Source: Bacillota bacterium
GTDB taxonomy: Bacteria; Bacillota; Sulfobacillia; JAIMAT01
Direction: 5' to 3'
DNA length: 64,000 nucleotides
NCBI GenBank assembly: GCA_029960955.1
Contig: JASBVS010000009.1
Span: forward strand, 22,645-86,644
Shown here: piece by piece, positions 1 through 64,000 of the stretch
Layout of the letters: every line of letters begins with the position of its first letter
Position numbering within the stretch: the first letter of the stretch is position 1
The notes under the pieces: generated by a model
Databases searched by the model: none
Seen by the model: the letters and a program-made list of their open reading frames with translations, nothing else
What the model was told of the DNA's origin: nothing
Made by a program: the position numbers and the translations under genes

Positions 1-334
1 GCATCCCGTTCTCCCGCACCATCAGCTGCGCCAGCTCGCCGGCACGGGCGCGGATGCCGTCGGCCACGCGGCGCAGGGTGCGCGCCCGCTCCAGCGGGTC
101 CATGCCCAGCCACCGCCGCTCCTCCATGGCGCGGCGGGCCGCCGCCACCGCCCGGTCCACGTCTTCGGGGCCCGCGTCGGCCGCCTCGGCGAACGGCTCC
201 GCCGTCGCCGGGTCCACGTCCTCCCGGTAGCGGCCCGAGGCGGGCGGCAGCCACCGGCCGTCCACGAAGACGACCCGCTCGCGAACCAGTCCGCCCGCCC
301 CGCTACCCGCCCCGCTCAGCGGCATCCCGTCCAT
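1..334 (-). CDS. Aldehyde dehydrogenase, N-terminal part only; the gene continues beyond the window start
   Basis: Reverse-strand translation from the ATG at 334 gives MDGMPLSG...FVDGRWLPPASGRYREDVDPATAEPFAEAADAGPEDVDRAVAAARRAMEERRWLGMDPLERARTLRRVADGIRARAGELAQLMVRENG. This is a typical ALDH N-terminus (the 'vdG.w' motif, then NAD-binding helix region). A GGAGG SD lies 7 nt upstream. Confidence 0.7.
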   Translation of the reverse strand, partial: MDGMPLSGAGSGAGGLVRERVVFVDGRWLPPASGRYREDVDPATAEPFAEAADAGPEDVDRAVAAARRAMEERRWLGMDPLERARTLRRVADGIRARAGELAQLMVRENGM

Positions 335-372
335 TGCGCCGCCTCCTTCCTGCGTCCAAGAGGTGTCCGGCC

Positions 373-1491
373 TCAGCTCTCGAGGAGCAGCACGCTCCGC
401 GCCACCTCTCCCGAGCGGAGCGCGTCGAAGGCCTCGTTGACGCCCTCCAGCGGGAACCTGCGCGAGACCAGCTCGTCCAGCTTCAGCCGCCCCGCCATGT
501 AGAGGTCGAGGATGCGCGGGATGTCCACCCCGGGGTTCGAGCGCCCGTACCAGCTGCCCGTCAGCACCTTCGACTGCGAAGGAAGGGAGAAGGCGTTGAT
601 GGAGACTTCCTCGTGCGGCGCGGCCACGCCTACGACGACGACCGTTCCTCCCTTGCGCGCCATGCCGTAGGCGGAGGCGATGGTCTCCGGCCGCCCGATC
701 ACCTCGAAGGCGTAGTCGGTGCCGCGGCCGTCGGTCAGGTCGGCGACGGCGCCCACCAGGTCGTCCGTGCGCGAGGCGTCCACCGTGTGGGTGGCGCCGA
801 ACTCGCGCGCCAGCTCCAGCTTGGCGGGGATCCGGTCGATCGCGACCACGGGCCAGGCGCCGGAAAGGACCGCGGCCTGGATGACGTTGAGCCCGACCCC
901 TCCAGCCCCCAGCACGGCGACGCTGGAGCCCGGCCGCACCCGGGCGGTGTGCACGACGGCACCGTAGCCGGTCGTGACCGCGCAACCCACCAGCGCCGCC
1001 CGGTCCAGCGGGACGTCGGGCCGGATGGGAACCACCCCCTGCTCCGGCACCACGGTCGCCTCGGCGAAGCAGGAGACCTCGAGGAAGTGGTGGACGGCGG
1101 AGCCCCCCGGCCTGCGCAGGCGCAGCGCGCCTCCGGGGAGCGTGCCGGCCACCTGCAGCCGGAAGGCTTCCTCGCACAGTTCGGGGCGGCCGATGCGGCA
1201 GTAGTAGCAGCGGCCGCAGCCGGGGATCCAGGAGAGGACCACGTGGTCGCCGGGCTTGACCCGGGTCACGCCCTCGCCGACCGCCTCCACCACGCCCGCG
1301 CCCTCGTGGCCCAGCACCGCCGGCAGCGGGACGGGAAGGTCGCCGTTGACCACGTGCAGGTCGCTGTGGCAGACGCCCGCCGCGACGACGCGGACCCGCA
1401 CCTCCCCGGGCCCCGGCTCGTCCAGCTCCAGCTCCTCCACGCGAAAGCGCTCGCCCACGTCTTCCAGGAGCGCCGCACGGATGCGCCTCAT
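373..1491 (-). CDS. Zn-dependent alcohol dehydrogenase (class III / medium-chain dehydrogenase family)
   Basis: 372-aa ORF with GHEGAGVVEAVGEGV, the structural Zn motif CGRCYYC and a GxGxxG Rossmann motif (LGAGGVGL). Its start overlaps the stop of the upstream SCP2 gene (ATGA). Confidence 0.85.
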   Translation of the reverse strand: MRRIRAALLEDVGERFRVEELELDEPGPGEVRVRVVAAGVCHSDLHVVNGDLPVPLPAVLGHEGAGVVEAVGEGVTRVKPGDHVVLSWIPGCGRCYYCRIGRPELCEEAFRLQVAGTLPGGALRLRRPGGSAVHHFLEVSCFAEATVVPEQGVVPIRPDVPLDRAALVGCAVTTGYGAVVHTARVRPGSSVAVLGAGGVGLNVIQAAVLSGAWPVVAIDRIPAKLELAREFGATHTVDASRTDDLVGAVADLTDGRGTDYAFEVIGRPETIASAYGMARKGGTVVVVGVAAPHEEVSINAFSLPSQSKVLTGSWYGRSNPGVDIPRILDLYMAGRLKLDELVSRRFPLEGVNEAFDALRSGEVARSVLLLES

Positions 1492-1913
1492 GCCTCCAGC
1501 AGCTCCTCGGCGCCCTTCTCCCTGACGACCTGCTTGTACAGTTCGTAGAGGCCGGGCAGGATCGGCAGGAGCTTGAGCGCCCGGTTGATGGCGCCCCTGG
1601 CCTTCACCTGGCCGCGGGCCAGCGCCATGGGCACGTCCAGGCGGCCCTGCCAGAAGCGGTTGCCCACCTCGCCGGAGGACTCGAAGGTGACGTCGGGAGC
1701 CGGCTCCAGGGTGTCGAAGGCGAGGGTCATGTAGGAGCCGTCCGCGGTGGGCGTGCGGCCGTCCATCAGGATCGTCAGCTCCGGGTTGTGGTAGACGAAG
1801 GCGACGATGAGGCCCGCGTCGCGCAGCCCCTTGGCCGCCTCGCCGAACTTGGCGCGCTCGGCCACCGCGCCGAGGATCTCCTTGGCCTGCTCCGCATCAC
1901 GGAAGGTCGGCAT
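1488..1913 (-). CDS. SCP2 sterol-carrier domain protein
   Basis: The ATG at 1913 is preceded by a GGAGG SD. The 141-aa product (MPTFRDAEQAKEIL...KARGAINRALKLLPIL) resembles the SCP2 fold. Genuine amino-acid composition, not GC noise. Confidence 0.7.
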   Translation of the reverse strand: MPTFRDAEQAKEILGAVAERAKFGEAAKGLRDAGLIVAFVYHNPELTILMDGRTPTADGSYMTLAFDTLEPAPDVTFESSGEVGNRFWQGRLDVPMALARGQVKARGAINRALKLLPILPGLYELYKQVVREKGAEELLEA

Positions 1914-1955
1914 GCGATCTCTCCTCCCTCTCCGGCCGCGGTCCGGAGCCACGCT

Positions 1956-3596
1956 TCACTCGAAGAGGTGCGGCACGCTCCGGTCGACGGCCACGTCGAC
2001 CACGAAGGGACCCCTCGCCTCCATCGCCCCCGCCAGCGCCGGGGCCAAGTCCGCGGGCGCCTCCACGCGCACCCCCCGCCCGCCCAGCGCCTCGGCGAGG
2101 CGGACCGGATCGAGGCCGGGGAGCTCCAGGCCGGGCGTCGCGTCCGCCCGGCCGGGGTAGTAGGCGGCGGCGTAGCTCTTCAGGATGGCGTAGCCGCCGT
2201 TGTCCAGGACGACCACCGGCAGCGCCACCCCTTCCTGCGACGCCGTCCAGAGCGCCTGGGGCGCGTAGAGGAAGGCCCCGTCGCCCACCACGGCGAGCAC
2301 GCGGCGCTCCGGGCGCGCCAGCTTGGCGCCCACCGCCGCCGCCAGGCCCCAGCCCAGGCCGCCGCTGGCGGCGGTCAGGTAGCCGCCGGGCTCCGTCGCC
2401 AGCCAGCGCCGGACCAGGGGGCTGGCGGAGACCGCCTCGTCCACCACCAGCCATCCTTCCTCCCCGGCCGCCAGAGGCCGTTCCAGCAGGGCGCGCAGCG
2501 TCTCCAGGACGAAGGGCACCCCCATCCGTCCCCGCGCCCGCGCCGCCTCGGCGCGCTGCCAGGCCCTCTCCGCCAGCCCGCCGCGGGGCGGAAGGCCCTC
2601 CGGCCCCCGTTGCTCCTCCCCCACGCGCTCCAGCAGCGCCTCCAGCGAAGCCCGCACGCCGCCCAGGAGCACCCTCTCCGCCACCGCCCGGGCGGCTTCG
2701 GCGGGATCGTCGGTCAGCAGCCAGAGCTCGCTGCCCGGCGGCACCAGCGGCCCCGGCAGGAAGGGGTAGACCAGGAACGCCGGCGCTCCGACCACGAGGA
2801 CGAAGTCGCTGCCCAGAAGCGCCTGGGCGATGCGCGGCGCACCCGGCATCAGCTCGCCCCGGTAGAGCGGGTGATCCCGGGGGAAGGAAGCCCGCGGGCC
2901 CAGGGGATCGCCCCAGACCGCCGCCCCCAGCCGCTCCGCCAGCTCCACCGCCAGTCCGGCGGCGCCCGCCCGGTCGACCGCCGCCCCGACCACCAGCGCG
3001 GGACTGCCGGCGCCGCGCAGCCGCCTCGCCAGCTCTTCCACCGCCTCGTGCGGCGGGGTTCCCGGCGCCTCGACGCGACCGGCCTCGGCCATCCCGCTCT
3101 CGGCCGGTCCGTCCCAGAAGTCGCTGGGCACCACGACGACCACGGGGCCGCCGGGAGGCGTCGACGCGAGGCGCCAGGCCCGCTCGAAGGCCGCCGCCAC
3201 ATCCTCGGGCCGCGCCGGCTCGACCACGCCCTTGACCGCCCCGCGGGCCATCTCGGCCATGTCGGCGGCCAACAGCGGCTCCAGGTGGAGGTGGCGGCTG
3301 TCCTGCTGCCCCACCGCCACCACCATCGGCGTCCGGTTCTTCCAGGCCGTGAAGAGCGCCCCGATGGCGTTTCCGAGCCCCGGCGCGGCGTGGAGCTCCA
3401 CCAGCGCCGGGCGGCCGGCCGCCTGGGCGTAGCCGTCGGCCATGGCCACCACCGCGGCTTCCTGGAGGCCCAGGGTGAAGCGGACCCGAGCGGGCAGCCC
3501 GACCAGCATGGGCACCTCCGTCGAGCCCGGGTTGCCGAAGAGGCGTCGCACCTCGCGCCGCTCGAGCCAGAGGTGGAAGGCTTCGCGGGCCTTCAT
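1956..3596 (-). CDS. Thiamine-diphosphate-dependent decarboxylase (benzoylformate decarboxylase / acetolactate synthase family)
   Basis: Start MKAREAFHLWLERREVRRLFGNPGSTEVPML at 3596 (typical BFD N-terminus FGNPGS). ThDP-binding motif GDGAF...NGGY near the C-terminus. The ATG overlaps the stop of the upstream gene (ATGA at 3593-3596). The longer ORF-track version (to 4178) is an N-terminal artefact overlapping the 2-hydroxyacid dehydrogenase. Confidence 0.85.
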   Translation of the reverse strand: MKAREAFHLWLERREVRRLFGNPGSTEVPMLVGLPARVRFTLGLQEAAVVAMADGYAQAAGRPALVELHAAPGLGNAIGALFTAWKNRTPMVVAVGQQDSRHLHLEPLLAADMAEMARGAVKGVVEPARPEDVAAAFERAWRLASTPPGGPVVVVVPSDFWDGPAESGMAEAGRVEAPGTPPHEAVEELARRLRGAGSPALVVGAAVDRAGAAGLAVELAERLGAAVWGDPLGPRASFPRDHPLYRGELMPGAPRIAQALLGSDFVLVVGAPAFLVYPFLPGPLVPPGSELWLLTDDPAEAARAVAERVLLGGVRASLEALLERVGEEQRGPEGLPPRGGLAERAWQRAEAARARGRMGVPFVLETLRALLERPLAAGEEGWLVVDEAVSASPLVRRWLATEPGGYLTAASGGLGWGLAAAVGAKLARPERRVLAVVGDGAFLYAPQALWTASQEGVALPVVVLDNGGYAILKSYAAAYYPGRADATPGLELPGLDPVRLAEALGGRGVRVEAPADLAPALAGAMEARGPFVVDVAVDRSVPHLFE

Positions 3597-4510
3597 CGCG
3601 GCGCGCCCTCCAGCACCACGTCGGCCAGCGGCCGGCCGTCGAGCCAGCGGATCACGTTCTGCACCGCCGCCTGGGCGATCCGCTCCTGGGCCTCCACCGT
3701 GACGCCGGCGCCGTGCGGGGTGAGGAGCACGTTGGGCAGGCCCCGCAGCGGATGATCCCGGGGCGGCGGCTCCGGGTGGAAGACGTCCAGCGCGGCTCCG
3801 GCCAGGCGACCGCTGCGCAGCGCCTCGGCGAGGGCCGCCTCGTCCACCAGCTCCGCCCGAGCGGTGTTGATCAGGAAGGCGCCCGGCTTGATCCGGCCGA
3901 TCCGCTGCGCGTCCAGGAGCCCCCGCGTCTCGGGCGTCAGCGGCAGGTGGAGCGTGACCAGGTCGCTGCTCGCGAGAAGCCCGTCCAGGTCGGCGCAGGT
4001 CAGGCCGAGCGCCGCCTCCTCCTCCGGCGGGAGGCGCCGGATGTCGTGATAGAGGAGCCCGACGCCGAAGGGGAGGAGCCGCGCGGCCACCTCCCGCCCG
4101 ATGCGGCCCATGCCCACGACGCCGACGGTCCGGCCGGCCAGGTCGTGGGCACCGCCCATCCAGTCGGCCAGCGGCCACTCGCCCGCGTGGAGAGCCCGGT
4201 CGCTGCGCACGAGACCGCGCAGGAGCGCCAGCGCCGCCATGACGACGTGCTCGGCGACGCTGACTGCGTTGGCGCCGGCCACGGCCGCCACGGTGACGCC
4301 CCGCGCCCGGGCGGCCTCCAGGTCGACGTGGTCCACGCCGACCCCGGCCACCTGGATGAGGCGGAGCCGGTGCGCCCGCTCGAGCAGGTCTGCGGTGAGC
4401 GGATGGAAGGCGGTGGAGACGAGGACTTCCGCGTCGCCGATCTCGCGCTCGGCTTCCTCGCGCGTCGTCGCCACGACCAGGTCGTGCTCGCGGAAGAGGG
4501 CCGCCAGCAT
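3593..4510 (-). CDS. D-isomer-specific 2-hydroxyacid dehydrogenase (NAD-binding)
   Basis: 305 aa with GxGxxG (VGVVGMGRIGREVA), the catalytic R/E/H region and LLTPHGAGVT. First gene of a five-gene minus-strand operon. Confidence 0.85.
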   Translation of the reverse strand: MLAALFREHDLVVATTREEAEREIGDAEVLVSTAFHPLTADLLERAHRLRLIQVAGVGVDHVDLEAARARGVTVAAVAGANAVSVAEHVVMAALALLRGLVRSDRALHAGEWPLADWMGGAHDLAGRTVGVVGMGRIGREVAARLLPFGVGLLYHDIRRLPPEEEAALGLTCADLDGLLASSDLVTLHLPLTPETRGLLDAQRIGRIKPGAFLINTARAELVDEAALAEALRSGRLAGAALDVFHPEPPPRDHPLRGLPNVLLTPHGAGVTVEAQERIAQAAVQNVIRWLDGRPLADVVLEGAPR

Positions 4511-4626
4511 GACGGCCTGGGCGGCCGTCCCTTCGGAAGGCGGCAGCAGAGCCAGGAGCTTCAGAGGAGTCCCCCCTCGCCTCCGGATCCTAGGAGGCCG
4601 GCAGGACCTCTTCGACGCAACCAGTG

Positions 4627-4648
4627 ATCAAAAACGCGTTTCGCGTCA
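4627..4648 (-). promoter_or_regulatory. Palindrome AAACGCGTTT / short hairpin plus T5 immediately 3' of the XRE regulator stop and about 120 nt upstream of the catabolic operon
   Basis: The minus strand reads TGA-CGCG-AAA-CGCG-TTTTTGAT: a 4-5 bp stem followed by UUUUU, in a locally AT-richer patch. Confidence 0.3.
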
Positions 4649-5506
4649 GGACTCCGCGCCGTCGCGCAGGATTTCGGACGAGCAGCCGGGCAGGAAGACG
4701 TTGAACCAGACGTCCGGGTGGTCCAGCACGCGAAGCCGGAGGACGCGCAGATGCGTCACGCCCCCGCGGCGCTGCAGCGTCAGCGCCAGCGTCGGCGCGC
4801 CGTCGGGCGCCGCCTCCACCGCCCTCCACAGCCGGCGGAAGTCGGGCAGGCGGCGGAGCCGCCGGAGGAGGGCCGCCGCCTCCGGATGGCGGATGCGCGC
4901 CCGGCTGTCGCGCTTGAACTGGGCGAGGGCCGCGCGCGCCAGCGCCTCCCACTGGAGGAAGCGCTTCCTGTAGGCGGGGTCGAAGAGGAAGTCCAGGATC
5001 GAGAGCCGGCCGGGGGCCAGGCCGGCGGGGGCGACTTCGAAGAGCTCCAGGGCGGCGTCGTTCCAGCCGCGGAGGCGCCAGAGGCTGTCGTGGACGTAGG
5101 CGGGCAGCCGGGTGGCGCGGGCGGCCTCGACGCTCATCGCCACCAGCTCGTCGAAGCGGACGAGCGCCGGCCCGGCCTCGACCTCCGCCCATGCCGCCGC
5201 GGACGGCCCCGCGCCGTCCGCAAGGACCGGCCCCGCCGGCGCCCGCGCCACCGCCGCCGTCGCGGCCGGCTGGAGGAGGTGGCCGGCCGCGGCGAAGAAG
5301 CGCCGGCGCTCCTCGCCGGCCAGCTGGAGCGCGTTGGCCAGGGCGTGGGTGGAGCGCAGCGAGGGATGGAGCTTCCGGCCCGCCTCCAGCTGGGCGACGT
5401 ACTGCCTGGAGCAGCCTGCCAGGCCCGCCAGGCCGGCCTGGCTCAGCCCGAGCCGGGTCCGGTGCCGGGCCAGCAGAAGACCGAAACTGCCTTCGGGCGC
5501 CAGCAT
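4646..5506 (-). CDS. XRE-family helix-turn-helix transcriptional regulator with C-terminal domain
   Basis: ATG at 5506 with a [15 protein letters not shown]-terminal HTH_3 segment LLLARHRTRLGLSQAGLAGLAGCSRQYVAQLEAGRKLHPS. The ORF-track start at 5587 adds 27 implausible residues. Confidence 0.7.
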   Translation of the reverse strand: MLAPEGSFGLLLARHRTRLGLSQAGLAGLAGCSRQYVAQLEAGRKLHPSLRSTHALANALQLAGEERRRFFAAAGHLLQPAATAAVARAPAGPVLADGAGPSAAAWAEVEAGPALVRFDELVAMSVEAARATRLPAYVHDSLWRLRGWNDAALELFEVAPAGLAPGRLSILDFLFDPAYRKRFLQWEALARAALAQFKRDSRARIRHPEAAALLRRLRRLPDFRRLWRAVEAAPDGAPTLALTLQRRGGVTHLRVLRLRVLDHPDVWFNVFLPGCSSEILRDGAES

Positions 5507-5621
5507 CTCGCCTCCCCCTCCCCGCGAGAGCCGGTCGCCGACGACTGGATCTTTGAAACGGAGATTCGTGGAGCGCGATCCGCTCACCTTCCCGCACCCG
5601 CCGGAGGTTCAAGGCTCGTGT

Positions 5622-6440
5622 CTACGGTCGGCTGTCGACCGTAACGCCGAAAAGGGGGTCCCGTCCCTCCGCCCAGGCGCGCACCGCCTCGTAGAAGGAG
5701 CCGGGGTCGATGGTGGCGGCGCGGGCCTCTTCCTGCGGCGGCGAAGCCTCGCCGCCGGCCGAGGCGAGGGCGGCGCTGGCGGAAACCGCCCGCTTGGCGG
5801 CGCGGAGCGATGCGGGCGAGAGGCGCGCCAACTCGCCGAGAAGCGAGGCAAGCGCCGCCTCCAGCTCCTCCTCCGGCACCAGCCGGCTCAGGAGCCCCCA
5901 GGCGAGCGCTTCGTCCGCGGGGAGCAGCCGGCCGGTGAGGAGGAGCTCCTTGGCCCTGGCCGGACCGATGGCGCGGACCAGGCGCGCGGCGAAGGGCACG
6001 CCGGGCAGGATGCCCAGCCTGGCCACCGGCATTCCCAGGCGGGCGCGCGGGGTGCCCAGACGCAGGTCGCAGGCCAGGAGAAGCTCGAGCCCCGCCCCCG
6101 CGGCCACCCCGTCCGCCACGGCGAGGGTCGGCGCGCCGAGCCGTTCCACCTTCTCCAGCGTCGCCTCCATCAGCGCGAAGGCCGCGTCGACCTCCGGCGG
6201 GGCCAGCGAGCGGAGCTCGTCCAGGTCGGCGCCCGCGCAGAAGGAGCCGGGCCGGCCTCGCAGGACCAGCGCGCGCACGCCCGGGCTCCGCTCGACTTCC
6301 TCGAGGAAGCCGGCCAGCTCTTCCCACATCGAGCGGGTCATGGCGTTCCGGCGCTCGGCGCGGTCGACGGTCAGCCAGGCGACGCGCCCCTCCCCGCCGG
6401 GGAGGGGGGCGATCTCGAGGCGCAGCGCCTCAGACCGCAT
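5622..6440 (-). CDS. Enoyl-CoA hydratase/isomerase (crotonase family)
   Basis: 272 aa with GSFCAGADL oxyanion-hole motif and the crotonase fold pattern ALVLRG...AVADGVAAGAGLELLLACDLR. Confidence 0.85.
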   Translation of the reverse strand: MRSEALRLEIAPLPGGEGRVAWLTVDRAERRNAMTRSMWEELAGFLEEVERSPGVRALVLRGRPGSFCAGADLDELRSLAPPEVDAAFALMEATLEKVERLGAPTLAVADGVAAGAGLELLLACDLRLGTPRARLGMPVARLGILPGVPFAARLVRAIGPARAKELLLTGRLLPADEALAWGLLSRLVPEEELEAALASLLGELARLSPASLRAAKRAVSASAALASAGGEASPPQEEARAATIDPGSFYEAVRAWAEGRDPLFGVTVDSRP

Positions 6441-7680
6441 GGCGGATCCCCCGCGCGAGCGCCGCTTCGCCCGGGATGGCGCCCGCCTCCTGCAGCCGCT
6501 CCACCTCCGCCTCGCTGAAGCCGGCCTCGCGGAGGATCTCGAGCGTCTGCTGGCCGAGCAGGGGCGGCGGGCTGGCGATCCGCCCCGGGGTCCGGGAGAA
6601 CTTGACCGGCAGGCCGGTCGTCCGGATCCGGCCGGCCGTCGGGTGATCCATCTCCACCACCATCTCGCGCGCCGCCACCTGCGGGTGCGAGAGCGCCTCG
6701 CCCACGGTGAGGATGGGGCCGCAGGGCACGCCCGCGCGGTCGAGCGCCTCGGTCCACTCGGCCGAGGAGCGCGTCGCGAGGCGCGCGGCCAGGAGCGGGA
6801 TCAGCTCCGAGCGGTGCTCCACGCGCGCGGGGTTGGTGGCGAAGCGCGGGTCGCCGGCCAGCTCGGGGAGGCCGAGCGCCTCGCAGAAGGACCTCCACAG
6901 GCGGTCGTTGCCCACGGCCACCATGATGTGGCCGTCGGCGGTGGCGAAGGGCTGGTAGGGAACGATGTTGGGATGCGCCGAGCCCAGGCGCGAGGGGTTT
7001 CGCCCGGTGGCGAAGTAGGCGCCGGCGACGTAGGTCAGCCAGGCGATCTGGCCGTCCAGCAGCGAGACGTCCAGGTACTGGCCCTCTCCGGAGCGCTCGC
7101 GCTCGTAGAGCGCGGCGACGATGGCGAAGGCCGCCCACATCCCGGCGGTCAGGTCGGCGATGGACATGCCGTGCTTGGTCGGCTCCCCGTCCGGCTCGCC
7201 CGTGATCGACATCATGCCGCTCATGGCCTGGGCAACGGCGTCGAAGCCGGGCCGGTCCCGGTCCGGGCCGGTCTGGCCGAAACCGGAGATGGAGCAGTAG
7301 ACCAAGCGGGGATTGAACTGGCGCAGCTGCCGGTAGCCGATGCCCAGGCGGTCCGCAGTGCCGGGCCGGAAGTTCTCGATGACCACGTCCGCCGTCTCCG
7401 CGATACGGTAGACCACCCTCCGGCCCTCGGCGGTGGCCAGGTCGACGGCCAGGCTCCGCTTGTTCCGGTTGACGCTGAGAAAGTAGGCGCTCTCGCCGCC
7501 CAGGAAGGGGGGACCCCACTGGCGGGTGTCGTCCCCCGACCCGGGGCGCTCCACCTTGATCACGTCGGCTCCCCAGTCGGCCAGCATCATGGAACAGTAG
7601 GGACCCGAGAGGATGCGGGAGAAGTCGAGGACGCGAACGCCTTCCAGCGGTGGACGGCCGACGGTCGACATCCCATCCAT
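6430..7680 (-). CDS. CoA-transferase family III (CaiB/BaiF-type)
   Basis: Start [44 protein letters not shown] at 7680 with an AGGAGG SD 8 nt upstream. Conserved family III signature (VLDFS..L.GP, catalytic Asp region). 11-nt overlap with the downstream hydratase. Confidence 0.85.
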
Positions 7681-7717
7681 CCAGAAAGCCTCCTTGGCAC
7701 CTTGGCCTGGCGAGGCT

Positions 7718-8452
7718 TCAGCCGGGAGGCCCGGAGTCCGGCTCGCTGCCCTGGAAGTGCCGAGCCACCCGGTCGCCGGCCTCGCGAACATGCTCCTCCA
7801 TGACGTCGGCGGCCCGGCCCGGGTCGCCCGAGCGGACGGCATCCCAGATGGCCCGGTGGTGCTGAAGGTAGCAGGCGGCGTTCCCCGGTATCGCGAGGCT
7901 CGCGTGGCGCGCGTAGACGATGCGATCCTGCAAGCCGGACATCAGCTGCGTGAGCGTCGCGTTGCCCGCGGCCGCGCAGATCGCGTCGTGGAAGGCGTTG
8001 GTCGCCTCGACGAGCGCCTCGCGCAGGTGCTCGGGCTCCGCCAGGGCGGCCTCGTGGCGGGAGAGGGCGGCCTCGGCCCTCTCCAGCGCCTCCAGCGCTT
8101 CGGCGCGCCCTTCCCGCACCGCGAGCGCGGCCTCGTAGGCGGCCAGGCGCTCCAGCGCGCGCCTGCAGGCATAGAGCTCCCGGATCTGGCGAAGGTTCAG
8201 GCGCGTCACCTGCAGCCCTCCGTCCACCCGGGTGACCAGCCCGTCCTGCTCCAGCTTCCGCAGGGCCTCCCGGACCGGCGCCCTGCTCACGTCCAGGTCC
8301 GCCGCCAGCCGGCTTTCCACCAGGCGTTCGCCGGGCCGGATGCGTTCGGTCACGATGGCGTGGCGGAGCCGTCGATAGACCTGCAGGTAGATGGGCTCCG
8401 CCTTCTCGATCGGACCGCCCGCCAGTGATCCCGAGTTCAGCGCGTTCTTCAC
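7718..8452 (-). CDS. GntR-family (FadR/FCD subfamily) transcriptional regulator
   Basis: GTG start at 8452 with a GGGGGTG SD. N-terminal wHTH IYLQVYRRLRHAIVTERIRPGERLVESRLAADLDVSRAPVREALRKLEQDGLV, C-terminal FCD-like helical domain. Confidence 0.85.
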   Translation of the reverse strand: MKNALNSGSLAGGPIEKAEPIYLQVYRRLRHAIVTERIRPGERLVESRLAADLDVSRAPVREALRKLEQDGLVTRVDGGLQVTRLNLRQIRELYACRRALERLAAYEAALAVREGRAEALEALERAEAALSRHEAALAEPEHLREALVEATNAFHDAICAAAGNATLTQLMSGLQDRIVYARHASLAIPGNAACYLQHHRAIWDAVRSGDPGRAADVMEEHVREAGDRVARHFQGSEPDSGPPG

Positions 8453-8587
8453 GGAAGCACCCCCGAAGACGAGTCCGGCCGTGCGCCGGACGAGCTCCGT
8501 CTCACAAGGGTTTCCTTCCGCGGGTTCGAGTCGACTCCTCCGGTGCTAGGGCGGATGTCCCATGGCGGTCCTCCTTCCTGCAGAGGG

Positions 8588-9883
8588 TCAGTCGGGCAGC
8601 GCGCAGCCCTTCGTCTCCGGCACCAGCCCCAGGAGCGCGAGACCGATCAGGAAGGCGATGGAGGTCAGCGCGATGGGCGTACCCAGCGAATGGAAGTAGC
8701 TGACGCCCGCCCCCACCAGGAAGGTGATGGCGGCCCCCAGGAAGCGGCCGATGGAGGTGGCGAAGGCGAAGGCGGTGGCGCGCACGTCGGTGCTGTACTG
8801 CTCGGGCAGCCAGAGCGTGAAGACCGCGAAGTCGGCGCCGCCGAAGCCCAGGACGGGCAGCAGGTAGTAGAAGCTCTGCACGCTGCCGTGATAGAAGACC
8901 CAGCCGAAGTCGCCGGCGACCGCCAGGAACATGCAGAGGAACATGACGGCCAGGGTCGCCCGGCGGCCGATGCCCTCGGCCAGGATCGGCATCAGCAGGC
9001 AGCCGAAGACGGTGAAGGCGGCGGTCAACATGGTCCCGTACGAGGCCAGGTGGACCGTGGTCACCTTGTCGAGGCCCGCGGCCGTGCTCAGCTGCGTGAT
9101 CGCTGTCGGAAGATAGACCGTGCCCGCCCAGAGCCCGATCATGGCAACGCTGAGCAGGAGGGCGTTCCCCACGGTCCGCCGGAGGTAGTGGGGCGCGAAG
9201 ATCCCCGAGAGGAAGCGGCCGAATCCCTCGCGGCGGGTGTGCGTCTCGACCCGCTGCCAGCGCTGGGGCTCGTGGACGCCGTAGCGGATGAAGGCGACCA
9301 GGAAGGCCGGGACGATGCCGATCCAGAACATGACGCGCCAGCCGAAGGCCGGGGTCACGAAGAGGTTCAGGACCGCGGCGACGATGAAGCCGATGTAGTA
9401 GCCGGTGTGCAGGTAGCCGGCACCCATCTTCCTCCGCGACTCCGGCCACTCCTCGGCGACGAACGTGCCGCCCATCGACCACTCGCCGCCGATGCCCAAC
9501 CCCGCCAGGAAGCGGAAGACCATCAGCTCCCACACGTTCTGGGCGAATCCGGCCAGGAAGGTGAAGAGCGAGTAGACCAGGATCGTCCACATCAGCGTGC
9601 GGGCGCGGCCGAAACGGTCGGCCACCGGCCCCCAGAGGGTGGAGAGGCCCCAGCCGACGAGGAAGAGGGCGAAGCCGATGCCGCCCCAGAGGCCGAGGTT
9701 GCCCGGCGTCACCGCGATCCCGGACTTGGGCAGCAGTTCGGTCAGCGCCGGCGTCAGCACCAGGGCGAAGATGCTGGAGTCCATCCCGTCCAGCAACCAG
9801 CCGCCCCACGAGGCGAGGAAGCCGTTGACCTGGTTCCGGGTCAACCGCTCCGCCGCAAGCCGCTCCTCCGTCAACGTCGCCAA
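8588..9883 (-). CDS. MFS transporter
   Basis: 431 aa, 12 predicted hydrophobic segments, MFS loop motif GWGLSTLWGPVADRFGRARTL. TTG start at 9883 with GGAGGTGA 8 nt upstream. Confidence 0.8.
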   Translation of the reverse strand: MATLTEERLAAERLTRNQVNGFLASWGGWLLDGMDSSIFALVLTPALTELLPKSGIAVTPGNLGLWGGIGFALFLVGWGLSTLWGPVADRFGRARTLMWTILVYSLFTFLAGFAQNVWELMVFRFLAGLGIGGEWSMGGTFVAEEWPESRRKMGAGYLHTGYYIGFIVAAVLNLFVTPAFGWRVMFWIGIVPAFLVAFIRYGVHEPQRWQRVETHTRREGFGRFLSGIFAPHYLRRTVGNALLLSVAMIGLWAGTVYLPTAITQLSTAAGLDKVTTVHLASYGTMLTAAFTVFGCLLMPILAEGIGRRATLAVMFLCMFLAVAGDFGWVFYHGSVQSFYYLLPVLGFGGADFAVFTLWLPEQYSTDVRATAFAFATSIGRFLGAAITFLVGAGVSYFHSLGTPIALTSIAFLIGLALLGLVPETKGCALPD

Positions 9884-10058
9884 GCGGACTCACCTCCGGA
9901 CCGCGAGATGGGTGGCGACCCAGACGCGTGCCGACATCGATCGACGACCGACTGTCGACCGTCTACCACCTTGGGCTGCCGGATTCGTCGCGGACTTCGC
10001 TTCTCCTGCCGCAGATCAGCGGAAGATGCAACTTTGACGGTGCGTCACGTCGGAAAGA

Positions 10059-12056
<1,998 letters not shown>

Positions 12057-12119
12057 AGGCGACGGCGCCGGCGGCAGGGCATCCCTCCCCCCTCGCCGGC
12101 GCCGCCCTGCGGGCTCCGC

Positions 12120-14102
12120 TTACGTGGCCTCCCGGATCGCCTCCACGGCCGAGGGGTTCTCCAGCGAGCTGGTGTCGCCCAGTTCCTCGCCCAGGCGCAG
12201 CCGCCGCACCAGCCGCCGCAGCAGCTTGCCGTTCCGGGTGCGCGGGATCTCGCGGGTGAAGCGGACTTCCTCCGGGCGGAGCGGCCTGCCCAGCCGCGCC
12301 GCCACCCACTCCTTCAGCTCCTCGGCCAGCCCCGGCCCCGCCTCGGCGTCCGGGCGCAGGACCACGTAGCAGACCGGCACCTCGCCCTTCACCGGGTGCG
12401 GCAGGCCGACCGCCACCGCCTCGGCCACCGCCGGGTGTTCCACCAGCGCCGACTCGATCTCCGCCGGACCGACGCGCTTGCCCCCCACCTTCAGCGTGTC
12501 GTCCGAGCGCCCCTGGATGGCCCAGAAGCCGTCGGCGTCGATCACCGCCAGGTCGCCGTGCACCCAGAGGCCGGGCCAGCGCGACCAGTACGTCTCCAGG
12601 TACCGCTCCGGGTCGCCCCAGAAGCCGCGCGTCTGCCCCACCCACGGAGCGCGCAGCACCAGCTCGCCCGGCTCGCCGCGGAGCGGCCGCCCCTCCTCGT
12701 CCACCACGTCGGCCGCCATGCCGGGGAGCGGCCCGTGGAAGGCGCACGGCTTGATCGGCTCCGAGAGGAAGCACCCCAGGATCCCCCCGGCGATCTCGGT
12801 ACCCCCGGAGTAGTTGAGGATGGGGATGCGCCCTCCCCCCACCACCTCGAAGAGCCAGCGCCACGGCTCGGGGTTCCAGGGCTCGCCGGTGGAGCCGAAG
12901 GCGCGCAGGCTGGAGAGGTCGCGGCCGCGGGCCCAGCCGTCGCCGGCCGTCATCAGCGCCCGCACGGCGGTGGGCGAGACGCCCAGGTGGGTGAGGCGGT
13001 GCCTCTCCGCCAGTTTCCAGAGCCGGTCCGGCGCCGGATGGTCCGGCACGCCCTCGAAGAGGAGGACGGTGGCACCCAGCATCAGGCCCCCGTAGACCTC
13101 CCACGGTCCCATCATCCAGCCCATGTCGGTCACCCAGCAGAGCCGGTCGCCCGGCCGCAGGTCGAAGGCCAGCGCCAGGTCGGCCGCCGCCTTGAGCGGG
13201 AAGCCGGCGTGGACGTGGAGCGCGCCCTTGGGGCGGCCGGTGGTGCCGGAGGTGTAGAGGATCATGAGCGGCTCCATGGCCTCCATCTCTTCGTTCTCGA
13301 AGGGCGCGCCGGCCTCGCCGCCCGCGGCCAGCACCTCCTCCCAGGCGACGTCGCGCCCGCTGCGCCAGGGCACTTCCTCGCCCAGGCGGCGGACGACGAC
13401 GACCCGCTCCACGCCCGGCGCCTCCTCCGCCGCGACGTCGGCCTCCCGCTTCATGGGCACGCGCCGCCCGCGGCGGAGGAAGCCGTCGGCCGTGACCAGG
13501 AAGCGCGCCCCTGCGTCCCGCAGGCGCGCCGCCACCGCCGGCCCGGCGAAGCCGGAGAAGGCGGGCACGAAGACGGCGCCCAGCTTGGCCAGGGCCAGGA
13601 TGGCCACCGCCGTCTCGGGCAGCATGGGCAGGTAGACCCCCACCCGGTCGCCGCGCCGCACCCCCAGGGCGCGCAGGCCGCGCGCCAGGCGGTCCGCTTC
13701 CTGGCGGAGCTCGCCGTAGGTCAGGCTGCGCGTGGCGCCGTCGTCGCCCTCCCAGAGGAGCGCAAGCCGCCCGGGCTCCGCCTCCGCCTGGCGGTCGAGG
13801 CAGCTCTCGGCCGCGTTGAGCCGCCCGCCGACGAACCACTCCGGCCACTCGATCCCGCGCGAGAGGTCGAGCACGCGCCGGTACGGGCGGCGCCAGACGA
13901 GGCCGAGCTCCCGCTCCACCGCGCCCCAGAACCATTCCGGCTCCTCGACGGAGCGGCGCCAGAGCGCCCCCACGTCCGCCAGGCCGTGGCGCCGCATGAA
14001 ACGCCGGACGAAGGTCCGCTCCGCTTCCTCGGGGTCGGGTCGCCAGGCGACGGCGCCGGTCGAAGCTCCCTCCAGCCCTTCACGCTCCAAGCCTTGCGTC
14101 AC
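12120..14102 (-). CDS. AMP-forming acyl-CoA synthetase (acetoacetyl-CoA / acetyl-CoA synthetase family)
   Basis: 660 aa with the AMP-binding motif LYTSGTTGRPKG, the YSGGTEIAGG hinge and the C-terminal K in PRTRNGKLLRR. The GTG at 14102, or a TTG at 14090 (better SD spacing to GAGGGGGTGA), are the candidate starts. Confidence 0.85.
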   Translation of the reverse strand: MTQGLEREGLEGASTGAVAWRPDPEEAERTFVRRFMRRHGLADVGALWRRSVEEPEWFWGAVERELGLVWRRPYRRVLDLSRGIEWPEWFVGGRLNAAESCLDRQAEAEPGRLALLWEGDDGATRSLTYGELRQEADRLARGLRALGVRRGDRVGVYLPMLPETAVAILALAKLGAVFVPAFSGFAGPAVAARLRDAGARFLVTADGFLRRGRRVPMKREADVAAEEAPGVERVVVVRRLGEEVPWRSGRDVAWEEVLAAGGEAGAPFENEEMEAMEPLMILYTSGTTGRPKGALHVHAGFPLKAAADLALAFDLRPGDRLCWVTDMGWMMGPWEVYGGLMLGATVLLFEGVPDHPAPDRLWKLAERHRLTHLGVSPTAVRALMTAGDGWARGRDLSSLRAFGSTGEPWNPEPWRWLFEVVGGGRIPILNYSGGTEIAGGILGCFLSEPIKPCAFHGPLPGMAADVVDEEGRPLRGEPGELVLRAPWVGQTRGFWGDPERYLETYWSRWPGLWVHGDLAVIDADGFWAIQGRSDDTLKVGGKRVGPAEIESALVEHPAVAEAVAVGLPHPVKGEVPVCYVVLRPDAEAGPGLAEELKEWVAARLGRPLRPEEVRFTREIPRTRNGKLLRRLVRRLRLGEELGDTSSLENPSAVEAIREAT

Positions 14103-14148
14103 CCCCTCGGCTCTCGCCGCGCGAGCCGGCTCTCCTCCCGGCCGCGCA

Positions 14149-15615
14149 CTAGCCCCCTGGCAGCGGCGGCACGTAAGGCAGCGTGCGGGCGAAGAACCAC
14201 ATGAGGAAGAGGACCACCGGCAGGTGGACCAGCAGCTGCAGCACCGAGTAGCCCACCAGCTCCCGCGCGCGGACGTTGAGCAGCCCCAGCACCGGCAGCA
14301 TCCAGAAGGGATTGACCAGGTTGGGCAACGCCTCCGCGGCGTTGTAGATCTGGACCACCCAGCCGAGATGAACGTGGAGGTCCCGCGCCGCCTGGAGCAC
14401 GTAGGGCGCCTCGATCACCCACTTGGAGCCGCCCGAGGGGACGAAGAGCCCCAGCAGCGCCGAGTAGAGCGAGACCAGGATCGGGTAGCTCCCCTTGCTG
14501 GAGATGTGGACGAAGAACTGCGCGAGGTCGCGGGAGATGGGCGAGAGCGTGATCATGCCGAAGATGCCCGCGTAGAAGGGGAACTGGATGAGGACGCCGG
14601 CCGCCGCCGGCACCGCCTCCCCCACCGCCCGGACGAAAGCCCGGGGCCGCCAGTGCAGGAGCATACCGACCATGAGGAAGAGCAGGTTGTAGGTGTTCAG
14701 GTCCAGCGCGGCCATGGGTCCCTTGGCGGCCAGCACCTGGCCCAGGTAGACCAGGCCGACGACCGCCACCAGCACGGTCAGCAGGGGGCTGTACTCCAAC
14801 CACTCGCCGGGCGTCCTGCGCGGCTCCAGGCGCACTTCAGGAAGTCCTACCGGTACCCCGTACGTCTCGGCCGTCTTCGACCGGGCCGCCGCCGGAGCGG
14901 AGAACCAAGCCACCAGCACGGAGAGGACCAGCAGGATGACCGCGGTCGCCAGGCTCTGCCAGGTGAAGATGGTCTGGCTGAGCGGGATGACGCCGCTGAT
15001 CTTCAAAAGGGCCGGCGGGATGGATCCCTGGGTGGCCATCATCAGCGCCGCCGAGCTGGAGAGGCCCAGCGCCCAGATGCTCCCCAGCCCGAGATAGGCG
15101 GCCGCGCCGGCCGCCCGATAGTCGAGCCCCCGCATCCTCTGCGCCAGCTCCCGCACCAGAAGGCCCGAGAAGATCAGGCTGAAGCCCCAGCTGATCAGCG
15201 AGGTGAAGGTGGCGAAGAAGGCGATGAAGGCGACGGCGCCCCGCGGGCTCCTCGGCAGAGTAGCCAGCCAGGCGATGAGCCTCCGGACCGGGGGCGAGCT
15301 GGCCACCACGTAGCCGCCCACAATGATCATGGTCATCTGCATGGTGAAGGGGATCAGGCCCCAGAACCCGTCGCCGAAGTCCTTGACCAGCTCCGCCGGG
15401 GTGCTGCCCACGGCCAGCCCCGCCGCGAAGACGACGACGATGGCGGCCAGGGCGAAGACCAGTGCGTCGGGGAACCATCGCTCGGCCCAGTCGGCCAGGC
15501 CCATGCCCAGGCCGACAAAGACCCCCGGAGAAGCCGCAGGCGGGAGAGGGGCGGCGCCTCCCGCGGGTGAGCCGGCCGGGCCGCCGCCGGAGCGCCCTCC
15601 GCCGTCTGCCATCAT
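14149..15615 (-). CDS. atoE: Short-chain fatty acid transporter (AtoE family)
   Basis: 488-aa polytopic membrane protein with AtoE-family similarity throughout. ATG at 15615 with an AAAGGAGGGG SD. Confidence 0.8.
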   Translation of the reverse strand: MMADGGGRSGGGPAGSPAGGAAPLPPAASPGVFVGLGMGLADWAERWFPDALVFALAAIVVVFAAGLAVGSTPAELVKDFGDGFWGLIPFTMQMTMIIVGGYVVASSPPVRRLIAWLATLPRSPRGAVAFIAFFATFTSLISWGFSLIFSGLLVRELAQRMRGLDYRAAGAAAYLGLGSIWALGLSSSAALMMATQGSIPPALLKISGVIPLSQTIFTWQSLATAVILLVLSVLVAWFSAPAAARSKTAETYGVPVGLPEVRLEPRRTPGEWLEYSPLLTVLVAVVGLVYLGQVLAAKGPMAALDLNTYNLLFLMVGMLLHWRPRAFVRAVGEAVPAAAGVLIQFPFYAGIFGMITLSPISRDLAQFFVHISSKGSYPILVSLYSALLGLFVPSGGSKWVIEAPYVLQAARDLHVHLGWVVQIYNAAEALPNLVNPFWMLPVLGLLNVRARELVGYSVLQLLVHLPVVLFLMWFFARTLPYVPPLPGG

Positions 15616-15696
15616 GGATCCCCTCCTTTCTGCGTGGTGATCTTTGATTTCTGCTGGCGCACCCAGGCCCCTGCCGCGCTGGCCAGCGGACGGCCG

Positions 15697-16872
15697 CTAG
15701 GAGCAGACCACCCATCGGCGGGGATAGGCGTGCAGGGTGACGGCGCCGGAACCCGCGACGAGGACGGTCTCGCCGAGCTGCAGACCGCGGCCGCTCCGGG
15801 GGTCGACCACGTTGGGCTGGATCACCAGCACCATGCCCTCCTCCAGCCTCATCCCTTGCGGATAGGGCTGGTGGACCGTGCGGCGCGTGCGCAGCACCGG
15901 CGGCAGCTGGTCCGCGCCGTGGACCAAGTCGTCGACGATGGTGTAGCCGTGCCGGTGGATCACCTCGCCCGCCTCCATCAGCGCCTCGACGGGGGCGCCC
16001 GGCCGCGCGGCGGCCAGGATCCCCTCCAGCGCCTCGAGGGCCACGTCGTGCAGGTGCCGCCAGCGGGCGTCCGGCGGGCGGCGGAGCGAGTAGGTGCGGT
16101 GGATCTGCCCCTGGTAGCCGGCGAAGCAGGCGGTGATCTCCGTGATCACCACGTCGCCCTCGCGGAGCGGGACGTGAAGGTTGTACTGGGCGGGCACCGC
16201 CAGGAAGGGACCCTCCATGGGCATCACGCCCACGTAGTGGATGCCGGCGTATCCGCCGCCCTCCAGCATGGGGCGCTCCACCAGCGCGGCGATCCGGTCC
16301 TGCGCCAGACCCGGCGCCAGTCCCGACTCCAGGGCGCGCATCGCCTCGTCGGCCAGGCGGGCCGCGTAGCGGAAGCGGGCCAGCTCTTCCTCGCTCTTGC
16401 GCAGGCGCAGCGCCTGGTAGGCGGTGCGGGCGTCCTCCCAGCGGACCTCCGGCAGCTCTGCGGCCAGCGCCCGGTACTGGTCCCAGGGAAGCGCGCCCGC
16501 GATCCCCACCCGGGCGCGTTCCAGGCCCTTCTCGCGCAGGAGCGCGGCCACGCTGCGCGGGTTGACGGGCCCCGCCCAGCGCACGTCGCCGATCTGCGAG
16601 AGGGTGCGCGCCGTGGGCAGGTGGTTGTAGAACTGCAGGAGCAGCGTCGCCTCACCCCTCGCCGGGAAGAGGACATACGCCTCGCGGCCGCCCGGCCAGT
16701 CGGTCAGCCAGTGGACGTCCGCCTGGTAACGACCAGCCCCGTAGACCAGGAGCGCGTCGAGCCCCCGCTCTTCGAGCAGCCGGCGGACGAGCCTCCAGCG
16801 CCGCTCCATCTCCGCGTGCGAGAATCGGAGGGGCGGCTCTTGCTGCGACCTGTCCGGCGCCGTCGCTGCCAA
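15697..16872 (-). CDS. M24-family metallopeptidase (Xaa-Pro aminopeptidase / creatinase-like)
   Basis: N-terminal creatinase_N-like region (RLLEERGLDALLVYGAG) and a C-terminal pita-bread fold with metal ligands (HYVGVMP..., EGMVLVIQP). Confidence 0.8.
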   Translation of the reverse strand: MAATAPDRSQQEPPLRFSHAEMERRWRLVRRLLEERGLDALLVYGAGRYQADVHWLTDWPGGREAYVLFPARGEATLLLQFYNHLPTARTLSQIGDVRWAGPVNPRSVAALLREKGLERARVGIAGALPWDQYRALAAELPEVRWEDARTAYQALRLRKSEEELARFRYAARLADEAMRALESGLAPGLAQDRIAALVERPMLEGGGYAGIHYVGVMPMEGPFLAVPAQYNLHVPLREGDVVITEITACFAGYQGQIHRTYSLRRPPDARWRHLHDVALEALEGILAAARPGAPVEALMEAGEVIHRHGYTIVDDLVHGADQLPPVLRTRRTVHQPYPQGMRLEEGMVLVIQPNVVDPRSGRGLQLGETVLVAGSGAVTLHAYPRRWVVCS

Positions 16873-16958
16873 CGGTCATCACCCCGAGCCAGGGGAAGCC
16901 CCGTCCCCGAGAATTGGAAGTCCAAGAGCGATGCGGGCGCCGGCGGCGATCGCGGCGA

Positions 16959-19127
16959 TCATGCCCGTGCCGCCTCACCCGGGCCTTCCAGCCGGCGCTC
17001 CAGCTCGCTCCAGCGCACGGCGGGCGGGAAGCAGCTCCGGCCGCGGCAGACGTAGGCGGTCAACCGCCCGTCCGCGGCCCGGCGCCCCGCGGCGAGGGCG
17101 ACGCCCGCCTCCTCCGCCCGCGCGCGCTCCAGCACCAGGTCCGGAAGGTAGCGCCGGTGGAGGCGCCGGAGCCACTCGCCGGCGACGGCGGCGGCCGGGC
17201 CGGCGGCGCTTCCTCCGGGGAGGAGGAGCGTCACCTCCAGGGGGCCTTCCTCCGCGGTCAGGCGGGCGGTCCAGAGGCCGGCCGTCGCCTGCGGAAGCTG
17301 CTCCATCACGGCACGGTAGAGCTCCAGCGCCTCCTCCGCCACCTGGCGGAAGCGCGCCTCGCCCGTGTAGGCGGCCAGGCGCAACAGCACGCGCACGGCG
17401 ACCGAGGCCGGCGACGGCGTCGCCTCGTCCTGCCAGGCGGCGACGGGCGCGGGAGCCGGCGGCGGCGCGCCCGCGCCATGGCCCTCCGGCAACCCGCCCT
17501 CCGCCAGGAGGAAGCCCTCCTGGGGCGACCAGAAACGCTCCACCATGCTCCTTCCCAGCTCCGCCGCCGCCCGCAGCCAGCGCCGGTCGAAGGCGACGGG
17601 GTAGAGCTCGAGCAGGCCGTCGGCGAGGAAGGCGAAGTCCTCCAGCGTGGCGGCCAGGTCGGCGCCGAAGCCCTCCCGGTAGCAGCGGAGCAGGCGCAGC
17701 GCCGCCCCCGCGCCGTCGCCGCGGGCGCCTTCGACGCTCCCGGCCGCGGTGCGGGTCATGCGCTCGAGGATGAAGGCGGCCGCCCGCTCGGCCGCCCGCG
17801 CGTAGCGCGCCTCGCCCAGCCCGCGGGCGGCCAGGGCCAGGGCGCGGACCATGAGGCCGTTCCAGCCGGCCAGCACCTTCTCGTCCCGCCCGGGGCGCGG
17901 ACGCCGCAGGCGCGCCCGCAGGAGCCGCCGGCAGCCGCGCCGGAGCCGGGCCTCCAACTCGGCGGGATCCTCCCCGCTCTCCGCCGCCAGCGTCGCCGCC
18001 TCCGCGGCCAGGAAGGGCTGGCTGCCCTCCCCGACGCGCCCGCCCGCGTCGCCGATGCCCAGGTGGCGGCAGAGCAGGCCGGCGTCCGGCTCGCCCAGGA
18101 GGGCGCGCACCTCCTCCGGGGTCCAGAGGTAGTAGCGCCCCTCCTCGCCCTCCGAGTCGGCATCCTGCGAGGTGTAGAAGGCGCCCGCGGGGTGGCGCAT
18201 CTCGCGCAGCGCCCAGCCCAGCGTCCGCCGCGCCACTTGCAGCAGCCAGGGCTCCCCCTCCAGCTGCCAGGCCGCCAGGTAGAGCGGGGCGAGGAGCGCG
18301 TTGTCGTAGAGCATCTTCTCGAAGTGGGGGATCCGCCAGCCGGGGTCGACCGTGTAGCGGTGGAAGCCGCCGCCCAGCTGGTCGTGGAGGCCTCCGCGCG
18401 CCATCGCCCGGAGCGCCCGGTCGACCACCTCGAGGAGTTCGGGCCGGCGCCGTCCGGTCCGCAGGAGGAGTTCCAGCTCGGGGGCGCGGGGGAACTTGGG
18501 GCCCCGTCCCAGACCGCCGTGGACGGGGTCGGCTTCCTCGGCGAGCCGGAGCGCCGCCGCCTCCGCCGAGCCGAACCCTTCCTCGCCAGGAAGGAGGCCG
18601 GGCAGCGGCGGCGCCAGCGCCTGCGCCGTCGCCCGCGCCCAGGAGTCCGCGGCGCGCTCCACCTCTTCGCGGCGGCGGAGCCAGGCGTCGGCCACCGCCT
18701 CCAGGACGCGCGGGAAGCCGGGCAGCCCGTGCCGGTCGACGGGCGGGAAGTAGGTGCCCGCATGGAAGGGGCGGCCGTCGGGCAGGAGCCAGACCGTCAG
18801 CGGCCAGCCGCCCCGGCCGGTGGCCAGCTGGCAGGCGGCCTGGTAGTAGCGGTCGAGCTCGGGGTGCTCCTCGCGGTCGACCTTGACGCAGACGAAGTGG
18901 CGGTTCATCAGGCCCGCGATGGCCTCGTCCTGGAAGGACTCGTGCTCCATCACGTGGCAGCAGTGGCAGGCCGAGTAGCCGATGCTGAGGAGGACCGGCC
19001 GCGACTCGGCCCGCGCCCGGGCGAAGGCTTCCTCGCCCCAGGGGTGCCGGTCGACCGGGTCGTGGGCGTGCTGCTGGAGGTAGGGCGAGGCTTCGCGGAT
19101 CAGGCGGTTGGGCGGGCGCTGGGCCAA
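16959..19127 (-). CDS. Thioredoxin-domain protein, DUF255 / YyaL family
   Basis: Conserved N-terminus [54 protein letters not shown] and a C-terminal (alpha/alpha)6-barrel-like region. The likely start is the TTG at 19127, with GGGAGGGAG 8 nt upstream. The ORF-track ATG at 19316 would add 63 low-complexity residues. Confidence 0.8.
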
Positions 19128-19385
19128 CGGCGGCTCCCTCCCGGCTCGGTCCGCGGGGCCGGACCGGCTTGAGCCAGTTGCTCTGGTAAGAATACACCCG
19201 CCCGGCGCCCGTCCGGCCGCTCGCGGCGCACGAGGCGAGGCTGAGGATGCGGAGAGCGTGGCCATTGGGGGTTCGGCCCGGCGGGATCGAAGGCTTCGCA
19301 GCGGTCCGCCGGGCAAGACGAGGAGGGTCCCGATCCCGACCTGCTTCCGATGCGGCGGCCCGGGGCCGCCGGCGGCCGATCCCGC

Positions 19386-20174
19386 TCAGCCGGCCTCCCG
19401 CTGCCCGGCCTCCGGCGCCGGAGCGTCCGAGGCGGAGCCCTGCGGGGCCGGGAGCAGATCCAGCAGCTGGCGCAGGTCGTGGATGACCAGGCAGTCGTTC
19501 ACTTCCTCCACGCCCAGGCGGTCGAAACGGTTGAGGAGGACGGCCTTCGCGCCCACGGAGCGGGCGCCCACCACGTCGTCGTAGTAGTTGTCGCCCACGT
19601 ACAGGAAGCCGGCGCCGGCGACGCCGGCGTCGAGCAGGACCCTCCGGAAGAGCCGCGGATCCGGCTTCTCGATCCCCCACTCCGCCGAGATGTAGATGCG
19701 GCGGAAGTAGTGCGCCAGGCCCAGGCGCTCCACCAGGGCGCGCCCGTCCGGACCCCAGTTGGAGACCAGGACCAGTGGATAGCCGCGGCGACGGAGCTCC
19801 TCGAGCGTCGGGAGCGTCCAGGGGTAGAGCTCCCAGTCGATCCGCAGACCGGCCAGGTCGCGCAGCTGCTGCGTCATGTCGATGTGGAGCCCCAGCTCCT
19901 CGTTGACCATGCCCAGGTACCACGGCAGCCAGGTGCTCGGGTGCCGGCCCAGCACCCCCGGGAACTCCCGCATGAAGCGCTTGTCGACCAGGTGGAAGGC
20001 CCGCTCGACCTGCTCCCGGCTGGGGAGAGGCAGGTCGCGGGCGCGCAGGTAGGCGAGGTAAGCCGCTACCCGTCCCGGGTTGTCAATGAGCGTCCAGCCA
20101 AGGTCGAAGCCGATCAGGCAGGGTCCCTCTTCCCTCATCCGCTCCATCCCTGCGTCCGTCCCCCTCTGCCCCAT
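19386..20174 (-). CDS. HAD-superfamily hydrolase
   Basis: HAD motif I CLIGFDLGWTL, motif II/III region, motif IV YVGDNYYDD. The true start is probably an internal ATG at 20146 or 20137 (MERMREEGP / MREEGPCLIG), so the N-terminal 10-13 aa are uncertain. Confidence 0.7.
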   Translation of the reverse strand: MGQRGTDAGMERMREEGPCLIGFDLGWTLIDNPGRVAAYLAYLRARDLPLPSREQVERAFHLVDKRFMREFPGVLGRHPSTWLPWYLGMVNEELGLHIDMTQQLRDLAGLRIDWELYPWTLPTLEELRRRGYPLVLVSNWGPDGRALVERLGLAHYFRRIYISAEWGIEKPDPRLFRRVLLDAGVAGAGFLYVGDNYYDDVVGARSVGAKAVLLNRFDRLGVEEVNDCLVIHDLRQLLDLLPAPQGSASDAPAPEAGQREAG

Positions 20175-20326
20175 GGTAGCCCGGGTGCAGGAGCCTTCCT
20201 TGTGCGTCGCGTTAAGATCCGCCGCCCGCCGAACCCCGCCGTGCCCTCCGCGCCGCGCCCGAAAGCGGAGGGCGGCGCGCCCGGCGTCGCCCTCCGCGCT
20301 GGGTCAGGCTTCCTCCGGAGCGCCGC

Positions 20327-21898
20327 TCAGCGCCGGCCCGTCGGCTCGCCCGTCGCCGGGTCCAGGAAGAGCGGCGCGTTGGAGGGGCCGTGGCTGAAGT
20401 CGAACATGTTCAGGATGCTGCCGGCCACCGCGTCCATCGACTGGTCGCCGATGCGCCCCAGCGACCAGTTGTCCTCGATGAAGCGGAGGATGGAGGCCTG
20501 GTCCGTCAGCGTGTGGTCGACGAAGTTCCGCTTCGCCCACGGCGAGATGACCAGGAAGGGCTGCCGCGGACCGTAGCCGCACCGGTCCAGGTAGGCGCCC
20601 GGCTTGGGCGTCCCGCAGTTCCCCGGACCCGCCAGCGCGTCCCAGGCGGGGTCGTTGGACGGGCTGACGATGGGCGGCACCACGTGGTCGTACCAGCCGT
20701 CCGAGTCGTCGTAGGCGATGATCACCGCCGTGCTCCGCCACTCGGGCAGCCGCTCCAGCCGGTTGATCGTGTCGACGAGGAACGCCTGCTCGTCCAGCGG
20801 ATCCGAGTAGGCCGCGTGGCCGTCCTGGTAGGCGGGCGCCTTGAGGAAGCTGACCGCCGGCAGGTGCCCCGACTCGGCCGCCGCCCAGAAGTCGCTCAGG
20901 TCGTACTGGTGGTTGGCCTGGTCGGTGTAGCCGATCCGGGCCACCGAGCTCGGCGGCAGGTGGTGCGGGTTGGCGGTCGACTGGAAGTACTGGAACGGCT
21001 CGTGGTGCGGGATGTAGTCGGTCACCTGGGCGCCGGCGATGTTCTTGTGGGCCGAGCCGGTGATCGCCTTGCCGTCGGCGGTCCTCCCCGTCGGCCGGAA
21101 GCCGCCCTCGAACCAGCCCCAGGTGACGCCCTTGGCGTTGAGCAGGTCGCCGACGTTCTTGCCGGTCAGCGCCACCGTCGTCCCCTGGGAGGCGTCGTCG
21201 TAGGTGGGGTCGAGGTCGCTGAAGATGGTGCCGTTGGCCACCTTGCCGTAGACTTCCGCGGGCACCGTGCCGTGGGTGGTGCCGGCGATCAGGTTGAGCG
21301 CCCCCGGCGTCGAGGGCCCGAAGGTGGTGCTGAACGAGTTGTCGTTCATGGCGAAGTGCTGGGCGTAGTTCCAGAGCGCCGTCACCGTGTTGCCGTCGTA
21401 GTAGCCCATCACCAGGTTGGGGTCGCACTGGTCGTAGCGGGCTCCGGTCTCCTGCACGAACCGGTCCATCAGCCCGCCGTCCACGGCCTTCTGCTCGGCG
21501 GTATAGCCGTGGTTCATGTCGCAGGTGACGGCCTGCGAGCGGTCGAGGCGGAAGGGCTTGGCGGCGTTGGGGTTGGCCTGGAGGAGGGGGCCGTTGAGCC
21601 CGTTGACGTTGGGCGTGCCGGGCGCCGCCACGAAGGCCGGTTCGCCCTTCGGGTTCTGGGCGTACGGGTAGGTGGCGAAGTAGTGGTCGAAGGAGACGTT
21701 CTCCTGGAAGATGACCACCAGGTGCTTGATGGGCGTGGCCGTGCGGTACGCGTCGGCGGGATCGGACTGCGCGCCGACGGCGGCGGGTGCGCGCAGCGTC
21801 ATCCCGCCGGCCACGAGGGCGAGTGCGAGACCCGCCCCCAACCAACCGAGCCAGCGCCGGCGCCGCGGCGCCGGCCAGGACCACCCAGGAAGTCGCAC
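20327..21898 (-). CDS. Secreted phosphoesterase-family protein (non-haemolytic phospholipase C / AcpA acid-phosphatase family)
   Basis: GTG start with a [12 protein letters not shown]. Signal peptide MRLPGWSWPAPRRRRWLGWLGAGLALALVAGG (Tat-like RRRRW). Phosphoesterase-family blocks (HLVVIFQENVSFDHYFATYP..., IIAYDDSDGWYDHV). Confidence 0.8.
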   Translation of the reverse strand: MRLPGWSWPAPRRRRWLGWLGAGLALALVAGGMTLRAPAAVGAQSDPADAYRTATPIKHLVVIFQENVSFDHYFATYPYAQNPKGEPAFVAAPGTPNVNGLNGPLLQANPNAAKPFRLDRSQAVTCDMNHGYTAEQKAVDGGLMDRFVQETGARYDQCDPNLVMGYYDGNTVTALWNYAQHFAMNDNSFSTTFGPSTPGALNLIAGTTHGTVPAEVYGKVANGTIFSDLDPTYDDASQGTTVALTGKNVGDLLNAKGVTWGWFEGGFRPTGRTADGKAITGSAHKNIAGAQVTDYIPHHEPFQYFQSTANPHHLPPSSVARIGYTDQANHQYDLSDFWAAAESGHLPAVSFLKAPAYQDGHAAYSDPLDEQAFLVDTINRLERLPEWRSTAVIIAYDDSDGWYDHVVPPIVSPSNDPAWDALAGPGNCGTPKPGAYLDRCGYGPRQPFLVISPWAKRNFVDHTLTDQASILRFIEDNWSLGRIGDQSMDAVAGSILNMFDFSHGPSNAPLFLDPATGEPTGRR

Positions 21899-22057
21899 GT
21901 CGTCCCCTCCCTCGGACGGGCTTTCCCGATAGTTCCTGCATTGCCAACTTGTCCGACCCGTCCGGGGAGAGCCTATCCGCCCGCCGGCCGCGGGTGGTTA
22001 GGGAGGCGTTAAGGCCGCCTCCGCAGCGCACGGCCGCTAGGCCGCCGACGCGCCCGC

Positions 22058-22684
22058 TTACAGCAGCCCCCGCCGCACGCCCTCCATCACCGCCTCGACG
22101 CGCCCCCGCACCTTCAGCTTGCGGAAGAGCGCCAGCACCCGGTCCTTGACGGCGCTCTCGCTGAGGAAGAGGCGGGCGGCGATCTCGCGGTTGGTGGCGC
22201 CCTCGGCGATGAGGCGGAGCAGCTGGAGCTCCTCCGGGGTGATCTCTTCCTCGTGACGGCGCTCCTTGACCGTCTCCATGAGGAGAGCGGCCGCCTGCGG
22301 CGCCAGGGCGGCGTCCCCCCGCACCACCGCCCGCACGGCCCGGACCAGGTCGAAGCCTTCCACGTCCTTGAGCAGGTAGCCCCGCGCGCCCGCCTCGACG
22401 CACTCCCGCACCAGCGTGTCGCTGATGAAGCTGCTCAGGATGAGCACAGCGGTGCCGGGGCAGCGGTCGCGCATCTGGCGGCAGAGCTCGATGCCGCTCA
22501 TGCCGCCCAGGCGGATGTCGACCACGGCCACGTCCGGCCCGCTGCGCGCCGCCGCGGCCACCGCCTCCTCGGCGGAGCCCACCGCGCCGACCACCTCCAG
22601 GTCCCGCTCGGCAGCCAGCAGTGCGGAGACGCCCTGCCGCACGATCTCGTGGTCATCCACCACCAGCACCCGTATCCGTGGCAA
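22058..22684 (-). CDS. NarL/LuxR-family response regulator
   Basis: REC domain (VLVVDDHEIVRQG...DVAVVDIRLGGMSG, conserved D and K) plus a C-terminal LuxR HTH (LLRLIAEGATNREIAARLFLSESAVKDRV). The start overlaps the 3' end of the upstream kinase gene by 32 nt. Confidence 0.9.
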   Translation of the reverse strand: MPRIRVLVVDDHEIVRQGVSALLAAERDLEVVGAVGSAEEAVAAAARSGPDVAVVDIRLGGMSGIELCRQMRDRCPGTAVLILSSFISDTLVRECVEAGARGYLLKDVEGFDLVRAVRAVVRGDAALAPQAAALLMETVKERRHEEEITPEELQLLRLIAEGATNREIAARLFLSESAVKDRVLALFRKLKVRGRVEAVMEGVRRGLL

Positions 22685-23852
22685 CGCGGACCTCCCCCGG
22701 CGGGCACCGCCCGGGCTCCAGCGGCGCCCAGACGCGCAGCACGCAGCCGCCGTCGACGCCGGCGCGCAGCTCGGCGCCCCCTCCCAGCCGCCCGGCCAGC
22801 CGGCGGATACCGGCCAGGCCGAAGCGCTGTCCGCGGCCGGCCTGCCGCAGGGCGCCGGCGTCCGGGCCGACGCCGTCGTCCTGCACCGTCAGCCGGACGG
22901 ACGAGCCGTCGACGGCCAGGTTGACCACCGCCATGCGGGCGCGCGCGTGCTTGGCCACGTTGGTCAGCGCCTCCCGCGCCGCCCGGTGGATCAGCTCCCG
23001 CACCGGCGCGGTCACCCGGTGGACCGGACCCGTGACGATGAGGCCCACCTCGAAGCCGAATTGCGCCTTGAACTCCTCGGTGAGCGAGGTGAGGAGCTCG
23101 TAGAGGCCGGCTTCCTCCGGCAGGCCGCCCCGCTCGTGGAGCTCGGCGATGGCCGCGCGGACGGCGGCGGAGCCCCGGGAAGCGAGGGCTGCGATGGAGG
23201 CGAGCCGCTCCCGCTGGTCCTCGGGCAGCAGCTCGCGCAGGCGCTCGGCCTCGAGGCCGATGCGGAAGAAGATCTGCGCGACGGTGTCGTGGAGCTCCAT
23301 GGCCAGCCGCTGCCGCTCCCGCAAGACCGCCAGCTCCTCGGCCTGCTGGTAGAGGCGGGCGTTGTGGATGGCGACCGCCGCGTGCGCCGCGAAGGCCACC
23401 ATCAGTTCCTCGTCCTCGCGGCTGAAGGGGTGCCCGCCCGTCAGGTTGGCGACGAAGAGCGTGCCCAGGATCTGCTCCTGGAAGCGGAGCGGCACGCCCA
23501 GGAAGGGTCCCACCGGCGGGTGGCCCGGCGGCGTCCCCACCGCCAGCGGGTGGCTGGGGACGTCGTCCACACGGAGCGGGCAGCCGGTCTTGAGCGGCAG
23601 GTTGAAGAGCCCCGCCCCGGTGGGGTAGTGGGCGGGCGGCGTCTCCCAGCCGGAGACCCAGAAGCCGCCGTACCGGTCGGGCTCGTCCTCGTCGAGCACG
23701 AGCAGCCCGCTGATGTCGGCGCTGCAGAGGTCGCGGGCGCTGTCGACCACCGTCTGCAGAAGAACGCCCAGGTCGAGCTGCGAGGCGAGCAGCGAGCTCA
23801 TCTCGAGGAGGGTCGCGAGCCGGCGCGCCTTCGCCTCGGTGCCCATCCTCAC
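22653..23852 (-). CDS. Soluble GAF-domain sensor histidine kinase (HisKA_3 / NarX-DegS type)
   Basis: No transmembrane segments. N-terminal GAF, H-box ELHDTVAQIFF, HATPase_c motifs (EALTNVAKHA, VQDDGVG). The GTG at 23852 overlaps the stop of the upstream xdhC gene (GTGA). Confidence 0.85.
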   Translation of the reverse strand: MRMGTEAKARRLATLLEMSSLLASQLDLGVLLQTVVDSARDLCSADISGLLVLDEDEPDRYGGFWVSGWETPPAHYPTGAGLFNLPLKTGCPLRVDDVPSHPLAVGTPPGHPPVGPFLGVPLRFQEQILGTLFVANLTGGHPFSREDEELMVAFAAHAAVAIHNARLYQQAEELAVLRERQRLAMELHDTVAQIFFRIGLEAERLRELLPEDQRERLASIAALASRGSAAVRAAIAELHERGGLPEEAGLYELLTSLTEEFKAQFGFEVGLIVTGPVHRVTAPVRELIHRAAREALTNVAKHARARMAVVNLAVDGSSVRLTVQDDGVGPDAGALRQAGRGQRFGLAGIRRLAGRLGGGAELRAGVDGGCVLRVWAPLEPGRCPPGEVRVATDTGAGGG

Positions 23853-24952
23853 CGCCCCCCGAAGCCCGCCGCCCCGGCCCCGGAGCCGTCTCCGGCGGCC
23901 GCCGGCGGGGCGCCGCCGGGAAGATAGCGCTCCGGCTCCCGGAGGAAGCGCTGCCGGCAGGGCTCGCCGCAGAAGTAGAAGAGACCCCCTGCGTACTCGG
24001 CGCGCAGCGCCTGCGCGTCCACCTCCACCTGCATGCCGCAGACCGGGTCCTCGGCAACCGGCGGCGCCTGCCCGGGCTCGGCCTCCCGTCGCGGCGCGGC
24101 CCGCTCGGCCCGGCGCCGCTCCGCCACCAGCTCGGCCAGGATGGAGAGCGCGATCTCCTCCTGGGTGGCCGCGCCGATGTCGAGGCCGGCGGGGTTGCGG
24201 ATGCGAGCCAGCTGCGCTTCCTCCAGCCCCCAGCCCGCGAGCACCTCGCGGACGGCCCGGGCCCGCCGGCGGCTGGCCACGAGCCCCACGTAGCGCGCCT
24301 CCGTGCGCAGCGCCAGGGCCAGCGCCTCCTCGTCGCAGATGCCGGCCGAGGCGACCACCACGTAGGCGGGCCGGTCGCGGACCAGCTCCGGCAGCGCCTC
24401 GAGCCCCGGCGGCCGGCCGTCCCCCCGGGGGGCGGCGGGCGCGGCGGAGCCGGGCGCCTCCTGCGCCGGCTCGCCCCGCCCGGGGAGCGCCGCCACGTCG
24501 AAGCCCACCGTCTCGCCCATGCGGACGAGGGCGCGCGTCAGCGGCGTCTCGCCGACGACGACCAGCCGGGGCGGGGCCACCCGGGGCTCGATGAAGACCT
24601 CCATGGCGCCGCCGCTGGGGCAGGTGAGCGCCACGGCCGCCTCCTCCCCCTCCGCGACGCCGCTCTCCGCGGGGAGGGGCGTCGCTTCCTCGCGCGTCGC
24701 CAGCCGGAGAAGGCGCGGCCGGCCGGAGCGGATGGCCGCCAGCGCCTCGCGGCGGACCGCCGACTGGGAGCAGGCACCGCCCACCCAGCCGGTCATCCGC
24801 CCGTCGGCGGTGACCACCGCCCGGTCGCCCACGCGGGCGGAGACGGGGGCCCGGCGCGCGACCACCGTGGCCACGGCGTACGGTTCGCCGCGGGCCTCCA
24901 GCTCGTCGACGAGTCGGATCAGCTCCTCGCCGCCCAACGCCTGCCCGATCAA
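23849..24952 (-). CDS. XdhC/CoxI-family Mo-cofactor insertion chaperone fused to a C-terminal YHS (TRASH-like) metal-binding domain
   Basis: N-terminus MIGQALGGEELIRLVDELEARGEPYAVATVV (XdhC_CoxI) followed by an XdhC Rossmann-like region. The C-terminal 45 aa, DPVCGMQVEVDAQALRAEYAGGLFYFCGEPCRQRFLREPERY, match the YHS-domain consensus (DPVCGM..YYFCS..C). Confidence 0.8.
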   Translation of the reverse strand: MIGQALGGEELIRLVDELEARGEPYAVATVVARRAPVSARVGDRAVVTADGRMTGWVGGACSQSAVRREALAAIRSGRPRLLRLATREEATPLPAESGVAEGEEAAVALTCPSGGAMEVFIEPRVAPPRLVVVGETPLTRALVRMGETVGFDVAALPGRGEPAQEAPGSAAPAAPRGDGRPPGLEALPELVRDRPAYVVVASAGICDEEALALALRTEARYVGLVASRRRARAVREVLAGWGLEEAQLARIRNPAGLDIGAATQEEIALSILAELVAERRRAERAAPRREAEPGQAPPVAEDPVCGMQVEVDAQALRAEYAGGLFYFCGEPCRQRFLREPERYLPGGAPPAAAGDGSGAGAAGFGGR

Positions 24953-24959
24953 GGCCGGA

Positions 24960-25424
24960 TCACCCCGCCTCGCCCGCCGGCTCCGCCTCCAGCTCGCGCC
25001 GGATCGCGCCGAACATCTGCTCCACCACCTTGCGCGCCTGCCCCTCCAGGAGCCGCCCCCCCACGGTGGCCAGGGTGCCGCTCACCGAGGCTTCCGCCTG
25101 CCAGGCCACCTCCGTCTGCCCGTCCACGGGCGTCAGGCGGGCCGAGCTCCGGACCGTCAGGCCGCTTCCCAGGCCGCTCCCCTGGATGGAGATGCGGGCC
25201 TCGGCGTCGTCCTCCCCCGGCTCCAGGGCGACGTCCAGGCGGAGGCGCCCCCGCACCGGACCGACGCCCACCCGCACGTGGGCCGTGAAGTGGGCCTCGT
25301 CCGCCACCTCCAGCTCCTGCAGGTCGGGCAGGCAGCGACCCACCCGTTCCGGGGCGAGGAGGAAGGCGCGGACCTCCTCCCGGCGCCGGCGGATGCTCTC
25401 GCTCCCCTCGAAGCGCATGTTCAC
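24960..25424 (-). CDS. coxG: Carbon monoxide dehydrogenase subunit G (CoxG, SRPBCC fold)
   Basis: 154-aa SRPBCC/CoxG-family protein (MRFEGSESI...VGGRLLEGQARKVVEQMF), immediately downstream of coxL. Confidence 0.8.
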   Translation of the reverse strand: MNMRFEGSESIRRRREEVRAFLLAPERVGRCLPDLQELEVADEAHFTAHVRVGVGPVRGRLRLDVALEPGEDDAEARISIQGSGLGSGLTVRSSARLTPVDGQTEVAWQAEASVSGTLATVGGRLLEGQARKVVEQMFGAIRRELEAEPAGEAG

Positions 25425-25430
25425 CGCCGC

Positions 25431-27775
<2,345 letters not shown>

Positions 27776-27779
<4 letters not shown>

Positions 27780-28318
27780 GGGACCATCCCTCCCCTGGCC
27801 GCGCTGGCCGCGCCGGCCGCGCCCTGGCCCGCGGACACCGGCTCGGCCGCGCCGCGCATCGCCCGCGCCGCCTCCTGGATCGCCCTGACGATGTTCTGGT
27901 AGCCGGTGCAGCGGCAGAGGTTGCCGGAGATGGCGCGGCGGATCTCCTCCTCGCCCGGATCGGGCCGGCGCTCGAGGAGCGCCGCCCCGGTCATGAGCAT
28001 GCCGGGCGTGCAGTAGCCGCACTGCAGCCCGTGCTGCTCCCAGAAGGCCTGCTGCAGCGGGTGGAGCTCGCCCTCGCGCGCCAGCCCCTCCACGGTGGTG
28101 ACGGCATGCCCCTCGGCCTGGACGGCGAAGAGCGTGCACGACTTGACCGGGCGCCCGTCCAGGAGGACCGTGCAGGCGCCGCAGCTGGTCGTGTCGCAGC
28201 CCACGTGCGTCCCGGTCAGGCCCGCCTCCTCGCGGATGAAGTGGACGAGAAGCCTCCTGGGCTCCACGACGCCGGTATACGGCTGCCCGTTGATGGTCAG
28301 GGTCAGCTCCCGCTTCAC
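27776..28318 (-). CDS. coxS: CO dehydrogenase small (2Fe-2S) subunit
   Basis: GTG at 28318 ([16 protein letters not shown]) with a GGGGGAGG SD. Plant-type and second [2Fe-2S] cysteine motifs ([24 protein letters not shown]). Confidence 0.9.
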
Positions 28319-28341
28319 TCCTCTCGCCTCCCCCTCGCGGC

Positions 28342-29214
28342 TCACGCAGCCAGGGCGCGCTCGGCCGCCCGGGCCAGCGCCCGGACGGTCAGGATCCGCA
28401 CCATGTCGCGCTTGTACGCCTCCGAGCCGCGCGTGTCGGCCACCGGCGAGGAAGCCGCCGCCGCCAGCTCCCCCGCCCTCTCCAGCACCTCCGGCTCGAA
28501 GCGCTTCCCCGCGAGGAACGCCTCCGCCTCGCGGGCGCGGAGCGAGGTGGGGCCGACGGCGCAGAGGCCGACGCCCGCGGCCGTGCACCTCCCATCGGCG
28601 TCGAAGGCGACCTGGACGCCCACGGCGGCGGTGGCGAAGTCGCCCACCTTCCGCTCGATCTTCAGGTAGGCGCCGCCGCTGCGCGGCGCGGGCGCCGGCA
28701 CCCGGATCTCGGTCAGGATCTCGTCGGGCGAGATGGCGGTGGTGAAGGTGTCGACCAGGAAGTCCTCCAGCGCAAGCTCCCGCTCGCCCCCCGGACCCGT
28801 CAGCACCACCCGCGCCCTGGCCGCCAGCAGCGCCGCCCCCCAGTCCCCCGCGGGGTCGGCGTGGACCAGGGAGCCGGCGACCGTCCCCAGGTTGCGGACC
28901 AGCGGGTCGGCGACCACGCTCGCCGTCTCCGCCAGGAGCGGGTAGCGGTCGCGGATGAGCGGCGAGGCCTCCATCTCCGCGTGGCGCACCAGCGGGCCGA
29001 TGCGCAGCACCCCTTCCTCCTCCGCCAGGAAGTCGAGCCCGGGGATCCGCTGGATGTCGACGAGCACCCCGGGCCGCGCCAGGCGGAAGCGCATGGCCGG
29101 GATCAGGCTCTGGCCTCCCGCGATCACCTTGGCCTCCTCGCCGTGGCGCCTCAGCAGCTCCACGGCCTCCGGAAGCGAGCCGGGCGCGGCATAATCGAAG
29201 GCGGCCGGGATCAC
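28342..29214 (-). CDS. coxM: CO dehydrogenase medium (FAD-binding) subunit
   Basis: GTG at 29214 ([21 protein letters not shown], the canonical CoxM start) with AGGAGGGAGGG upstream. FAD-binding domain AGGQSLIP. 290 aa. Confidence 0.85.
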
Positions 29215-29229
29215 ATGCCCTCCCTCCTC

Positions 29230-29268
29230 GCCTCTATTTGAATAAAAGTTACTTTCATTAGCAAGGCG
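29230..29268. promoter_or_regulatory. AT-rich promoter island between divergent coxM and the TIGR00725 gene
   Basis: CTCTATTTGAATAAAAGTTACTTTCATTAGCAAGG has about 25% GC in a 75% GC genome. On the minus strand it reads TTGCTA-N17-TCAAAT, about 20 nt upstream of the coxM GTG and SD. Confidence 0.4.
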
Positions 29269-29353
29269 GGCGGGGAGCCGAACGGGCGGAGTTGGCGCCA
29301 CCGTTCGGTGGGGCGGCCGCCCGCCGGTCGGAGGCGCCGGAGGTGACCTTCCT

Positions 29354-29887
29354 GTGGAGGAGGAGGCGGCCGGCCGGGGCGCGGCTCCGCTGCGCATCGC
29401 CGTGGCCGGCGGGCACGAGTGCACCCCGGAGGAGGCGGCCCTCGCCAGGCGGGCCGGCGAGCTCCTGGCCGAGGCGCGTGCCGTGGTGCTCTGCGGGGGT
29501 TACGGCGGCGTGATGGCGGCGGTGGCCGAGGGCGCGCGGTCGGCGGGCGGCCTCGTGGTCGGCCTGCTGGCGGGCGACTCCCTCGCGGGCGCGGCGCCCG
29601 ACCTGACCGTCGCCCTTCCCACCGGCCTGGGCGAGATGCGGAACGCCCTCCTGGTCCGCGCCGGCGACGCCCTCCTGGCCATCGGTGGCGGTTTCGGAAC
29701 GCTCTCCGAGATCGCCCTGGCGGTGCGGACGGGCAAGCCCGTGGTCGGGCTGGCCACCTGGGAGTTTCGCGACCCCCACGGCGGCCCGGACCCCGTCCTG
29801 CGCGCCAGCGGAGTGGAGGAGGCGGTGGCCGCGGTCCTGCGCCTGGCGGCGGCCGTGCGCGGGCCGGCGACGCCGCCCGGCGCCTAG
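29354..29887 (+). CDS. TIGR00725 / LOG-like Rossmann-fold nucleotide-binding protein
   Basis: IAVAGGHECTPEEAALARRAGELLAEARAVVLCGGYGGVMAAVAEGARSAGGLVVGLLAG matches the TIGR00725 pattern (v.GGs..GvMea...Ga...GG..iGi). Divergent from coxM. Confidence 0.65.
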   Translation: MEEEAAGRGAAPLRIAVAGGHECTPEEAALARRAGELLAEARAVVLCGGYGGVMAAVAEGARSAGGLVVGLLAGDSLAGAAPDLTVALPTGLGEMRNALLVRAGDALLAIGGGFGTLSEIALAVRTGKPVVGLATWEFRDPHGGPDPVLRASGVEEAVAAVLRLAAAVRGPATPPGA

Positions 29888-30903
29888 CCCTCCGCCGGCG
29901 CCGGCCCGGAGGAGGCGCGGACGACCAGCCGGGGCTCCAGCACCACGTGGCGGCTGGAGGGAGTCCTGCCGGCGATCCGGTCGATCAGCATCCGCGCCCC
30001 CTCGGCCCCCATGCGCCGCGGCCAGGCGGCGATGGTCGTCAGCGGCGGGCTGATCTGGGAGGCCAGCTCGATGTCGTTGAAGCCGACCAGCGAGACGTCC
30101 CCGGGCACGCGCAGGCCGGCCGCGTGGCAGGCGGAGAGCGCGCCCAGGGCGATCAGGTCGTTGGCGCAGAAGACCGCCGTCGGCCGCGGCCGGAGCGCGA
30201 GCAGCCGCTCCATCGCCCGGCGGCCGCTCGCCTGCTGGAACTGCGCCTCCACCACGTAGCCGTCCGCGAAGTCGAGGCCGAACTCCTGGAGGGCGAGCCG
30301 GTAGCCCTGCAGCCGCTCCAGGGCGGTGTTGGCGTAGAGCGGACCGGTGATGTGGGCGATCCTGCGGTGCCCCAGGCGCACGAGGTGCTCCACCGCCATG
30401 TAGGCGCCCTTCTGGCCGTCGACGATGACGTAGTGGTCCGCCTCCTCCTGCGTCCGGCGGTTGACCAGGACGAAGGGGACCTGCTTGCGGCGCAGCTCCT
30501 CGATCAGCCGGTCCTGGGTGAGAGCGGTGGCCAGCATCAGCCCGTCGACGCGGCTCTCCTCCAGCACCCGCAGGTAGGCCTGGGCGGTGCCCACGTCCTC
30601 GTGGGTGTTCATCAGCAACAGGAAGTACCCGTGCTGTTCGGCTTCCGCCTGGGCGCCGTCGATCACCTCGGCGAAGAAGGGGTTGGTGATGTCCGGCACC
30701 AGCACGCCAACGGTGAAGGTATGGCGCAGCCGCAGGCTCCGGGCGATGGCGTTGGGCGAGTAGCCCAGCTCGGCGGCCGCCTGGAGCACCCGCTGGCGCG
30801 TCTCGCTCCGCGCGGGCTTCCCCGCCAGGACCCTGGAGACCGTCGACGGATCGACCTGGGCGCGGGCCGCGACGTCGCGGACCGTCACCGGGCGCTTGGG
30901 CAT
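29884..30903 (-). CDS. LacI-family transcriptional regulator
   Basis: N-terminal HTH VTVRDVAARAQVDPSTVSRVLAG plus a periplasmic-binding-protein-like sugar-binding core. 339 aa. Confidence 0.9.
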   Translation of the reverse strand: MPKRPVTVRDVAARAQVDPSTVSRVLAGKPARSETRQRVLQAAAELGYSPNAIARSLRLRHTFTVGVLVPDITNPFFAEVIDGAQAEAEQHGYFLLLMNTHEDVGTAQAYLRVLEESRVDGLMLATALTQDRLIEELRRKQVPFVLVNRRTQEEADHYVIVDGQKGAYMAVEHLVRLGHRRIAHITGPLYANTALERLQGYRLALQEFGLDFADGYVVEAQFQQASGRRAMERLLALRPRPTAVFCANDLIALGALSACHAAGLRVPGDVSLVGFNDIELASQISPPLTTIAAWPRRMGAEGARMLIDRIAGRTPSSRHVVLEPRLVVRASSGPAPAEG

Positions 30904-30958
30904 GGCGTCCTTCCTCCCGGGCCATTCTAGCCTCCGCCACCGCGCTCCCGCCGGGGCG

Positions 30959-32113
30959 CTAGGAGAGCTCCACCAGCCAGATCCCGCCGTGCCTGCGGTC
31001 GCTCAGGTAGACGAGTCCCCCCTCGTCCACGAAGAGGTCGTTCACCTGGGCCACGGGCTGGCCGGGCGGAGGTTCGGGAAGGAAGCAGGCCGCCTCCACG
31101 GGCTGGCTCGGCCGCGAGATGTCGTAGACGCGGAGGCCCGCGCTGAAGAAAGTGGCGAAGAGGAGCGTCTCCGACCGGAAGGCGCCGGGCCGGTTCTCGT
31201 GCAGGTTGTGCGCGCCGAAGCGCCCGCCCCGTCCCGCGTAGCGGCCGGCGGGCGGGGGGATGCGGGCCAGCAGCCGCGGGCGGCGCTCGTCCCGCAGGTC
31301 GAAGAGGCGCACCGTCTTCGGCGTCTCCCGCCCGTCCTCCGCCGTCGCCTCGTCGCTCACCGCCGCGAGCTTCCTGCCGGGAAGCGGCAGCGCGGTGTGC
31401 GTATGGCCTCCGTCCTCCGGCGCCCAGCCCGTCATCCGCGCCACCTCGCGCGGTCGCCTCGGATCGGAGACGTCCAGGATCACCGCCCCCAGGTCCCAGC
31501 AGCCCGCGTAGGCGCTCTCGCCGGCGACGACCGCGTGGTGCACGTTGTAGCGCAGGGGAGCCCCCCTCCCCTCCGGGCCGGCCGCCGCCGGCGCCTCCTC
31601 CACCGCCCAGCGCCCCACGGCCTCGGGGCGCCGCGGGTCGGCCAGGTCGACCACCAGCAGGAGCCGCTCGCGGAAGCCGGCGGGCACCGCCGAGACGTAG
31701 GCGTAGCGCCCTCCCGCGTACCACATGCGGTGGACGCCCCGCCCGCCGGTCTCCAGGAAGCCCAGGGGCCGCGGTCGCGCGGGATCGGAGAGGTCGAAGA
31801 CTCCCAGCCCCGTCCGGGAGGCCGGCTCGTCCCGCTGCTCGTAGCTGACCAGCAGCAGGTCGTCGGCCGTCTGCACCTTGGCCGTGTAGGCGCCGGCCTG
31901 CGCGGCCACGCTGCCCAGCCAGCGCGGGCGTGCGGGGTCGCGGACGTCGAAGACGTCCACTCCCGCGCCCGGCCCCAGCCGCCCGAGGTAGAGGTGGCCG
32001 CGGTAGACCATCAGCTGCATCCCGCCGGCGGGACCGGGCGCCCGGAAGAGGCCCAGCGGCCGCACGCCCCGGCTCTCCGCCACGGCGCCCTCGGCCGGCT
32101 CCACCCGCGTCAC
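30959..32113 (-). CDS. LVIVD-repeat beta-propeller protein
   Basis: At least six repeats of the x-V-x-D-[VL]-S/R-D-P-x-R-P type (VDVFDVRDPARP, LGVFDLSDPARP, LLVVDLADPRRP, VILDVSDPRRP, VRLFDLRDERRP, LRVYDISRPSQP). The GTG start overlaps the livF stop (GTGA). Confidence 0.7.
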   Translation of the reverse strand: MTRVEPAEGAVAESRGVRPLGLFRAPGPAGGMQLMVYRGHLYLGRLGPGAGVDVFDVRDPARPRWLGSVAAQAGAYTAKVQTADDLLLVSYEQRDEPASRTGLGVFDLSDPARPRPLGFLETGGRGVHRMWYAGGRYAYVSAVPAGFRERLLLVVDLADPRRPEAVGRWAVEEAPAAAGPEGRGAPLRYNVHHAVVAGESAYAGCWDLGAVILDVSDPRRPREVARMTGWAPEDGGHTHTALPLPGRKLAAVSDEATAEDGRETPKTVRLFDLRDERRPRLLARIPPPAGRYAGRGGRFGAHNLHENRPGAFRSETLLFATFFSAGLRVYDISRPSQPVEAACFLPEPPPGQPVAQVNDLFVDEGGLVYLSDRRHGGIWLVELS

Positions 32114-32838
32114 CCGGTGGCCGGCCGGGCCACCGCACCGCCCAGGTAGAGGCTGGCCAGTTCGGGCTCCTCGCGGATCGCCAGGGCGCTTCCTTCCAGC
32201 ACCACGCGCCCGCTCTCCATCACCACCGCCCGGTCGGCCACCCCCAGGCCCGCGCGGACGTTCTGCTCCACCATCAGCACGGTCTTCCCCGCCGCGCGCA
32301 TGCGGCCGACCGCCTCGAAGACGTGGGCCAGGCTGCGCGGGTCGAGGCCGGTGGAGGGTTCGTCCAGCAGGATCAGCTCGGGATCCAGCATCAGCGCCCG
32401 CGCGAAGGCCACGATCCGCTGCTGCCCGCCCGAGAGCGTCGCCGCCCGCTCGCGGGCGCGTTCCCGCACCAGGGGGAAGAGCTCCTCCACCGCCCGCAGC
32501 CGCCGCTCCACCAGCCGCCGGTCGCGCAGGACGAAGCCGCCCATCAGGACGTTCTCCCTCACCGACATGGAAGGGAAGACGATACCGGACTGCGGCACCT
32601 GCACGATCCCCGCGCGCAGGATCTCGGGGGCGCTCAGCCCGTCGATGCGGCGGCCGCGGTAGCGGACCTCCCCCGCCCGCGGCCGCAGGAGCCCGCTGAT
32701 CGTCTTCAGCACCGTCGACTTGCCGGCGCCGTTGGGGCCCACCACGCAGGTGATCGCGCCCGCCGGCACCGCCAGGCTGGTCCCCTGCAGGATGTCGCCG
32801 GCACCGTAGCCGGCGTAGACGTTCTCCAGGTCGAGCAT
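32110..32838 (-). CDS. livF: Branched-chain amino acid ABC transporter ATP-binding protein (LivF-type)
   Basis: Walker A GPNGAGKST, signature LSGGQQ, Walker B LLLDEPS. 242 aa. Confidence 0.9.
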   Translation of the reverse strand: MLDLENVYAGYGAGDILQGTSLAVPAGAITCVVGPNGAGKSTVLKTISGLLRPRAGEVRYRGRRIDGLSAPEILRAGIVQVPQSGIVFPSMSVRENVLMGGFVLRDRRLVERRLRAVEELFPLVRERARERAATLSGGQQRIVAFARALMLDPELILLDEPSTGLDPRSLAHVFEAVGRMRAAGKTVLMVEQNVRAGLGVADRAVVMESGRVVLEGSALAIREEPELASLYLGGAVARPATG

Positions 32839-32849
32839 CGCCCTCCCCC

Positions 32850-33620
32850 CTATCCGCCCAGGTAGGCCTCGAGCACCGCCGGGTCCGAGCGGACGGCCAG
32901 CGGGCTGCCCCGGGCGATCACTCTTCCGCCGGCGAGCACCAGGACGTGGTCGCAGAGGTCCATCACCAGCGGCATGTTGTGCTCGACCACCAGGAAGTCG
33001 GTCCCCTCGCGGTGGAACTCGCGGATCAGCTCCGCCATGCGCTCGATCATGCGGGGGTTGACGCCGGAGGCGGGCTCGTCGAGGAGCACCAGCCGGGGCC
33101 GCAGGACGAGCGCCTGGGCCAGCTCGAGCAGCTTCTGCTGGCCGTAGGAGAGCCGCCCGGCGAGCTCGTCGCAGAAGCGGGCGAGCCCCACCCGCTCCAG
33201 CAGCTCCCCCGCCCGCCGTCGCTCCTCCCCGGCCACCGCGCTCTCCGCCATCCGCCGCAGCCGGAAGTCGCGCAGCGGCACGACCACGTTCTCCAGGACG
33301 GTCATCTCCCGGAAGAGCCGGGCGATCTGGAAGGTCCGGCCGAGCCCGCGCCAGGTCCGCTCCCAGGGGGGCAGCCCGTCGATCCGCCGTCCTTCCAGCA
33401 GGATCTCGCCGCCGTCGGGCCGGAGCATGCCGGTGATCAGGTTGAAGACCGTCGTCTTGCCCGAGCCGTTGGGGCCGATGAGGCCGGTGACGCTCCCCCG
33501 CGGCACCCGGAAGCTGCAGTCGTCGACGGCGGCCACGCCGCCGAAGCGCTTCCTCAGGGCGCGGACCTCCAGGATCGCCCCTCCCTCCTCCGCCTCGGGC
33601 GGCCTCCTCTCGTCCGTCAC
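32850..33620 (-). CDS. livG: Branched-chain amino acid ABC transporter ATP-binding protein (LivG-type)
   Basis: Walker A GPNGSGKTT, signature LSYGQQ, Walker B VLLDEPASG. The GTG at 33620 overlaps the livM stop (GTGA). The longer ORF-track N-terminus is out of frame with livM. Confidence 0.85.
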   Translation of the reverse strand: MTDERRPPEAEEGGAILEVRALRKRFGGVAAVDDCSFRVPRGSVTGLIGPNGSGKTTVFNLITGMLRPDGGEILLEGRRIDGLPPWERTWRGLGRTFQIARLFREMTVLENVVVPLRDFRLRRMAESAVAGEERRRAGELLERVGLARFCDELAGRLSYGQQKLLELAQALVLRPRLVLLDEPASGVNPRMIERMAELIREFHREGTDFLVVEHNMPLVMDLCDHVLVLAGGRVIARGSPLAVRSDPAVLEAYLGG

Positions 33621-34699
33621 GTCATCGCCCCCTCGCGGCCGTCCTGCCGGGCGCCGCCCTCGCCCACCTCCGCCAGGCGGACGGGCGCCCCGGCCTCCGC
33701 CGCCGCGGCCCGCAGCCGCCTCCGCCTCTCCAGCCGCTCGGCCAGCGTCGGCAGGACGCCCCTCGGCAGGAAGAGGACGACCAGCATCATCAGCGCCCCG
33801 AAGAGCACCAGGTGCACCTGGCTGGCGCCGAAGTACGTGTTGGCCAGCTCGCTGAGCGGCTCCACCACGAAGGCGCCCAGCACCGGACCCCAGACCGTTC
33901 CGCGGCCGCCCAGCATCACGGCCAGCACCGTCTGCACGCTGACGATGATGTTGAAGAGCCCCAGCGGGTCGATGAAGGTCAGGTAGTAGGCGTAGACGCC
34001 GCCGGCGGCGCCCACCAGGAAGGTGCTGGCGGCGAAGGCGCTCACCTTGTAGATGCCGGTCGGCACGCCCATGGCCGCGGCCTTCTCCTCGTCCTCGCGG
34101 ATGGCCAGCAGGCCCAGCCCGAACTTGGTCCGCCGGACCCAGGCGGAGAGGCCCACGGAGAGCGCGGCCAGCAGCGCCATGGCGTAGTAGAAGGGGACGT
34201 TCTGCCACTGCCGGCTCCAGGTGGGAAGCGGCAGCGTCAGGCCGTGGGAACCGTTGGTGAAGGAGGCGTTGAGCGTCACCAGCTGCATGATGAAAAGGAA
34301 GGCGATGGTCATGATGACGAAGGCGTGCCCCCGCGCGCGCATCATCACCAGGCCCACCACCGCCGCCAGCACCGCCGCCGCCAGCGCCCCCAACGGCGCC
34401 AGGAGGAAGGGCGAGAGCTGCCAGCGAAGCGCCAGCAACGCCACCGTGTAGGCCCCCACGCCCAGGAAGGCGCTGTGTCCCAGCGAGACGTAGCCGGCGT
34501 ATCCCGAGACCACGTTCCAGCCGCTGGACAGGACCACCAGCAGGCAGGTCAGGATGAGCATGTTGAGGAAGAAGTCGTTCCGGACCGCCAGCGGGAAGAG
34601 CGCGGCCAGCACCGCGGCCGCCGCCACGACCGCGTGCCGCAGACGGACCCCCGTCCCTCCGCCGGCCGCCCGCGAGCCGGCCTCGCTCGCCCGACCCAC
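33617..34699 (-). CDS. livM: Branched-chain amino acid ABC transporter permease (LivM-type)
   Basis: Polytopic permease with LivM-family similarity. Putative GTG at 34699, just after the livH stop, with a GGGGGTGAGG SD. The start is uncertain. Confidence 0.8.
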   Translation of the reverse strand: MGRASEAGSRAAGGGTGVRLRHAVVAAAAVLAALFPLAVRNDFFLNMLILTCLLVVLSSGWNVVSGYAGYVSLGHSAFLGVGAYTVALLALRWQLSPFLLAPLGALAAAVLAAVVGLVMMRARGHAFVIMTIAFLFIMQLVTLNASFTNGSHGLTLPLPTWSRQWQNVPFYYAMALLAALSVGLSAWVRRTKFGLGLLAIREDEEKAAAMGVPTGIYKVSAFAASTFLVGAAGGVYAYYLTFIDPLGLFNIIVSVQTVLAVMLGGRGTVWGPVLGAFVVEPLSELANTYFGASQVHLVLFGALMMLVVLFLPRGVLPTLAERLERRRRLRAAAAEAGAPVRLAEVGEGGARQDGREGAMT

Positions 34700-34710
34700 G
34701 GCCTCACCCC

Positions 34711-35589
34711 CTATTGCGGGACGTCCTGCCGCAGCCGGAGCCCCAGGAGACCCTGCGGCCGCAGCAGGAGGACGACGAAGATCACCAGGTAGAAGACCCC
34801 GGTCGCCCACTTCACCGAGACGTAGGTGGAGGTGAGCGTCTCGGCCACGCCCAGGACCAGCGCCCCCAGCGCCGCGCCGGGGAGACTTCCCATGCCGCCC
34901 AGGACGACGATGCCCAGCAGCCGCGAGATCCAGAGGTAATGCGAGGCCGGCGAGAAGGGGTAGAGCACGCTGAGCATCGAGCCGCCGGCGCCGGCCGTCG
35001 CCGCGCCGATGGCGAAGGCCAGGGCCCGCACGCGCTCCGGGTCGACGCCGACCAGGGCCGCCAGCTGCGGGTTCTCCGTGGCGGTGCGGATCGCCCAGCC
35101 CACCCGCGTCCGGGCCAGGACCAGGTGGAGCGCCAGCAGCACCGCCACCGCCAGCAGGCCGGCGTAGAGCTGCGCCTCGGGCAGGAAGAAGGGCCCCAGG
35201 CGGACCGACCGTGCGACGTAGGAAGGCGTCACCGCCCGGTAGTCCCCGCTCCAGACCAGCCCGAGGAGGCCCTCGACGGCCACGGCCAGGGCGAAGGTGA
35301 GGAGCACCGCCATGGTGGCGGGATCGCCCCCCAGCCGCCGGATGAGGAGCCGGTGGACGAGCCAGCCGAAGCCGAACATCAGGGGCGTGGTGGCCAGCGC
35401 CAGGAGGAGCGGGTCGAGCCCCGTCGCGCGCCAGAGCGCCCACGTGACGAAGGCCGAGACGACCAGCATCGCCCCGTGGGCCACGTTGACGATGTTCATC
35501 ACGCCGAAGATCAGTGTCAGCCCGGAGGCCATCAGGGCGTAGACGCCGGCCACCAGCACCCCCAGCAGCAGCGTCTGCACGAACGCCAT
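34711..35589 (-). CDS. livH: Branched-chain amino acid ABC transporter permease (LivH-type)
   Basis: 292-aa permease, LivH family (MAFVQTLLLGVLVAGVYALMASGLTLIFGVMNIVNVAHG). Confidence 0.9.
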   Translation of the reverse strand: MAFVQTLLLGVLVAGVYALMASGLTLIFGVMNIVNVAHGAMLVVSAFVTWALWRATGLDPLLLALATTPLMFGFGWLVHRLLIRRLGGDPATMAVLLTFALAVAVEGLLGLVWSGDYRAVTPSYVARSVRLGPFFLPEAQLYAGLLAVAVLLALHLVLARTRVGWAIRTATENPQLAALVGVDPERVRALAFAIGAATAGAGGSMLSVLYPFSPASHYLWISRLLGIVVLGGMGSLPGAALGALVLGVAETLTSTYVSVKWATGVFYLVIFVVLLLRPQGLLGLRLRQDVPQ

Positions 35590-35683
35590 CCGATCCCGCC
35601 CCCTCGCCTCTCTCCGCGTCGCGTCCGGAGCGCCCGGGAGGGGCGGGGCCGAACCCGGCCCCGCGCCCCCCGGCGCCCCGCGG

Positions 35684-36943
35684 CTACTTCCAGCCCGGCT
35701 TGGGGAAGACGATCTGCCGCGAGGTGGCGACCGCCTCCGGCAGCACCACCTGCGGCGCCCCGCCCTGCCACTGGGCGAGGATGAAAGCTTGCTGCGGCGC
35801 GCCGTCGGCGTCCCAGCTGAGCGGCCCGAGGATGGTCTGCACGGTGTGGCTGTGGAGCCAGTCCGCGATCTTCTCCTGGTCCAGCGAGCCCACCGCCTCC
35901 ACCGCCGCCTGGAGCACCTGCGCGGCGGCGAAGGCGTCGGCCGCGTCCTCCGCCGGCTCCTCGCCGTTGAACATCTGGTGGTAGGTGTCCAGGAACTCCC
36001 TGTTCATCGGGTAGGAGGCGGCGGGGCTCCAGCTGGTGGTGAAGAAGATCCCCTCGGTGTTGGCCACGCCGATGGCGCCCTTGAACTGGTCGGTCTCCGA
36101 GGGCGCCGACGTCTCGAAGAGCACCTTCGGGCTGTAACCCACCTTCTGGAACGAGCGGATGAGGCCGACTCCGTCCGTGAAGACGGCGCCCTCGGCCACG
36201 AGCTCCGCGCCGCTGGCCTTGATCGCCTGGGCGATGGTGTCGAAGTTGGTCGTGTCCGGCGGGTAGATCTGCTTGTAGACCGTCTTCACCCCGCAGGCCT
36301 CCAGCTGCGTCCGGATGCCGTCGATCACCGGCGACGTGAAGGGGTCGTCCTGCGAGGGATAGGCGCCCGTCTTGGGCCGCTGGTCGGCCGGCAGGCCGCA
36401 GACCCAGTGGGCGAAGAGGTCCGCCTGGTGCGGCGCCGTCGCCTGCTGGGCGAAGAAGAGGAAGTGGAAGTGCCGGCTGAACATCTCCGGCGAGCCGCCC
36501 GCCGGCTCGACGTAGACCATGTGCGCCTTCTCCGCCACCGCCGAGGCCGGAAGGTTCAGTTTCGAGGAGAAGGTGCCCAGCAGCAGGTCGACCTTCTCCT
36601 GGCTGATCAGGGCGTTGTAGTCGGCCACGATGGTGTTGACGTCGCTCTGGTCGTCCTTGACCACCAGCTGGACCTGCCGCCCCAGGAGACCCCCGTTGGC
36701 GTTCACGAGTTTCTGCCAGACCTGGTAACCCTTGTGCGCGGCGGTGCCCGGGTCGGAGAAGGAGCCGGTCAGCGGCAGCGAGATGCCGATCCGGATCGGC
36801 GCCTTCGCAGCGGTGTTGCCGCCGCCGCCCCCGGAGGCGGCGGGGGCGCTTCCGGTCTGCCCCCCGCCTCCGCAGGCGGCCAGGAAGAACACCGAGGCCG
36901 CGGCCCCCAGGAGGACCCCACGTCGCCAGAAGCGACCCCGCAT
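35684..36943 (-). CDS. ABC transporter substrate-binding lipoprotein (Leu/Ile/Val-binding protein family)
   Basis: ATG at 36943 with a GGGGGAGG SD. Signal peptide with lipobox LAAC, a Gly-rich linker, then a type I periplasmic binding fold. Confidence 0.85.
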   Translation of the reverse strand: MRGRFWRRGVLLGAAASVFFLAACGGGGQTGSAPAASGGGGGNTAAKAPIRIGISLPLTGSFSDPGTAAHKGYQVWQKLVNANGGLLGRQVQLVVKDDQSDVNTIVADYNALISQEKVDLLLGTFSSKLNLPASAVAEKAHMVYVEPAGGSPEMFSRHFHFLFFAQQATAPHQADLFAHWVCGLPADQRPKTGAYPSQDDPFTSPVIDGIRTQLEACGVKTVYKQIYPPDTTNFDTIAQAIKASGAELVAEGAVFTDGVGLIRSFQKVGYSPKVLFETSAPSETDQFKGAIGVANTEGIFFTTSWSPAASYPMNREFLDTYHQMFNGEEPAEDAADAFAAAQVLQAAVEAVGSLDQEKIADWLHSHTVQTILGPLSWDADGAPQQAFILAQWQGGAPQVVLPEAVATSRQIVFPKPGWK

Positions 36944-37073
36944 CTCTCTCGCCTCCCCCTCTCCCCGACCCTCCCGAGCCGGGGAGATCGTGAATATCCT
37001 ATTCGTTCTGCGCAATTCCCGCGGGCTACACCAGTGCCGCCCCGCCACGGCCGGCGGCCGGGTGCGGGCGCCG

Positions 37074-38099
37074 TCAGCGGCGGGCCAGCAGGCCCGCGCG
37101 TCCCGCCCGCTCCAGCGTCGCCCGCGCCGCCGCCACGATCTCCTCCACCCCCGGAACGACGTAGCGCTCCAGCTCGGGCGCGAAGGGCGTGGGCGCGAAG
37201 CGCGCGCCGACGCGGGCGATCTCCACGTCCACCTCGTCCAGCGCTTCCTCGTAGACGGTCGCCGCGATCTCCGCTCCCATCCCCCCTTGACGGACCGCCT
37301 GATGGGCCACCACCAGCGCCCGCGTCTTCCGGAAGGAAGCCAGGACCGTCTCCCGGTCCCACGGGCTGACGGTGCGCAGGTCGATCACCTCGGCCTCCAC
37401 CCCGTCCTCGCGGGCGAGGCGCTCGGCCGCCTCCAGCGCCATGGCCACCATGGCCCCGTAGGTGACCACCGTGACGTCGCGGCCGGGGCGCTTGACGTCG
37501 GCCTTCCCCAGCGGCGCCACCTCGTCGGCGCCCGGGTCGGGCACCGGCCCGCGGCTGTTGTAGAGCACGTTGGGTTCGAAGAAGACCACCGGGTCGGGAT
37601 CCCGGATGGCCGCCTTGAGGAGCGCCTTCCCGTCCCGCGGGGTGGAGGGGACGACCACCTTCAACCCGGGGACGTGGGCGAACCAGGCTTCCAGGAGCTG
37701 CGAGTGCTGCGGGCCCGCCGAGCGGCCCGGCCCGCCCTGGCAGCGGACGGTCAGCGGAACCGCCACCTGGCCGCCGGACATGTAGCGGATCTTCGCGGCC
37801 TGGCTGACCAGCTGGTCCATGGCGATCTCCAGGAAGTCCACGTACATGACCTCGACCACCGGTCGCGAACCGGTGACGGCCGCCCCCACCCCGGCGCCGA
37901 CGATGGCCGCCTCGGAGATGGGCGCGTTCCGCACCCGGCGCGTGCCGAACCGGGTGGAGAGGCCCAGCGTCACCTTGTAGGAGCCGCCCATGGGATCCTG
38001 GATGTCCTCGCCCAGGAGGAAGACGGACGGATCGCGCTCCATCTCCTCCGCCAGCGCCTCCCGCAGCGCCTCGCGCATCGTCAGCTCGCGCACCGGCAC
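37074..38099 (-). CDS. 2-oxoacid (acetoin/pyruvate/BCKA-type) dehydrogenase E1 component beta subunit
   Basis: 341-aa transketolase-like Pyr and C-terminal domains (LLGEDIQDPMGGSYKVTLGL...). Confidence 0.9.
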   Translation of the reverse strand: MPVRELTMREALREALAEEMERDPSVFLLGEDIQDPMGGSYKVTLGLSTRFGTRRVRNAPISEAAIVGAGVGAAVTGSRPVVEVMYVDFLEIAMDQLVSQAAKIRYMSGGQVAVPLTVRCQGGPGRSAGPQHSQLLEAWFAHVPGLKVVVPSTPRDGKALLKAAIRDPDPVVFFEPNVLYNSRGPVPDPGADEVAPLGKADVKRPGRDVTVVTYGAMVAMALEAAERLAREDGVEAEVIDLRTVSPWDRETVLASFRKTRALVVAHQAVRQGGMGAEIAATVYEEALDEVDVEIARVGARFAPTPFAPELERYVVPGVEEIVAAARATLERAGRAGLLARR

Positions 38100-38138
38100 C
38101 GTCGCCCCCTTCCGCCACCGCTCCGCGCGCGGCCTCCC

Positions 38139-39110
38139 TCAACCGGCGTAGACGTCCTCCAGCGCGCTCTCCGGAGCCGGCCGGCGGCCGCGGGCGCCAG
38201 CCTCGGCGGCCGCCTCGATCTCGGCCTCCACCTCGGCGCGCAGGCGGGCCTCGCCCTCCTCGTCCAGCGCGCCCTGCTCCAGCAGCCAGGCGGCCACCCG
38301 CCGCAGCGGGTCGCGCGCCTTCCAGGAGGCGACTTCCTCGTCGCTCCGGTAGACCGCCGGGTCGCCGATGTAGTGGCCGTACCAGCGGTAGGTGCGGCAC
38401 TCCAGGAGCGTCGGCCCCCCGCCCCGGCGCGCCCGCTCCACCGCCCTCTGCGCCGCCTCCAGGACGGCGAAGAGGTCGTTGCCGTCGACCAGCTCGCCGG
38501 GGATGCCGTAGCCCTGGGCGCGGACGGTCAGGTCCGGCGCCCGGTCCACCGTCCGGTGGGGCGTCGACTCGGCGTACTGGTTGTTCTCGCAGACGAAGAC
38601 GACGGGCAGCTCCCAGATGGCGGCCATGTTGACCCCCTCGTGGAAGGCGCCGGTGGTGACGGCGCCGTCGCCGAAGAAGCAGGCGACCACCCGGTCCGAG
38701 CCGCGGTTCTGCAGCGAGATGCCGGCGCCCGCGGCGATGGGGATGCCGGCCCCGACGATGCCGTTGGCGCCCAGCACGCCGATGGAGAAGTCCATGATGT
38801 GCATGGAGCCGCCCTTGCCGCGGTTGTACCCTTCCTCGCTCCCGTAGAGCTCGAGAAACATGCGCGCCGGGTCGGCGCCCTTGGCCAGGATGTGCCCGTG
38901 CCCGCGGTGCGTGGAGGTGATCAGGTCATCCCGCTCCAGCCAGGCACAGACGCCCACGGGCACCGCCTCCTGGCCCACCGAGGAGTGGAGGAAGCCCGGC
39001 AGCGCCCCCTTCTGGTAGAGCTCCGCCGCCTTCTCCTCGAAGGCGCGGATGCGCACCATCCGCCGGTAGAGCTCGACGATCCAGGCCGGGTCGAAGGCCA
39101 CCCCGCTCAC
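38139..39110 (-). CDS. 2-oxoacid dehydrogenase E1 component alpha subunit (ThDP-binding)
   Basis: ThDP motif GDGA...NN (FFGDGAVTTGAFHEGVNMAAIWELPVVFVCENNQYA). GTG start with GGAAGGGAGG upstream. Confidence 0.9.
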   Translation of the reverse strand: MSGVAFDPAWIVELYRRMVRIRAFEEKAAELYQKGALPGFLHSSVGQEAVPVGVCAWLERDDLITSTHRGHGHILAKGADPARMFLELYGSEEGYNRGKGGSMHIMDFSIGVLGANGIVGAGIPIAAGAGISLQNRGSDRVVACFFGDGAVTTGAFHEGVNMAAIWELPVVFVCENNQYAESTPHRTVDRAPDLTVRAQGYGIPGELVDGNDLFAVLEAAQRAVERARRGGGPTLLECRTYRWYGHYIGDPAVYRSDEEVASWKARDPLRRVAAWLLEQGALDEEGEARLRAEVEAEIEAAAEAGARGRRPAPESALEDVYAG

Positions 39111-39167
39111 GTCCCCTGCCTCCCTTCCGCCGCTACCCGCGCGCCGCCGGCTCCGTGCCGCCGGCTC

Positions 39168-40406
39168 TCAGAAGAGCAGCCAGCCCTCCCGCGACTCCAG
39201 CCGCGCCACCAGCGCGGCCAGGAAGCGCGCCGCCTCGGCGCCGTCCGCCGCCCGGTGGTCGACCGTCAGCGTCAGCGTCGCCACGGGCCGGACCACCACC
39301 TCGCCCCCGCGCACCACCGCCTGCTCCCGCACCGCCCCCACGGCCAGGATGGCCGCCTCCCCCGGGTTGCAGATGGCGCGGAAGGCGTCGACGCCGAACG
39401 GGCCCAGGTTGGAGAGGGTGAAGGTCCCGCCGGACATCGCCTCGGGAGGAAGCCTCCCCGCCCGCGCGGCCTCCACCAGCCGCGCCCGCCGGGAGGCGAT
39501 CTCGCCCAGCGCCAGGCGCTCCGCGTGGTGGAGGACCGGCACCAGCAGGCCGCCCTCCTCCAGGACCGTCGCCAGGCCCACCGCCACCTCGTCGTGGAAG
39601 ACGAGCGCCCCCTCGCCCGGTGCCGCCCCTTCCTCGAAGGTGGCGTTGAGCGCCGGAAACTCGAGGAGGCTCTGCGCCACCGCCTGCACCAGGAAGTCGG
39701 TGAGCGAGAGGCGCAGCGGCCCCTCCCGCCCGCGCTGCCCCGCCAGCGCGCGGCGCAGCTCCAGGATGGCGCCGGCGTCGAAGCTGCGGCTGACCGAGAA
39801 CTGCGGCACGGTCTGCCAGGAGCGGAGCATGCTCCGGGCGACGGCCCGCCGCATACGGGAGAGCTCCAGGCGGCGCCCGCCCGCCACCGGCCCACGACGG
39901 CGGGGCCTCCAGGCAGCACGATCCGCCCGCGGGCCGCTGCCGCGGATGCCGCGCAGGTCGATGCCGCGGCGGCGCGCCTCGCGGCGGACCGCCGGCGAGG
40001 CGCGGACCGCCGCCCTCTCCGGCTCGACCGCGCTCCCGGGCGCCGCGGCCGCGACCGCCCCGCCGTCCGGCGAAGGAAGCCGGCCCGCCGCCACCGGACT
40101 CCCGGGCTCGCCCGGGGCGGCTCGCGGCGCCTCCCGCTCCGGTGCCGGCGGCAGCTCCTCGCCCGCGCCTTCGCTGAAGAGCGCCAAGCTTCGCCCCACG
40201 CGGACGACCTCCCCCGGCCGGACCAGCACCGCCCGCAGGAAGCCGTCCAGCGGCGCCTCCACCTCCATGACCGCCTTGTCGGTCTCGATCTCCGCCACCG
40301 GCTCGCCGCGCCGCACCGGATCGCCCGCCGACTTGAGCCAGCGGAGAAGCCTGCCTTCCTCCATGGTCAGGCCCATGCGCGGCATGGTGAGCGGGACCAC
40401 GGCCAT
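39168..40406 (-). CDS. Dihydrolipoamide acyltransferase (E2 component)
   Basis: N-terminal lipoyl domain (EIETDKAVMEVEAP), E3-binding segment, catalytic domain with DHRAADGAEAARFL. Confidence 0.9.
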   Translation of the reverse strand: MAVVPLTMPRMGLTMEEGRLLRWLKSAGDPVRRGEPVAEIETDKAVMEVEAPLDGFLRAVLVRPGEVVRVGRSLALFSEGAGEELPPAPEREAPRAAPGEPGSPVAAGRLPSPDGGAVAAAAPGSAVEPERAAVRASPAVRREARRRGIDLRGIRGSGPRADRAAWRPRRRGPVAGGRRLELSRMRRAVARSMLRSWQTVPQFSVSRSFDAGAILELRRALAGQRGREGPLRLSLTDFLVQAVAQSLLEFPALNATFEEGAAPGEGALVFHDEVAVGLATVLEEGGLLVPVLHHAERLALGEIASRRARLVEAARAGRLPPEAMSGGTFTLSNLGPFGVDAFRAICNPGEAAILAVGAVREQAVVRGGEVVVRPVATLTLTVDHRAADGAEAARFLAALVARLESREGWLLF

Positions 40407-40421
40407 CCTCCTCGCCTCCCG

Positions 40422-41480
40422 TCAGGCGGCGTCCGGCCGGAGCAGGACGCGGATCGCCCCGTCGCGCCGCTGGACGAAGGTCTCCCAGGCCTCGGCGAAG
40501 CGCCGCAGCGGGAAGCGGTGGGTGACCAGGGGCGCCACGCGGACCCTGCCCGCCGCCATCAGCTCCAGCCCCCGCTCGGAGACGCCGCGCGGGTTGGCCA
40601 CCGAGCCCAGCACGTCCAGGTGGCCCCGCACGATGCGCGGCAGCTCCACGTCGAGCCGCGCGTCGCCGCCGGTCGCCCCCGCCAGCACCACGCGGCCGCC
40701 GCGGCGGACGACGCCGACGGCCAGGCTGGCCGCCTGGGCCGTGCCGGCGAACTCGACGGCGGCGTCCGCCCCGCGCCCGCCCAGCTCGCGCCGCACGGCC
40801 GCCTCGGGGTCGGCTTCCTGGCGGACGTCCACCACCGCGTCGGCGCCCAGCTCGAGGCCCTTGCGCAGCCGGTCGGGGCGCGTGCCCACCAGCACCACCC
40901 GGCCGGCGGTCAGCCGCGCCACCTGGAGGGCGATCAGGCCGATGGCGCCCGGCCCGACCACCGCCACCCGCTCGCCCGGGCGCAGCCCCGCCCGCTCCAC
41001 CGCCCAGAGGGCGACGCCCACGTTGTCCGTGAAGGCGCCCGCCTCGTCGTCGACGCCCTCCGGCAGCCGGTGGAGGCTCCGCTCCGGCACGGCGGCGTAC
41101 TCGGCCAGGCCGCCGGGGATGGTGAAGCCGATGTGGGCGTGCCCCCAGGCGGGATCGCCGTAGTGCTCGCACAGGTTGTAGAGCCCCTCGCGGCAGGGCG
41201 GGCACTGCCCGCAGCCCACGTGCACCTCCACCCCCACCCGGTCGCCGCGCCGGAAGCCGACCACCCCCGGTCCCGTCGCCTCCACCACCCCGGCCCACTC
41301 GTGGCCCGGAACATGGGGATAGCGGACGCCGGCGAAGCGCCCCTCCAGCACCTTCCGGTCGGTGGCGCAGACCATGCTGGCCGTCACGCGGACCAGCACC
41401 TCGCCCGCCCGCGGCTCCGGCACGGGCAGGTCGTCGCGCACCTCGAAGCGTCCCGGTTCGGGGATCCAGACCGCCAGCAC
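40422..41480 (-). CDS. Zn-dependent alcohol dehydrogenase (MDR family, threonine/sorbitol/butanediol-dehydrogenase-like)
   Basis: GHEWAGVV, structural Zn CGQCPPCREGLYNLC, Rossmann VVGPGAIG. Confidence 0.85.
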   Translation of the reverse strand: MLAVWIPEPGRFEVRDDLPVPEPRAGEVLVRVTASMVCATDRKVLEGRFAGVRYPHVPGHEWAGVVEATGPGVVGFRRGDRVGVEVHVGCGQCPPCREGLYNLCEHYGDPAWGHAHIGFTIPGGLAEYAAVPERSLHRLPEGVDDEAGAFTDNVGVALWAVERAGLRPGERVAVVGPGAIGLIALQVARLTAGRVVLVGTRPDRLRKGLELGADAVVDVRQEADPEAAVRRELGGRGADAAVEFAGTAQAASLAVGVVRRGGRVVLAGATGGDARLDVELPRIVRGHLDVLGSVANPRGVSERGLELMAAGRVRVAPLVTHRFPLRRFAEAWETFVQRRDGAIRVLLRPDAA

Positions 41481-41498
41481 GGGTCTCGCCTCGCTCCG

Positions 41499-42587
41499 TC
41501 AGGGGTGGACCAGCACCTTGAGCGCCCCGTCGACGCGCTCCTTGAAGGTCTCGTAGGCGCGCGCGAACTCCTCCAGCGGGAAGTGGTGGGTGATGAGGCT
41601 GGCGACGTCGATGCGGCGGGCGGCCATCAGCGGCAGGACGCGCTCCATGGTGTTCCGGTTGGCCCGCACCCCGCGCAGGTCGATCTCCTCGAGCACGATC
41701 TTCTGCATGGGCAGGGCCACGGCCTCGTGGGGCACGCCGGTGAAGACCACCCTTCCCCCCTTGCGGGTCATCTCCACCGCCTGCCGGATGGAGTCCGCCG
41801 TGCCCGCGCAATCGATGGCGACGTCGACGCCGCCGCCGCTCAGCCGGCGCACCTCCTGGACCGCATCGACCCGGCGGTGGTCGACGACCTTGTCGGCGAA
41901 GGGACGGGAGCGCTCGAGCCGATCGCCCGAGCCGGTGACCAGCACCTGGCCGGCCCCCATCGCCCGCGCGCTCTGGGCGACGAGGATGCCCATGGGGCCG
42001 GCCCCCACCACGGCCACGCGGTCACCCGGGCCGACCCCGCCGCGTTCCGCCGACCAGAGGGCGATGCTGGAGGCGTCCGCCAGCGCCCCCTCGTCGAGGT
42101 CGAGCCCCTCGGGCAGCGGGAAGACGCTCTTCACGGAGTGGACCACATACTCCGCGTAAGCGCCCTGGCTGTAGTGCCCGTACTGGCGGTGGCCCAGCTC
42201 GGGTCGCCCGTAGTTCTCGCAGAGGTTGTAGCGGCCCTCCCTGCACATGCGGCAGTAGCCGCAGCCCGCGTGCGAGGTGCCGGCCACCCGCTGCCCCGGC
42301 CGCCAGCCGAAGGCGGCCGCCAGCTCGCCCGCCGCCACCACCTCGCCCGACCACTCGTGGCCGGGGACGAACGGGTACTCCCGCGGCCACTGGCCGGGGT
42401 GGCGCCCCTCGATGATGTGGACGTCGGTGCCGCAGATGGCCACCGCGTGGACGCGGCAGAGCACCTCGTCCCTCCCGGGCCGGGGCACGGGCAGCTCGCC
42501 GACGTGGAAGCGCTGCGGCCCGTCCAGGATCAGGGCGCGCATCCTCTCCGGCAGTCCCGCCGTCTCCCGCTTCAGTGCCAGGCTCAT
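41499..42587 (-). CDS. Zn-dependent alcohol dehydrogenase (MDR family)
   Basis: GHEWSGEVV, CGYCRMCREGRYNLC, VVGAGPMG. The start may be the internal ATG at 42542 (MRALILDGP). Confidence 0.85.
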   Translation of the reverse strand: MSLALKRETAGLPERMRALILDGPQRFHVGELPVPRPGRDEVLCRVHAVAICGTDVHIIEGRHPGQWPREYPFVPGHEWSGEVVAAGELAAAFGWRPGQRVAGTSHAGCGYCRMCREGRYNLCENYGRPELGHRQYGHYSQGAYAEYVVHSVKSVFPLPEGLDLDEGALADASSIALWSAERGGVGPGDRVAVVGAGPMGILVAQSARAMGAGQVLVTGSGDRLERSRPFADKVVDHRRVDAVQEVRRLSGGGVDVAIDCAGTADSIRQAVEMTRKGGRVVFTGVPHEAVALPMQKIVLEEIDLRGVRANRNTMERVLPLMAARRIDVASLITHHFPLEEFARAYETFKERVDGALKVLVHP

Positions 42588-42629
42588 CGGGCCTCCGTCA
42601 CCCCGTCTCCCGGGTTCGCGCGCGCCGCC

Positions 42630-43400
42630 TCAGTCGTCCAGGAAGGCGACCAGCCTGCAGATGGAGGACTCGCCCCGGAAGAACTTCCAGGGGAAGGCGC
42701 CCACCGTCACCCTCCGGTTGACGATCTGGTCGATGCCGCGACCGATGTTCTCGATCAGCAGGACGTTGCGCGCCGCCGTCCGGCGGTGGCTCTGAAGGAA
42801 GTGCTTCCTGGGCAGCAGCTCCTCGATGGGCCTGCCGAACTTCTGCTCCATCTCCTCGACGAGGTCGGGGCGGTAGTTGCGGATGGCCGTCCAGAGCGGG
42901 TGCTCCACCGAGGGTGCGTCGGCGCCGATCCACGGCGCCTCCACCTCGTCCAGCAGGTAGGTGACCAGGTCCACCGACGGACCCGGGCACTTGCAAAAGT
43001 AGCGCGTCTCGTCGGGCTCCTCGCCCTCCCAGTTGAAGCGGTGCCAGTTGTAGTAGAGGATGACCGCGTCGCCCTTCTGGATGGCGGGCGCCTTGGCGGC
43101 GGCGGCCAGGAACATCTCCCGGTCGACGATGGTGTAGTCGTCGACGAAGGGGCTCAGGTCGACCACCACCGTCGGGCGGTAGAGCCGGTCCAGCGGGATC
43201 TCGTGGACCCACCAGCCCCTGGGGTTGAAGTGCTGCGGCGCGTCGACGTGCGTCCCGGAGTGCATGTTGGTCTCGATGATCTGGCTCTGCAGGCCGTCCC
43301 GGTGGTGGCTGTGGAAGTTGGTCACCTTGGTGCTGGGGAAGTAGGGCCATGTGGGCGTCAGCACGCCCCAGCTCTGCGTCAGGTCGACCAGCCTTGCCAA
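42630..43400 (-). CDS. Cyclase-family protein (kynurenine-formamidase-like fold)
   Basis: Cyclase-family motifs HSGTHVDAPQHF and DLVTYLLDEVE. The likely start is the TTG at 43400 (LARLVDLTQSWGV) with GGAGGAGAG immediately upstream. The ORF-track ATG at 43499 adds a low-complexity tail. Confidence 0.7.
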   Translation of the reverse strand: MARLVDLTQSWGVLTPTWPYFPSTKVTNFHSHHRDGLQSQIIETNMHSGTHVDAPQHFNPRGWWVHEIPLDRLYRPTVVVDLSPFVDDYTIVDREMFLAAAAKAPAIQKGDAVILYYNWHRFNWEGEEPDETRYFCKCPGPSVDLVTYLLDEVEAPWIGADAPSVEHPLWTAIRNYRPDLVEEMEQKFGRPIEELLPRKHFLQSHRRTAARNVLLIENIGRGIDQIVNRRVTVGAFPWKFFRGESSICRLVAFLDD

Positions 43401-43495
43401 CTCTCCTCCCCCCCGACCTTCGCCGGCCGCCCGCCCCCGCCCGCTCCGCCGCGGGAGCCGTTCCCCGGGCGACGGCGGCCGCCCGGGGCGGTTAT

Positions 43496-43518
43496 GCAAT
43501 CGATTGCGGCCTTTGGCC
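43496..43518. promoter_or_regulatory. Perfect 12-bp palindrome GCAATCGATTGC (followed by GGCCTTTGGCC) in the 336-bp intergenic region upstream of the cyclase gene
   Basis: Read directly from the sequence. It shares the 13/14-nt motif ATCGATTGC(A)GGCC with 46210-46223, upstream of the divergent amidohydrolase. Confidence 0.4.
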
Positions 43519-43736
43519 TGCTAGTTCGCCGCCCGGTGCCACATTCCTTCCTGTGGTTTCGGTTTTCAGTGCGGAAACAGGGAGAAGATGGAGGCGGGCG
43601 ACCGCAGCGGCCGGCCGCACCCCTTTCCGGGCGCCTTTGCGGAGGCGGCGCGGGCCGGCCGGGCGGGGCTTGCCGGCGGCCTCCCGACGCCCGGCGGCTC
43701 CGCCCGGGAGGGCCCCGGCTGCAGGAAACGACGGCT

Positions 43737-46097
43737 CTAGCCGCGCCGCGCGGCTTCCGCTTCGTGCGGGCCCGTGCCCGCGCCCTCCCCCGGCGCGCGG
43801 CCGGCCTCCTCCACCCAGGCGCGCACCCGCGCGGGGGTCATGGGGAGGCGCCGGACCACCACGCCCAGAGGCGCCAGCGCGTCCTCCACGGCGTTGGCCA
43901 GAGCAGCCAGCGCCGGGATGGTGCCGCCCTCGCCCGCCCCCTTGGCGCCCAGCGGGTTGAGGGGCGTGGGCGACTCGAGGTGGGAGATCTCCACCGGCGG
44001 CATCTCCTCGGTGGAAGGAAGCGCGTACTCCGCCAGCGTGCTGGTGAGGAGCTGTCCCTGCTCGTCGTAGACCAGCTCCTCCAGCAGCGCGCCGCTGAGG
44101 CCGTACATGACCCCGCCGCGGACCTGTCCCTCCACCAGCGGCGGGTGGATCATCCGCCCGCAGTCGTGTGCGACCACGTAGCGCAGGACACGGACGCCGC
44201 CGGTCTCCGGGTCCACCTCCACCACCGCCACGTGGGCGCCGTCGGCGAAGGTGGGGGCGCCGGGCGCGAAGGCGACGGTGGAGGCGAGGTCGACCAGCGC
44301 CCGGCCCCCTTCCTGCGCCTCGCCCGAGCGCAGGCGCCGCGCCAGTTCCGCCAGCGAGAGCCGCAGGCCCGGCACGCCGCGCACGCGGACGTCGCCCCCC
44401 TCCAGGAGCAGGTCTTCCTCCGCCACCTCCAGGAGGCGGCTGGCGGCCGCCAGGATGCGGCGGCGCAGCTCCACCGCCGCCTCGTGGACCGCGCTGCCGC
44501 CCATGGCCACTCCCCGGCTGCCGAAGGTGCCGATGCCGGCCGGCACCTGCGCGGTGTCGCTGGCGACCACGGTGACGCGCTCCGCATCGACGCCCAGCGC
44601 GTCGGCCGCCACCCGGGCGAAGGTGGTCTCGTGCCCCTGTCCCTGGGCCGGCGAGCCGCTGGCCACCACCACCCGCCCGCTGGGGTCGAGGCGGGCGGTG
44701 GCCGCCTCGAAGGGGCCGCCGCCGGTGTCCTCCACGTAGACGGCCACGCCGACGCCCAGCCAGCGGCCTTCCTGGCGCGCCCGCGCCTGCTCCGCGCGCC
44801 AGCCCGCCACGTCCGCCCTCTCCACCGCCTGGCGGAGCGCCGCCGGGTAGTCGCCCGAGTCGTAGACCACCCGGCCCGGACCGCCCCGGTAGGGGAGGCC
44901 GGTGGCGTAGGGCATCTCTTCGGGCCGGATCAGGTTCCGCTGGCGCAGCTCGACGGGGTCCATCCCCAGCCGCCGCGCCAGCCGGTCCATCATCCGCTCC
45001 ATGACGAAGTTCCCCTGCGGCCGGCCGGCGCCGCGGTAGGGCCCGATGGGCACCTTGTTGGTGAAGACCTCCAGCACGCGGCAGCGGTAGGCCGGCAGAT
45101 GATAGGGCCCCGGCATGGTGGTGGCGGTGACCAGCCCGATGGGGACGCGGGGCGGGAAGGCGCCCACGTCGCTGAGCAGCACGTCGTCCAGGGCGAGGAG
45201 CCGCCCGTCCCGGCGGGCCGCCAGGCGGACCCGGTGGATCTGCTCGCGCTCGTGGTTGGTGGAGAGGAAGTGCTCCCGGCGATCCTCCAGGAAGCGGACC
45301 GGCCTCCCCGTCTCCAGCGCGAGCCAGGCGGCCAGCAGGTCCTCGGGGTAGACGCCGTTCTTCACCCCGAAGCCGCCCCCCACGTCGGGCGTCACCACGC
45401 GCACCTGCCGCTCCTCCAGCCCCAGCGCCGCGGCCAGCGCCGCGCGCAGCTGGTGCGGCGCCTGGTGCGCCGCCCAGACGGTCAGCCCGCCGCCCGCCTC
45501 GGGCACCGCCAGGATCGCCCTGCCCTCCAGCGGCTGCGCCGTCGCCCGCCCGATGGCCAGCTCCTCCTCCACCACCACCTCGGCCTCGGCCAGGGCGGCC
45601 TCCACCTCGCCGTAGCCGACGGTCCGCTCCGAGCAGAGGTTGGAGGGGCGCGAGAGCAGCGCGGGCGGCGCCCCTTCCTCCAGCGCCCGCCGCGCGTCGC
45701 CCACCACGGGCAGCGGCTCGTACTCCACCTCCGCCTCCTCCAGCGCGTCCTCGGCCACGTAGCGGTCGCGGGCCAGCACCGCCGCCAGAGGCTGGCCCGC
45801 GTAGGCCACCTCCTCCACGGCCAGGGCGGGCTGGACCGTCGCCCGCTGGAGCGCCGGCGCCCGCCGCGCCAGGCGCCGCCCGTCCAGCGCCAGCGCCACC
45901 CCCGCCACGGCCTCGGCGCGCCCCAGATCCACCCGCCGCACCCGCGCGTGGGCGTACGGGCTGCGCAGCACCGCCAGCGCCAGCGTGCCGGGCACCTCCA
46001 GGTCGCCGACGAAGCGGCCGCGCCCCGTCAGCAGGCGCCGGTCCTCCCTGCGCGGCAGGCCGTCGCCCGACCCGGTCGCCTCCCGCTCGCTCCGCAT
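43737..46097 (-). CDS. Xanthine-dehydrogenase-family molybdopterin-binding large subunit (form-II CoxL-like) with no adjacent FeS or FAD subunits
   Basis: ATG at 46097 with a [14 protein letters not shown]-terminus RREDRRLLTGRGRFVGDL, Mo-binding loop PYRGAGR, GQGHETTFA and the C-terminal dimerisation region. 786 aa. The 1072-aa ORF-track version is over-extended. Confidence 0.85.
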   Translation of the reverse strand: MRSEREATGSGDGLPRREDRRLLTGRGRFVGDLEVPGTLALAVLRSPYAHARVRRVDLGRAEAVAGVALALDGRRLARRAPALQRATVQPALAVEEVAYAGQPLAAVLARDRYVAEDALEEAEVEYEPLPVVGDARRALEEGAPPALLSRPSNLCSERTVGYGEVEAALAEAEVVVEEELAIGRATAQPLEGRAILAVPEAGGGLTVWAAHQAPHQLRAALAAALGLEERQVRVVTPDVGGGFGVKNGVYPEDLLAAWLALETGRPVRFLEDRREHFLSTNHEREQIHRVRLAARRDGRLLALDDVLLSDVGAFPPRVPIGLVTATTMPGPYHLPAYRCRVLEVFTNKVPIGPYRGAGRPQGNFVMERMMDRLARRLGMDPVELRQRNLIRPEEMPYATGLPYRGGPGRVVYDSGDYPAALRQAVERADVAGWRAEQARARQEGRWLGVGVAVYVEDTGGGPFEAATARLDPSGRVVVASGSPAQGQGHETTFARVAADALGVDAERVTVVASDTAQVPAGIGTFGSRGVAMGGSAVHEAAVELRRRILAAASRLLEVAEEDLLLEGGDVRVRGVPGLRLSLAELARRLRSGEAQEGGRALVDLASTVAFAPGAPTFADGAHVAVVEVDPETGGVRVLRYVVAHDCGRMIHPPLVEGQVRGGVMYGLSGALLEELVYDEQGQLLTSTLAEYALPSTEEMPPVEISHLESPTPLNPLGAKGAGEGGTIPALAALANAVEDALAPLGVVVRRLPMTPARVRAWVEEAGRAPGEGAGTGPHEAEAARRG

Positions 46098-46209
46098 GCG
46101 CTCCCCTCCCCTGTCGCCTTCGCTTCGACTCGCCTTCCCGGCGGCCTCGTGGCCAGCCAATACCACGGCCGCCGCCCGCTCCCCTGCCGCCGGGCCGGCG
46201 GCGAAGGAG

Positions 46210-46223
46210 ATCGATTGCAGGCC
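46210..46223. promoter_or_regulatory. Second copy of the ATCGATTGC(A)GGCC motif, in the divergent promoter / TIR of the amidohydrolase-2 gene
   Basis: ATCGATTGCAGGCC, preceded by GAAGGAG. It lies 22-35 nt upstream of the ATG at 46245. Confidence 0.3.
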
Positions 46224-46244
46224 GCCGAAGGGGGCGCGGGAGGG

Positions 46245-47219
46245 ATGGGCTTGGTCGTCGACGTGCACGCCCACCACGTGCCTCCGGCGCTGCTGGAACG
46301 GGTGGCCGCGGGGGAGGTGGCCGCGGAGGTCGAGCTCCACCGCGCAGGAGAGGCGGTCCGGCTCCTCTTTCCGCGCTCGGCCACCCGCCCCTTCCCGCCG
46401 GCCATGACCGACCTGGAGGCGCGGCTGGCCCATATGGACGCCCTGGGGATCGACCTCCAGCTCCTCTCCTTCTGGGCGGAGGCCTACGGCTACGACCTGC
46501 CGCGCGAGGCGTCGCTCCGCTACCACGCCGCCGCCAACGAGGAGCTGGCGCGGGCGGCCGCCCGCCGCCCCGACCGCTTCCGCTGGATGGCCACGGTGCC
46601 GCTGCCCTGGGGCGAGGAGGCGGCGCGGGAGGCGGAGCGGGCTGCCGGGCTGGGCGCGGTGGGCGTCATGGTGGGCACGCAGGCCGACGGCCGCGAGCTG
46701 GACGCGCCGGAGCTGGCGCCCTTCTGGGACGCCGCCGAGGCCCTGCAGCTGCCGGTGATGATCCACCCGGCGCTGGGCCAGGCGCCGCGGCTGGGCCGCT
46801 ACTACCTGAACAACCTCCTGGGCAACCCTTTCGAGACGACCGTGGCGGCCTCCGCGCTGGTGCTGGGCGGGGTGCTGGAGCGCCACCGGCGGCTCCGCCT
46901 CCTCCTCGTCCACGGCGGCGGCTACTTCCTCCTGGCCAGCGGCCGCCTCGACCACGGCTGGCGGGTACGCGCCGAGACGCGCACCGTGGCCGAGCCGCCT
47001 TCGGCCTTCCTGGAGCGCTTCGCCTACGACACGATCCTCTACGACGACCGGCTGCTGGCGGCGCTGGCGGCGCGGGTGGGCAGCGGGCGGCTCCTCCTGG
47101 GCACCGACTACCCCTTCGACATGGAGCCGCCCGAGCCGGTCGCCCAGATCCGCCGCCTCTTCGGTCCGGCGGCGCGCCAGGTGCTGGAGGAGAACGCGAG
47201 GAAGCTCTTCCGCCTCTGA
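46245..47219 (+). CDS. Amidohydrolase-2 family protein (ACMSD-like metal-dependent hydrolase/decarboxylase)
   Basis: N-terminus MGLVVDVHAHHVPP (the metal-binding HxH of the PF04909 family) and the C-terminal GTDYPFD motif. Alternative in-frame TTG starts at 46215 (GAAGGAG SD 5 nt upstream) or 46251. It is the real C-terminal piece of a 3495-aa artefact ORF. Confidence 0.8.
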   Translation: MGLVVDVHAHHVPPALLERVAAGEVAAEVELHRAGEAVRLLFPRSATRPFPPAMTDLEARLAHMDALGIDLQLLSFWAEAYGYDLPREASLRYHAAANEELARAAARRPDRFRWMATVPLPWGEEAAREAERAAGLGAVGVMVGTQADGRELDAPELAPFWDAAEALQLPVMIHPALGQAPRLGRYYLNNLLGNPFETTVAASALVLGGVLERHRRLRLLLVHGGGYFLLASGRLDHGWRVRAETRTVAEPPSAFLERFAYDTILYDDRLLAALAARVGSGRLLLGTDYPFDMEPPEPVAQIRRLFGPAARQVLEENARKLFRL

Positions 47220-47262
47220 CCCCCGCCCCCGGGCGGCGGGACGGCGGCGCCCGGCATTCCCC

Positions 47263-48333
47263 TCAGCCGCGCGCGCCCAGCCGCTCCGCCAGCCAGTCGG
47301 CCATCTGCGGGCGGTGGCGGTAGGGGATGTTGTTGCAGACGTGGTTCCCCTCCTCGAAGAGCCAGAGCTCCTTTGGCCCGCGGGCTTCCTGGTGGAGCCG
47401 GACCGCCTCCTCCCAGGGGATGAGGCGGTCGCGCCGGCCGTGGATGACCAGCAGGGGGATGCGGATCTCCGCCGCCGCGTCGCGCAGCGTGATCCGCCGG
47501 GCGAGCTCCCGCCCTTCCTCCAGCGTGGAGGCGCCCTGGCGGATCGCGTACGCCCAGCGGGTCAGCTCGCTCAGCCCGTCCCAGTGCGAGGCGACGTCGT
47601 AGCCGCCGCCCAGCACCACCGCGGCCGCCAATCCCGGGGCGAAGGCGGCCGCCCGCGCCGCGAAGAAGCCGCCCAGGCTGACGCCCATCACCCCCACGCG
47701 GCGGCCGTCGAGGTCCTGGCGCTGCGCCAGCCACCGGAGGACGGCGGTCGCCACCCGCTCGTAGCGCGGCTCGATGGGGTGCTCCCACTCCGCCTCGCCC
47801 TGCCCCGGCCCGTCCACGGCCAGCGCGGCCACGCCGCGGGCGACCAGGTCGCGGGCGTAGGCGGTCAGCTCCTCCTTGACCGAGTCGAGGCCGGGGAAGA
47901 GGAGGACCACGGGCGGCCGGGGAAGGCCGGGTGGCCGGTGGAGGAGGGCGGCCAGCCTCCATCCCTCGTACGGGATCTCCACCCGCTCCGCGGGCGGGTC
48001 GAGCCAGGGCGCCGCCCTCAGGAAGTCGGCCACCGTCCGCTCGTGCGCCGCGCGCTGCTCCTCGCGCCGGTGGACGAAGAGAAACTTGCCGAAGTGGTGG
48101 TAGAGCGAGGCGCGGAACCAGAGCTGGCCGGCGGTCCGCCAGCGCCCCGCCCGCTCCGCCTCCTCGGCCAGGCGCTCCACCTCGCCCGCCGCCCCGCTCC
48201 ACGCCCGGCACCAGTCGTCCCAGCTCTCGACCGATCCGGCGATGCGGCGGAAGTCCTCGGGGTCCACGCCGTTGGCGACGAAGCGCGGCCCCCAGTTGGC
48301 GACGGCCGTCTCCACCCGTCCGTCCCGCGCCAC
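47263..48333 (-). CDS. Alpha/beta-hydrolase fold protein (dienelactone-hydrolase / C-C-hydrolase-like)
   Basis: Nucleophile elbow GVSLGG. 356 aa with a helical N-terminal cap. Confidence 0.7.
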   Translation of the reverse strand: MARDGRVETAVANWGPRFVANGVDPEDFRRIAGSVESWDDWCRAWSGAAGEVERLAEEAERAGRWRTAGQLWFRASLYHHFGKFLFVHRREEQRAAHERTVADFLRAAPWLDPPAERVEIPYEGWRLAALLHRPPGLPRPPVVLLFPGLDSVKEELTAYARDLVARGVAALAVDGPGQGEAEWEHPIEPRYERVATAVLRWLAQRQDLDGRRVGVMGVSLGGFFAARAAAFAPGLAAAVVLGGGYDVASHWDGLSELTRWAYAIRQGASTLEEGRELARRITLRDAAAEIRIPLLVIHGRRDRLIPWEEAVRLHQEARGPKELWLFEEGNHVCNNIPYRHRPQMADWLAERLGARG

Positions 48334-48432
48334 CCGCTCCCCCTCCTCTGTGCAATCGGTTGCGAGCCTGGCGCTGGCTCTTCGCCTTCGCCCGCTCCGC
48401 CTCCTGCCGGTTCCCTGCGGGAGGCGGGCCGC

Positions 48433-49122
48433 TCACGCGTGCGGGACGCCGTACCTCGTCCGCAGGAGCGCGGCGCACCACTCGGTGTTGAAGGCGAGCG
48501 AGCTCTCCAGAACCCGCAGCCGCGACGGCCCGCCCTCGACGGCGGGGAAGAGCGGCTGCGCCGGGTCGTCGGGGAGTCCCAGCCGCGCGCGCAGCTCCAG
48601 GTAGCGCGCCAGCTCTCCGCGGGCGCCCGCCAGCGCGTGCAGCAGCGCCGGATCGGAGGCGTCGGCGAGGCGGAGCGAAGCCGCTTCCTGCTCGTCGAAA
48701 CCGGCGGCGGCGAGCGCGCGCAGGAGCGCCCCCCGGCGGCGGAGGAGGGCCTTGCGCAGGAAGAGCCGGCGCAGCTCCTCCAGGGAGCCCTCCGTCTCCC
48801 CGGGGAAGGCGGCGTCGAAGCCGCCGCCCGCCGCCAGCGCGCGGTTGATCTCCTCGGAGAAGGCGTGGTCGACCAGCTCCACCTCCACCCGCTCCACGCC
48901 CGGGAGGGGGCGCAGGGCTCCGACGACGTCGGAGGCCATGAGGAAGGCGAAGTTGGGCGCGCACCAGAAGGTGGGCAGGCGGAGGCGGATGCGGATCCGG
49001 CCGTCCTCCACCGCCGCTTCCTGGATGAAGCCGAGCTCGACGAGCGGTTCGTCGAGCTCGGGGTCGCGGACGGTCGCCAACGCCCGCCGGACCGCCTCCG
49101 CGTCGACCGTCGCCCGCGTCAC
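48433..49122 (-). CDS. DUF59 (MIP18/FeS-assembly-like) domain protein
   Basis: N-terminal VRRALATVRDPELDEPLVELGFI matches the DUF59 fold. The C-terminal half is uncharacterised. Confidence 0.55.
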   Translation of the reverse strand: MTRATVDAEAVRRALATVRDPELDEPLVELGFIQEAAVEDGRIRIRLRLPTFWCAPNFAFLMASDVVGALRPLPGVERVEVELVDHAFSEEINRALAAGGGFDAAFPGETEGSLEELRRLFLRKALLRRRGALLRALAAAGFDEQEAASLRLADASDPALLHALAGARGELARYLELRARLGLPDDPAQPLFPAVEGGPSRLRVLESSLAFNTEWCAALLRTRYGVPHA

Positions 49123-49125
49123 GGC

Positions 49126-50169
49126 CTACGCCTCCCCCTCCGCCCCGTCCGCGCCGCGCCTCCGGCCGGGGAGGGCGCTGCGCCCCGCGGCGAAGTCGAG
49201 GTCGTAGAGGCGGGCGGCATTCTGTCCCAGGATCTTCCTCTTGACGGCCAGATCGAGGGTGACGCCGGTCTCCTCGACGATCGCCTCGGGCAGCTGGAAG
49301 GCCATGAAGGCGTCGAGAATCCACCTCGGTTCCCAGATCGCGTAGTCCGAGGCGAAGAGCAGGCGGTCGGGCCCGAGCCAGAAGAGCAGCTCCGCCATCA
49401 CCCGGGCGAAGTAGAGCGGCCGGGCGCGGACGAAGGGCATGGCCACCGCCAGGCCGCCGTAGACGTTGGGCTCCTGGGTGGCGATCCAGCAGAAGTCCTC
49501 CAGTCGCGGCAGCCCGACGTGCTCCACGATGAAGTTGAGTTCGGGGAAGTCGCTGGCCGCATGGTCGACGTCGGCCACGTCGAAGGCATCGCGGTCGAGC
49601 GGCCAGATGGTCGGCCCCTTGTGAACGTGGATGTTGCGGATGCCGAGCTCCCGGCACTTCTCCAGGTAGCGGTAGGCCCACGCGTCGGTCAGCTTGTAGC
49701 CGCGCGAGCTGCCCCGCCACTCGGCGGTGTAGAGCTTGACGCCCCGGATGCCGTACCGCTCCTTCGCCGCCTCCAGCGCCTCCAGCCCCGCCTCGCCGTC
49801 GCGCGGGTCGAAGCTGCCGTTGAGGATGAAGCGATCCGGGTAGAGCTCCTTGATCACCGCGTTCCGCTCGACGGTGTTGAAGCCGCGGACGAAGAAGTCG
49901 CGCAGCCTGGTGGGCTGGAGGATCGCGACGTCGACGCAGCCCTCGGCGAAGAGGTCGCGCGCCATGGTCTCGGCGTCGTACTCGAGGAACTTCTCGCGCG
50001 GCCAGATGCGCTCGGCCGGGCTGAGGTTGCGGTGGTAGTCGTAGAAGCAGTCGATGAAACCCTTCCCGTACCTGTTGGCCTGGTTGGCGGGACTCGCGTC
50101 CCAGAAGTGGACGTGGCCGTCGACGACGAAGATCTCCTCACCCTCCGCGGTCCGGTACATGCTCTCCAC
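49126..50169 (-). CDS. Amidohydrolase-2 family protein (second copy)
   Basis: VVDGHVHFW (HxH), plus the conserved metal ligands HVHKG and DHAAS and the distal SDYAIWEP motif. ATG with a GGGGGGTGGAGAG SD. Confidence 0.8.
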   Translation of the reverse strand: MESMYRTAEGEEIFVVDGHVHFWDASPANQANRYGKGFIDCFYDYHRNLSPAERIWPREKFLEYDAETMARDLFAEGCVDVAILQPTRLRDFFVRGFNTVERNAVIKELYPDRFILNGSFDPRDGEAGLEALEAAKERYGIRGVKLYTAEWRGSSRGYKLTDAWAYRYLEKCRELGIRNIHVHKGPTIWPLDRDAFDVADVDHAASDFPELNFIVEHVGLPRLEDFCWIATQEPNVYGGLAVAMPFVRARPLYFARVMAELLFWLGPDRLLFASDYAIWEPRWILDAFMAFQLPEAIVEETGVTLDLAVKRKILGQNAARLYDLDFAAGRSALPGRRRGADGAEGEA

Positions 50170-50340
50170 CCCCCTGCGCGTCCGGGGGCGACCGGTGGCT
50201 CTGGCACCGTCTCTTTTCGTCTTGTTGCCTCATGTCCGAGCGGGATCCGTCGGAGTGCCCCCCGTTCCCAGGCCTATTCGGGCCCGGCTCAGCCCATGCC
50301 GGGGGAGCGGACGGGTGCCGGTCCGGTCTCGGGGAAGATG

Positions 50341-50381
50341 GAACGGAAAAGAAGCCCGGCACCAGGCCGGTGCCGGGCTTC
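50341..50381 (-). terminator. Rho-independent terminator downstream of doxX
   Basis: On the minus strand, a perfect 13-bp GC-rich stem (AAGCCCGGCACC / GGTGCCGGGCTT) with a 5-nt loop is followed by CUUUUCCGUUCC. It lies 85-110 nt after the doxX stop, and no T-run follows on the plus strand. Confidence 0.6.
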
Positions 50382-50463
50382 CTTCCCGTCTCATGACGGG
50401 CTCATCACAGGCCTCCGCGCGACGTGCGCCCGGGCGAGCCGCGCCGCGCGCGGCCGCCGGCGG

Positions 50464-51066
50464 TCAGCGTCCGCCTCCCGCGGCCGCGCCGGCCGCCGTG
50501 CGGCGACGGCCGAAGAGAGCCGGCCAGACCCAGCGGTCCACGCCCAGGGAGCCGGCGTTCAGCCCGGCCAGCAGGATGAGGATGGTGAGCGTGTAGAGCC
50601 AGCCGTTGCTGCTGGCGGAGCCGGCCAGGAGGTAGTTCAGGTTCATCAGCGCGCCGCCCGCCGCCGCGATCGGCGTCAGGAAGCCCAGGATGAGGGCGAG
50701 ACCGACGAGGAATTCCGCCGTCGAGATGAAGTAGGAGAACCAGACCTGCGAGTGCGTGGCCAGCAGGAACTTGAGGAAGTCACGGTACCACCAGAAGGCC
50801 GAGCCCTGGACCGGCTTCCCGTCCGGCCCGACCAGAAGCCCCGCCGCCTTCGTCCAGTAGCCGGCCATCGCCTTGCCCGCGCCCGCGCCCCAGAAGCCCG
50901 GCTCGGCGCCGGAGATCTTGTCCCAGCCGGCGTTCAACCACTCCCAGCCGACGTAGATGCGCAGAAGCAGCCAAACCCAGGCAAATGCGCGGTCCCAGAG
51001 GACGCGTCGCCACCAAACCTGCGTCGTTCCTTCCATGCGGAGCGCCTCCTTCGTCTTCCTCGTCAC
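50464..51066 (-). CDS. DoxX-family membrane protein
   Basis: Four hydrophobic helices and the DoxX pattern (WVWLLLRIYVGWEWLNAGWDK). The start may be the ATG at 51036 (MEGTTQ). Confidence 0.7.
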   Translation of the reverse strand: MTRKTKEALRMEGTTQVWWRRVLWDRAFAWVWLLLRIYVGWEWLNAGWDKISGAEPGFWGAGAGKAMAGYWTKAAGLLVGPDGKPVQGSAFWWYRDFLKFLLATHSQVWFSYFISTAEFLVGLALILGFLTPIAAAGGALMNLNYLLAGSASSNGWLYTLTILILLAGLNAGSLGVDRWVWPALFGRRRTAAGAAAGGGR

Positions 51067-51274
51067 GGCCTTCGCCGGCTCCGGCCGTCACCGTCCTTGT
51101 ATAGCCGAGGATGCGCCCGCCCGAATCCGGCGCCTGACCATAGGGTTGCCGTCCTCGCATAGGGCGTCGAACCGACGCGACGAGGACCGGCGGCCGGGCG
51201 GCGCCCCCCGCCCCCCCGCAAGCCTGTTAGGGCCCGCCCTCGCGCGGTAGACTCCGGAGACGGAGGCGGATCGG

Positions 51275-53512
51275 TTGACCGAAGAGCTTCCTGGGCGCCA
51301 TCCGGTCGCGATTCCGGTGCCGGCGGCGCCGGCGGCGGAGAAGGAGGCCACGGTCGAGGTGTTGCACGGCGTGCAGGTCGCCGACCCCTACCGCTGGCTG
51401 GAGGCGGGCGACGACCCGCGCGTCCGCGCCTGGAGCGAGGCGCAGGCGCGCCGGACACGGGCGGTGCTGGACGCCATCCCCTGGCGGCCTGCCCTGCGCC
51501 GCCGGCTGGGCGAACTCTACGGCGCGGGCGGCGTCGGCCAGCCGCGGCTGGCGGGCGGGCGGCTCTTCTTCCTCCGCCGCCGGCCGGGCGCGGCGCAGCC
51601 GGCGCTGGTGGTCCGCCCGGCGGACGGTCGCCCGGACGAGGCGGAGGAGCGCGTGCTGGTCGACCCGGGGCGGGAGGACGAGCGCGGCCTGGTGGCGCTC
51701 GACTGGTGGTACCCCTCGCCCGACGGCCGCCTCGTCGCCTTCGGGCTCTCCTCCGGCGGCGACGAGTGGAGCACGCTCCACGTGGTGGAGGTGGAGAGCG
51801 GCCGCCGGCTGGCGGAGGCCATCCCCCGGACGCCCTACGCCAGCCTCGCCTGGGAGCCGGACGGGAGCGGCTTCTACTACACGCGCCACCCGGACCCCGC
51901 GGAGGCCGGCGCGGAGGAGGCCTACTACCGCCCGCGGCTCTACCACCACCGGCTCGGCGAGCCGGCGGAGGCCGACCCGCTGGTCTTCGGCGAGGCCCTG
52001 CCGCGCGAGGCGATGCTGGAGGTGGCGCTCTCGCCGTCGGGACGCTTCCTCCTGGTGAGCGTCCGGCGGGGCTGGAGCCGGAGCGAGCTCTGGATGGCCG
52101 ACCGCGGCGAGGCGGCGACGCGCCGGGACCGGCTCGACTTCCTGCCGCTCGTCCGCGGGCGCGAGGCGCTCTTCCTCCCCCGCTTCACCCCCGCCGGCTG
52201 GGGCGGCGAGCCGGGCGAAGGCCTGCTCGTCCTCACCGACCTGGAGGCGCCGCGCTACCGGCTCCTGCAGGTGACGGCGGCGGAGGCGACGGGCGGGCTG
52301 CCGGTGGAGAGCTGGCCGGAGTTCCTTCCCCAGCCCGAGGAAGGGACGCTGGCCGGCTTCGCCGTCGCCCGCGACGCGGTGGCCGTCCACGTGCTGCGCG
52401 ACGCCGTGTCGCGCCTCCGGCTCCTCGCTCCCGGCGGCGGCGAACAGCGCGAGCTGGAGCTCCCGCCGCTCTCGACGCTCGCCGAGCTGGAGGGCGCGGC
52501 CGGGGCGGTGGAGGCGGCGGAAGGCGGCGTCGAGCTGGTGGCGGTCCTCGAATCCTTCCTCCGCCCGCCCGCCATCTACCGCCTCGACCCGGCGGCGGGG
52601 CAGGCCGAGCGCTGGATCGCCGTCGAGGCGCCCTTCGACCCCGACGCCTTCGAGGCTCGCCAGGCCTTCTGCACCTCCAGGGACGGCACGCGCATCCCGC
52701 TCTTCCTCCTCCATCGCCGTGGTCTCGCCCGCGACGGCGAGCGCCCCGCCGTCCTCACCGGCTACGGCGGCTTCGGGGTCAGCATGACGCCGCAGTATCG
52801 CCCCCAGGTGATCCCCTGGCTCGAGGCGGGCGGGCTCTGGGCGCTGGCCTGCCTGCGCGGCGGCGGCGAGTACGGCGAGGGCTGGCACCGGGCGGGCATG
52901 CTCGGCAGGAAGCAGAACGTCTTCGACGACTTCGTCGCCGCCGCCCACTTCCTGATCCGCGCGGGCTACACCCGCCCCGAGCGGCTCGGCGCCTTCGGTC
53001 GCTCCAACGGCGGCCTCCTGACCGGCGCGGCGCTGACGCAGCGCCCCGACCTCTGGCGCGCCGTCGTCTCGGGGGTACCGCTCCTGGACATGCTCCGCTA
53101 CCACCTCTTCCGCATCGGCGCGCTCTGGATCCCCGAGTACGGCTCGCCCGACGATCCCGAGGCCTTCCGCTGGCTGCACGCCTACTCGCCCTACCACCAC
53201 GTGCAGGAAGGCCGCCGTTACCCGGCGGTCCTCCTCTACGCGGCCGAGTCGGACACGCGCGTCGACCCGCTCCACGCGCGCAAGATGGCCGCCCGCCTGC
53301 AGGAGGCGACCGGCCAGGCCGGCGCGGAGGCGGCCGAGCCGCCGGAACGCCCCGTCCTCCTGCGCCTGGAGTCCGAGGCGGGGCACGGCGCGGGCAAGCC
53401 CGTGCAGAAGGTGGTCGAGGAGGAGGCCGACATCTGGAGCTTCCTGGGCTGGCAGCTGGGGCTCGAGCTCGGCGGGGCGGCCCGGGAGCGGACGGAGGTG
53501 GATCGCCCGTGA
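51275..53512 (+). CDS. Prolyl oligopeptidase (S9A family)
   Basis: N-terminal beta-propeller (DPYRWLE), C-terminal alpha/beta catalytic domain with GRSNGGLL (Ser), D and H. TTG start with GGAGACGGAGG upstream. Confidence 0.9.
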   Translation: MTEELPGRHPVAIPVPAAPAAEKEATVEVLHGVQVADPYRWLEAGDDPRVRAWSEAQARRTRAVLDAIPWRPALRRRLGELYGAGGVGQPRLAGGRLFFLRRRPGAAQPALVVRPADGRPDEAEERVLVDPGREDERGLVALDWWYPSPDGRLVAFGLSSGGDEWSTLHVVEVESGRRLAEAIPRTPYASLAWEPDGSGFYYTRHPDPAEAGAEEAYYRPRLYHHRLGEPAEADPLVFGEALPREAMLEVALSPSGRFLLVSVRRGWSRSELWMADRGEAATRRDRLDFLPLVRGREALFLPRFTPAGWGGEPGEGLLVLTDLEAPRYRLLQVTAAEATGGLPVESWPEFLPQPEEGTLAGFAVARDAVAVHVLRDAVSRLRLLAPGGGEQRELELPPLSTLAELEGAAGAVEAAEGGVELVAVLESFLRPPAIYRLDPAAGQAERWIAVEAPFDPDAFEARQAFCTSRDGTRIPLFLLHRRGLARDGERPAVLTGYGGFGVSMTPQYRPQVIPWLEAGGLWALACLRGGGEYGEGWHRAGMLGRKQNVFDDFVAAAHFLIRAGYTRPERLGAFGRSNGGLLTGAALTQRPDLWRAVVSGVPLLDMLRYHLFRIGALWIPEYGSPDDPEAFRWLHAYSPYHHVQEGRRYPAVLLYAAESDTRVDPLHARKMAARLQEATGQAGAEAAEPPERPVLLRLESEAGHGAGKPVQKVVEEEADIWSFLGWQLGLELGGAARERTEVDRP

Positions 53513-54417
53513 GCGTGAGCGTCCGCGTGCGCGCAGCCTTCGTCGGCCTCGGCATCATGGGCCAGGCGATGGCGCTCAACCTGCTCCGCAAGCCGGGCGG
53601 ACCGGAGGTGGAGCTGGCCGTCTACAACCGGACGCCCGCGCGGGCCGAGCCGCTCCGGGCGGCGGGGGCCCGCGTGGCCGCCAGCCCGCGCGAGGCCGCC
53701 GAGGGCGCGGAGTTCGTCTTCACCATGGTCTCCGACGACGCCGCGCTCCGCGCCGTCGCCACGGGCCCGGAGGGCTTCCTCGCCGGGGTGGCGGCGGGGA
53801 GCGTGATCGTCGACCACTCCACCGTCTCGCGGGCGCTGACGCTGGAGCTGGCCCGCGAGGCGGCGGCGCGCGGCGCCGCCTGGTGCGACGCGCCGGTGAC
53901 CGGGGGCGACGTGGGCGCCCGCGAGGGGAGCCTGACCATCATGGTGGGCGGGCCGCAGGAAGCCTTCCGGCGCGCGCTTCCTCTCCTGGAGAAGACGGGG
54001 CGCCGCATCCTCCACGTGGGCGCCACCGGCCAGGGCCAGGCGCTGAAGGCGGTCTCCAACATGGTCTCCTGCCTGACGCTCATGGCCTCCGCCGAGGGGA
54101 TCCAGCTCGGCCTCCGCGCCGGCCTCAGCCTGGAGGCGCTGGCCGAGGTGATGCAGCACGGCTCGGCGGCCAGCTACGAGCTGGACAAGATGCTCGCCCG
54201 CTTCGCCCGCGAGGGCTACCGGCCCGGCTTCTCGGTCGCCAACCGCTTCAAGGACCTGGAGCTGGCGCTGGCTCTGGCGCGCGAGCTCGGCCAGCCGGTG
54301 CCCCTCGCCTCGGCCGCGGAGCCCCCCTACCGGAGCTGGCGCGAGGCGCACGGCGAACTGGACGAGTCGAGCTACATCCTCGCCCTGGGAGCCGACCACC
54401 CGCGGCCGCAGGAGTGA
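53509..54417 (+). CDS. NAD(P)-dependent 3-hydroxyisobutyrate-dehydrogenase-like oxidoreductase
   Basis: GTG overlapping the upstream stop (GTGA) with a GGAGGTGGA SD. N-terminal Rossmann VGLGIMGQAMALNL and a 6PGDH-like C-terminal helical domain. Confidence 0.85.
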   Translation: MSVSVRVRAAFVGLGIMGQAMALNLLRKPGGPEVELAVYNRTPARAEPLRAAGARVAASPREAAEGAEFVFTMVSDDAALRAVATGPEGFLAGVAAGSVIVDHSTVSRALTLELAREAAARGAAWCDAPVTGGDVGAREGSLTIMVGGPQEAFRRALPLLEKTGRRILHVGATGQGQALKAVSNMVSCLTLMASAEGIQLGLRAGLSLEALAEVMQHGSAASYELDKMLARFAREGYRPGFSVANRFKDLELALALARELGQPVPLASAAEPPYRSWREAHGELDESSYILALGADHPRPQE

Positions 54418-54427
54418 GCCGCGGGCG

Positions 54428-55894
54428 CTAGCGCGGCATGCCGCCCGGCTGCTCGAGGCAGCCGAGGAGTTGCCGGGCGCGCTCGCGGGCGAAGGCCGCG
54501 TGCAGGAGGTCGCCGTCGTAGCGGGCGAGCCCGAGGCCGGCGCCGGCGTAGCGGACGATGACGAGCCCGCGCCGGAGCGGTTCGCCCGCGGGGCCGGAGG
54601 CGTGGGGCGGCCCGGGCGGGACCGCCTGCCCTTCCAGGAGCGCGCGCAGCGCCGCCGGCTCCAGGTCGACCACCTGCCGCCGGGCGAGGCGGCCGACGCG
54701 GTGCAGGGCGAAGCCCGACGGCCACCAGTGGCGCCCGGTCCAGTGGGCGAGCGGCAGGCCGGCCGCCCAGCGCTCCGGCCAGAGCGGCAGCCGGGGCAGC
54801 GTCGAGAGCCACGTGCGCTCGCCGCTCCGGTAGACGTGGAGCCCCTCGAAGGCCTCGGCGGGGATGCCGAAGCTCTCCTCCATCCAGGCGCGCACTTCGC
54901 GGCCGGCCGCCTCGTCGGGCGCTTCCTCGGGCGGCGGCGTCGCCTCCTCCGCCCAGGGGACGGGCGCCCGCAGCCGGAGCCGGGCGAGGAACATGCCGCC
55001 GGAGTCCAGGTGGTGCGGGTAGATCCGCCGTGCCCGCCGCACCTCGGGCAGGAAGGCGACCCCGTCCCAGCCGCCGGCGCCCTCCACCCCCGGCAGCGCC
55101 TGCGGCAGCGGTTCCGCCTCCACCGCGCCCCCGGCCGCGCGCAGGACGGCGTCCACCACCGCCTCGTCCTCCTCGGGGGCGAAGGTGCAGGTGGAGTAGA
55201 CCACCACCCCGCCCGGCCGGACGAGCGCCAGCGCGCGGCGCAGCAGCGCCTCCTGCAGCGAGGCCAGGCGGCGGAGGCGGTCCGCTCGCGGCGGTCGTCT
55301 CGGGCGCGGGTCGCGGCGGACGTTCCCCTCGCCGGAGCAGGGCGCGTCGACCAGCGCGCGGTCGAAGGCGAGGCCGGCCGGGAAGCGTCGCCCGTCGCAG
55401 ACGGTGACCACCGCCGAGGCGACGCCCATGCGGCCGAGGTTGGCCAGGAGCCAGCCCGCCCGCGCCGGATCGGCCTCGTTGGCCACGACCAGCCCCGAGG
55501 GCCCCACCCGCTCCGCGATCTGGGTGCTCTTGCCGCCGGGGGCCGCGCTCAGGTCGAGGATCCGCTCCCCGGGCTGCGGGTCGAGGGCGACGACCGGCAC
55601 GGCCGCCGCCGCTTCCTGGAGGTAGAAGAGGCCGAGCCAGTGCTCGAAGGTGGAGCCGGGCGGGCAGGGCCCGCCCTCCACCCGCATCACCTCCGGCGCC
55701 CAAGGGTAGGGCGCCAGGCGGAAGCCGCGCGCCTCGAGCCGCCCGCGCAGCTCCTCCGGCGCGACGCGCAGCCGGTTGGCCCGCAGCGCGTGCGGCTGGG
55801 GCCGCACCACCGCGGCGGCGAAGGCGGCCCAGTCGTCGACCAGCGCCCGGTAGCGCTCGAAGGCGGAGAGGACGATGCCGCTCCTGGCGCTCAC
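54428..55894 (-). CDS. NOL1/NOP2/Sun-family RNA m5C methyltransferase (RsmF-like)
   Basis: SAM-binding LDLSAAPGGKSTQI, motif IV DAPCSGEG, motif VI TCT. The candidate GTG at 55894 overlaps the RNase J stop (GTGA). The ORF-track 1086-aa version is a frame fusion across rnj. Confidence 0.8.
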   Translation of the reverse strand: MSARSGIVLSAFERYRALVDDWAAFAAAVVRPQPHALRANRLRVAPEELRGRLEARGFRLAPYPWAPEVMRVEGGPCPPGSTFEHWLGLFYLQEAAAAVPVVALDPQPGERILDLSAAPGGKSTQIAERVGPSGLVVANEADPARAGWLLANLGRMGVASAVVTVCDGRRFPAGLAFDRALVDAPCSGEGNVRRDPRPRRPPRADRLRRLASLQEALLRRALALVRPGGVVVYSTCTFAPEEDEAVVDAVLRAAGGAVEAEPLPQALPGVEGAGGWDGVAFLPEVRRARRIYPHHLDSGGMFLARLRLRAPVPWAEEATPPPEEAPDEAAGREVRAWMEESFGIPAEAFEGLHVYRSGERTWLSTLPRLPLWPERWAAGLPLAHWTGRHWWPSGFALHRVGRLARRQVVDLEPAALRALLEGQAVPPGPPHASGPAGEPLRRGLVIVRYAGAGLGLARYDGDLLHAAFARERARQLLGCLEQPGGMPR

Positions 55895-57603
55895 ACCTCC
55901 ACGATGATGGGCAGGATCATCGGCCGTCGGCGCGTCCGGTCGAAGAGGAAGTGGCTCGCCTCGTCGCGGACGGCCGCCTTGATCCCGTTCCACTCGGTGA
56001 CGCCCTGGGCCAGGCAGGCGGCGAGCGCCTGGCTCACCCGCTGCTTCAGCTCCTCCATCAGGGGCTCCGACTCGCGCACGTAGACGAAGCCGCGCGAGAC
56101 GACGTCCGGTCCGCCCAGGACCTGGTGGTTCTGGCGGTCCATGGTGACCACGAGGATGAGGACGCCGTCCTGCGAGAGCTGCTTCCGGTCGCGCAGGACG
56201 ATGGAGCCCACGTCGCCCACGCCGAGCCCGTCGATCAGGATGTCGCCCGCCGTCACCTTGCCGTTGATGCGGGCGCCCTCGGGCCGGATCTCGAAGACGG
56301 AGCCGTTCTCCCCGATCAGGATGTTCTCCGGCGGGATGCCGACGCTCTCCGCCAGCCGGCCGTGGCGGATCAGGTGACGCCACTCGCCGTGGACGGGGAT
56401 GAAGTAGCGCGGCCGCACCAGGTTGAGCATCAGCTTCAGCTCCTCCTGGCTTGCGTGGCCGGAGACGTGGACGCCGTTCTCGATGCCGTAGATGACGTTG
56501 GCGCCCAGGTGGTAGAGGTTGTCGATGGTCCGGTAGATCATCGTCTCGTTCCCGGGGATGGGCGAGGCGGAGATGACGACGGTGTCCCCGGGGACGATCT
56601 CCACCCAGCGATGGTCTCCCGTCGCCATCCGCGTCAGCGCGGAGAGCGGCTCGCCCTGGCTGCCCGTCGTCAGGATGGCCAGCTGGTGTCCCTTGTAGCG
56701 CTTGATCTCCTCGACGCTGATCAGCGTGCCGGGCTTGACGTCGAGGTAGCCCAGGTCCAGCGCCACCTGGACCGTGTTCTCCATGCTCCGCCCGACCACG
56801 GCCACGTGCCGGTGGTGGTGGACGGCGGCGTCGATCACCTGCTGGATGCGGTGGACGTTGGAGGCGAAGGTGGCCACCAGCACCCGTCCCGAGGCCGTCG
56901 CCATCACCCGGTCCAGCACCAGCCCCACCGTCTTCTCCGACGGCGTGTAGCCGGGCCGCTCGGCGTTGGTGCTGTCGGACATCAGCACCAGGACTTCCTC
57001 GCGCCCCAGCTCGGCCAGCCGCTGCAGGTCGGCGACGCGCCCGTCGACCGGCGTCAGGTCGATCTTGAAGTCGCCGGTGTGGACCACCGTGCCGATCGGC
57101 GTGCGGATGGCCAGCCCGTAGGCGTCGGGGATGGAGTGGTTGACCCGGAAGGGCTCGACCACGAAGTTCTGCCCGAAGGAGATCCGTTCCCCCGGCGTGT
57201 AGACGCGGGAGCCCTCGGGCAGCTGCATATGGTGTTCCGCCAGCTTCTCCTCGATGAGGCCGAGCGCCAGGCGGGAGGCGAAGACGGGCACCGGGATCTC
57301 GCGCAGCAGATAGGGGACCGCGCCCACATGGTCCTCGTGCCCGTGGGTGATGACCAGCCCGCGAACCTTCTCCCGGTGCTCCTTCAGGTAGGTCAGGTCG
57401 GGGATCACCAGGTCGATCCCCAGCATCTCGTCCTCGGGGAAGGCGAGCCCGGCGTCGTCGATCAGGATGTCGTCGCCGTACTCGAAGAGGGTCATGTTCT
57501 TCCCGATCTCGCCCAGCCCGCCCAGCGGAATGATCTTCAGTGGCTCGCCCGGCCCGTTCCCGGCACGTGGACGACCGTGGCGAGGCCGTCGGCTTTTGGC
57601 TAT
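55891..57603 (-). CDS. rnj: Ribonuclease J (metallo-beta-lactamase / beta-CASP); start codon anomalous
   Basis: Metallo-beta-lactamase HxHxDH motif (THGHEDHVG), beta-CASP and C-terminal domains. The conserved N-terminal strand LKIIPLGGLGEIGKN is encoded in frame upstream of the first ATG (57495), but no ATG/GTG/TTG lies between it and the in-frame stop at 57616-57618. The 5' end here is set at an ATA codon (57601-57603) 8 nt after GTGAGGTGGGG. Position after dapA matches B. subtilis rnjB. Confidence 0.8.
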   Translation of the reverse strand: MAKSRRPRHGRPRAGNGPGEPLKIIPLGGLGEIGKNMTLFEYGDDILIDDAGLAFPEDEMLGIDLVIPDLTYLKEHREKVRGLVITHGHEDHVGAVPYLLREIPVPVFASRLALGLIEEKLAEHHMQLPEGSRVYTPGERISFGQNFVVEPFRVNHSIPDAYGLAIRTPIGTVVHTGDFKIDLTPVDGRVADLQRLAELGREEVLVLMSDSTNAERPGYTPSEKTVGLVLDRVMATASGRVLVATFASNVHRIQQVIDAAVHHHRHVAVVGRSMENTVQVALDLGYLDVKPGTLISVEEIKRYKGHQLAILTTGSQGEPLSALTRMATGDHRWVEIVPGDTVVISASPIPGNETMIYRTIDNLYHLGANVIYGIENGVHVSGHASQEELKLMLNLVRPRYFIPVHGEWRHLIRHGRLAESVGIPPENILIGENGSVFEIRPEGARINGKVTAGDILIDGLGVGDVGSIVLRDRKQLSQDGVLILVVTMDRQNHQVLGGPDVVSRGFVYVRESEPLMEELKQRVSQALAACLAQGVTEWNGIKAAVRDEASHFLFDRTRRRPMILPIIVEV

Positions 57604-57733
57604 TCCGACCCCACCTCACTTGCTCTGGATTTCTTCCGTCCGCCCGAACTCGTCGCCGCGTATTATAGTGCCCCGCCTCCCTCCTCACAAGGAAGAGCAG
57701 GAAGCGGGGCCTCCCGCGCCTCCCCGGGGGCGC

Positions 57734-58630
57734 TCACCCGATCAGGCCCGCGCCTCTCAGCGCCGCCTCCACCACCTGCTGCGCGGCCTCCGGAAGGGCG
57801 GCCAGCGGCGGCCGGCACTCGCCCACCGGGAAGCCCGTCCGCCCCAGCGCCCACTTGACCGGGATCGGGTTGGTGGTGACGAAGAGCGCCTTGTGCAAAG
57901 GAAGGAGCTCCAGGTGGATGCGCCGCGCCTCCTCCGCCTCGCCGCGCCGGAAGGCGTCGATCATGGCCGCCAGCCGCCCGGCCACCAGGTGGCCGGAGAC
58001 GCTGATCACGCCCACCGCGCCCACCGCCAGCATGGGCAGCGTCAGCGAGTCGTCGCCGCTGTAGACGGCCAGGCGCCCCTCCGTCCGCCGGACGATCTCC
58101 GACGTCTCGTCGAAGTTGCCCGAGGCCTGCTTGAGCGCGACGATGTTGGGCACGTCCTCCGCCAGCCGCACCACGGTCTCCGGCGCCAGGTTGGTGGCGG
58201 TCCGCCCCGGCACGTTGTAGAGCATGACGGGCAGCGAGACGCTCTCGGCCACGCTGCGGAAGTGGCGGTAGAGGCCCTCCTGCGGCGGCTTGTTGTAGTA
58301 GGGCGTCACCAGCATGAGGCCGTCGACGCCCCAGCGCTCCGCCATCCGGCTGCGCCGGATGCTGGCGCGGGTGTCGTAGCTGCCGGTGCCGGCGTAGACC
58401 GGCACCCGCCCGCCCGCCGCCTCCCGGACGGCCGCCACCAGGCGCTCCAGCTCCTCGTCGGAGAGCGTAGGCGACTCGGCGGTGCTCCCGCCGATCAGGA
58501 AGCCGTCGGCGCCCTCCGCCATCAGCTTCCTGGCCAGTTCGGCGGCCCGCTCCGGCACCAGCTCGCCCCTCTCGTCGAACGGGCTGACCAGGGCGACCGT
58601 CACCCGCCCCGGCAGCCTCGGCTCGGCCAT
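57734..58630 (-). CDS. dapA: 4-hydroxy-tetrahydrodipicolinate synthase
   Basis: Start MAEPRLPGRVTVALVSPF at 58630. Conserved TGSYDT, Schiff-base K in VALKQASG, YNVPGRT. Confidence 0.9.
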   Translation of the reverse strand: MAEPRLPGRVTVALVSPFDERGELVPERAAELARKLMAEGADGFLIGGSTAESPTLSDEELERLVAAVREAAGGRVPVYAGTGSYDTRASIRRSRMAERWGVDGLMLVTPYYNKPPQEGLYRHFRSVAESVSLPVMLYNVPGRTATNLAPETVVRLAEDVPNIVALKQASGNFDETSEIVRRTEGRLAVYSGDDSLTLPMLAVGAVGVISVSGHLVAGRLAAMIDAFRRGEAEEARRIHLELLPLHKALFVTTNPIPVKWALGRTGFPVGECRPPLAALPEAAQQVVEAALRGAGLIG

Positions 58631-58661
58631 GCTCAAGCCCCCCTTCCTCGCCTCCAGAGCT

Positions 58662-59933
58662 TCAGACCGGCCGGCGGTCACCCAGTTCGAAGGCCTCGTG
58701 AAGCGCCCGCACCGCCTCCTCCATCTGCTCCCGCCGCACCAGGCAGGAGATGGTGACGTGCGAGTCGGCCGTCTGCAGGATCTCGATGCCCCGTTCGGCC
58801 AGCGCCTCCACCACGCGCGCCATCACGCCCGGCAGCCCGCGCATGCCGGCCCCCACCACCGAGACCTTGGCGCAGCCGCGCACGAGCGAGACCTGGAAAC
58901 CTTCGGACTCCAGAATCTTTCGCGTCTTCTCGGCCTCCGCCTCCCGGACGATGAACGAGCGGCGCTCCGGCGAGACGTTGATCAGGTCGACGCTGACGCC
59001 CGCCTCGGCCAGCGGGCGGAAGATGCGGCGGTTGACGGTCCCGGAGTCGGCCGCCGGCGCGCCGCCGGCGCTCTCGCCCCGCGCCGGCGCGCCCTCCACC
59101 CGCACCAGGCACATGTCGGCCATGTGGGCGACGCCGGTGATGATGCGGCCGCCGTAGAGGTCGGCCCAGGCGCCGGCGTTCTCGAAGGCGTGGGTGATCA
59201 GCGTCCCCGGGCTGTCGGAGAAAGTGCTGCGGATGCGCAGGGGGACGTTCCCCTGCATGGCCAGCTCCACCGCGCGCGCGTGGACGATGCGGCTGCCCAG
59301 GTCCGCCATCTGCAGGACTTCCTCGTAGGTGAGGACGCGGAGCGTGCGCGCGTCGGGGACGATGCGCGGGTCGGCGGTCATCACGCCCTCGACGTCCGAG
59401 TAGATCTCCACCTCCTCGGCGCGGAGCGCCACGCCCAGCGCCGCCGCGGTGGTGTCGCTGCCGCCCCGCCCCAGCGTCGTCACGTCGCCGCCCTCCGTGA
59501 TGCCCTGGAAGCCGGTCACCACCGGCAGGAGGCCCTGCTCCAGCCGCTGCAGGAGCGGCGTCGGGTCGACGCGCAGGATGCGCGCGTCACCGAAGCGGTC
59601 GTCGGTCAGGATGCCGCTCTGCCAGCCGGTCAGCGTGACCGGCCGGCCGACGCCCTCCCGCCGCAGCGTGGCGGAGAGGATGACGGCCGAGATCACCTCG
59701 CCGCAGGAGATCATCAGGTCCTCCTCGCGGGGGTCGGGCTCCGGCTCGACGGCGCGCACCTGGTCGAGCAGCGTGTCGGTGGCGTACGGGTCGCCGCGCC
59801 TGCCCATGGCCGAGACGACCACCACCGGGTCGAGCCCCGCCGCCAGCGCGGAGCGGATGCGGCGGACGACGTGCGCCCGGCGCTCGCTGTCGGAGACGGA
59901 GGTGCCGCCGAACTTCTGCACGACGATGCGCAA
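58662..59933 (-). CDS. Aspartate kinase (DapG-like, with C-terminal ACT domains)
   Basis: TTG start at 59933 (MRIVVQKFGGTSV) with a GGGAGGAG SD 7 nt upstream. 423 aa. The ORF-track N-terminal extension overlaps asd out of frame. Confidence 0.9.
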   Translation of the reverse strand: MRIVVQKFGGTSVSDSERRAHVVRRIRSALAAGLDPVVVVSAMGRRGDPYATDTLLDQVRAVEPEPDPREEDLMISCGEVISAVILSATLRREGVGRPVTLTGWQSGILTDDRFGDARILRVDPTPLLQRLEQGLLPVVTGFQGITEGGDVTTLGRGGSDTTAAALGVALRAEEVEIYSDVEGVMTADPRIVPDARTLRVLTYEEVLQMADLGSRIVHARAVELAMQGNVPLRIRSTFSDSPGTLITHAFENAGAWADLYGGRIITGVAHMADMCLVRVEGAPARGESAGGAPAADSGTVNRRIFRPLAEAGVSVDLINVSPERRSFIVREAEAEKTRKILESEGFQVSLVRGCAKVSVVGAGMRGLPGVMARVVEALAERGIEILQTADSHVTISCLVRREQMEEAVRALHEAFELGDRRPV

Positions 59934-59953
59934 GGACGACTCCTCCCGTCGGC

Positions 59954-60976
59954 TCAGGGTCGTCCACTCCGGAGAAGGAGCTCCGCGATCTGGACGGCGT
60001 TGGTCGCCGCGCCTTTGCGCAGGTTGTCGGCCACGATCCAGAGGTCGAGCGCGCCCTCCAGGGCGAGGTCGGAGCGGATGCGCCCGACCCAGACCTCGTC
60101 GCGACCGGCGGCCCGGAGCGGCGTCGGGTACTCGCCCTCCTCCAGCGCGTCGGCCAGGCGGACGCCGGGCGCCGAGGCCAGGATCGCCCTCGCCTCCTCC
60201 GGGGCGAGCGGGCGGGAGGGCTGGAAGACGACCGACTCGCCGTGGCCGACGAAGACCGGGACGCGGACGGCGGTGGCGCTCAGGCGCAACCCGGGCAGGC
60301 CCAGGATCTTCCGGCTCTCGCGCAGGAGCTTCATCTCCTCGCGGGTGAAGCCGTCGCCCTCCAGGCGATCGCAATGCGGCAGCACGTTGAAGGCGATCGG
60401 GTGGGGGTAGGGGCTCGAGGGCGACCGTTCGGGCGTCCCGCCGCTCTGCCAGGCGCGCACCTCCAGCTCCAGCTCCTCCACCGCCTGCTGGCCGGTGCCC
60501 GAGACCGCCTGGTAGGTGGAGACCCAGACCCTTTCCACGCCCGCCTCGCGGATGAGCGGCGCCAGGGCCACCACCAGCTGGATGGTGGAACAGTTGGGGC
60601 TGGCGACGATCCCGCGGTGGTGATCCAGCGCCTCGGGGTTGACCTCCGGCACCACCAGCGGCACGTCCTCGGCCATGCGGAAGGCGTTGCTCTTGTCGAC
60701 CACCACCGCTCCGCGCCGGACGGCCTCGGGCGCCAGCTCCCGGCTGGCCGCGTCGCCCGCGGCGATGAAGACCAGATCCAGGCCGTCGAACCGCTCGGGG
60801 AGCGCTTCCTGGACCTCCAGTTCCCGGCCGAGGAAGCGGACGCGCCGGCCCGCCGACCGCTCCGTGGCCATGGGCCGCAGCTCGCCCACCGGGAAGCGCC
60901 GCTCCTCCAGCACCTCGAGCAGCGTGCGTCCGACCATGCCGGTGGCGCCGACGATCCCGACCCGGACTCCCTCCAA
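59954..60976 (-). CDS. asd: Aspartate-semialdehyde dehydrogenase
   Basis: TTG at 60976 with a GGGAGGT SD. N-terminal VRVGIVGATGMVGRTLLEVL, active-site NCSTI. 340 aa. Confidence 0.9.
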   Translation of the reverse strand: MEGVRVGIVGATGMVGRTLLEVLEERRFPVGELRPMATERSAGRRVRFLGRELEVQEALPERFDGLDLVFIAAGDAASRELAPEAVRRGAVVVDKSNAFRMAEDVPLVVPEVNPEALDHHRGIVASPNCSTIQLVVALAPLIREAGVERVWVSTYQAVSGTGQQAVEELELEVRAWQSGGTPERSPSSPYPHPIAFNVLPHCDRLEGDGFTREEMKLLRESRKILGLPGLRLSATAVRVPVFVGHGESVVFQPSRPLAPEEARAILASAPGVRLADALEEGEYPTPLRAAGRDEVWVGRIRSDLALEGALDLWIVADNLRKGAATNAVQIAELLLRSGRP

Positions 60977-60996
60977 CTCGCCGACCTCCCGTCTCC

Positions 60997-61596
60997 TCAC
61001 CGCTCGCCCGCCGGCCAGCCGCGCAGGAGCGGCTGCAGCTGCCGCCCCGCCAGCGCCGCCTCGACGGTCTCCGGGACCAGGTCGAGGTGCGCCACCAGCG
61101 AGTTCGGCTTGGCGAGCGGGTCGTCCTGGCCGAAAGGCACGAAATAGACGTTCTTGACGTTCAGCAGCCTTCCCAGGTTGACGGCGTTCAGCCCCAGCGC
61201 GTCGTTGGTCGTGATGCCCAGGACGACCGGGCGGCCGTTGCGGAGCTGCGCCTTGACCGCCATCGTCACCGCCGTGTCGTTGACGGCGCTGGCCAGCTTG
61301 GCCAGGGTGTTGCCCGTGCAGGGCACCACCGCCAGCACGTCCAGCGTCCGGTTGGGGCCGAAGGGCTCCACCTCCGGAATGGTGGTGAGCGGCTGGTGGC
61401 CGGTCGTCTCCACGACGCGCCGGTACCACGTCTCGGGATCGCCGTGCCGCGTGGCCGTGGTGGCCAGCGTCTGCGACAGGATGGGGATGATCTCGGCCCC
61501 CTCCGCCCGGAGCCGCTCCATCACCGGGAAGACGTGGGGCACCGTATGGTGCGAGCCCGTCAGGGCCCAGCCCACCGTCAAGCCCCGGAATCGCAT
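60997..61596 (-). CDS. spoVFB: Dipicolinate synthase subunit B (flavoprotein)
   Basis: ATG at 61596 with an AAGGGGGT SD. 199-aa flavoprotein fold (MRFRGLTVGWALTGSHHTVPHVFPVMERL...LAVVPCTGNTLAKLA). The ORF-track 494-aa version is an artefact. Confidence 0.85.
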   Translation of the reverse strand: MRFRGLTVGWALTGSHHTVPHVFPVMERLRAEGAEIIPILSQTLATTATRHGDPETWYRRVVETTGHQPLTTIPEVEPFGPNRTLDVLAVVPCTGNTLAKLASAVNDTAVTMAVKAQLRNGRPVVLGITTNDALGLNAVNLGRLLNVKNVYFVPFGQDDPLAKPNSLVAHLDLVPETVEAALAGRQLQPLLRGWPAGER

Positions 61597-61601
61597 GCAC
61601 C

Positions 61602-62474
61602 TTACCCCCTTTTGGACTCGGCCCGCAAGACCTCCAGGACCACCTCGGCCAGCGCCTCGCCGGCGCTGGCCGGCGCGTACCGCTCGGGAAGGGCGGGAAG
61701 GAGCCGGTAGCCCCCGGGCGGCCGCTCCCGCAGCGCGGGATGCAGACCGCCCGGCGCCGAGGCCAGGTCGAGCACCGGCAGCCCGGGGCGGACGGCGAAG
61801 AGCTCGGGCCCGAGGAGCGGCGCCGGCACGGTGTTGAAGAGGAGGTCGGCCCCCTCCGCGGCGGCCGCGGCCAGCGCCTCGACCGGCGCCGCCTCGTGGC
61901 CGTCGGCCCGCGCCTCCGCCCGCGCCGAGGCGGAGCGGGCAAGCACCAGCGTCCGCGCTCCGAGGGCCGCCAGCAACCTGGCGAGCGTCCTTCCTGTGCG
62001 CCCGTAGCCCAGGACGAGGGCGCGCGCGCCCCGGATCGTCCGCTCCAGCCGCTCCGCCGCCGCCACCAGCGCGCCTTCGGCGGTGGGCACGGCGTTCAGC
62101 CAGGCGAAGTCGTCCCGTTCCAGGAGGGGGATGAGCGGATGGTTCCGGGCGAGCGGTTCGAAGAGCGAGCGGGCCGGCCCCTCGGGCGGTCGCCCGAAGA
62201 GGAGAGGGGCGCCGGCAGGAAGCGCCCTCAGCAGGGCGCCCTCCAGCCTCCAGGCCGGCCGCCCCTCCTCCGCCACCTCCGGCGTCGCGCCGACGCTGGC
62301 CACCGGCAGGACGAGCGCCTGCACCCGCCCCAGCGCCCGCGTCGCGCCGGCCTCGTCCCAGCCGCTCGCGCGCCGGATCTCCAGGACCTCCAGGCCTTCC
62401 GCCCGCAGCCGCGCCGCCGCGGCGGCCTCCCTGCGGCCTCCGCCCAGGAAGGCGACCCGCTGCCACCGTCCCAC
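61602..62474 (-). CDS. spoVFA: Dipicolinate synthase subunit A
   Basis: GTG start with a GGGAGGCGGTGAGCG SD. Two Rossmann-like halves (VAFLGGG..., ALVLGYGRTGRTLARLL). 290 aa, directly upstream of spoVFB. Confidence 0.8.
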   Translation of the reverse strand: MGRWQRVAFLGGGRREAAAAARLRAEGLEVLEIRRASGWDEAGATRALGRVQALVLPVASVGATPEVAEEGRPAWRLEGALLRALPAGAPLLFGRPPEGPARSLFEPLARNHPLIPLLERDDFAWLNAVPTAEGALVAAAERLERTIRGARALVLGYGRTGRTLARLLAALGARTLVLARSASARAEARADGHEAAPVEALAAAAAEGADLLFNTVPAPLLGPELFAVRPGLPVLDLASAPGGLHPALRERPPGGYRLLPALPERYAPASAGEALAEVVLEVLRAESKRG

Positions 62475-62598
62475 CGCTCACCGCCTCCCGGCCCGCTGCT
62501 CGCGCGCCCGCAGCCTATGCGGCGGGGGCGGGGGCCGTGAGCGGAAAGCTCTCCGGGCCTCGTCCGGAAAGCGGACGGGCCGGGCAGGGGTTCCGCGC

Positions 62599-63339
62599 TC
62601 AGCCGGCCAGCTCGGCCAGGTCGAAGACGGCGTGGTCGACGTGCAGGATGCGCCGGACCGCGAGGATGACGCCCGGCGCGAAGGAGTCGCGGCTCGAGCT
62701 GTCGTGGGTCAGGGTGAGCGTCTCGCCCGTGCCGCCGAAGATCAGCGTGTGGCGCGCGACGAAGCCCGGCAGGCGGACGCTGTGGATGGGGACGGGCGAG
62801 CGGGCGCCGGCCGCCGCCAGCGCCTCGGAGAGGTGGAGCGCCGTCCCCGAGGGGACATCCAGCTTGGTGTCGTGGTGGAGCTCGACCACCTCGACCTTGG
62901 GGAAGAAGCGGGCCGCCTCGCGCGCGAAGCGGCCGAGCAGGAGGATGCCGAAGGAGAAGTTGGGGATGACGGCCGCCCCGAGGCGGAGCTCCTGGGCCCG
63001 GAGCCGGATCGCCTCCAGCTCCTCGTCGGCCAGCCCCGTCGTCCCCACCACGGGCCGCACGCCGAGGTCCAGGGCGAGGAGCGCGTTCGACCCCGCGACC
63101 GAAGGAAGCGTGAAGTCCACCAGGACGTCCGGCTGCTCCCGTTCCAGGCAGGCGCGCAGGTCGCCTTCCACCCGGATCTCGGTCGGGACGCCCGCGTGGG
63201 CGCTGAGCGGCTCGCCCGCGTGGCGGAGGGCGACGGCCCCCACCACCTCGATCCCCTCGGCGGTCAGGAGGCCCCGCGTGACCGCGCTTCCGGTCCTTCC
63301 CGTGGCGCCCGCCACCACGACGCGCACCGCGCTGCTCAT
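62599..63339 (-). CDS. dapB: 4-hydroxy-tetrahydrodipicolinate reductase
   Basis: Start MSSAVRVVVAGATGRTG at 63339 with a [12 protein letters not shown]. Conserved ELHHDTKLDVPSGTAL. Confidence 0.9.
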   Translation of the reverse strand: MSSAVRVVVAGATGRTGSAVTRGLLTAEGIEVVGAVALRHAGEPLSAHAGVPTEIRVEGDLRACLEREQPDVLVDFTLPSVAGSNALLALDLGVRPVVGTTGLADEELEAIRLRAQELRLGAAVIPNFSFGILLLGRFAREAARFFPKVEVVELHHDTKLDVPSGTALHLSEALAAAGARSPVPIHSVRLPGFVARHTLIFGGTGETLTLTHDSSSRDSFAPGVILAVRRILHVDHAVFDLAELAG

Positions 63340-63441
63340 GGACTCCCCTCCCTGCTCCGTTCGGCCCTGCCAACCGATCATGCTAACAGAGAGCGGGGGC
63401 GCGCGTCAGGGCGCGTCCCCGCTCTCCGCGACCTTCCCGGG

Positions 63442-63936
63442 CTAGTAGCTGCGCACGTCCCTGGCCCCCTGCTGGCGCAGGATGCGGGCCGCCTCGTCGG
63501 CGCGCCGGCTGTCCTGGACCACCGCGAGGAAGCGTCCCTGGCGGACCTCCTCCTCGTATCCGCGGCTCTCGTTCTCGGGGATGCCCATGTCGACAAGCCC
63601 GCCCGCCAGGCCGCCGGCTGCGGCTCCGCCCAGCGTGGCGGCCAGAGGCCCCATCGCCACCAGCGGCCCGATCCCGGGGATCGCCAGCGCGCCCAGCGAG
63701 GCCGCCAGCCCCACGCCGGCGCCGATGCCGGCGCCCCAGCCGGTGCCGTCGGACAGGTTCTGGTCGCCCCAGCCGCGAGCGCCCTGCATCCGCCCGGCGC
63801 CGCCGCCCGCGCGCGCCCGTTCGTCCTTGCCCGCCAGCGAGACCTGCCGGTCGCTGAAGCCGGCCTGCTCCAGCGCCTGCACCGCACGCTCGGCCGCGTC
63901 CCGGCTGTCGAAGACGCCGGCTACCGTCCTTACCAT
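63442..63936 (-). CDS. Small Gly-rich stress-protein-like protein (general-stress-protein 17M / YflT-like, glycine-zipper)
   Basis: ATG with a GGGAGGG SD. The N-terminus VFDSRDAAERAVQALEQAGFSDRQVSLAG resembles the GSP17M family. Central Gly-zipper membrane-like segment. Confidence 0.55.
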   Translation of the reverse strand: MVRTVAGVFDSRDAAERAVQALEQAGFSDRQVSLAGKDERARAGGGAGRMQGARGWGDQNLSDGTGWGAGIGAGVGLAASLGALAIPGIGPLVAMGPLAATLGGAAAGGLAGGLVDMGIPENESRGYEEEVRQGRFLAVVQDSRRADEAARILRQQGARDVRSY

Positions 63937-64000
63937 CGCACAACCCTCCCACGCGAACCTGACTGCCGCCGCTAGTATTCCCGGGCGGCTCGTCGGCGCC

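Follow-up and report, generated by a model that had tools for sequence, protein, structure and literature searches.

The locus raises two questions: whether a form-I CO dehydrogenase (CODH) can be expected from a gene cluster without adjacent coxD and coxE, and why the genes of a histidine kinase and a response regulator close the cluster. Both were addressed by sequence analysis of the whole 64-kb stretch of DNA (the window) and of related loci.

Gene organisation of the cox cluster

Seven genes with the expected Pfam domains follow each other on the minus strand, confirming the gene set described in an earlier note on this DNA. coxM (28342..29214; 290 aa, GTG start; NCBI MDI3298122) encodes the FAD-binding medium subunit (FAD_binding_5 5e-49, CO_deh_flav_C 5e-22), coxS (27776..28318; 180 aa) the [2Fe-2S] small subunit (Fer2_2 8.6e-35 and Fer2) and coxL (25431..27779; 782 aa) the form-I Mo-Cu large subunit. 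They are followed by coxG (24960..25424; 154 aa, SRPBCC; COXG 2e-30), a gene for an XdhC-family protein whose C-terminus carries a YHS metal-binding domain (23849..24952; 367 aa; XdhC_CoxI, XdhC_C, YHS 2.5e-12), a soluble single-GAF histidine kinase (22653..23852; 399 aa; GAF_2, HisKA_3, HATPase_c) and a NarL/DevR-type response regulator (22058..22684; 208 aa; Response_reg and GerE). NCBI places the kinase start at the ATG at 23846, which gives 397 aa.

The stop codon of coxS overlaps the GTG start of coxL (GTGA), the same overlap is found between the XdhC gene and the kinase, and the kinase and regulator genes overlap by 32 nt. The earlier description of overlapping junctions holds for these three, whereas the other three are gaps of 23, 6 and 7 nt. 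The 32-nt overlap is also kept at the related loci L076, L085 and L087. No terminator signal above chance was found, and each of the seven reading frames is uninterrupted and shows a strong GC3 coding signal. The analysis thus supports an operon-like arrangement in which a form-I cox cluster is continued by the genes of a cytoplasmic GAF kinase and its NarL-type partner.

CoxL belongs to the form-I enzymes

CoxL passed the NCBIfam model TIGR02416 of the aerobic CODH large subunit with 1252 bits (cut-off 991). Its VAYRCSFR loop aligned with residues 384-391 of CoxL from Oligotropha (Afipia) carboxidovorans OM5, with Arg387, Cys388 and Phe390 conserved, and the equivalents of the active-site residues Gln240, Cys388 and Glu763 were all kept. 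In O. carboxidovorans CoxL, Cys388 is the copper-binding cysteine within the AYXCSFR active-site loop. The form-I loop that had been read from the sequence was confirmed by the alignment and by TIGR02416. CoxL is 67% identical to the Thermomicrobium roseum protein, 59% to that of O. carboxidovorans and at most 44% to form-II-like proteins; CoxM and CoxS are 54% and 72% identical to the T. roseum subunits. As in form-I CoxMSL, the FAD (CoxM) and [2Fe-2S] (CoxS) subunits are encoded next to CoxL. The encoded enzyme may oxidise CO and carry copper in its active site.

The window has coxF but neither coxD nor coxE

The earlier note had reported that coxD, coxE and coxF are all missing. For coxF this did not hold, since the XdhC protein with the YHS domain is a CoxF homologue: it is 34% identical to OM5 CoxF and matches it with 2e-35 versus 2e-14 for CoxI, it has both the XdhC_CoxI and the XdhC_C domain within a cox cluster, and its gene sits at the coxF position of relatives (L003-L010). 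The cysteine motif of the YHS domain (DPVCGM..FC.xxC) is conserved in relatives, and such a metal-binding domain fits the proposed copper-supplying role of CoxF.

The absence of coxD and coxE from the window was borne out. The tblastn queries, taken from O. carboxidovorans and Deinococcus, gave no match at E<1e-3 in the 64 kb, and Pfam found no MoxR (CoxD) or VWA_CoxE (CoxE) family member in essentially all GC3-supported genes of the window. The window thus does not encode the maturation factors CoxD (MoxR AAA+) and CoxE (VWA) expected for a form-I CODH. Such a neighbourhood is not exceptional: cox clusters with no coxD/E beside them recur in several MAGs, the loci L008, L013, L020 and L023 are equally minimal, and T. 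roseum, whose ability to oxidise CO is proven, carries coxMSL and XdhC on its megaplasmid and the accessory genes in a separate operon (PMC6776052, PMC2615216). CoxD and CoxE may come from another part of the genome, as they do in T. roseum, or they may be dispensable in the clade of the window.

The kinase has a DevS-like, putatively haem-binding GAF domain with an altered distal pocket

In a phmmer search of the PDB, the GAF domain of the kinase matched GAF-A of Mycobacterium tuberculosis DevS (DosS) (2W3D/2Y79; 1e-28, about 40% identity). The AF2 model of the kinase (pLDDT 86) superimposed with Foldseek TM scores of 0.84-0.86 on DosS GAF-A (2W3D, 2VZW). The DevS haem ligand His149 aligned with His111 of the kinase, which is invariant in 29 homologues. 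From this homology and the one conserved histidine, we infer that the GAF domain binds haem. The distal pocket is different. Tyr171 of DevS aligned with Phe133, and all members of the CODH-linked clade have phenylalanine at this position; the positions of Glu87 and His89 are both leucine.

The architecture also departs from that of DevS and DosT, which have a GAF-A and a GAF-B domain in about 570 residues, whereas the 399-residue kinase has a single GAF domain (residues 26-163) directly followed by HisKA_3. No transmembrane segment was found in the kinase, in which the Kyte-Doolittle value over 19 residues reaches at most 1.32. The regulator had M. tuberculosis DevR (3C3W, 8e-43) as its best PDB match, so that a soluble HisKA_3/HATPase_c kinase is paired with a NarL/GerE regulator of the DevR family, as in DevS/DosT-DevR (DosR). 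The proximal histidine and the GAF-A homology (TM 0.85 to DosS) are therefore of the DevS/DosT type, but the distal tyrosine (Tyr171/Tyr169) and the tandem GAF are missing.

DevS and DosT bind CO, NO and O2; their distal tyrosine forms a hydrogen bond to O2 and confers O2 discrimination, and the engineered DosS Y171F is kinase-off whatever the ligand (PMC4082495). The response logic of DevS cannot be transferred to the window kinase because its distal pocket differs at Tyr171 and at Glu87/His89 and because Y171F locks DosS in the off state. CO is the likeliest signal; O2, NO or the redox state may act instead.

The kinase-regulator pair adjoins two kinds of CO dehydrogenase genes

The distal-Phe kinases form a clade in which 24 of 24 informative loci adjoin CODH genes, and no locus away from such genes was found among them. 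Eighteen are form-I cox loci (the window, L004-L010, L013, L015, L017, L019, L020, L022, L076, L077, L085 and L087). The other six carry the non-homologous, Ni-type anaerobic cooF-cooS genes (L012, L014, L016, L018, L021 and L086), and their CooS proteins passed TIGR01702 with 744-749 bits (cut-off 478). A neighbour-joining tree places the coo-linked kinases within the cox-linked ones. Three gene orders occur, with the pair co-oriented downstream, divergent upstream or co-oriented upstream. The order coxG-coxF-kinase-regulator was found in two more lineages from independent metagenomes, with 69-72% kinase identity. Single-GAF relatives with a distal tyrosine are not linked to CODH genes and have Usp/PFOR or unrelated genes as neighbours.

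The idea of a small-ligand input into CO oxidation through the GAF domain is much strengthened by this synteny and by the haem-type GAF. Since the pair stands beside Mo- or Ni-type CODH genes in every informative relative, it probably senses a gas and switches CO oxidation in a way not described so far. No description of a CODH-dedicated haem two-component system was found in the searchable literature.

Tandem dyads precede the CODH genes

Upstream of coxM, two candidate regulator sites of the type CC-N4-GG were found 23 bp apart, a proximal dyad at 29276..29287 (GCCCGTTCGGCT) and a distal one at 29298..29311 (CCACCGAACGGTGG, both in minus-strand reading). The pair, at 29278 and 29301, accounts for two of only seven CCGWWCGG sites in the 64 kb. 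The centre of the proximal dyad lies about 20 bp upstream of a TTGCTA hexamer in an AT-rich block (29228..29262, minus strand; TTGCTAATGAAAGTAACTTTTATTCAAATAGAGG), which is conspicuous against the 74% GC of the window and is followed by the ribosome-binding site GGAGGGAGGG. The block is a candidate promoter, assigned by inference because no match to the sigma-70 consensus was found in it.

Tandem dyads with 22-23 bp spacing recur upstream of coxM or cooF/cooS. At the kinase loci, ten pairs of CCNWWNGG at this spacing were observed against 1.5 expected, and this strict count alone is independent of the training of our motif model, which used the same upstream regions. All ten stand immediately before coxM or cooF/cooS. 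No pair was found at the OM5 or Deinococcus loci and a single one in 686 kb of control loci; L087 supplied one further pair. The trained matrix gives the window dyads low scores, and L019, L020, L022 and L023 have one dyad or degenerate dyads. The regulator may bind these dyads. We found no resemblance of the pair to the Dev box consensus.

Proposed mechanism and alternative explanations

We propose that the single GAF domain binds haem via His111 and that a diatomic gas, most probably CO, on the haem iron would alter autophosphorylation at His188 of HisKA_3. The phosphoryl group would pass to the NarL/DevR-type regulator, which would occupy the two dyads immediately before the AT-rich promoter region of coxM and so govern how the entire operon is transcribed, its own genes and that of the kinase among them (autoregulation). 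On the whole, we consider it somewhat more likely than not that coxM-S-L-G-F represents a form-I (Mo-Cu) operon of functional appearance, ending in a DevS/DevR-type pair that serves as a haem two-component system dedicated to CODH.

Because the kinase and the regulator are both homologous to DevS/DevR, the kinase could instead sense O2 or redox state (hypoxia) like DosS/DosT, and the CODH genes would then belong to a programme of persistence or dormancy and not be controlled by CO. The distal-Tyr relatives adjoin Usp genes, which are a hallmark of the DosR regulon. In T. roseum, CODH is up about two-fold under nutrient limitation and highly expressed without added CO (PMC6776052). However, the clade accompanies both an O2-dependent Mo enzyme and an O2-sensitive Ni enzyme, with an identical operator layout before each, and CO is the only obvious variable common to both. 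The O2-discriminating tyrosine (PMC4082495) is replaced throughout the CODH-linked clade, and neither Usp nor other dormancy genes were found at its loci, so we regard O2 or redox sensing as rather unlikely. That the pair serves an unrelated regulon and follows coxF by accident, the "different regulon" suggested earlier, is contradicted by the CODH adjacency in three gene orders and by tandem dyads conserved at CODH promoters only. Although a separate promoter for the kinase may lie within coxF, and the link between regulator and cox promoter is drawn from sequence, we give this hardly any credence.

The missing maturation genes could also mean that the cox copy is decaying or inactive, with coxD-coxE-coxI lost, CoxL devoid of sulfur and copper and the sensor pair left over. 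In the closest coxD/E-containing relatives (L004-L007, L085, L087), coxF and the kinase gene are separated by coxD-coxE-XdhC2, none of the matches listed was a close CoxD whose accession belongs to the same MAG, and CoxD and CoxE mutants of O. carboxidovorans give inactive enzyme (PMC4240915). Yet the frames and active-site residues are intact, the gene order kept in two further lineages argues for purifying selection, T. roseum oxidises CO without adjacent coxD/E, and the MAG may be incomplete; we consider decay very unlikely. A bolder joint reading, which we think unlikely, is that the small Bacillota clade of the window, L076 and L077 builds an active [CuSMoO2] centre without genomic CoxD/CoxE, that CoxF-YHS alone supplies the copper while general sulfur-transfer machinery replaces the MoxR/VWA pair, and that the Phe-type haem kinase is a CO-selective, undescribed class.

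Comparison with known systems and significance

The cluster shares with coxBCMSLDEFGHIK of OM5 the order coxM-S-L, the active-site loop and homologues of CoxF and CoxG, but has no coxD, coxE, coxI, coxK or MHYT genes (coxB/C/H); coxG precedes coxF, and the YHS domain is missing from OM5 CoxF. The T. roseum megaplasmid cluster is similar in having a GAF kinase and a regulator near coxMSL and the XdhC+YHS gene, and two perfect CCCTCCGATCGGAGGG-type dyads with 23 bp spacing upstream of coxM. There, however, kinase and regulator lie upstream with two other genes between them and coxM, the kinase belongs to a separate clade (distal Gly, 34% identity) and coxG is absent.

DevS/DevR is connected to the dormancy regulon, the window pair genetically to CODH operons. 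Its inferred role, gas-dependent control of cox/coo operons, is that of CooA, RcoM and CoxC, and RcoM too is found beside aerobic and anaerobic CODH genes alike (PMC11347149 and references therein). These are one-component regulators (haem-CRP, haem-PAS-LytTR and MHYT-LytTR, respectively), whereas here a haem GAF domain and a GerE DNA-binding domain would be divided between kinase and regulator.

Few regulators are known to link CO to the expression of CO-oxidising enzymes: papers from 2024-2026 name only CooA, RcoM, CorQR and CoxC (PMC11347149, PMC11942997, PMC13077300), and many CO oxidisers carry none of them (PMC13077300). A DevS/DevR-like haem system tied to Mo- and Ni-type CODH operons in Bacillota and Chloroflexota, for which an operator is predicted and the Tyr-to-Phe replacement in the haem pocket is diagnostic, would be a new class of sensor among oxidisers of atmospheric and geothermal CO. 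As a natural experiment, it could also show how ligand discrimination is built into the haem pocket of DevS. The recurrent CoxF-YHS fusion lends independent genomic support to the proposed copper-delivery role of CoxF.

The cox operon and its coxF gene

The seven genes from coxM to the response regulator all lie on the minus strand, and Pfam agreed with the domains claimed for them earlier. They are coxM for the FAD subunit (29214-28342), coxS for the [2Fe-2S] subunit (28318-27776), coxL for the Mo large subunit (27779-25431), coxG for an SRPBCC protein (25424-24960), the gene of an XdhC+YHS protein (24952-23849), the kinase gene (GAF-HisKA_3-HATPase, 23852-22653) and the regulator gene (Response_reg and GerE, 22684-22058). 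In CoxL the VAYRCSFR loop is present, as are residues equivalent to Cys388, Gln240 and Glu763, and the protein scored 1252 bits against TIGR02416, the curated equivalog of the aerobic CODH (cut-off 991). It is 59-67% identical to the form-I proteins of Oligotropha carboxidovorans, Deinococcus and Thermomicrobium roseum, and at most 44% to form-II-like proteins. The genes for the enzyme are form-I cox genes of the ordinary kind. Overlaps had been claimed for all junctions and were found at three of the six: coxS and coxL share a GTGA, as do coxF and the kinase gene, and the kinase and regulator genes overlap by 32 nt. At the remaining three junctions the genes are separated by 23, 6 and 7 nt. 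The terminator scan gave no signal above chance, and the region downstream of the regulator gene showed no significant folding (z = -0.95). A single transcription unit for the seven genes is plausible.

The observation in the earlier note was largely right, with its framing of a cluster devoid of coxD, coxE and coxF partly wrong. No tblastn match to CoxD or CoxE of O. carboxidovorans and Deinococcus was obtained in the 64-kb window, and Pfam scans of essentially all its coding regions revealed neither MoxR-type AAA nor VWA_CoxE domains. The coxF gene is present. Judged by its sequence, the XdhC+YHS protein is a CoxF homologue, since it matches CoxF of O. carboxidovorans OM5 (34% identity, 2e-35) over CoxI (2e-14) and its gene sits at the coxF position of relatives. 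At its C terminus is a YHS/TRASH-like cysteine motif, DPVCGM...FC(C)xxC (23918-24052), which O. carboxidovorans CoxF lacks but which recurs in nearly every fetched cox locus of Bacillota, Chloroflexota and Deinococcus (including L002-L023, L076-78, L085 and L087; L-numbers denote kinase-bearing loci of other genomes). The motif fits the copper-supplying role proposed for CoxF (PMC4240915); our literature search found no paper joining YHS and CoxF.

In the closest relatives that have coxD and coxE (L004-L007, L085 and L087; kinase identity 53-60%), the order is coxM-S-L-G-F(YHS)-[nucleotidyltransferase]-coxD-coxE-XdhC2-kinase-regulator, and what the window lacks against them is exactly the coxD-coxE-XdhC2 block. 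This absence is not an assembly accident, because two closer lineages from independent metagenomes (kinase identity 69-72%) repeat the order coxG-coxF-kinase-regulator. Nor is it as exceptional as had been supposed: the cox clusters of T. roseum (L002), L008, L013, L020 and L023 likewise have no adjacent coxD or coxE. T. roseum is a CO oxidiser (PMC2615216), and its accessory genes, coxE among them, were reported in a separate operon (PMC6776052). As to a CoxD encoded elsewhere in the MAG, none of the best 120 CoxD homologues, all of at least 60% identity, had an MDI329x accession, the range of the window proteins, which is a weak negative with many entries bearing no accession.

Genomic setting

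The window has a G+C content of about 74% and carries nearly all its genes on the minus strand. Its cox proteins are identical to MDI3298116 to MDI3298122 at NCBI, from a 120,938-bp contig of a 'Bacillota bacterium' MAG, and the nearest relatives at species level are MAGs of Symbiobacteriaceae and Symbiobacterium. A dpaAB-asd-dapG-dapA spore cluster was found at 57.7-62.5 kb (57737-62474, minus strand), where a dpaA/dpaB-like pair is followed by asd, an aspartokinase gene and dapA. Dipicolinate clusters of this kind are usual in Bacillota that form endospores, and this one agrees with the MAG's taxonomic label and with the Symbiobacterium-like placement. The neighbours of the cox operon are unrelated to it: a phosphoesterase gene downstream, and a divergent SLOG/LOG-like gene and a LacI-type regulator gene upstream. 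A second, orphan large subunit of the xanthine-dehydrogenase family is encoded at 43740-46103 on the minus strand, in an ORF extending to 46955. It shares 33-37% identity with CoxL and has a form-II-like active-site loop, PYRGAGR. Genes for FAD or Fe-S subunits are lacking next to it, and the upstream extension of about 283 aa gave no Pfam match.

A DevS-like GAF kinase and a DevR-like regulator

The window kinase is soluble. Residues 26-171, its GAF domain, gave matches to the haem-binding GAF-A domains of M. tuberculosis DevS/DosS (1e-28, identity about 40%) and DosT (7.5e-22). The AlphaFold2 model of the kinase (pLDDT 86) gave TM values of 0.84-0.86 on GAF-A of DosS and DosT, and its kinase core superposes on DesK. 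The proximal haem ligand of DevS is His149 (PMC4082495), which aligns with His111 of the kinase in the motif PPGHPP, invariant among 29 homologues. At the distal Tyr171 of DevS the kinase has Phe133, and the positions of Glu87 and His89 are Leu. For the regulator, the best match among solved structures was DevR/DosR (3C3W, 8e-43). The window pair is a relative of DevS/DevR, but it is classed as a variant rather than a member because two defining features of DevS, the tandem GAFs and the distal Tyr, are missing.

Association with CO dehydrogenase operons

The alignment of the kinase was used to scan 185,579 species genomes, and the resulting 72 loci were mapped by tblastn and supplemented with six exact-sequence look-ups. 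By their distal residue, the kinases split into three pocket types. Those with Tyr are DevS-like single-GAF kinases (L079-L084) with Usp/PFOR or unrelated genes as neighbours, and those with Gly, from Thermomicrobiales (L002, L023 and L024), all three adjoin form-I cox genes. The Phe type comprises the window, L004-L022, L076-78 and L085-87. It had been considered that the pair might be conserved next to unrelated operons, which was not seen: 18 Phe-type kinases lie by form-I cox genes and 6 by cooF-cooS, and for 2 the contig is too short to show the neighbours. The cooS product is the catalytic subunit of the anaerobic Ni-CODH, and CooS of the coo-linked loci passed TIGR01702 with 744-749 bits (cut-off 478). 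In a neighbour-joining tree the Phe-type kinases formed one clade, with the coo-linked members nested among the cox-linked ones. The kinase-regulator pair is specific to CO dehydrogenase: it goes with the substrate in two enzymes that are not homologous and whose oxygen requirements are opposite.

Single loci showed further features. The Thermomicrobiales MAG L024 has, near coxMSL, two genes for single-GAF kinases within a few kb of each other (7162-7620 and 10001-11182), one kinase with a DevS-like distal Tyr and one with Gly. A CooC-like ATPase and an Mrp/complex-I-like antiporter subunit are encoded close to the pair in the coo-linked L018, which suggests a CODH/hydrogenase module. In L012, a run of N with duplicated flanks at about 8220-8320 between the regulator gene and cooS is an assembly gap that makes their spacing uncertain.

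A candidate operator upstream of the enzyme genes

Most CODH-linked loci have CC-N4-GG palindromes upstream of coxM or cooF/cooS, such as ACACCCGATCGGGTGT, CCCTCCGATCGGAGGG and GATCCGAACGGATC, usually in two copies 22-23 bp apart from centre to centre. A simple count of perfect palindromes gave only about 3-fold enrichment and was replaced by an EM matrix and later by a strict pair test. In this training-free test, pairs of CCNWWNGG at 22-23 bp were counted in 25 loci. Ten were found against 1.5 expected, all 10 in a CODH regulatory region, compared with 1 in 686 kb of control loci and none in the O. carboxidovorans and Deinococcus loci; L087 had one further pair. In MAGs of Anaerolineales and Chloroflexota, the orthologous kinase and regulator genes lie immediately upstream of cooF-cooS, with tandem dyads in between (L012 7947-7985, L016 1916-1945, L018 11795-11830 and L086 3150-3200).

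The window has the dyads CCACCGAACGGTGG (core 29301-29308) and GCCCGTTCGGCT (core 29278-29285), two of only seven CCGWWCGG sites in 64 kb; the trained EM matrix ranks this pair of dyads low. They lie inside the 139-bp intergenic region shared by coxM and the divergent SLOG cluster4/LOG-like (lysine-decarboxylase-like) gene at 29354-29887 on the plus strand, just upstream of an AT-rich block (29228-29262) and a GGAGG-rich ribosome-binding site. This block of 35 bp, upstream of coxM in a 74% GC genome, holds AAAGTAACTTT, a palindrome of 11 bp, and the hexamer TTGCTA. The sigma-70 consensus scan found no match, including in the block, which may therefore be a non-canonical promoter or the site of a second regulator.

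Proposed signal and mechanism

We infer haem binding, the ligand, DNA binding and activity as follows. Haem in the GAF domain of the kinase would bind a diatomic gas and change the kinase output, and the DevR-like regulator would bind the tandem dyads and control the coxMSLGF-kinase-regulator operon, resulting in autoregulation. The residue by which DevS and DosT recognise O2 is missing from the window kinase. CO would be the most parsimonious signal, since the loci of the Mo enzyme and those of the Ni enzyme share no other evident factor. The engineered DosS Y171F was active only in the ligand-free form and inactive with any ligand (PMC4082495), and DevS therefore gives no guide to the direction in which the window kinase responds.

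CooA, RcoM and CoxC would be parallel in function to the window pair, but they are one-component regulators with other folds. In papers of 2024 to 2026, CooA, RcoM, CorQR and CoxC are the only regulators named as responsive to CO (PMC11347149, PMC11942997, PMC13077300), and our search of the openly accessible literature found no paper in which cox or coo genes are tied to a kinase with a GAF domain. In conclusion, the interest of the locus lies in the GAF two-component system, a conserved and apparently undescribed family of regulators that is probably dedicated to the operons of CO dehydrogenases and has a predicted operator together with a diagnostic substitution in the haem pocket.

Follow-up and report, generated by a model that had tools for sequence, protein, structure and literature searches.

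Aerobic CO dehydrogenase supports the scavenging of atmospheric CO by soil and thermophilic bacteria, is hard to make in active form in foreign hosts, and there is practical value in knowing which accessory genes the enzyme truly needs. In O. carboxidovorans, CoxF is needed for the presence of copper in the [CuSMoO2] active site, i.e. the CO dehydrogenase of coxF and coxE mutants has its full complement of Mo and of sulfane sulfur, but no Cu (PMC4240915). CoxF is itself an XdhC-family protein, with the stretch M107-C-P-S-H-G-T-M described as a 'suspected Cu-binding site' (PMC4240915), and its published mechanism, involving phytase activity and an RGD-integrin contact, is speculative. The sole model of Cu delivery to the buried [CuSMoO2] site combines mutants of one alphaproteobacterium with speculative sequence motifs.

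Proteins of the XdhC family have an established role in binding, sulfurating and inserting Moco (PMC2997495; PMC4240915). Within the family, CoxF falls together with XdhC homologues from other CODH operons, and CoxI with PaoD (PMC2997495). YHS domains are known from other contexts, i.e. the YHS domain of an M. phlei adenylyl cyclase, which carries one Asp and three Cys residues, behaves as a Cu-specific sensor (PMC4626032). No paper linking YHS/TRASH domains to CoxF, XdhC, CoxI or CO dehydrogenase was found in the searched literature. Here, we follow up a preliminary description of a gene in which the two are joined.

A CoxF-type protein with a C-terminal YHS domain

The gene, here called coxF-YHS, lies at 23849..24952 of the window (i.e. 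the whole stretch of DNA analysed, 64 kb with a GC content of 74 %), on the minus strand like all features given below, and encodes a protein of 367 aa between a TTG start and a TGA stop. Its preliminary description as an XdhC/CoxI-type chaperone fused to a YHS domain was borne out by three Pfam domains over threshold: the XdhC_CoxI N-terminal domain (24704..24895, residues 20-83; PF02625, 66 bits, threshold 24.3), the XdhC_C Rossmann domain (24128..24565, residues 130-275; PF13478, 99 bits, threshold 29.7) and, in the HMM search proposed for the C-terminus, a YHS/TRASH-type domain (23918..24052, residues 301-345; PF04945, 47 bits, threshold 30.3, E 2.5e-12, profile positions 2-45 of 47). The first two, both over the Pfam gathering scores, place the protein in the XdhC family. 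While the YHS assignment was correct, its placement in the last ~45 residues was not, as the peptide concerned (DPVCGMQVEV...REPERY) spans residues 302-343 and is followed by 24 further residues. These comprise most notably in length a Gly/Ala/Pro-rich tail (23852..23917, residues 346-367), which is predicted to be disordered (pLDDT <50 at 356-367), is specific to the window protein and is absent from the 23 aligned homologues (alignment A1).

The YHS domain itself is modelled by AlphaFold with a pLDDT of 88-95. Its candidate ligands are D302 (24047-24049), C305 (24038-24040), C328 (23969-23971) and C332 (23957-23959). Of 83 loci, 82 retain this set of one Asp and three Cys. The arrangement C305-X22-C328-X3-C332 agrees with the TRASH spacing, reportedly given by Ettema et al. 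in 2003 as C-X19-22-C-X3-C. In a HMMER search with the YHS domain alone, the most similar domains co-occur with HMBD, CusB/HlyD, P-type ATPase, NosL and HMA domains, the ranking being dominated by multi-YHS proteins with summed scores and used for co-occurring domains only. Judged by sequence, the closest YHS relatives are those of heavy-metal and copper trafficking proteins. A YHS/TRASH Cys3 site could also hold structural Zn, or some other thiophilic metal.

Sequence comparison likewise identifies the protein as a CoxF homologue, which places it in the CoxF-type subgroup of the XdhC chaperones. It shares 34 % identity with O. carboxidovorans CoxF over CoxF residues 6-276 of 280 (E 4e-40, 133 bits), with a far weaker similarity to CoxI of the same organism (75 bits), and the matching XdhC gene was CoxF-like, not CoxI-like, in 85/85 loci (medians 133 vs 48 bits). 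The GGxC cysteine C61 (codon 24770-24772), inside the XdhC_CoxI domain, is invariant in alignment A1. The motif TCPSGGAM (residues 110-117; Cys111 at 24620..24622) is the counterpart of CoxF MCPSHGTM; C111, S113 and G115 are invariant in the same alignment and P112 is kept in at least 90 %. Membership in the xanthine dehydrogenase XdhC equivalog (NCBIfam TIGR02964) was rejected, as the score of 23.8 is far under the cutoff of 161.6, and the score for the AOR maturation factor (NF045664) also stayed below its cutoff (116.3 vs 350). In the AlphaFold model, the XdhC core fold matches 2WE8 and 3ON5; a fold search of the PDB gave matches to the XdhC core only, and neither a CoxF-type protein nor an XdhC-YHS fusion was found among the solved structures.

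The cox cluster of the window

The gene directly follows coxM-coxS-coxL-coxG on the same strand, in agreement with the preliminary description. These comprise coxM, encoding the FAD subunit (28342..29220; Pfam FAD_binding_5 and CO_deh_flav_C), coxS, encoding the [2Fe-2S] subunit (27776..28282; Pfam Fer2_2, 119 bits), coxL, encoding the large subunit of a form-I aerobic CO dehydrogenase (25431..27803), and coxG of the SRPBCC/COXG family (24960..25424; PF06240, 106 bits), whose stop is separated from coxF-YHS by 7 nt. The form-I assignment is based on TIGR02416 (1252 bits, cutoff 991), the AYXCSFR motif and the gene order coxM-S-L; CoxL carries the active-site loop VAYRCSFR with the Cu-ligand cysteine and is 59 % identical to O. 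carboxidovorans CoxL.

On the other side, the coxF-YHS stop overlaps (GTGA) the start of a GAF-HisKA_3 sensor kinase gene (22653..23852; Pfam), followed by that of its partner, a LuxR/GerE-type response regulator (22058..22684; Pfam), which is kept beside the kinase in relatives. Since kinase homologues adjoin the cox clusters of six related loci (L051, L083, L010, L020, L087 and L088), the kinase is a candidate cox regulator. A LacI-family regulator gene upstream of coxM (29884..30903; Pfam) has a counterpart next to the cox cluster of L087, the closest relative. According to GC3-based gene calls and Pfam, the other neighbours in the window belong to ordinary metabolism and no copper genes were found, and promoter and terminator scans gave nothing informative in this DNA of 74 % GC.

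Distribution of the fusion

Relatives of the window protein are encoded in at least 563 reference genomes. The counts of neighbouring coxL genes refer to the best 80 loci by score and carry a sampling bias, as the query itself comes from a form-I cluster; among the 64 of these with at least 2.5 kb of upstream sequence, a form-I coxL (Y-x-CSFR) lies directly upstream in 53 and inside 10 kb in 61. The motif Y.CSFR was chosen so as to include L088 and L089, which have SYRCSFR, and the 80-locus counts were the same with AY.CSFR. The fusion is thus near-exclusively associated with form-I coxL. Cultured CO oxidisers also have it, i.e. on the T. roseum megaplasmid (L083) and in Thermogemmatispora carboxidivorans (L020). 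A motif scan of related loci revealed at most one YHS-bearing ORF per locus, and the other, CoxI-like XdhC paralogues that were checked, in L085 and L088, are devoid of the domain.

Most CoxF homologues outside the sampled Proteobacteria carry the YHS domain, i.e. those of Actinomycetota, Chloroflexota, Deinococcota, Acidobacteriota, Myxococcota, haloarchaea and Thermoplasmata. In a tblastn search of plasmids with the fusion (three records), the matches to proteobacterial CoxF end at residue 276, indicating that these proteins lack YHS. Considering that the domain is also absent from the model CoxF of O. carboxidovorans and from an actinobacterial CoxF (Nonomuraea, L086), and that the YHS of a Deinococcus CoxF is degenerate, missing the Asp and the first Cys, it is dispensable in some lineages.

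Proposed function

We propose that the protein is a CoxF-type factor which puts Cu into the [CuSMoO2] site of form-I CO dehydrogenase, with the fused metal-binding YHS domain as its Cu module, and give this reading a probability of about 60 %. The preliminary description had suggested that YHS is a metal module, probably for Cu, serving the Mo-Cu site; this idea holds up, since the fusion is found overwhelmingly beside form-I CoxL and not, as would have spoken against it, mostly beside non-Cu Mo hydroxylases. An Asp/Cys3 domain on most non-proteobacterial CoxFs moreover lends independent, 'Rosetta-stone' style support to CoxF as a copper escort, and provides a small, soluble and easily mutated handle on that idea.

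In such a mechanism, coxF-YHS would be co-transcribed with coxMSLG and the GAF-kinase/LuxR-regulator pair. The YHS domain, on a flexible linker (residues about 285-300), would pick up Cu(I), either out of the cytoplasmic pool or from some donor, and hand it to the CoxF core, where C111 of the CPSGG motif and C61 are candidate ligands. The core would dock on folded, sulfurated apo-CoxL already containing Moco, and give Cu(I) to the Mo-SH/Cys site, i.e. the Cys of AYRCSFR. We infer that the metal is copper, that it moves in this direction and that the core docks on CoxL.

The protein could also be a conventional XdhC-type Moco chaperone, which binds, protects and inserts sulfurated MCD-Moco into CoxL, with a YHS domain that does not donate Cu but forms a Zn ribbon of structural importance, helps in docking or senses copper to gate the chaperone. 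This would accord with the established function of the family and with the lack of a second XdhC-family gene in the 64 kb window, as well as with the name 'coxI' of the apparent equivalent gene in the Thermogemmatispora operon coxMSLIG (PMC6776052); however, the protein is CoxF-like, not CoxI/PaoD-like, in every locus, and those CoxI-like paralogues that were checked alongside it carry no YHS. Similarly, the one biochemically studied YHS domain cited here is a sensor, not a donor (PMC4626032), but the fusion tracks the Cu-containing form-I enzyme. The core cysteines point in the same direction as the family function: both non-CoxF sequences of the XdhC family that were compared have a cysteine at the position equivalent to C111 (LTCGG in 2WE7 and, by eye, LPCGS in CoxI) and likewise at that of C61, so that C111 is not CoxF-specific and may serve Moco handling rather than Cu. 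Set against this, the O. carboxidovorans coxF mutants keep Mo/MCD and are without Cu (PMC4240915). Overall, we consider a role restricted to Moco handling unlikely, although it is an alternative to be taken seriously, and retain the copper-inserting CoxF-type factor as the preferred reading.

CoxD, CoxE and the compact cluster

It had further been suggested that the fusion replaces missing CoxD, CoxE and CoxF, i.e. that it is a self-sufficient copper-insertion device in the window organism. This part of the preliminary description was not supported, since CoxF is not missing, the window protein being its homologue, and since CoxD and CoxE lie beside the fusion in 35 of the 42 loci that are flanked by 8 kb or more on each side. 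Therefore, YHS does not generally replace CoxD/CoxE. Both genes accompany the fusion in L002, whose CoxL is 82 % identical, and in L088, which also has the same kinase/regulator pair as the window.

Nevertheless, no CoxD or CoxE homologue was detected across the 64 kb window by tblastn with 12 CoxD/CoxE queries (all matches E > 0.2), and several loci share a compact layout in which coxMSL(G), coxF-YHS and the GAF-kinase/regulator pair stand together and coxD/E are not nearby, i.e. the window, its closest relative L087, the T. roseum megaplasmid, Thermogemmatispora, a Ktedonobacteraceae MAG and L051. In one relative, of 52 % identity, the genes are arranged as coxMSLG, XdhC-YHS, mocA, coxD, coxE, coxI and the same kinase/regulator pair, suggesting that the window cluster is a reduced form of that cluster. 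The gene mocA is essential for MCD synthesis. It was not found either in the Pfam-scanned region (about 0.4-63.9 kb of the window), and absence of an indispensable gene from the cluster does not imply its absence from the genome; the missing coxD/E may thus lie elsewhere, all the more so as the 64 kb are part of a 121 kb MAG contig. For the CO-oxidising Thermogemmatispora sp. T81, structural and accessory factors are described as one operon, coxMSLIG. T. roseum has a separate accessory operon including coxE elsewhere in its genome (PMC6776052). The T. roseum megaplasmid is not among the 60 records listed of 73 with a coxD match.

Taken together, full self-sufficiency of the fusion in the window organism appears improbable. 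It is just as doubtful that the compact loci form a subtype with CoxF-YHS as the sole dedicated active-site maturation factor, in which the copper route via CoxD (AAA+) and CoxE (VWA) would be unnecessary; if true, this subtype would represent a minimal five-gene set sufficient for active Mo-Cu CO dehydrogenase. Finally, an artefact, in which misassembly, a frameshift or wrong ORF calling has linked an XdhC gene with a small YHS gene of its own, can be dismissed, since nothing was found in its favour, the fusion is conserved across relatives, with the same architecture in all 120 best database matches and in 80 genomes from many phyla, the ORF is single and uninterrupted with a uniform, coding-type GC3 (0.94), and an independent gene call on a 2 kb Logan contig gave the identical 367-aa protein. 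NCBI also holds an identical protein, labelled 'XdhC family protein [Bacillota bacterium]'.

Comparison with known systems

The copper-inserting factor proposed here is best compared with CoxF of O. carboxidovorans OM5 (pHCG3, WP_013913733, 280 aa), with which the fusion has in common the XdhC_CoxI and XdhC Rossmann domains, GGxC and C-P-S-x-G. CoxF is also encoded in a form-I cox cluster and is genetically tied to copper insertion. In contrast to the fusion, it has no YHS domain and ends in the 'phytase-like' motif RHGQRQS. The gene order differs as well, as coxF of O. carboxidovorans follows coxD and coxE (MSL-D-E-F-G), whereas the fusion gene usually comes directly after coxL/coxG and before coxD/E; the window cluster has neither coxD nor coxE within 64 kb, while that of O. 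carboxidovorans has both.

CoxI of O. carboxidovorans, PaoD of E. coli and XdhC of R. capsulatus share with the fusion the two-domain XdhC fold and conserved cysteines, as well as the database name 'XdhC family protein'. The best structural match to the AlphaFold model is the XdhC-like M. smegmatis homologue of Rv0376c (2WE7/2WE8; Foldseek E 5e-15, TM 0.47-0.51, 27 % identity), in which the N-domain is duplicated and YHS is absent; it is only distantly related to the fusion.

With regard to the YHS domain, the M. phlei adenylyl cyclase provides the closest parallel in layout, i.e. a C-terminal domain of ~45 residues that carries one conserved Asp and three Cys and is attached by a short linker, as in the fusion (PMC4626032). 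The settings are nevertheless different: in the cyclase, the P1B-ATPases and other metal-trafficking proteins the domain is a sensor or a transporter appendage, whereas in the fusion it sits on a cofactor-assembly chaperone, where a role as a donor would be the more natural one.

The coxF-YHS gene and its operon

The coxF-YHS gene is a single uninterrupted ORF on the minus strand (23849–24952; TTG start, 367 aa) with a GC3 of 0.94, which is coding-typical for the window (GC content 74 %). Three Pfam domains score above their gathering thresholds, i.e. XdhC_CoxI (residues 20–83), the XdhC_C Rossmann domain (residues 130–275) and YHS (residues 301–345; 47 bits versus a threshold of 30.3, E 2.5e-12). 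Upstream, on the same strand and with few-base gaps, lie coxM, coxS, coxL and coxG; with 1252 bits, CoxL exceeds the cutoff (991) of the NCBIfam equivalog model of aerobic CO dehydrogenases, and it carries VAYRCSFR, i.e. the form-I loop, the cysteine of which is the copper ligand (PMC4240915). The coding-type ORF, the domains and the cox neighbours thus confirm the preliminary description of an XdhC–YHS fusion directly after coxMSLG. Its placement of YHS in the last ~45 residues holds only in part: the peptide concerned corresponds to residues 302–343 and is followed by a 24-residue Gly/Ala/Pro-rich tail, which is absent from the homologues aligned and predicted to be disordered by AlphaFold2. 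The AlphaFold2 model (24-sequence alignment; pLDDT 84.8, pTM 0.77) reaches a pLDDT of 88–95 across YHS, with a less confident linker, and among PDB entries it best matches three XdhC-like structures, namely 2WE8 and 2WE7 (M. smegmatis homologue of Rv0376c) as well as 3ON5; the PDB fold search retrieved no solved CoxF-type or XdhC–YHS structure.

Downstream follow a GAF-HisKA_3 kinase, whose start lies within the coxF-YHS stop codon (GTGA), indicating translational coupling, and a LuxR-type response regulator (22058–23852, minus strand). On the opposite strand, a SLOG/LOG-like (LDcluster4) gene (29354–29887, plus) lies between coxM and a LacI-family regulator. The remaining window genes belong to ordinary metabolism by Pfam annotation. 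A second Mo-hydroxylase large subunit (about 43737–46100, minus) has a form-II-like PYRGAGR loop, with no small or medium subunit gene adjoining and no XdhC gene detected; its stop-to-stop ORF reaches 47561, the first ~487 codons having no Pfam match and a non-coding look in that frame, and about 46100–47260 is without assignment. Nearby FeS_assembly_P, Amidohydro_2 and Zn-ADH genes (48439–50169 and 40431–42575, both minus) form a recurring neighbourhood, as in a Thermoflexus contig (951–3906) this trio immediately precedes coxM.

Distribution and genomic context

A scan of one genome per GTDB species confirmed at least 563 relatives. Context counts are based on the 80 top-scoring loci, which include Actinomycetota (Streptomyces, Arthrobacter, Actinomycetospora), Chloroflexota (Thermogemmatispora carboxidivorans, Ktedonobacteraceae, Anaerolineales), Deinococcota, Acidobacteriota, Myxococcota, Dormibacterota, Vulcanimicrobiota, Halobacteria and Thermoplasmata. 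In the 64 of these with at least 2.5 kb upstream, a form-I coxL (Y-x-CSFR) lies directly upstream on the same strand in 53 and somewhere in the locus in 61, i.e. the fusion overwhelmingly neighbours copper-containing rather than other Mo hydroxylases, although rarer contexts may be under-sampled because these loci are the top relatives of a form-I-cluster query. Contexts agree in further loci picked independently by CoxL similarity or from metagenomes. The fusion directly follows coxL on the T. roseum megaplasmid, while the gene order is coxMSL, XdhC-YHS, MoxR, VWA, DUF364, CoxI in Natronorubrum and coxMSL, XdhC-YHS, mocA-like in Thermoflexus. Some form-I CoxL proteins carry SYRCSFR instead of AYxCSFR (L088, 5113–7467; Thermoflexus contig L089, 5466–7817), and a strict AY.CSFR pattern misses both.

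In the remaining three loci, two from Myxococcota and one from Acidimicrobiaceae, no form-I coxL was found. In Myxococcota loci L014 and L015, the fusion lies beside a form-II-like Mo hydroxylase (AYRGAGR) of divergent orientation; homologues of coxD/coxE also occur in L014, where coxM and coxS come after the fusion before the contig ends. These two are the only candidates for a non-form-I context among the examined loci.

CoxF affiliation and a putative copper site

O. carboxidovorans pHCG3 encodes two XdhC-family proteins, CoxF and CoxI. The window protein aligns with CoxF over residues 6–276 (34 % identity, E 4e-40, 133 bits) and scores 75 bits against CoxI; the matching XdhC gene is closer to CoxF in 85/85 loci (median 133 versus 48 bits, smallest margin 57 bits). 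CoxF itself clusters with XdhC homologues of other CODH operons, and CoxI with PaoD (Neumann and Leimkuhler, PMC2997495). Judged by similarity, the window gene encodes a homologue of CoxF that is extended by a YHS domain. Given this preference, CoxF is not missing from the cluster, as had been assumed when its replacement was proposed. The CoxI-like paralogues checked in XdhC–YHS clusters lack YHS, as do proteobacterial CoxFs and one Nonomuraea CoxF.

Within the YHS domain, D302, C305, C328 and C332 (C-X22-C-X3-C) are kept in 82 of 83 loci, the position after C328 being variable (C, G, A, S or N). When only the YHS segment was used as query, exhaustive HMMER searching matched 6399 representatives; in the 149 best scanned matches it co-occurs with HMBD, CusB/HlyD, P-type ATPase, ATPase-cat_bd, NosL and HMA, i.e. 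domains of heavy-metal and copper trafficking, which suggests that YHS binds a thiophilic metal, Cu(I) being the most plausible candidate. Many top matches consist of 2–6 YHS repeats, and a Myxococcales CoxF homologue (P0049) has two tandem YHS domains (alignment columns 380–446). In the CoxF homologue of a Deinococcus sp. AJ005 plasmid (L084, 12586–13647), YHS is degenerate (SPVDGEEI...YYFTCANC), having lost the Asp and first Cys and retained two Cys; the metal site can therefore decay while the domain persists.

We favour, with a probability of roughly 0.6, a CoxF-type copper escort: the tethered YHS would capture Cu(I) and hand it over to the CoxF core, which would dock on folded apo-CoxL and deliver it to the sulfurated Mo site. 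Domain architecture, CoxF affiliation, association with the form-I enzyme and ligand conservation are observed here, whereas the nature of the metal, the direction in which it is transferred and the docking are inferred. Alternatively, the protein might be a molybdenum cofactor-handling XdhC with YHS as a structural element or sensor, a role for which the YHS of M. phlei adenylyl cyclase, acting in the copper response (PMC4626032), offers a precedent. This is less likely, considering that all 85 loci are CoxF-like rather than CoxI-like and that the CO dehydrogenase of coxF mutants, as of coxE mutants, was Mo- and sulfane-sulfur-complete but Cu-free (Pelzmann et al. 2014, PMC4240915).

Accessory genes and cluster subtype

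The preliminary description further proposed that the fusion could replace CoxD and CoxE, neither of which was found in the window with 12 queries (every match E > 0.2). However, both accompany the fusion in 35 of the 42 loci flanked by 8 kb or more on each side, and they often follow it immediately (MSL-F(YHS)-D-E); the relative whose CoxL is 82 % identical (L002) reads coxG, XdhC-YHS, coxD, coxE. As there is no complementary distribution, YHS is no general substitute for CoxD/E, and, with the gene itself being a CoxF homologue, replacement of CoxD/E/F is quite improbable. What speaks for it is that the window layout is a recurrent cluster subtype. The closest homologue (57 % identity, L087) lies in a locus reading coxG, XdhC-YHS, GAF-kinase, regulator, LacI, and coxD/E were not found near the cox clusters of Thermogemmatispora carboxidivorans and locus L051 (10 kb both sides) or of T. 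roseum; in this check, L010 had only 2.5 kb of downstream sequence.

A fuller series is present in L088 (52 % identity), i.e. coxMSLG, XdhC-YHS, mocA, coxD, coxE and coxI, followed again by this kinase/regulator pair. Loss or relocation of mocA-coxD-coxE-coxI may thus have given rise to the window cluster. As mocA, which is indispensable for the MCD cofactor, was also not found in the window region scanned with Pfam, and as T. roseum carries an accessory operon with coxE elsewhere in its genome (PMC6776052), relocation is more economical than CoxF-YHS sufficing alone, to which we assign a low probability even though structural and accessory factors of the CO consumer Thermogemmatispora sp. T81 are given as one operon, ‘coxMSLIG’ (PMC6776052).

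Homologous kinase/regulator pairs flank the form-I cox clusters of T. roseum (L083, 3775–5660), Thermogemmatispora (L020, 3789–5733), a Ktedonobacteraceae MAG (L010, 869–2820) and several other MAGs (L051, 4152–5914; L087, 1989–3777; L088, 12990–14784). The pair is a candidate dedicated cox regulator, a role for which no description was found in the literature consulted.

Comparison with known systems

That the fusion is an artefact can practically be dismissed, as all 120 best matches in a 5.8-billion-protein collection (41–57 % identity) share the three-domain architecture. The protein itself is deposited at NCBI (‘XdhC family protein [Bacillota bacterium]’). The architecture is already visible in databases, under generic names such as ‘XdhC family protein’ or ‘YHS domain-containing protein’, and an apparently equivalent gene has been called coxI (PMC6776052). 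In the literature searched, we found no paper combining YHS or TRASH with XdhC, CoxF or CO dehydrogenase; what appears new is the fusion of a metal-binding domain to CoxF. It offers a direct way of testing how copper reaches Mo-Cu CO dehydrogenase.

In the M. phlei adenylyl cyclase, a C-terminal YHS confers a specific response to micromolar Cu, with one Asp and three Cys as proposed ligands (Linder 2015, PMC4626032). The 280 aa CoxF of O. carboxidovorans comprises the XdhC N-motif and Rossmann domain, with M107-CPSHGTM as suspected Cu site (Pelzmann et al. 2014, PMC4240915); in its place, the window protein has TCPSGGAM, of which Cys, Ser and Gly are invariant among the aligned homologues.

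Follow-up and report, generated by a model that had tools for sequence, protein, structure and literature searches.

A form II-like molybdopterin large subunit without adjacent partner genes in a composite locus of a Bacillota genome

Genes at the locus

The window analysed here is a 64 kb stretch of a contig of about 121 kb, and the search for partner genes in this genome covers this window. It comes from a Bacillota genome of thermophile-like character. At its GC content of 74 % many long open reading frames are spurious, and genes were therefore called from third-position GC. Between 42.6 and 50.2 kb the genes fall into three or more transcription units, with both strands in use, and the six genes that a sequence-only reading had named there were all found (Table 1). 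An Rfam scan of the whole window returned zero matches, with no Moco riboswitch.

Table 1. Features of the window discussed in the text
Feature	Position	Strand	Evidence
Complete form I CO-dehydrogenase cluster, coxM-coxS-coxL-coxG-xdhC	23849-29232	-	Pfam
CoxS (2Fe-2S subunit)	27776-28384	-	Pfam, tblastn
CoxM (FAD subunit)	28342-29232	-	Pfam, tblastn
Two Zn-alcohol dehydrogenases (ADH) with E2, E1-alpha and E1-beta of acetoin/2-oxoacid-dehydrogenase type	37074-42587	-	Pfam, translations, sister-locus Pfam
Cyclase-family metal hydrolase, 256 aa	42630-43400	-	PF04199, 107.7 bits
Partnerless XDH/CoxL-family molybdopterin large subunit (Mo subunit), 786 aa	43737-46097	-	Three Pfam domains
Divergent intergenic region, Mo gene/ACMSD-like gene, 147 bp	46098-46244		Gene coordinates
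ACMSD-subfamily Amidohydro_2 protein, 324 aa	46245-47219	+	PF04909; divergent from Mo gene
FrsA-like alpha/beta hydrolase, 356 aa, GVSLG nucleophile elbow	47263-48333	-	Pfam, motif
DUF59 (FeS_assembly_P) protein, 229 aa	48433-49122	-	PF01883
Amidohydro_2 protein, highly conserved, uncharacterised, 347 aa (AH2_49k)	49126-50169	-	PF04909

The Mo subunit matches PF01315, PF02738 and PF20256, each far above the Pfam cutoff, and consists of an a/b-hammerhead domain and two Moco-binding domains. Its active-site loop, NKVPIGPYRGAGRPQGNF, has a PYRGAGR core. In an alignment with CoxL, QorL and Kdh, its Moco-contact motifs and catalytic Glu (GAKGAGEGG) match theirs. The domains and the alignment bear out the family and the loop assigned from the sequence alone. 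The protein starts with MRSEREA, and GGAGGGGAG lies upstream. A fused N-terminal domain, contained in a listed open reading frame of 1072 aa, was considered and rejected: the 286 upstream codons show neither a coding signal nor a Pfam domain, and the protein of the sister genome has 777 aa.

With form II CoxL-like subunits the protein shares the three-domain architecture, a YRGAGR-type loop, the catalytic Glu and the Moco motifs. The form II motif is quoted as AYRGAGR (PMC13079737), from which the loop differs by a single substitution, Pro for Ala at the first position. Two further differences are that the Mo subunit has no adjacent small or medium subunit genes and falls below every curated equivalog cutoff. 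It reaches 515 bits on TIGR02416, the model for form I CoxL, against a cutoff of 991, while the CoxL of the window's cox cluster reaches 1252; on the XdhA, PucD and XdhB models it scores 271-394 bits against cutoffs of 780-916. The best of these sub-threshold NCBIfam matches is to a CO-dehydrogenase model. Identity to the window's CoxL is 38 %, and the Mo subunit has no AYxCSFR copper-binding loop. The protein is about equidistant from the solved structures of CoxL, quinoline 2-oxidoreductase QorL and 6-hydroxypseudooxynicotine dehydrogenase, with approximately 510-520 bits to each. It appears form II-like, as first proposed, and is neither a CO dehydrogenase nor a bona fide xanthine dehydrogenase.

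The absence of neighbouring 2Fe-2S and FAD-subunit genes was confirmed. When the window's CoxS and CoxM were used as tblastn queries, exactly one copy of each was found in the 64 kb, and a Pfam search of nearly all called genes of the 64 kb gave no other Fer2_2 or FAD_binding_5 domain. The stretch without partner genes extends for about 14.5 kb on one side of the Mo gene and 18 kb on the other, so that the gene is not part of an operon cut by the edge of the window. The CoxS and CoxM genes noted earlier at a distance of about 15 kb are present, and belong to a true form I cox cluster, which is a candidate donor of partners for the Mo subunit.

The Mo reading frame is unbroken both in the window and in the 88 % sister genome, with a dN/dS of 0.225 at a dS of 0.38 between the two, inside the range of neighbouring genes (0.11-0.33). 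Columns conserved in at least 90 % of S-adjacent homologs were taken as near-invariant (n = 130), and 123 of these (94.6 %) are kept by the Mo subunit; all seven changes are conservative. Relative to partner-linked homologs there is neither an extra domain nor a large insertion. By these sequence measures the gene is not decaying but selectively maintained, and its product looks functional. Since it looks functional, it needs either partners in trans or another mode of action, an alternative which the sequence-only reading had already posed and which is upheld.

Lone large subunits among relatives

The subunit complement of the locus had been called unusual. However, the orphan state recurs in the family: CoxS is missing within the 5-10 kb flanks at 7 of 56 well-flanked reference loci, or about 1 in 8. 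It is common to the window and its sister, and lone large subunits are also found in three related Bacillota MAGs (loci L006, L007 and L130) at 52-55 % identity. The most distant of these, L130 (52 %), retains a nearby E1/E2/ADH cluster, with E1 subunits 73-78 % identical to those of the window, about 3 kb from the orphan large subunit; neither a cyclase nor an amidohydrolase occurs at this locus. In L006 the orphan is followed by a flavin-reductase-like gene.

Where partners are encoded, they need not adjoin the large subunit. Small and medium subunit genes lie 0.3-6 kb from it in 24 of the 56 loci, and in L016 ABC-transporter genes stand between them. In 15 loci one small and one medium subunit gene are shared by two full-length large subunit genes. 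The window's CoxS shares 45-69 % identity with the small subunits encoded beside relatives. The closest partner-linked homologs, according to a simple neighbour-joining tree without support values, belong to Thermaerobacter operons of the order M-S-L beside uvrB, which hold neither an amidohydrolase nor a cyclase. As lone large subunits are common and two large subunit genes can share one pair of partners, supply of partners in trans is the most likely mechanism. A literature search on orphan coxL or large subunit genes returned mostly irrelevant matches.

Neighbouring modules and catabolic comparisons

The divergently transcribed protein at 46 kb matches human and Pseudomonas ACMSD with E values of about 2e-40 in a PDB search and carries the metal motifs HxH (HAH, residue 8) and DYP (residue 288); it is probably a metal-dependent decarboxylase or hydratase. 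The intergenic region that separates it from the Mo gene contains no Rfam family and no sigma-70 consensus site, the latter as expected at 74 % GC. Two ACMSD-like proteins had been proposed at the locus. This stands for the protein at 46 kb, but not for AH2_49k, whose only PDB match is weak and is to an uncharacterised structure, 3irs.

In L012, L013, L015, L016, L017, L022, L040, L067 and L093 a homolog of the ACMSD-like protein, 40-43 % identical, precedes a Mo large subunit gene at a distance of 9-171 bp. This adjacency is seen in Methylomirabilota, Limnocylindria, Thermoleophilaceae and one metagenome contig, and the pairs have NMT1-type ABC transporters, isochorismatase, amidase and a PnrA-type binding protein as neighbours. 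Of the neighbouring gene products, the ACMSD-like protein has the best support as a functional partner for the Mo subunit. Viewed from the amidohydrolase side the link is confirmed in part only: the nearest relatives, at 48-52 % identity (L088-L090 and L096), have no Mo subunit nearby and instead adjoin CoA-transferases, a transporter and an aminotransferase. In the sister genome an insertion element directly upstream of the Mo gene cuts the ACMSD-like gene. As the Mo gene there is intact, the pairing is not obligatory.

The cyclase belongs to a family of kynurenine formamidase/isatin hydrolase type, whose metal motif HxGTHxDxPxH it carries as HSGTHVDAPQH, and has a TTG start after GGAGGAG. 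It does not reach the arylformamidase equivalog (33 bits against 223). With 42 bp to the start of the alcohol dehydrogenase gene and 336 nt to the Mo stop codon, it stands at the head of the downstream ADH-ADH-E2-E1 operon, which is aco-like. It is also a possible partner of the Mo subunit, although its recurrence beside Mo genes is less tight than that of the ACMSD-like protein. Homologs occur in Mo-enzyme clusters of Thermaerobacter litoralis (41 % identity) and Caldinitratiruptor microaerophilus (35 %), where the large subunits are 47-48 % identical to the Mo subunit, and at 29-33 % identity in L018 and L015. The T. litoralis and C. microaerophilus clusters hold M-S-L genes together and, in addition, a nucleobase permease, AllF/AllG, carbamate kinase and PucR; no gene of this additional set is found near the Mo gene of the window. 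Nothing useful was found in the literature on cyclase-family partners of Mo hydroxylases.

The three genes from 47.2 to 50.2 kb fall outside the Mo unit. The alpha/beta hydrolase is the last gene of an operon separate from the Mo gene, and in the sister it stands beside DoxX without the two genes that precede it in the window. AH2_49k has homologs of 65-75 % identity across phyla. Its pairing with DUF59 is repeated at 67-72 % identity in L133 and L134. Hydrogenibacillus has the pair, as does an Acetobacteraceae genome, where it follows a di-iron monooxygenase operon; the pair is absent from the sister genome. In published prm/mim clusters a propane/acetone monooxygenase is followed by an amidohydrolase, an unknown protein, an alcohol dehydrogenase and GroEL (PMC6849523). 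The adjacency of AH2_49k and DUF59 agrees with this order, and a 67 % homolog lies between a monooxygenase coupling protein and GroEL/MimR. Unlike the prm/mim clusters, the window has an alpha/beta hydrolase in place of the alcohol dehydrogenase after the pair and no di-iron monooxygenase or GroEL-like gene: Pfam gave no Phenol_Hydrox, MmoB or Cpn60 match in the window, and the Zn-alcohol dehydrogenases are about 6.5 kb from the pair. DUF59 is paired with AH2_49k, not with the Mo enzyme, and the two are of the Prm/Mim-associated type already described.

A resemblance to nicotinate, picolinate or quinoline degradation clusters had been suggested for the locus. The recurrence elsewhere of ACMSD-like/Mo and cyclase/Mo pairs lends some support to a link with N-heterocycles, and a nitrogen heterocycle would be a plausible class of substrate for the Mo subunit. 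The other genes that define such pathways are, however, absent: among the called genes of the window Pfam found no ring-cleavage dioxygenase, hydroxylating monooxygenase or pathway regulator, nor the 3-hydroxyanthranilate dioxygenase and semialdehyde dehydrogenase of a kynurenine or 2-nitrobenzoate context.

PicC of the picolinate pathway is a member of the amidohydrolase-2 family, and the window likewise pairs a Mo hydroxylase subunit with an amidohydrolase-2 protein, a likeness at family level. In the pic cluster of Alcaligenes faecalis, the Mo dehydrogenase PicA1A2A3 acts before the decarboxylase PicC, and experiments have shown that all three dehydrogenase subunits are required (10.1101/530550). 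There, unlike in the window, the PicA subunits are encoded together and are accompanied by the monooxygenase PicB, a 2,5-dihydroxypyridine dioxygenase and downstream pic genes; beyond a large subunit and a protein of the amidohydrolase-2 family, nothing of the picA1A2A3-picB-picC-picD set is present in the window. The Methylomirabilota operons of the order M-S-(transporter)-AH2-L-L2, such as L016, are similar in that the amidohydrolase (41-43 % identical) directly adjoins a large subunit (46-48 %). They differ in that all their genes lie on one strand and include those for small and medium subunits, an NMT1-type ABC transporter and a second large subunit in tandem. The lumazine pathway, in which a Mo dehydrogenase works alongside an amidohydrolase-2 isomerase, was weighed as a model and rejected; the two paralogous amidohydrolase subunits, GTP-binding chaperone and prFMN decarboxylase it requires are all absent here.

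Proposed partner supply in trans and its alternatives

The proposed explanation, to which an even chance is assigned, is that the Mo subunit is a working catalytic subunit, from an uncharacterised form II CoxL-like branch of the xanthine-dehydrogenase family, that takes its small and medium subunits from genes at another place and probably acts on a nitrogen heterocycle or related aromatic acid. Its gene would have become separated from those of the 2Fe-2S and FAD subunits, and the protein would assemble either with CoxS and CoxM of the cox operon 15 kb away or with a pair encoded outside the window. It would hydroxylate its substrate, probably a nitrogen heterocycle or related aromatic acid, and the two substrate electrons would pass from it through the borrowed small and medium subunits. 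The hydroxylated product would then be decarboxylated or hydrated by the ACMSD-like enzyme, and the cyclase-family hydrolase may serve to open a bond of amide or lactam type. For the Mo subunit we infer assembly in trans, the identity of the partners and the class of substrate alike.

A partnerless large subunit is usually taken in annotation for an incomplete enzyme, whereas here a lone subunit is conserved under selection. Together with the relatives that stand alone and the operons in which two large subunits share one pair of partners, this suggests that partners are routinely shared within the family. Such sharing would have consequences for the deduction of metabolic capacity, CO oxidation included, from metagenomes. 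It may tentatively be suggested, as a somewhat doubtful extension, that the large subunits of this branch are swappable catalytic modules on a shared platform of small and medium subunits (here CoxM and CoxS) or, in an extreme version, have no 2Fe-2S or FAD partner at all. If true, either the swappable-module or the partner-free reading would alter the way in which genomes are interpreted for the subunit make-up of Mo hydroxylases.

That the Mo subunit does act without a 2Fe-2S or FAD subunit, whether with Moco alone or through an unconventional redox partner, is improbable. Streptomyces lumazine-type clusters have been reported with an MPT-binding subunit only (PMC12391406), and several independent orphans have no small or medium subunit gene in their flanks, one being followed by the flavin-reductase-like gene mentioned above. 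Nevertheless, at conserved positions and in domain content nothing sets the orphan apart from partner-linked homologs, no candidate alternative redox protein is conserved beside the orphans, and the PicA subunits are all essential. We know of no enzyme of the XDH/CODH family that consists of a large subunit only.

There is also little probability that the Mo gene is the stranded remnant of a broken operon, expressed or not, with no catalytic role for want of partners. The region is rearrangement-prone, as the insertion element that cut the neighbouring amidohydrolase in the sister shows, and close relatives lie in intact M-S-L operons. The intact frame in two genomes, the low dN/dS and the retention of near-invariant residues argue against such a remnant, as does the persistence of the orphan state, with conserved neighbouring genes, down to 52 % identity in L130.

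The sequence-only reading had treated the stretch from 42.6 to 50.2 kb as one catabolic island, its six genes serving a single pathway with nicotinate, picolinate, quinoline or some comparable compound as substrate. All six are of hydrolase or oxidoreductase types seen in such pathways, and the picolinate pathway does join a Mo dehydrogenase to an amidohydrolase-2 decarboxylase. This reading is nonetheless very unlikely, given the division into transcription units on both strands, the packing of the cyclase with the alcohol dehydrogenase operon, the lack of pathway-defining genes and the occurrence of the L130 orphan without cyclase or amidohydrolase. In addition, AH2_49k and DUF59 are a separate pair, widely conserved by themselves, tied to di-iron monooxygenase/ADH clusters rather than Mo enzymes and missing from the sister. 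The supposed island is a composite of three unrelated gene modules and, as lone large subunits recur in relatives, the case is a fairly ordinary one. At the level of the locus the gain is modest: the division into three modules and the naming of one enzyme pair, the Mo subunit and the ACMSD-like decarboxylase.

Least credible of all is that the Mo subunit is an alternative second catalytic subunit of the form I CO dehydrogenase, oxidising CO or a related small molecule: the complete cox cluster on the same contig, with the sole small and medium subunits visible in the window, and the best sub-threshold NCBIfam match would fit this, but form II-type proteins are not generally regarded as CO oxidisers, and the missing copper-binding loop, the TIGR02416 score and the 38 % identity to the window's CoxL all speak against it.

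Gene map of the region

Because the window has a G+C content of about 74%, mechanical ORF lists are crowded with long spurious frames. One spans the whole region, and another comes from a first-ATG/GTG rule that overextends the Mo gene by 286 codons. Genes were called by third-position GC in sliding windows, followed by Pfam confirmation. The coordinates given in the sequence-only reading are correct, as are the length and PYRGAGR loop that it assigned to the molybdopterin large subunit.

Features of the window and of homologous loci in other genomes (L numbers); L, M and S in the contents denote large (Mo), medium (FAD) and small (2Fe-2S) subunits
Feature	Coordinates	Strand	Contents or remarks
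Cluster with family III CoA-transferase	373-9889		Zn-ADH, TPP enzyme, 2-hydroxyacid dehydrogenase, MmyB-like regulator, enoyl-CoA hydratase, family III CoA-transferase, GntR regulator, MFS transporter
XdhC-type gene and two-component genes	22058-25021
coxM-coxS-coxL-coxG-xdhC	23849-29232		complete cluster; source of the window's one S/M set
Spurious 3495-aa ORF	36732-47219	+
Cyclase-family protein	42630-43400	-	256 aa; TTG start preceded by GGAGGAG ribosome-binding site
Mo-cyclase spacer	43401-43736		336 nt
Molybdopterin large subunit (Mo gene)	43737-46097	-	786 aa
Spurious 1072-aa ORF	43737-46955	-
Amidohydro_2 protein (ACMSD-like)	46245-47219	+	divergent from Mo gene, 147 bp between
FrsA-like alpha/beta hydrolase	47263-48333	-
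Amidohydrolase-DUF59 pair	48433-50169		L133 6001-7910; L134 6001-7862
DUF59 protein	48433-49122	-
Second Amidohydro_2 protein	49126-50169	-
Sporulation-type operon	57734-63387		dapB, DpaA-like dehydrogenase, DpaB-like flavoprotein, asd, aspartokinase, dapA
Insertion element, L001	7380-9208		ACMSD-like gene fragments at 6932-7330 and 9280-9816
Two-L operon, L016	4373-14646
L131 (Thermaerobacter litoralis)	6417-18153		M-S-L, xanthine/uracil permease, cyclase, AllF/AllG(/AllH), carbamate kinase, PucR
L132 (Caldinitratiruptor microaerophilus)	6128-16549		as L131

The lone large subunit and its partners

Within the window, the Mo subunit is indeed without neighbouring 2Fe-2S and FAD genes. When CoxS and CoxM of the window serve as tblastn queries, a single copy of each is found, and the Pfam annotation of the window holds no Fer2_2 or FAD_binding_5 protein beyond the cox set. 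The CoxL of that set is a true form I enzyme (TIGR02416, 1252 bits against a cutoff of 991). In the same cluster, the XdhC-type maturation protein has a YHS (metal-binding) domain at its C-terminus; a GAF histidine kinase and a LuxR-type response regulator are encoded directly downstream.

The lone subunit is 38% identical to this CoxL and reaches no curated equivalog cutoff. It comes nearest with an aerobic-CODH model (709 against 950) and with glyceraldehyde dehydrogenase alpha (594 against 790); the xanthine dehydrogenase models are far under cutoff. Among solved structures, Mycobacterium CoxL, 6-hydroxypseudooxynicotine dehydrogenase and quinoline 2-oxidoreductase are about equally similar to it, and it has a hydroxylase/form II active-site loop instead of the copper-binding AYxCSFR one.

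Judged by its sequence, the gene appears to be alive, three tests being in agreement. Compared with its 88% identical sister in another Bacillota MAG, dN/dS is 0.225 at a dS of 0.38, with values of 0.11-0.33 for eight neighbouring genes. GTFGSRG, one further motif and the catalytic glutamate align with solved enzymes. Across 41 homologs whose small-subunit gene is adjacent, 130 alignment columns show conservation of at least 90%; the orphan retains 123 of these (94.6%; mean of linked homologs, 95.9%), and all seven differences are conservative. Neither an extra domain nor a large insertion is present in it.

The subunit complement, first taken to be unusual, is not exceptional, as lone large subunits recur in this family. 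The sister gene is likewise an orphan, and further Bacillota homologs at 52-55% identity (L006, L007 and L130) stand alone in unrelated contexts; homologs at 54-55% in Thermaerobacter-type MAGs lie in ordinary M-S-L operons beside uvrB. At L130, E1 subunits 73-78% identical to those of the window, together with E2 and ADH genes, are found about 3 kb from the lone gene, which suggests that the latter has long been settled in this chromosomal neighbourhood. In a reference-genome scan, 56 loci had flanks of 5 kb or more in both directions; among these, a small-subunit gene was adjacent in 25, 0.3-6 kb away in 24 and nowhere in reach in seven. Fifteen loci hold two full-length large-subunit genes with one S and one M gene, suggesting that one electron-transfer pair is routinely shared by two catalytic subunits in those operons. 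By these counts, S/M pairs that serve more than one L, or that lie apart from it, are common designs. The two-L operons (L016, L012, L040, L031, L034-L036, L038, L039, L042, L044, L045, L049, L062 and L076) occur in Methylomirabilota and Dehalococcoidia, their L genes being 43-46% identical to each other's clade.

Small subunits beside relatives of the Mo gene share 45-69% identity with CoxS of the window, and picolinate dehydrogenase required all three subunits for activity (10.1101/530550). Given these observations and the frequent sharing or separation of S and M, the most economical mechanism would be assembly of the lone subunit with partners made elsewhere, the candidates being CoxM and CoxS, at a distance of 15 kb, or a pair encoded beyond the window.

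Neighbours of the Mo gene

The best case for belonging to the Mo gene is that of the ACMSD-like amidohydrolase. Its product matches ACMSD structures at E ~2e-40, with the HxH and Asp metal ligands present. In six Methylomirabilota loci, and also in Limnocylindria, Thermoleophilaceae and one metagenome contig, a homolog of this amidohydrolase (40-43% identity) is found 9-171 bp upstream of a homologous large subunit. The L016 operon runs M, S, NMT1-type binding protein, ABC ATPase, permease, amidohydrolase, L, L2 and second binding protein. Two such pairs are without S or M in reach: L067, with isochorismatase, amidase and a PnrA-type binding protein as neighbours, and L093, with a second amidohydrolase, aldehyde dehydrogenase and a TPP enzyme. 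This link does not hold throughout: the amidohydrolases most closely related to it (48-52%) are without a Mo gene in the vicinity, the nearest M-S-L relatives of the Mo gene are without the amidohydrolase, and the sister copy, on one contig, has been lost to insertion of a resolvase and TnpB element directly upstream of the Mo gene. At this locus (L001, GCA_023511835.1), a serine-resolvase and OrfB/TnpB (IS607-type) element sits inside the ACMSD-like gene, and the gene fragments directly precede an intact Mo gene. At L096, family III CoA-transferases, a family also represented at 373-9889 in the window, flank the ACMSD-like protein's closest homolog.

Since the window contains a sporulation-type operon, the organism probably makes dipicolinate, an N-heterocyclic dicarboxylate; this operon and the Mo-hydroxylase/decarboxylase pair are about 12 kb apart.

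Whether the cyclase is a partner is ambiguous. Its counterparts in T. litoralis (41% identity) and C. microaerophilus (35%) are cyclase-family genes in M-S-L clusters with a nucleobase permease, AllF/AllG, carbamate kinase and PucR, and in Chloroflexi and other phyla M-S-L operons have more distant paralogs at their flanks. These two clusters (L131 and L132) look like a purine or ureide pathway that includes a cyclase-family protein without an assigned step. A gap of 336 nt separates the window cyclase from the Mo stop, and one of only 42 bp separates it from the leading gene of a Zn-ADH pair; the two Zn-ADH genes run on into an operon of E2-E1alpha-E1beta and a Liv-type ABC transporter. The spacer has a terminator-like site on the opposite strand only. 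Amid the very GC-rich region it contains a locally AT-richer stretch, CTGTTTCCGCACTGAAAACCGAAACCACAGGAAGGAATGTGGCA, which may be a promoter or operator of the cyclase-ADH operon.

The second amidohydrolase and DUF59 protein are outside the Mo module. The former is 65-75% identical to proteins of Bacillota, Binatia, Actinobacteria and Alphaproteobacteria. A Zn-ADH comes after the pair in Hydrogenibacillus, and one Acetobacteraceae genome has the pair placed between a soluble di-iron monooxygenase coupling protein and GroEL/MimR. Acetone-grown cells are rich in the amidohydrolase-like protein (PMC7176365). In the sister genome the pair is absent, DoxX being directly followed by the alpha/beta hydrolase. 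The proposal of a single catabolic island fails, as does that of an exceptional complement; what stands is an apparently functional Mo hydroxylase subunit without neighbouring partner genes, for which a link to N-heterocycles is plausible. The amidohydrolase-DUF59 pair, 65-75% identical across distant phyla, has been described only downstream of propane/acetone monooxygenases, as genes without a name. It may have a role apart from the monooxygenase, because the pairs of the window and of Hydrogenibacillus occur without one.

Follow-up and report, generated by a model that had tools for sequence, protein, structure and literature searches.

At which codon does translation of RNase J begin in a bacterium whose rnj frame offers no canonical start codon for the conserved N-terminal strand of the enzyme? 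The question is raised by the minus strand of a 64,000-nucleotide stretch of DNA (the window), which comes from the draft genome (61 contigs, 2.26 Mb, 93% complete, 73.8% GC) of a heat-loving, GC-rich bacterium. In many Gram-positive bacteria RNase J acts as the central 5'-exo/endoribonuclease, and because of this role its amount sets global mRNA stability. A first-pass annotation had noticed the missing start and offered three explanations, namely a rare non-canonical initiation codon, a base-call error or frameshift in the assembly, and a genuinely truncated RNase J. The features of the start region are as follows.

57616..57618, minus strand: in-frame TGA that closes the frame upstream of rnj and overlaps the Shine-Dalgarno sequence (SD), read from the sequence.
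57612..57617, minus strand: SD core GAGGTG, inside GTGAGGTGGGG, 8 nt before ATA.
57601..57603, minus strand: proposed rnj initiation codon ATA, from SD distance and invariance in relatives.
55891..57603, minus strand: proposed rnj CDS of 570 aa plus TGA, from the ORF, TIGR00649, domains and structure matches.
57541..57600, minus strand: codons 2-21 of rnj, the Arg/Pro/Gly-rich N-terminal tail AKSRRPRHGRPRAGNGPGEP, from the three-species alignment.
57496..57540, minus strand: rnj codons for the first beta-strand LKIIPLGGLGEIGKN, from profile and structure alignments.
57493..57495, minus strand: first in-frame ATG of rnj, an internal codon (Met of GKNM) with no SD upstream.
57579..57620, minus strand: block of 42 nt that does not vary among three species and covers the SD, the spacer, the ATA and the first 8 codons, from the three-way DNA alignment.

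On the minus strand the frame leaves the closing stop as TGA (57618-57616) GGT GGG GTC GGA ATA (57603-57601) GCC AAA AGC CGA CGG, and passes through the first beta-strand as CCA CTG (57540) AAG ATC ATT CCG CTG GGC GGG CTG GGC GAG ATC GGG AAG AAC ATG (57495-57493). Between the TGA and ATG 57495 there is no in-frame ATG, GTG or TTG, and the strand is encoded just upstream of that ATG; both points were already made in the first-pass annotation, and our reading of the frame agrees with it. The absence of a canonical start codon for the conserved N-terminal strand is therefore confirmed. The ORF extends over 55891..57495 (534 aa) when ordinary starts are used, and over 55891..57603 (570 aa), with ATA as its first codon, once near-cognates are permitted. 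The strand is in frame, and it belongs to the product only if initiation takes place at or upstream of 57540.

The 570-aa product is a complete member of the RNase J family. It matches the RNase J profile TIGR00649 with 647.5 bits (cut-off 400), residues 22-567 being aligned with profile positions 1-545. The first profile position is the Leu of LKIIPLGG, so that the strand LKIIPLGGLGEIGKN runs from position 1 onward. The RnjA exception model gives 727 bits, which is under its cut-off of 820, and the assignment is for this reason to RNase J and not strictly to J1. The domains Lactamase_B (PF00753), RNase_J_b_CASP (PF22505), RMMBL (PF07521) and RNase_J_C (PF17770) score above their cut-offs, and the metal-binding motif HxHxDH is present as HGHEDH in ITHGHEDHVGAV. 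Alignments with solved RNase J structures run from one end to the other, and the E-value is 7.6e-183 for RNase J1 of B. subtilis (3zq4). These alignments begin at the first beta-strand, ahead of which the solved chains have 3-23 residues. The same four domains and HGHEDH are found in RnjA of B. subtilis (3zq4) and in the enzymes of Thermus thermophilus (3bk1) and Streptomyces coelicolor (5a0t). The chain is 570 aa long here and 555-562 aa in the solved enzymes, with N-terminal residues preceding beta1 in both. The 20-residue Arg/Pro/Gly-rich tail is specific to this genus, unlike the RNase J of the three structures. Short basic tails ahead of beta1 also occur in relatives; we note that the tail of this genus is 12 residues longer than in the nearest ones.

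These features bear on the proposal of a truncated RNase J, which would start at ATG 57495 and lack the first beta-strand, with LKIIPLGGLGEIGK outside the product. ATG 57495 is the first canonical start of the frame, and it is used by one NCBI MAG annotation (534 aa). However, no SD lies ahead of it, and its Met, that of GKNM, is an internal residue conserved in many homologues. The 15 codons upstream of it are conserved at the protein level among three species, with synonymous changes, and they begin the TIGR00649 profile. Moreover, rnj is present in a single copy, the sole RNase J gene found in the draft genome. With the strand conserved, no SD and no second gene, truncation is very unlikely.

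Only one start-capable codon of rnj, ATA 57603-57601, lies at SD distance. The strong SD-like motif described 8 nt before it in the first-pass annotation is present, with its GAGGTG core at 57617-57612; the aligned spacing from the 3' end of GGAGG to the ATA is 10 nt. For comparison, the spacing at 161 SD-led ATG, GTG and TTG starts of this genome is 3-15 nt, mostly 6-12, with a mode of 9. In the 64-kb window the arrangement GAGGTG-N8-ATA has a single occurrence, where 0.02 would be expected. In addition, ATA is strongly avoided as a codon in rnj: the 43 Ile codons comprise 41 ATC, one ATT and one ATA, the last being codon 1. No SD match of 5 nt or longer was found before CTG 57540, ATC 57534 or ATT 57531. 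An initial genome-wide tally of codons and SDs carried no information, since a genome of 74% GC is full of GGAGG and open frames, and it was superseded by a stricter filter. In the latter, near-cognates behind a strict SD at ORF 5' ends are as frequent in this genome as the background, and rnj is the only case with ATA.

Two congeneric species, at 91% and 94% protein identity, served for comparison of the start region; their frame is laid out in the same way, with 574 codons open. The 42-nt block at 57579..57620 is the second-longest invariant run in the 4.7-kb three-way alignment and is comparable to active-site coding segments. The spacer just upstream of it is poorly conserved, with substitutions and indels among the three species. 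Codons 2-21 contain no indels and no stops; of their 8 variable sites, 5 are third-position and 3 change the amino acid, which is a weak coding signal. The minimum free energy of the RNA around the start is no better than that of shuffles (z = +0.92), and because the block is invariant, the three-species fold is nearly without covariation.

The same comparison bears on whether an assembly or base-call error conceals an ATG, a GTG or an indel. The genome is a draft in 61 contigs at 74% GC, in which such an error could be suspected. Nevertheless, the SD-ATA block is identical in the assemblies of the two other species. Logan contigs from three independent metagenome studies (two coal, one hot-spring), 90-100% identical, also cover 57579-57620, with no difference or indel listed there and many differing sites in the flanks. 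These contigs are from DNA; a look for RNA runs containing this stretch gave no entry. Parallel AUH or CTG starts of rnj are moreover found in many other genomes, closed ones among them. An error at this site is thus extremely improbable.

A start inside the strand, at CTG 57540, ATC 57534 or ATT 57531, would leave the SD-ATA block as nothing but 5' UTR. Database records point this way, since the protein of the window genome begins at CTG (549 aa, MKIIPLGG) and the NCBI MAG protein of a sister species at ATC (547 aa, MIPLGG); ATC 57534 is, further, kept in all three species. However, CTG 57540 is excluded, because the sister species have CTC or CTT there, and only ATA has an SD. A downstream start would also place 0-2 residues before or within beta1, where almost all of the 120 homologues listed from outside the genus, and the solved structures, have several to dozens. 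Lastly, it leaves unexplained the open, indel-free frame from ATA and the invariance of SD, spacing and ATA. We regard initiation within the strand as unlikely.

Another reading places the start at the out-of-frame GTG 57619, or at GTG 57566, and requires a programmed shift into the rnj frame, for example at CCAAAAG. The frame of GTG 57619 is open and overlaps the region, and an A4 run is present at 57597-57594. Against this, GTG 57619 lacks an SD, and each species has different bases ahead of it. In this genome (G000) the frame of GTG 57566 ends after 9 codons, at a stop that G001 does not share. A canonical slippery heptamer is absent, and the distance of the SD suits ATA and neither GTG. 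A frameshifted start has hardly any probability. A small upstream ORF from GTG 57566 was considered separately and rejected, as it has no SD and is not conserved.

Of the explanations first proposed, it is the rare non-canonical start that gains support, with ATA as the best candidate by SD spacing, closed frame and conservation. On this comparative evidence rnj very probably initiates at ATA 57603-57601, which would yield an RNase J of 570 aa. An unusual initiator tRNA was considered and rejected: the sole initiator-like tRNA among the 39 assembled tRNAs carries the normal CAU anticodon. With this usual anticodon, AUA would be decoded through a third-base mismatch, as at the AUU and AUA starts of infC (PMC5499595).

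The search for rnj was extended to all 210 species of the class and located the gene in 199; the start region was fetched for 130, and 127 loci were tallied. Among these, CTG is the best SD-paired start in 36 loci, TTG in 29, ATG in 14, ATC in 10, ATA in 6, ATT in 4 and GTG in 4, with 24 uncalled; these calls are heuristic, being based on the SD, and the related genomes are non-independent samples. About half of the related species sampled thus appear to use one of the rare starts ATA, ATC, ATT and CTG for rnj. By family, a near-cognate is the best call in 14 of 41, the call being strong in 9 of these 14 and weak in f9, f13, f20, f47 and f52. The control gene dapA in sampled relatives (n = 21) gave 17 canonical starts, 4 uncalled and none near-cognate.

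Alignment with rnj orthologues, a check proposed in the first-pass annotation, reveals an invariant SD-ATA block in the sister species and AUH at the homologous codon in the nearest families. The closest outgroup (G045, 67% identical) has AAGGAGGT-10-ATC GCC AAA TCG, with the N-terminus IAKS as here, and the start in G046 and G047 is ATT. The arrangement in G024 is GGAGGTGA-10-ATA. In two metagenome contigs of 64% identity, ATA ATA comes after GGAGGTGA, and the stretch from SD to strand holds no canonical start; their nearest in-frame canonical starts lie at least 38 codons upstream of beta1 and have no SD. Family f24 has AGGAGGTG-9-ATC in all six genomes, two of which contain no canonical start in the 40 codons upstream of beta1. 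Within this AUH group only ATA, ATC and ATT interchange at the homologous codon. Since no relative has a canonical codon there, the start position is placed by the SD, the closed frame and conservation.

Families f7, f25, f49 and f50 as a rule have GGAGGTG-8-CTG. Of their 43 sampled loci, 36 start with CTG and 5 with ATG, and two are uncalled, one with TTG at the start codon and the other with an ATG in frame shortly before the strand. At least 4 genomes of f7 have ATG at the same codon (GGAGGTGgattg ATG GCT AAA CCG vs CTG GCA CGC CCA), and one genome of f25 has TTG there. The replacement of CTG by ATG or TTG in relatives fixes this codon as the start of the CTG group. The next conserved Leu, 8-9 codons downstream, is encoded by CTC (12), TTA (9), TTG (5) and CTG (4).

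Two large families have a canonical start. All 8 called loci of f42 (L221, L225, L228, L234, L256, L260, L261 and L265) begin with TTG, and so do all 12 called loci of f21. With TTG throughout these families, ATG is a minority rnj start in the class, at 14 of 103 called loci. As an outgroup baseline, 31 of about 157 Clostridia loci could be classified by motif, with TTG in 17, ATG in 7, GTG in 6 and a weak ATT in 1. A further 112 loci are off-motif; those inspected are Faecalibacterium-like, with FLGG for PLGG and the N-terminus MPKAKETG.

The public annotations of the gene differ even within the genus. The RNase J entries of the three sister species (P0001, P0002 and P0008) have 549 aa (CTG), 547 aa (ATC) and 534 aa (ATG). 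All three omit the tail and the SD-led ATA, and two of the three lose part or all of beta1. Gene callers thus treat the rnj start inconsistently, and because the three differing calls drop the tail or beta1, the N-termini used in annotation pipelines and in structure predictions of this clade are wrong.

The surroundings of rnj contain the following features.

57697..57717, minus strand: terminator-like hairpin after dapA (stop 57736-57734).
57685..57690, minus strand: -35-like hexamer TTGTGA of the candidate rnj promoter, from motif score and three-species conservation.
57662..57667, minus strand: -10 hexamer TATAAT of the candidate rnj promoter, with CACTATAATAC invariant in three species.
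54428..55894, minus strand: gene for an RsmF/B-like 16S rRNA methyltransferase, whose GTG overlaps the rnj stop (GTGA).

The element TTGTGA-17-TATAAT at 57690-57662 scores 10/12, against 0.0 expected in shuffles. Since it follows the terminator-like hairpin of dapA, rnj appears to have its own promoter, and the arrangement suggests transcription from it. We infer a 5' UTR of about 45-50 nt. Downstream, the methyltransferase frame remains open across the whole of rnj, so that an ORF of 1086 aa is called there.

These elements can be combined into a proposed mechanism. The mRNA would probably start a few bases past TTGTGA-17-TATAAT. The strong SD GAGGUG, 8 nt upstream, would position the 30S subunit at AUA, with which the ordinary initiator tRNA (CAU) would pair except for a mismatch at the third base. 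The 570-aa RNase J would then begin with fMet, probably removed before Ala, and have a basic tail of 20 residues in front of the first beta-strand. Against this scheme, AUA is reportedly a poor start codon in some E. coli reporter work. The weak codon, together with the strong SD, most likely keeps the output of RNase J low and sensitive to start-codon proofreading by IF3. The actual N-terminus of RNase J, its low output and any dependence on IF3 are what we infer from this scheme.

The retention of a weak rnj start across many families points to selection on dosage or regulation, and the weak codon behind a strong SD appears to be a conserved design and no accident. The simplest idea is that it limits the dosage of RNase J, on which global mRNA stability depends. 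Possibly RNase J also feeds back on itself through its own leader. A broader proposal, which we consider doubtful, is that weak starts with very strong SDs form a conserved control device for decay-starting enzymes, such as RNase J in this thermophilic Bacillota class, tying the capacity for RNA decay to the state of translation initiation. Such a tie could operate via IF3 proofreading, or slow commitment of the 30S subunit at the SD could compete with RNase J attacking its own leader in the 5'-to-3' direction, and such competition would amount to feedback.

Conserved near-cognate starts are known from other genes. The gene of IF3, infC, has an AUU, AUA or AUC start through which IF3 autoregulates its synthesis, and pcnB of E. 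coli starts with AUU (PMC5499595, PMC2830850). Like rnj, these are housekeeping genes of RNA or translation with AUH behind an SD, conserved across lineages (PMC5499595, PMC2830850). By analogy, rnj may have a lower output than with AUG and the IF3 sensitivity of infC and pcnB. The systems differ in that the regulator of infC is its own product IF3, by an experimentally proven mechanism, whereas a feedback loop at rnj would be hypothetical. Unlike that of infC, the start codon of rnj varies among AUA, AUC, AUU and CUG between families. Non-canonical starts of dnaA (ATC) and rpsL (CTG) in Deinococcus-Thermus were demonstrated by N-terminal proteomics (PMC2830850). They resemble rnj as lineage-wide, conserved near-cognate starts of an essential gene, detected through a conserved N-terminus without a canonical start, and misannotated in public records. 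The gene and the phylum differ, and the dnaA and rpsL starts have peptide evidence, whereas that for rnj is comparative. A search of a paper library for a non-canonical start, autoregulation or a CUG start of RNase J returned no relevant report. On the comparative data, rnj may be classed as an added case among the genes of the infC, pcnB and dnaA kind.

Three other genes of this genome were noted in passing. The gene for RNase Y, rny (L323, G000:C27:31566-33083), begins at an ordinary TTG behind GAAGGAG; weak starts are hence not general to the RNases of the genome. In infC (L032, G000:C12, ~103,985-104,010) the order is GGGGGTGA-6-ATC GCC AGG GAG TTG, with no well-placed canonical start. The TTG four codons after the ATC abuts the SD-like AGGGAG, which suggests a near-cognate ATC start for this gene as well. 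On the minus strand of G000:C45 (first base 42641), GGAGGTG-8-CTG AAG GCG GTC GCG TTC encodes LKAVAFD..., which resembles the MKAV... N-terminus of medium-chain dehydrogenases; this may be a second near-cognate (CTG) start, but GTGs in the same frame are present 3 and 6 codons before it.
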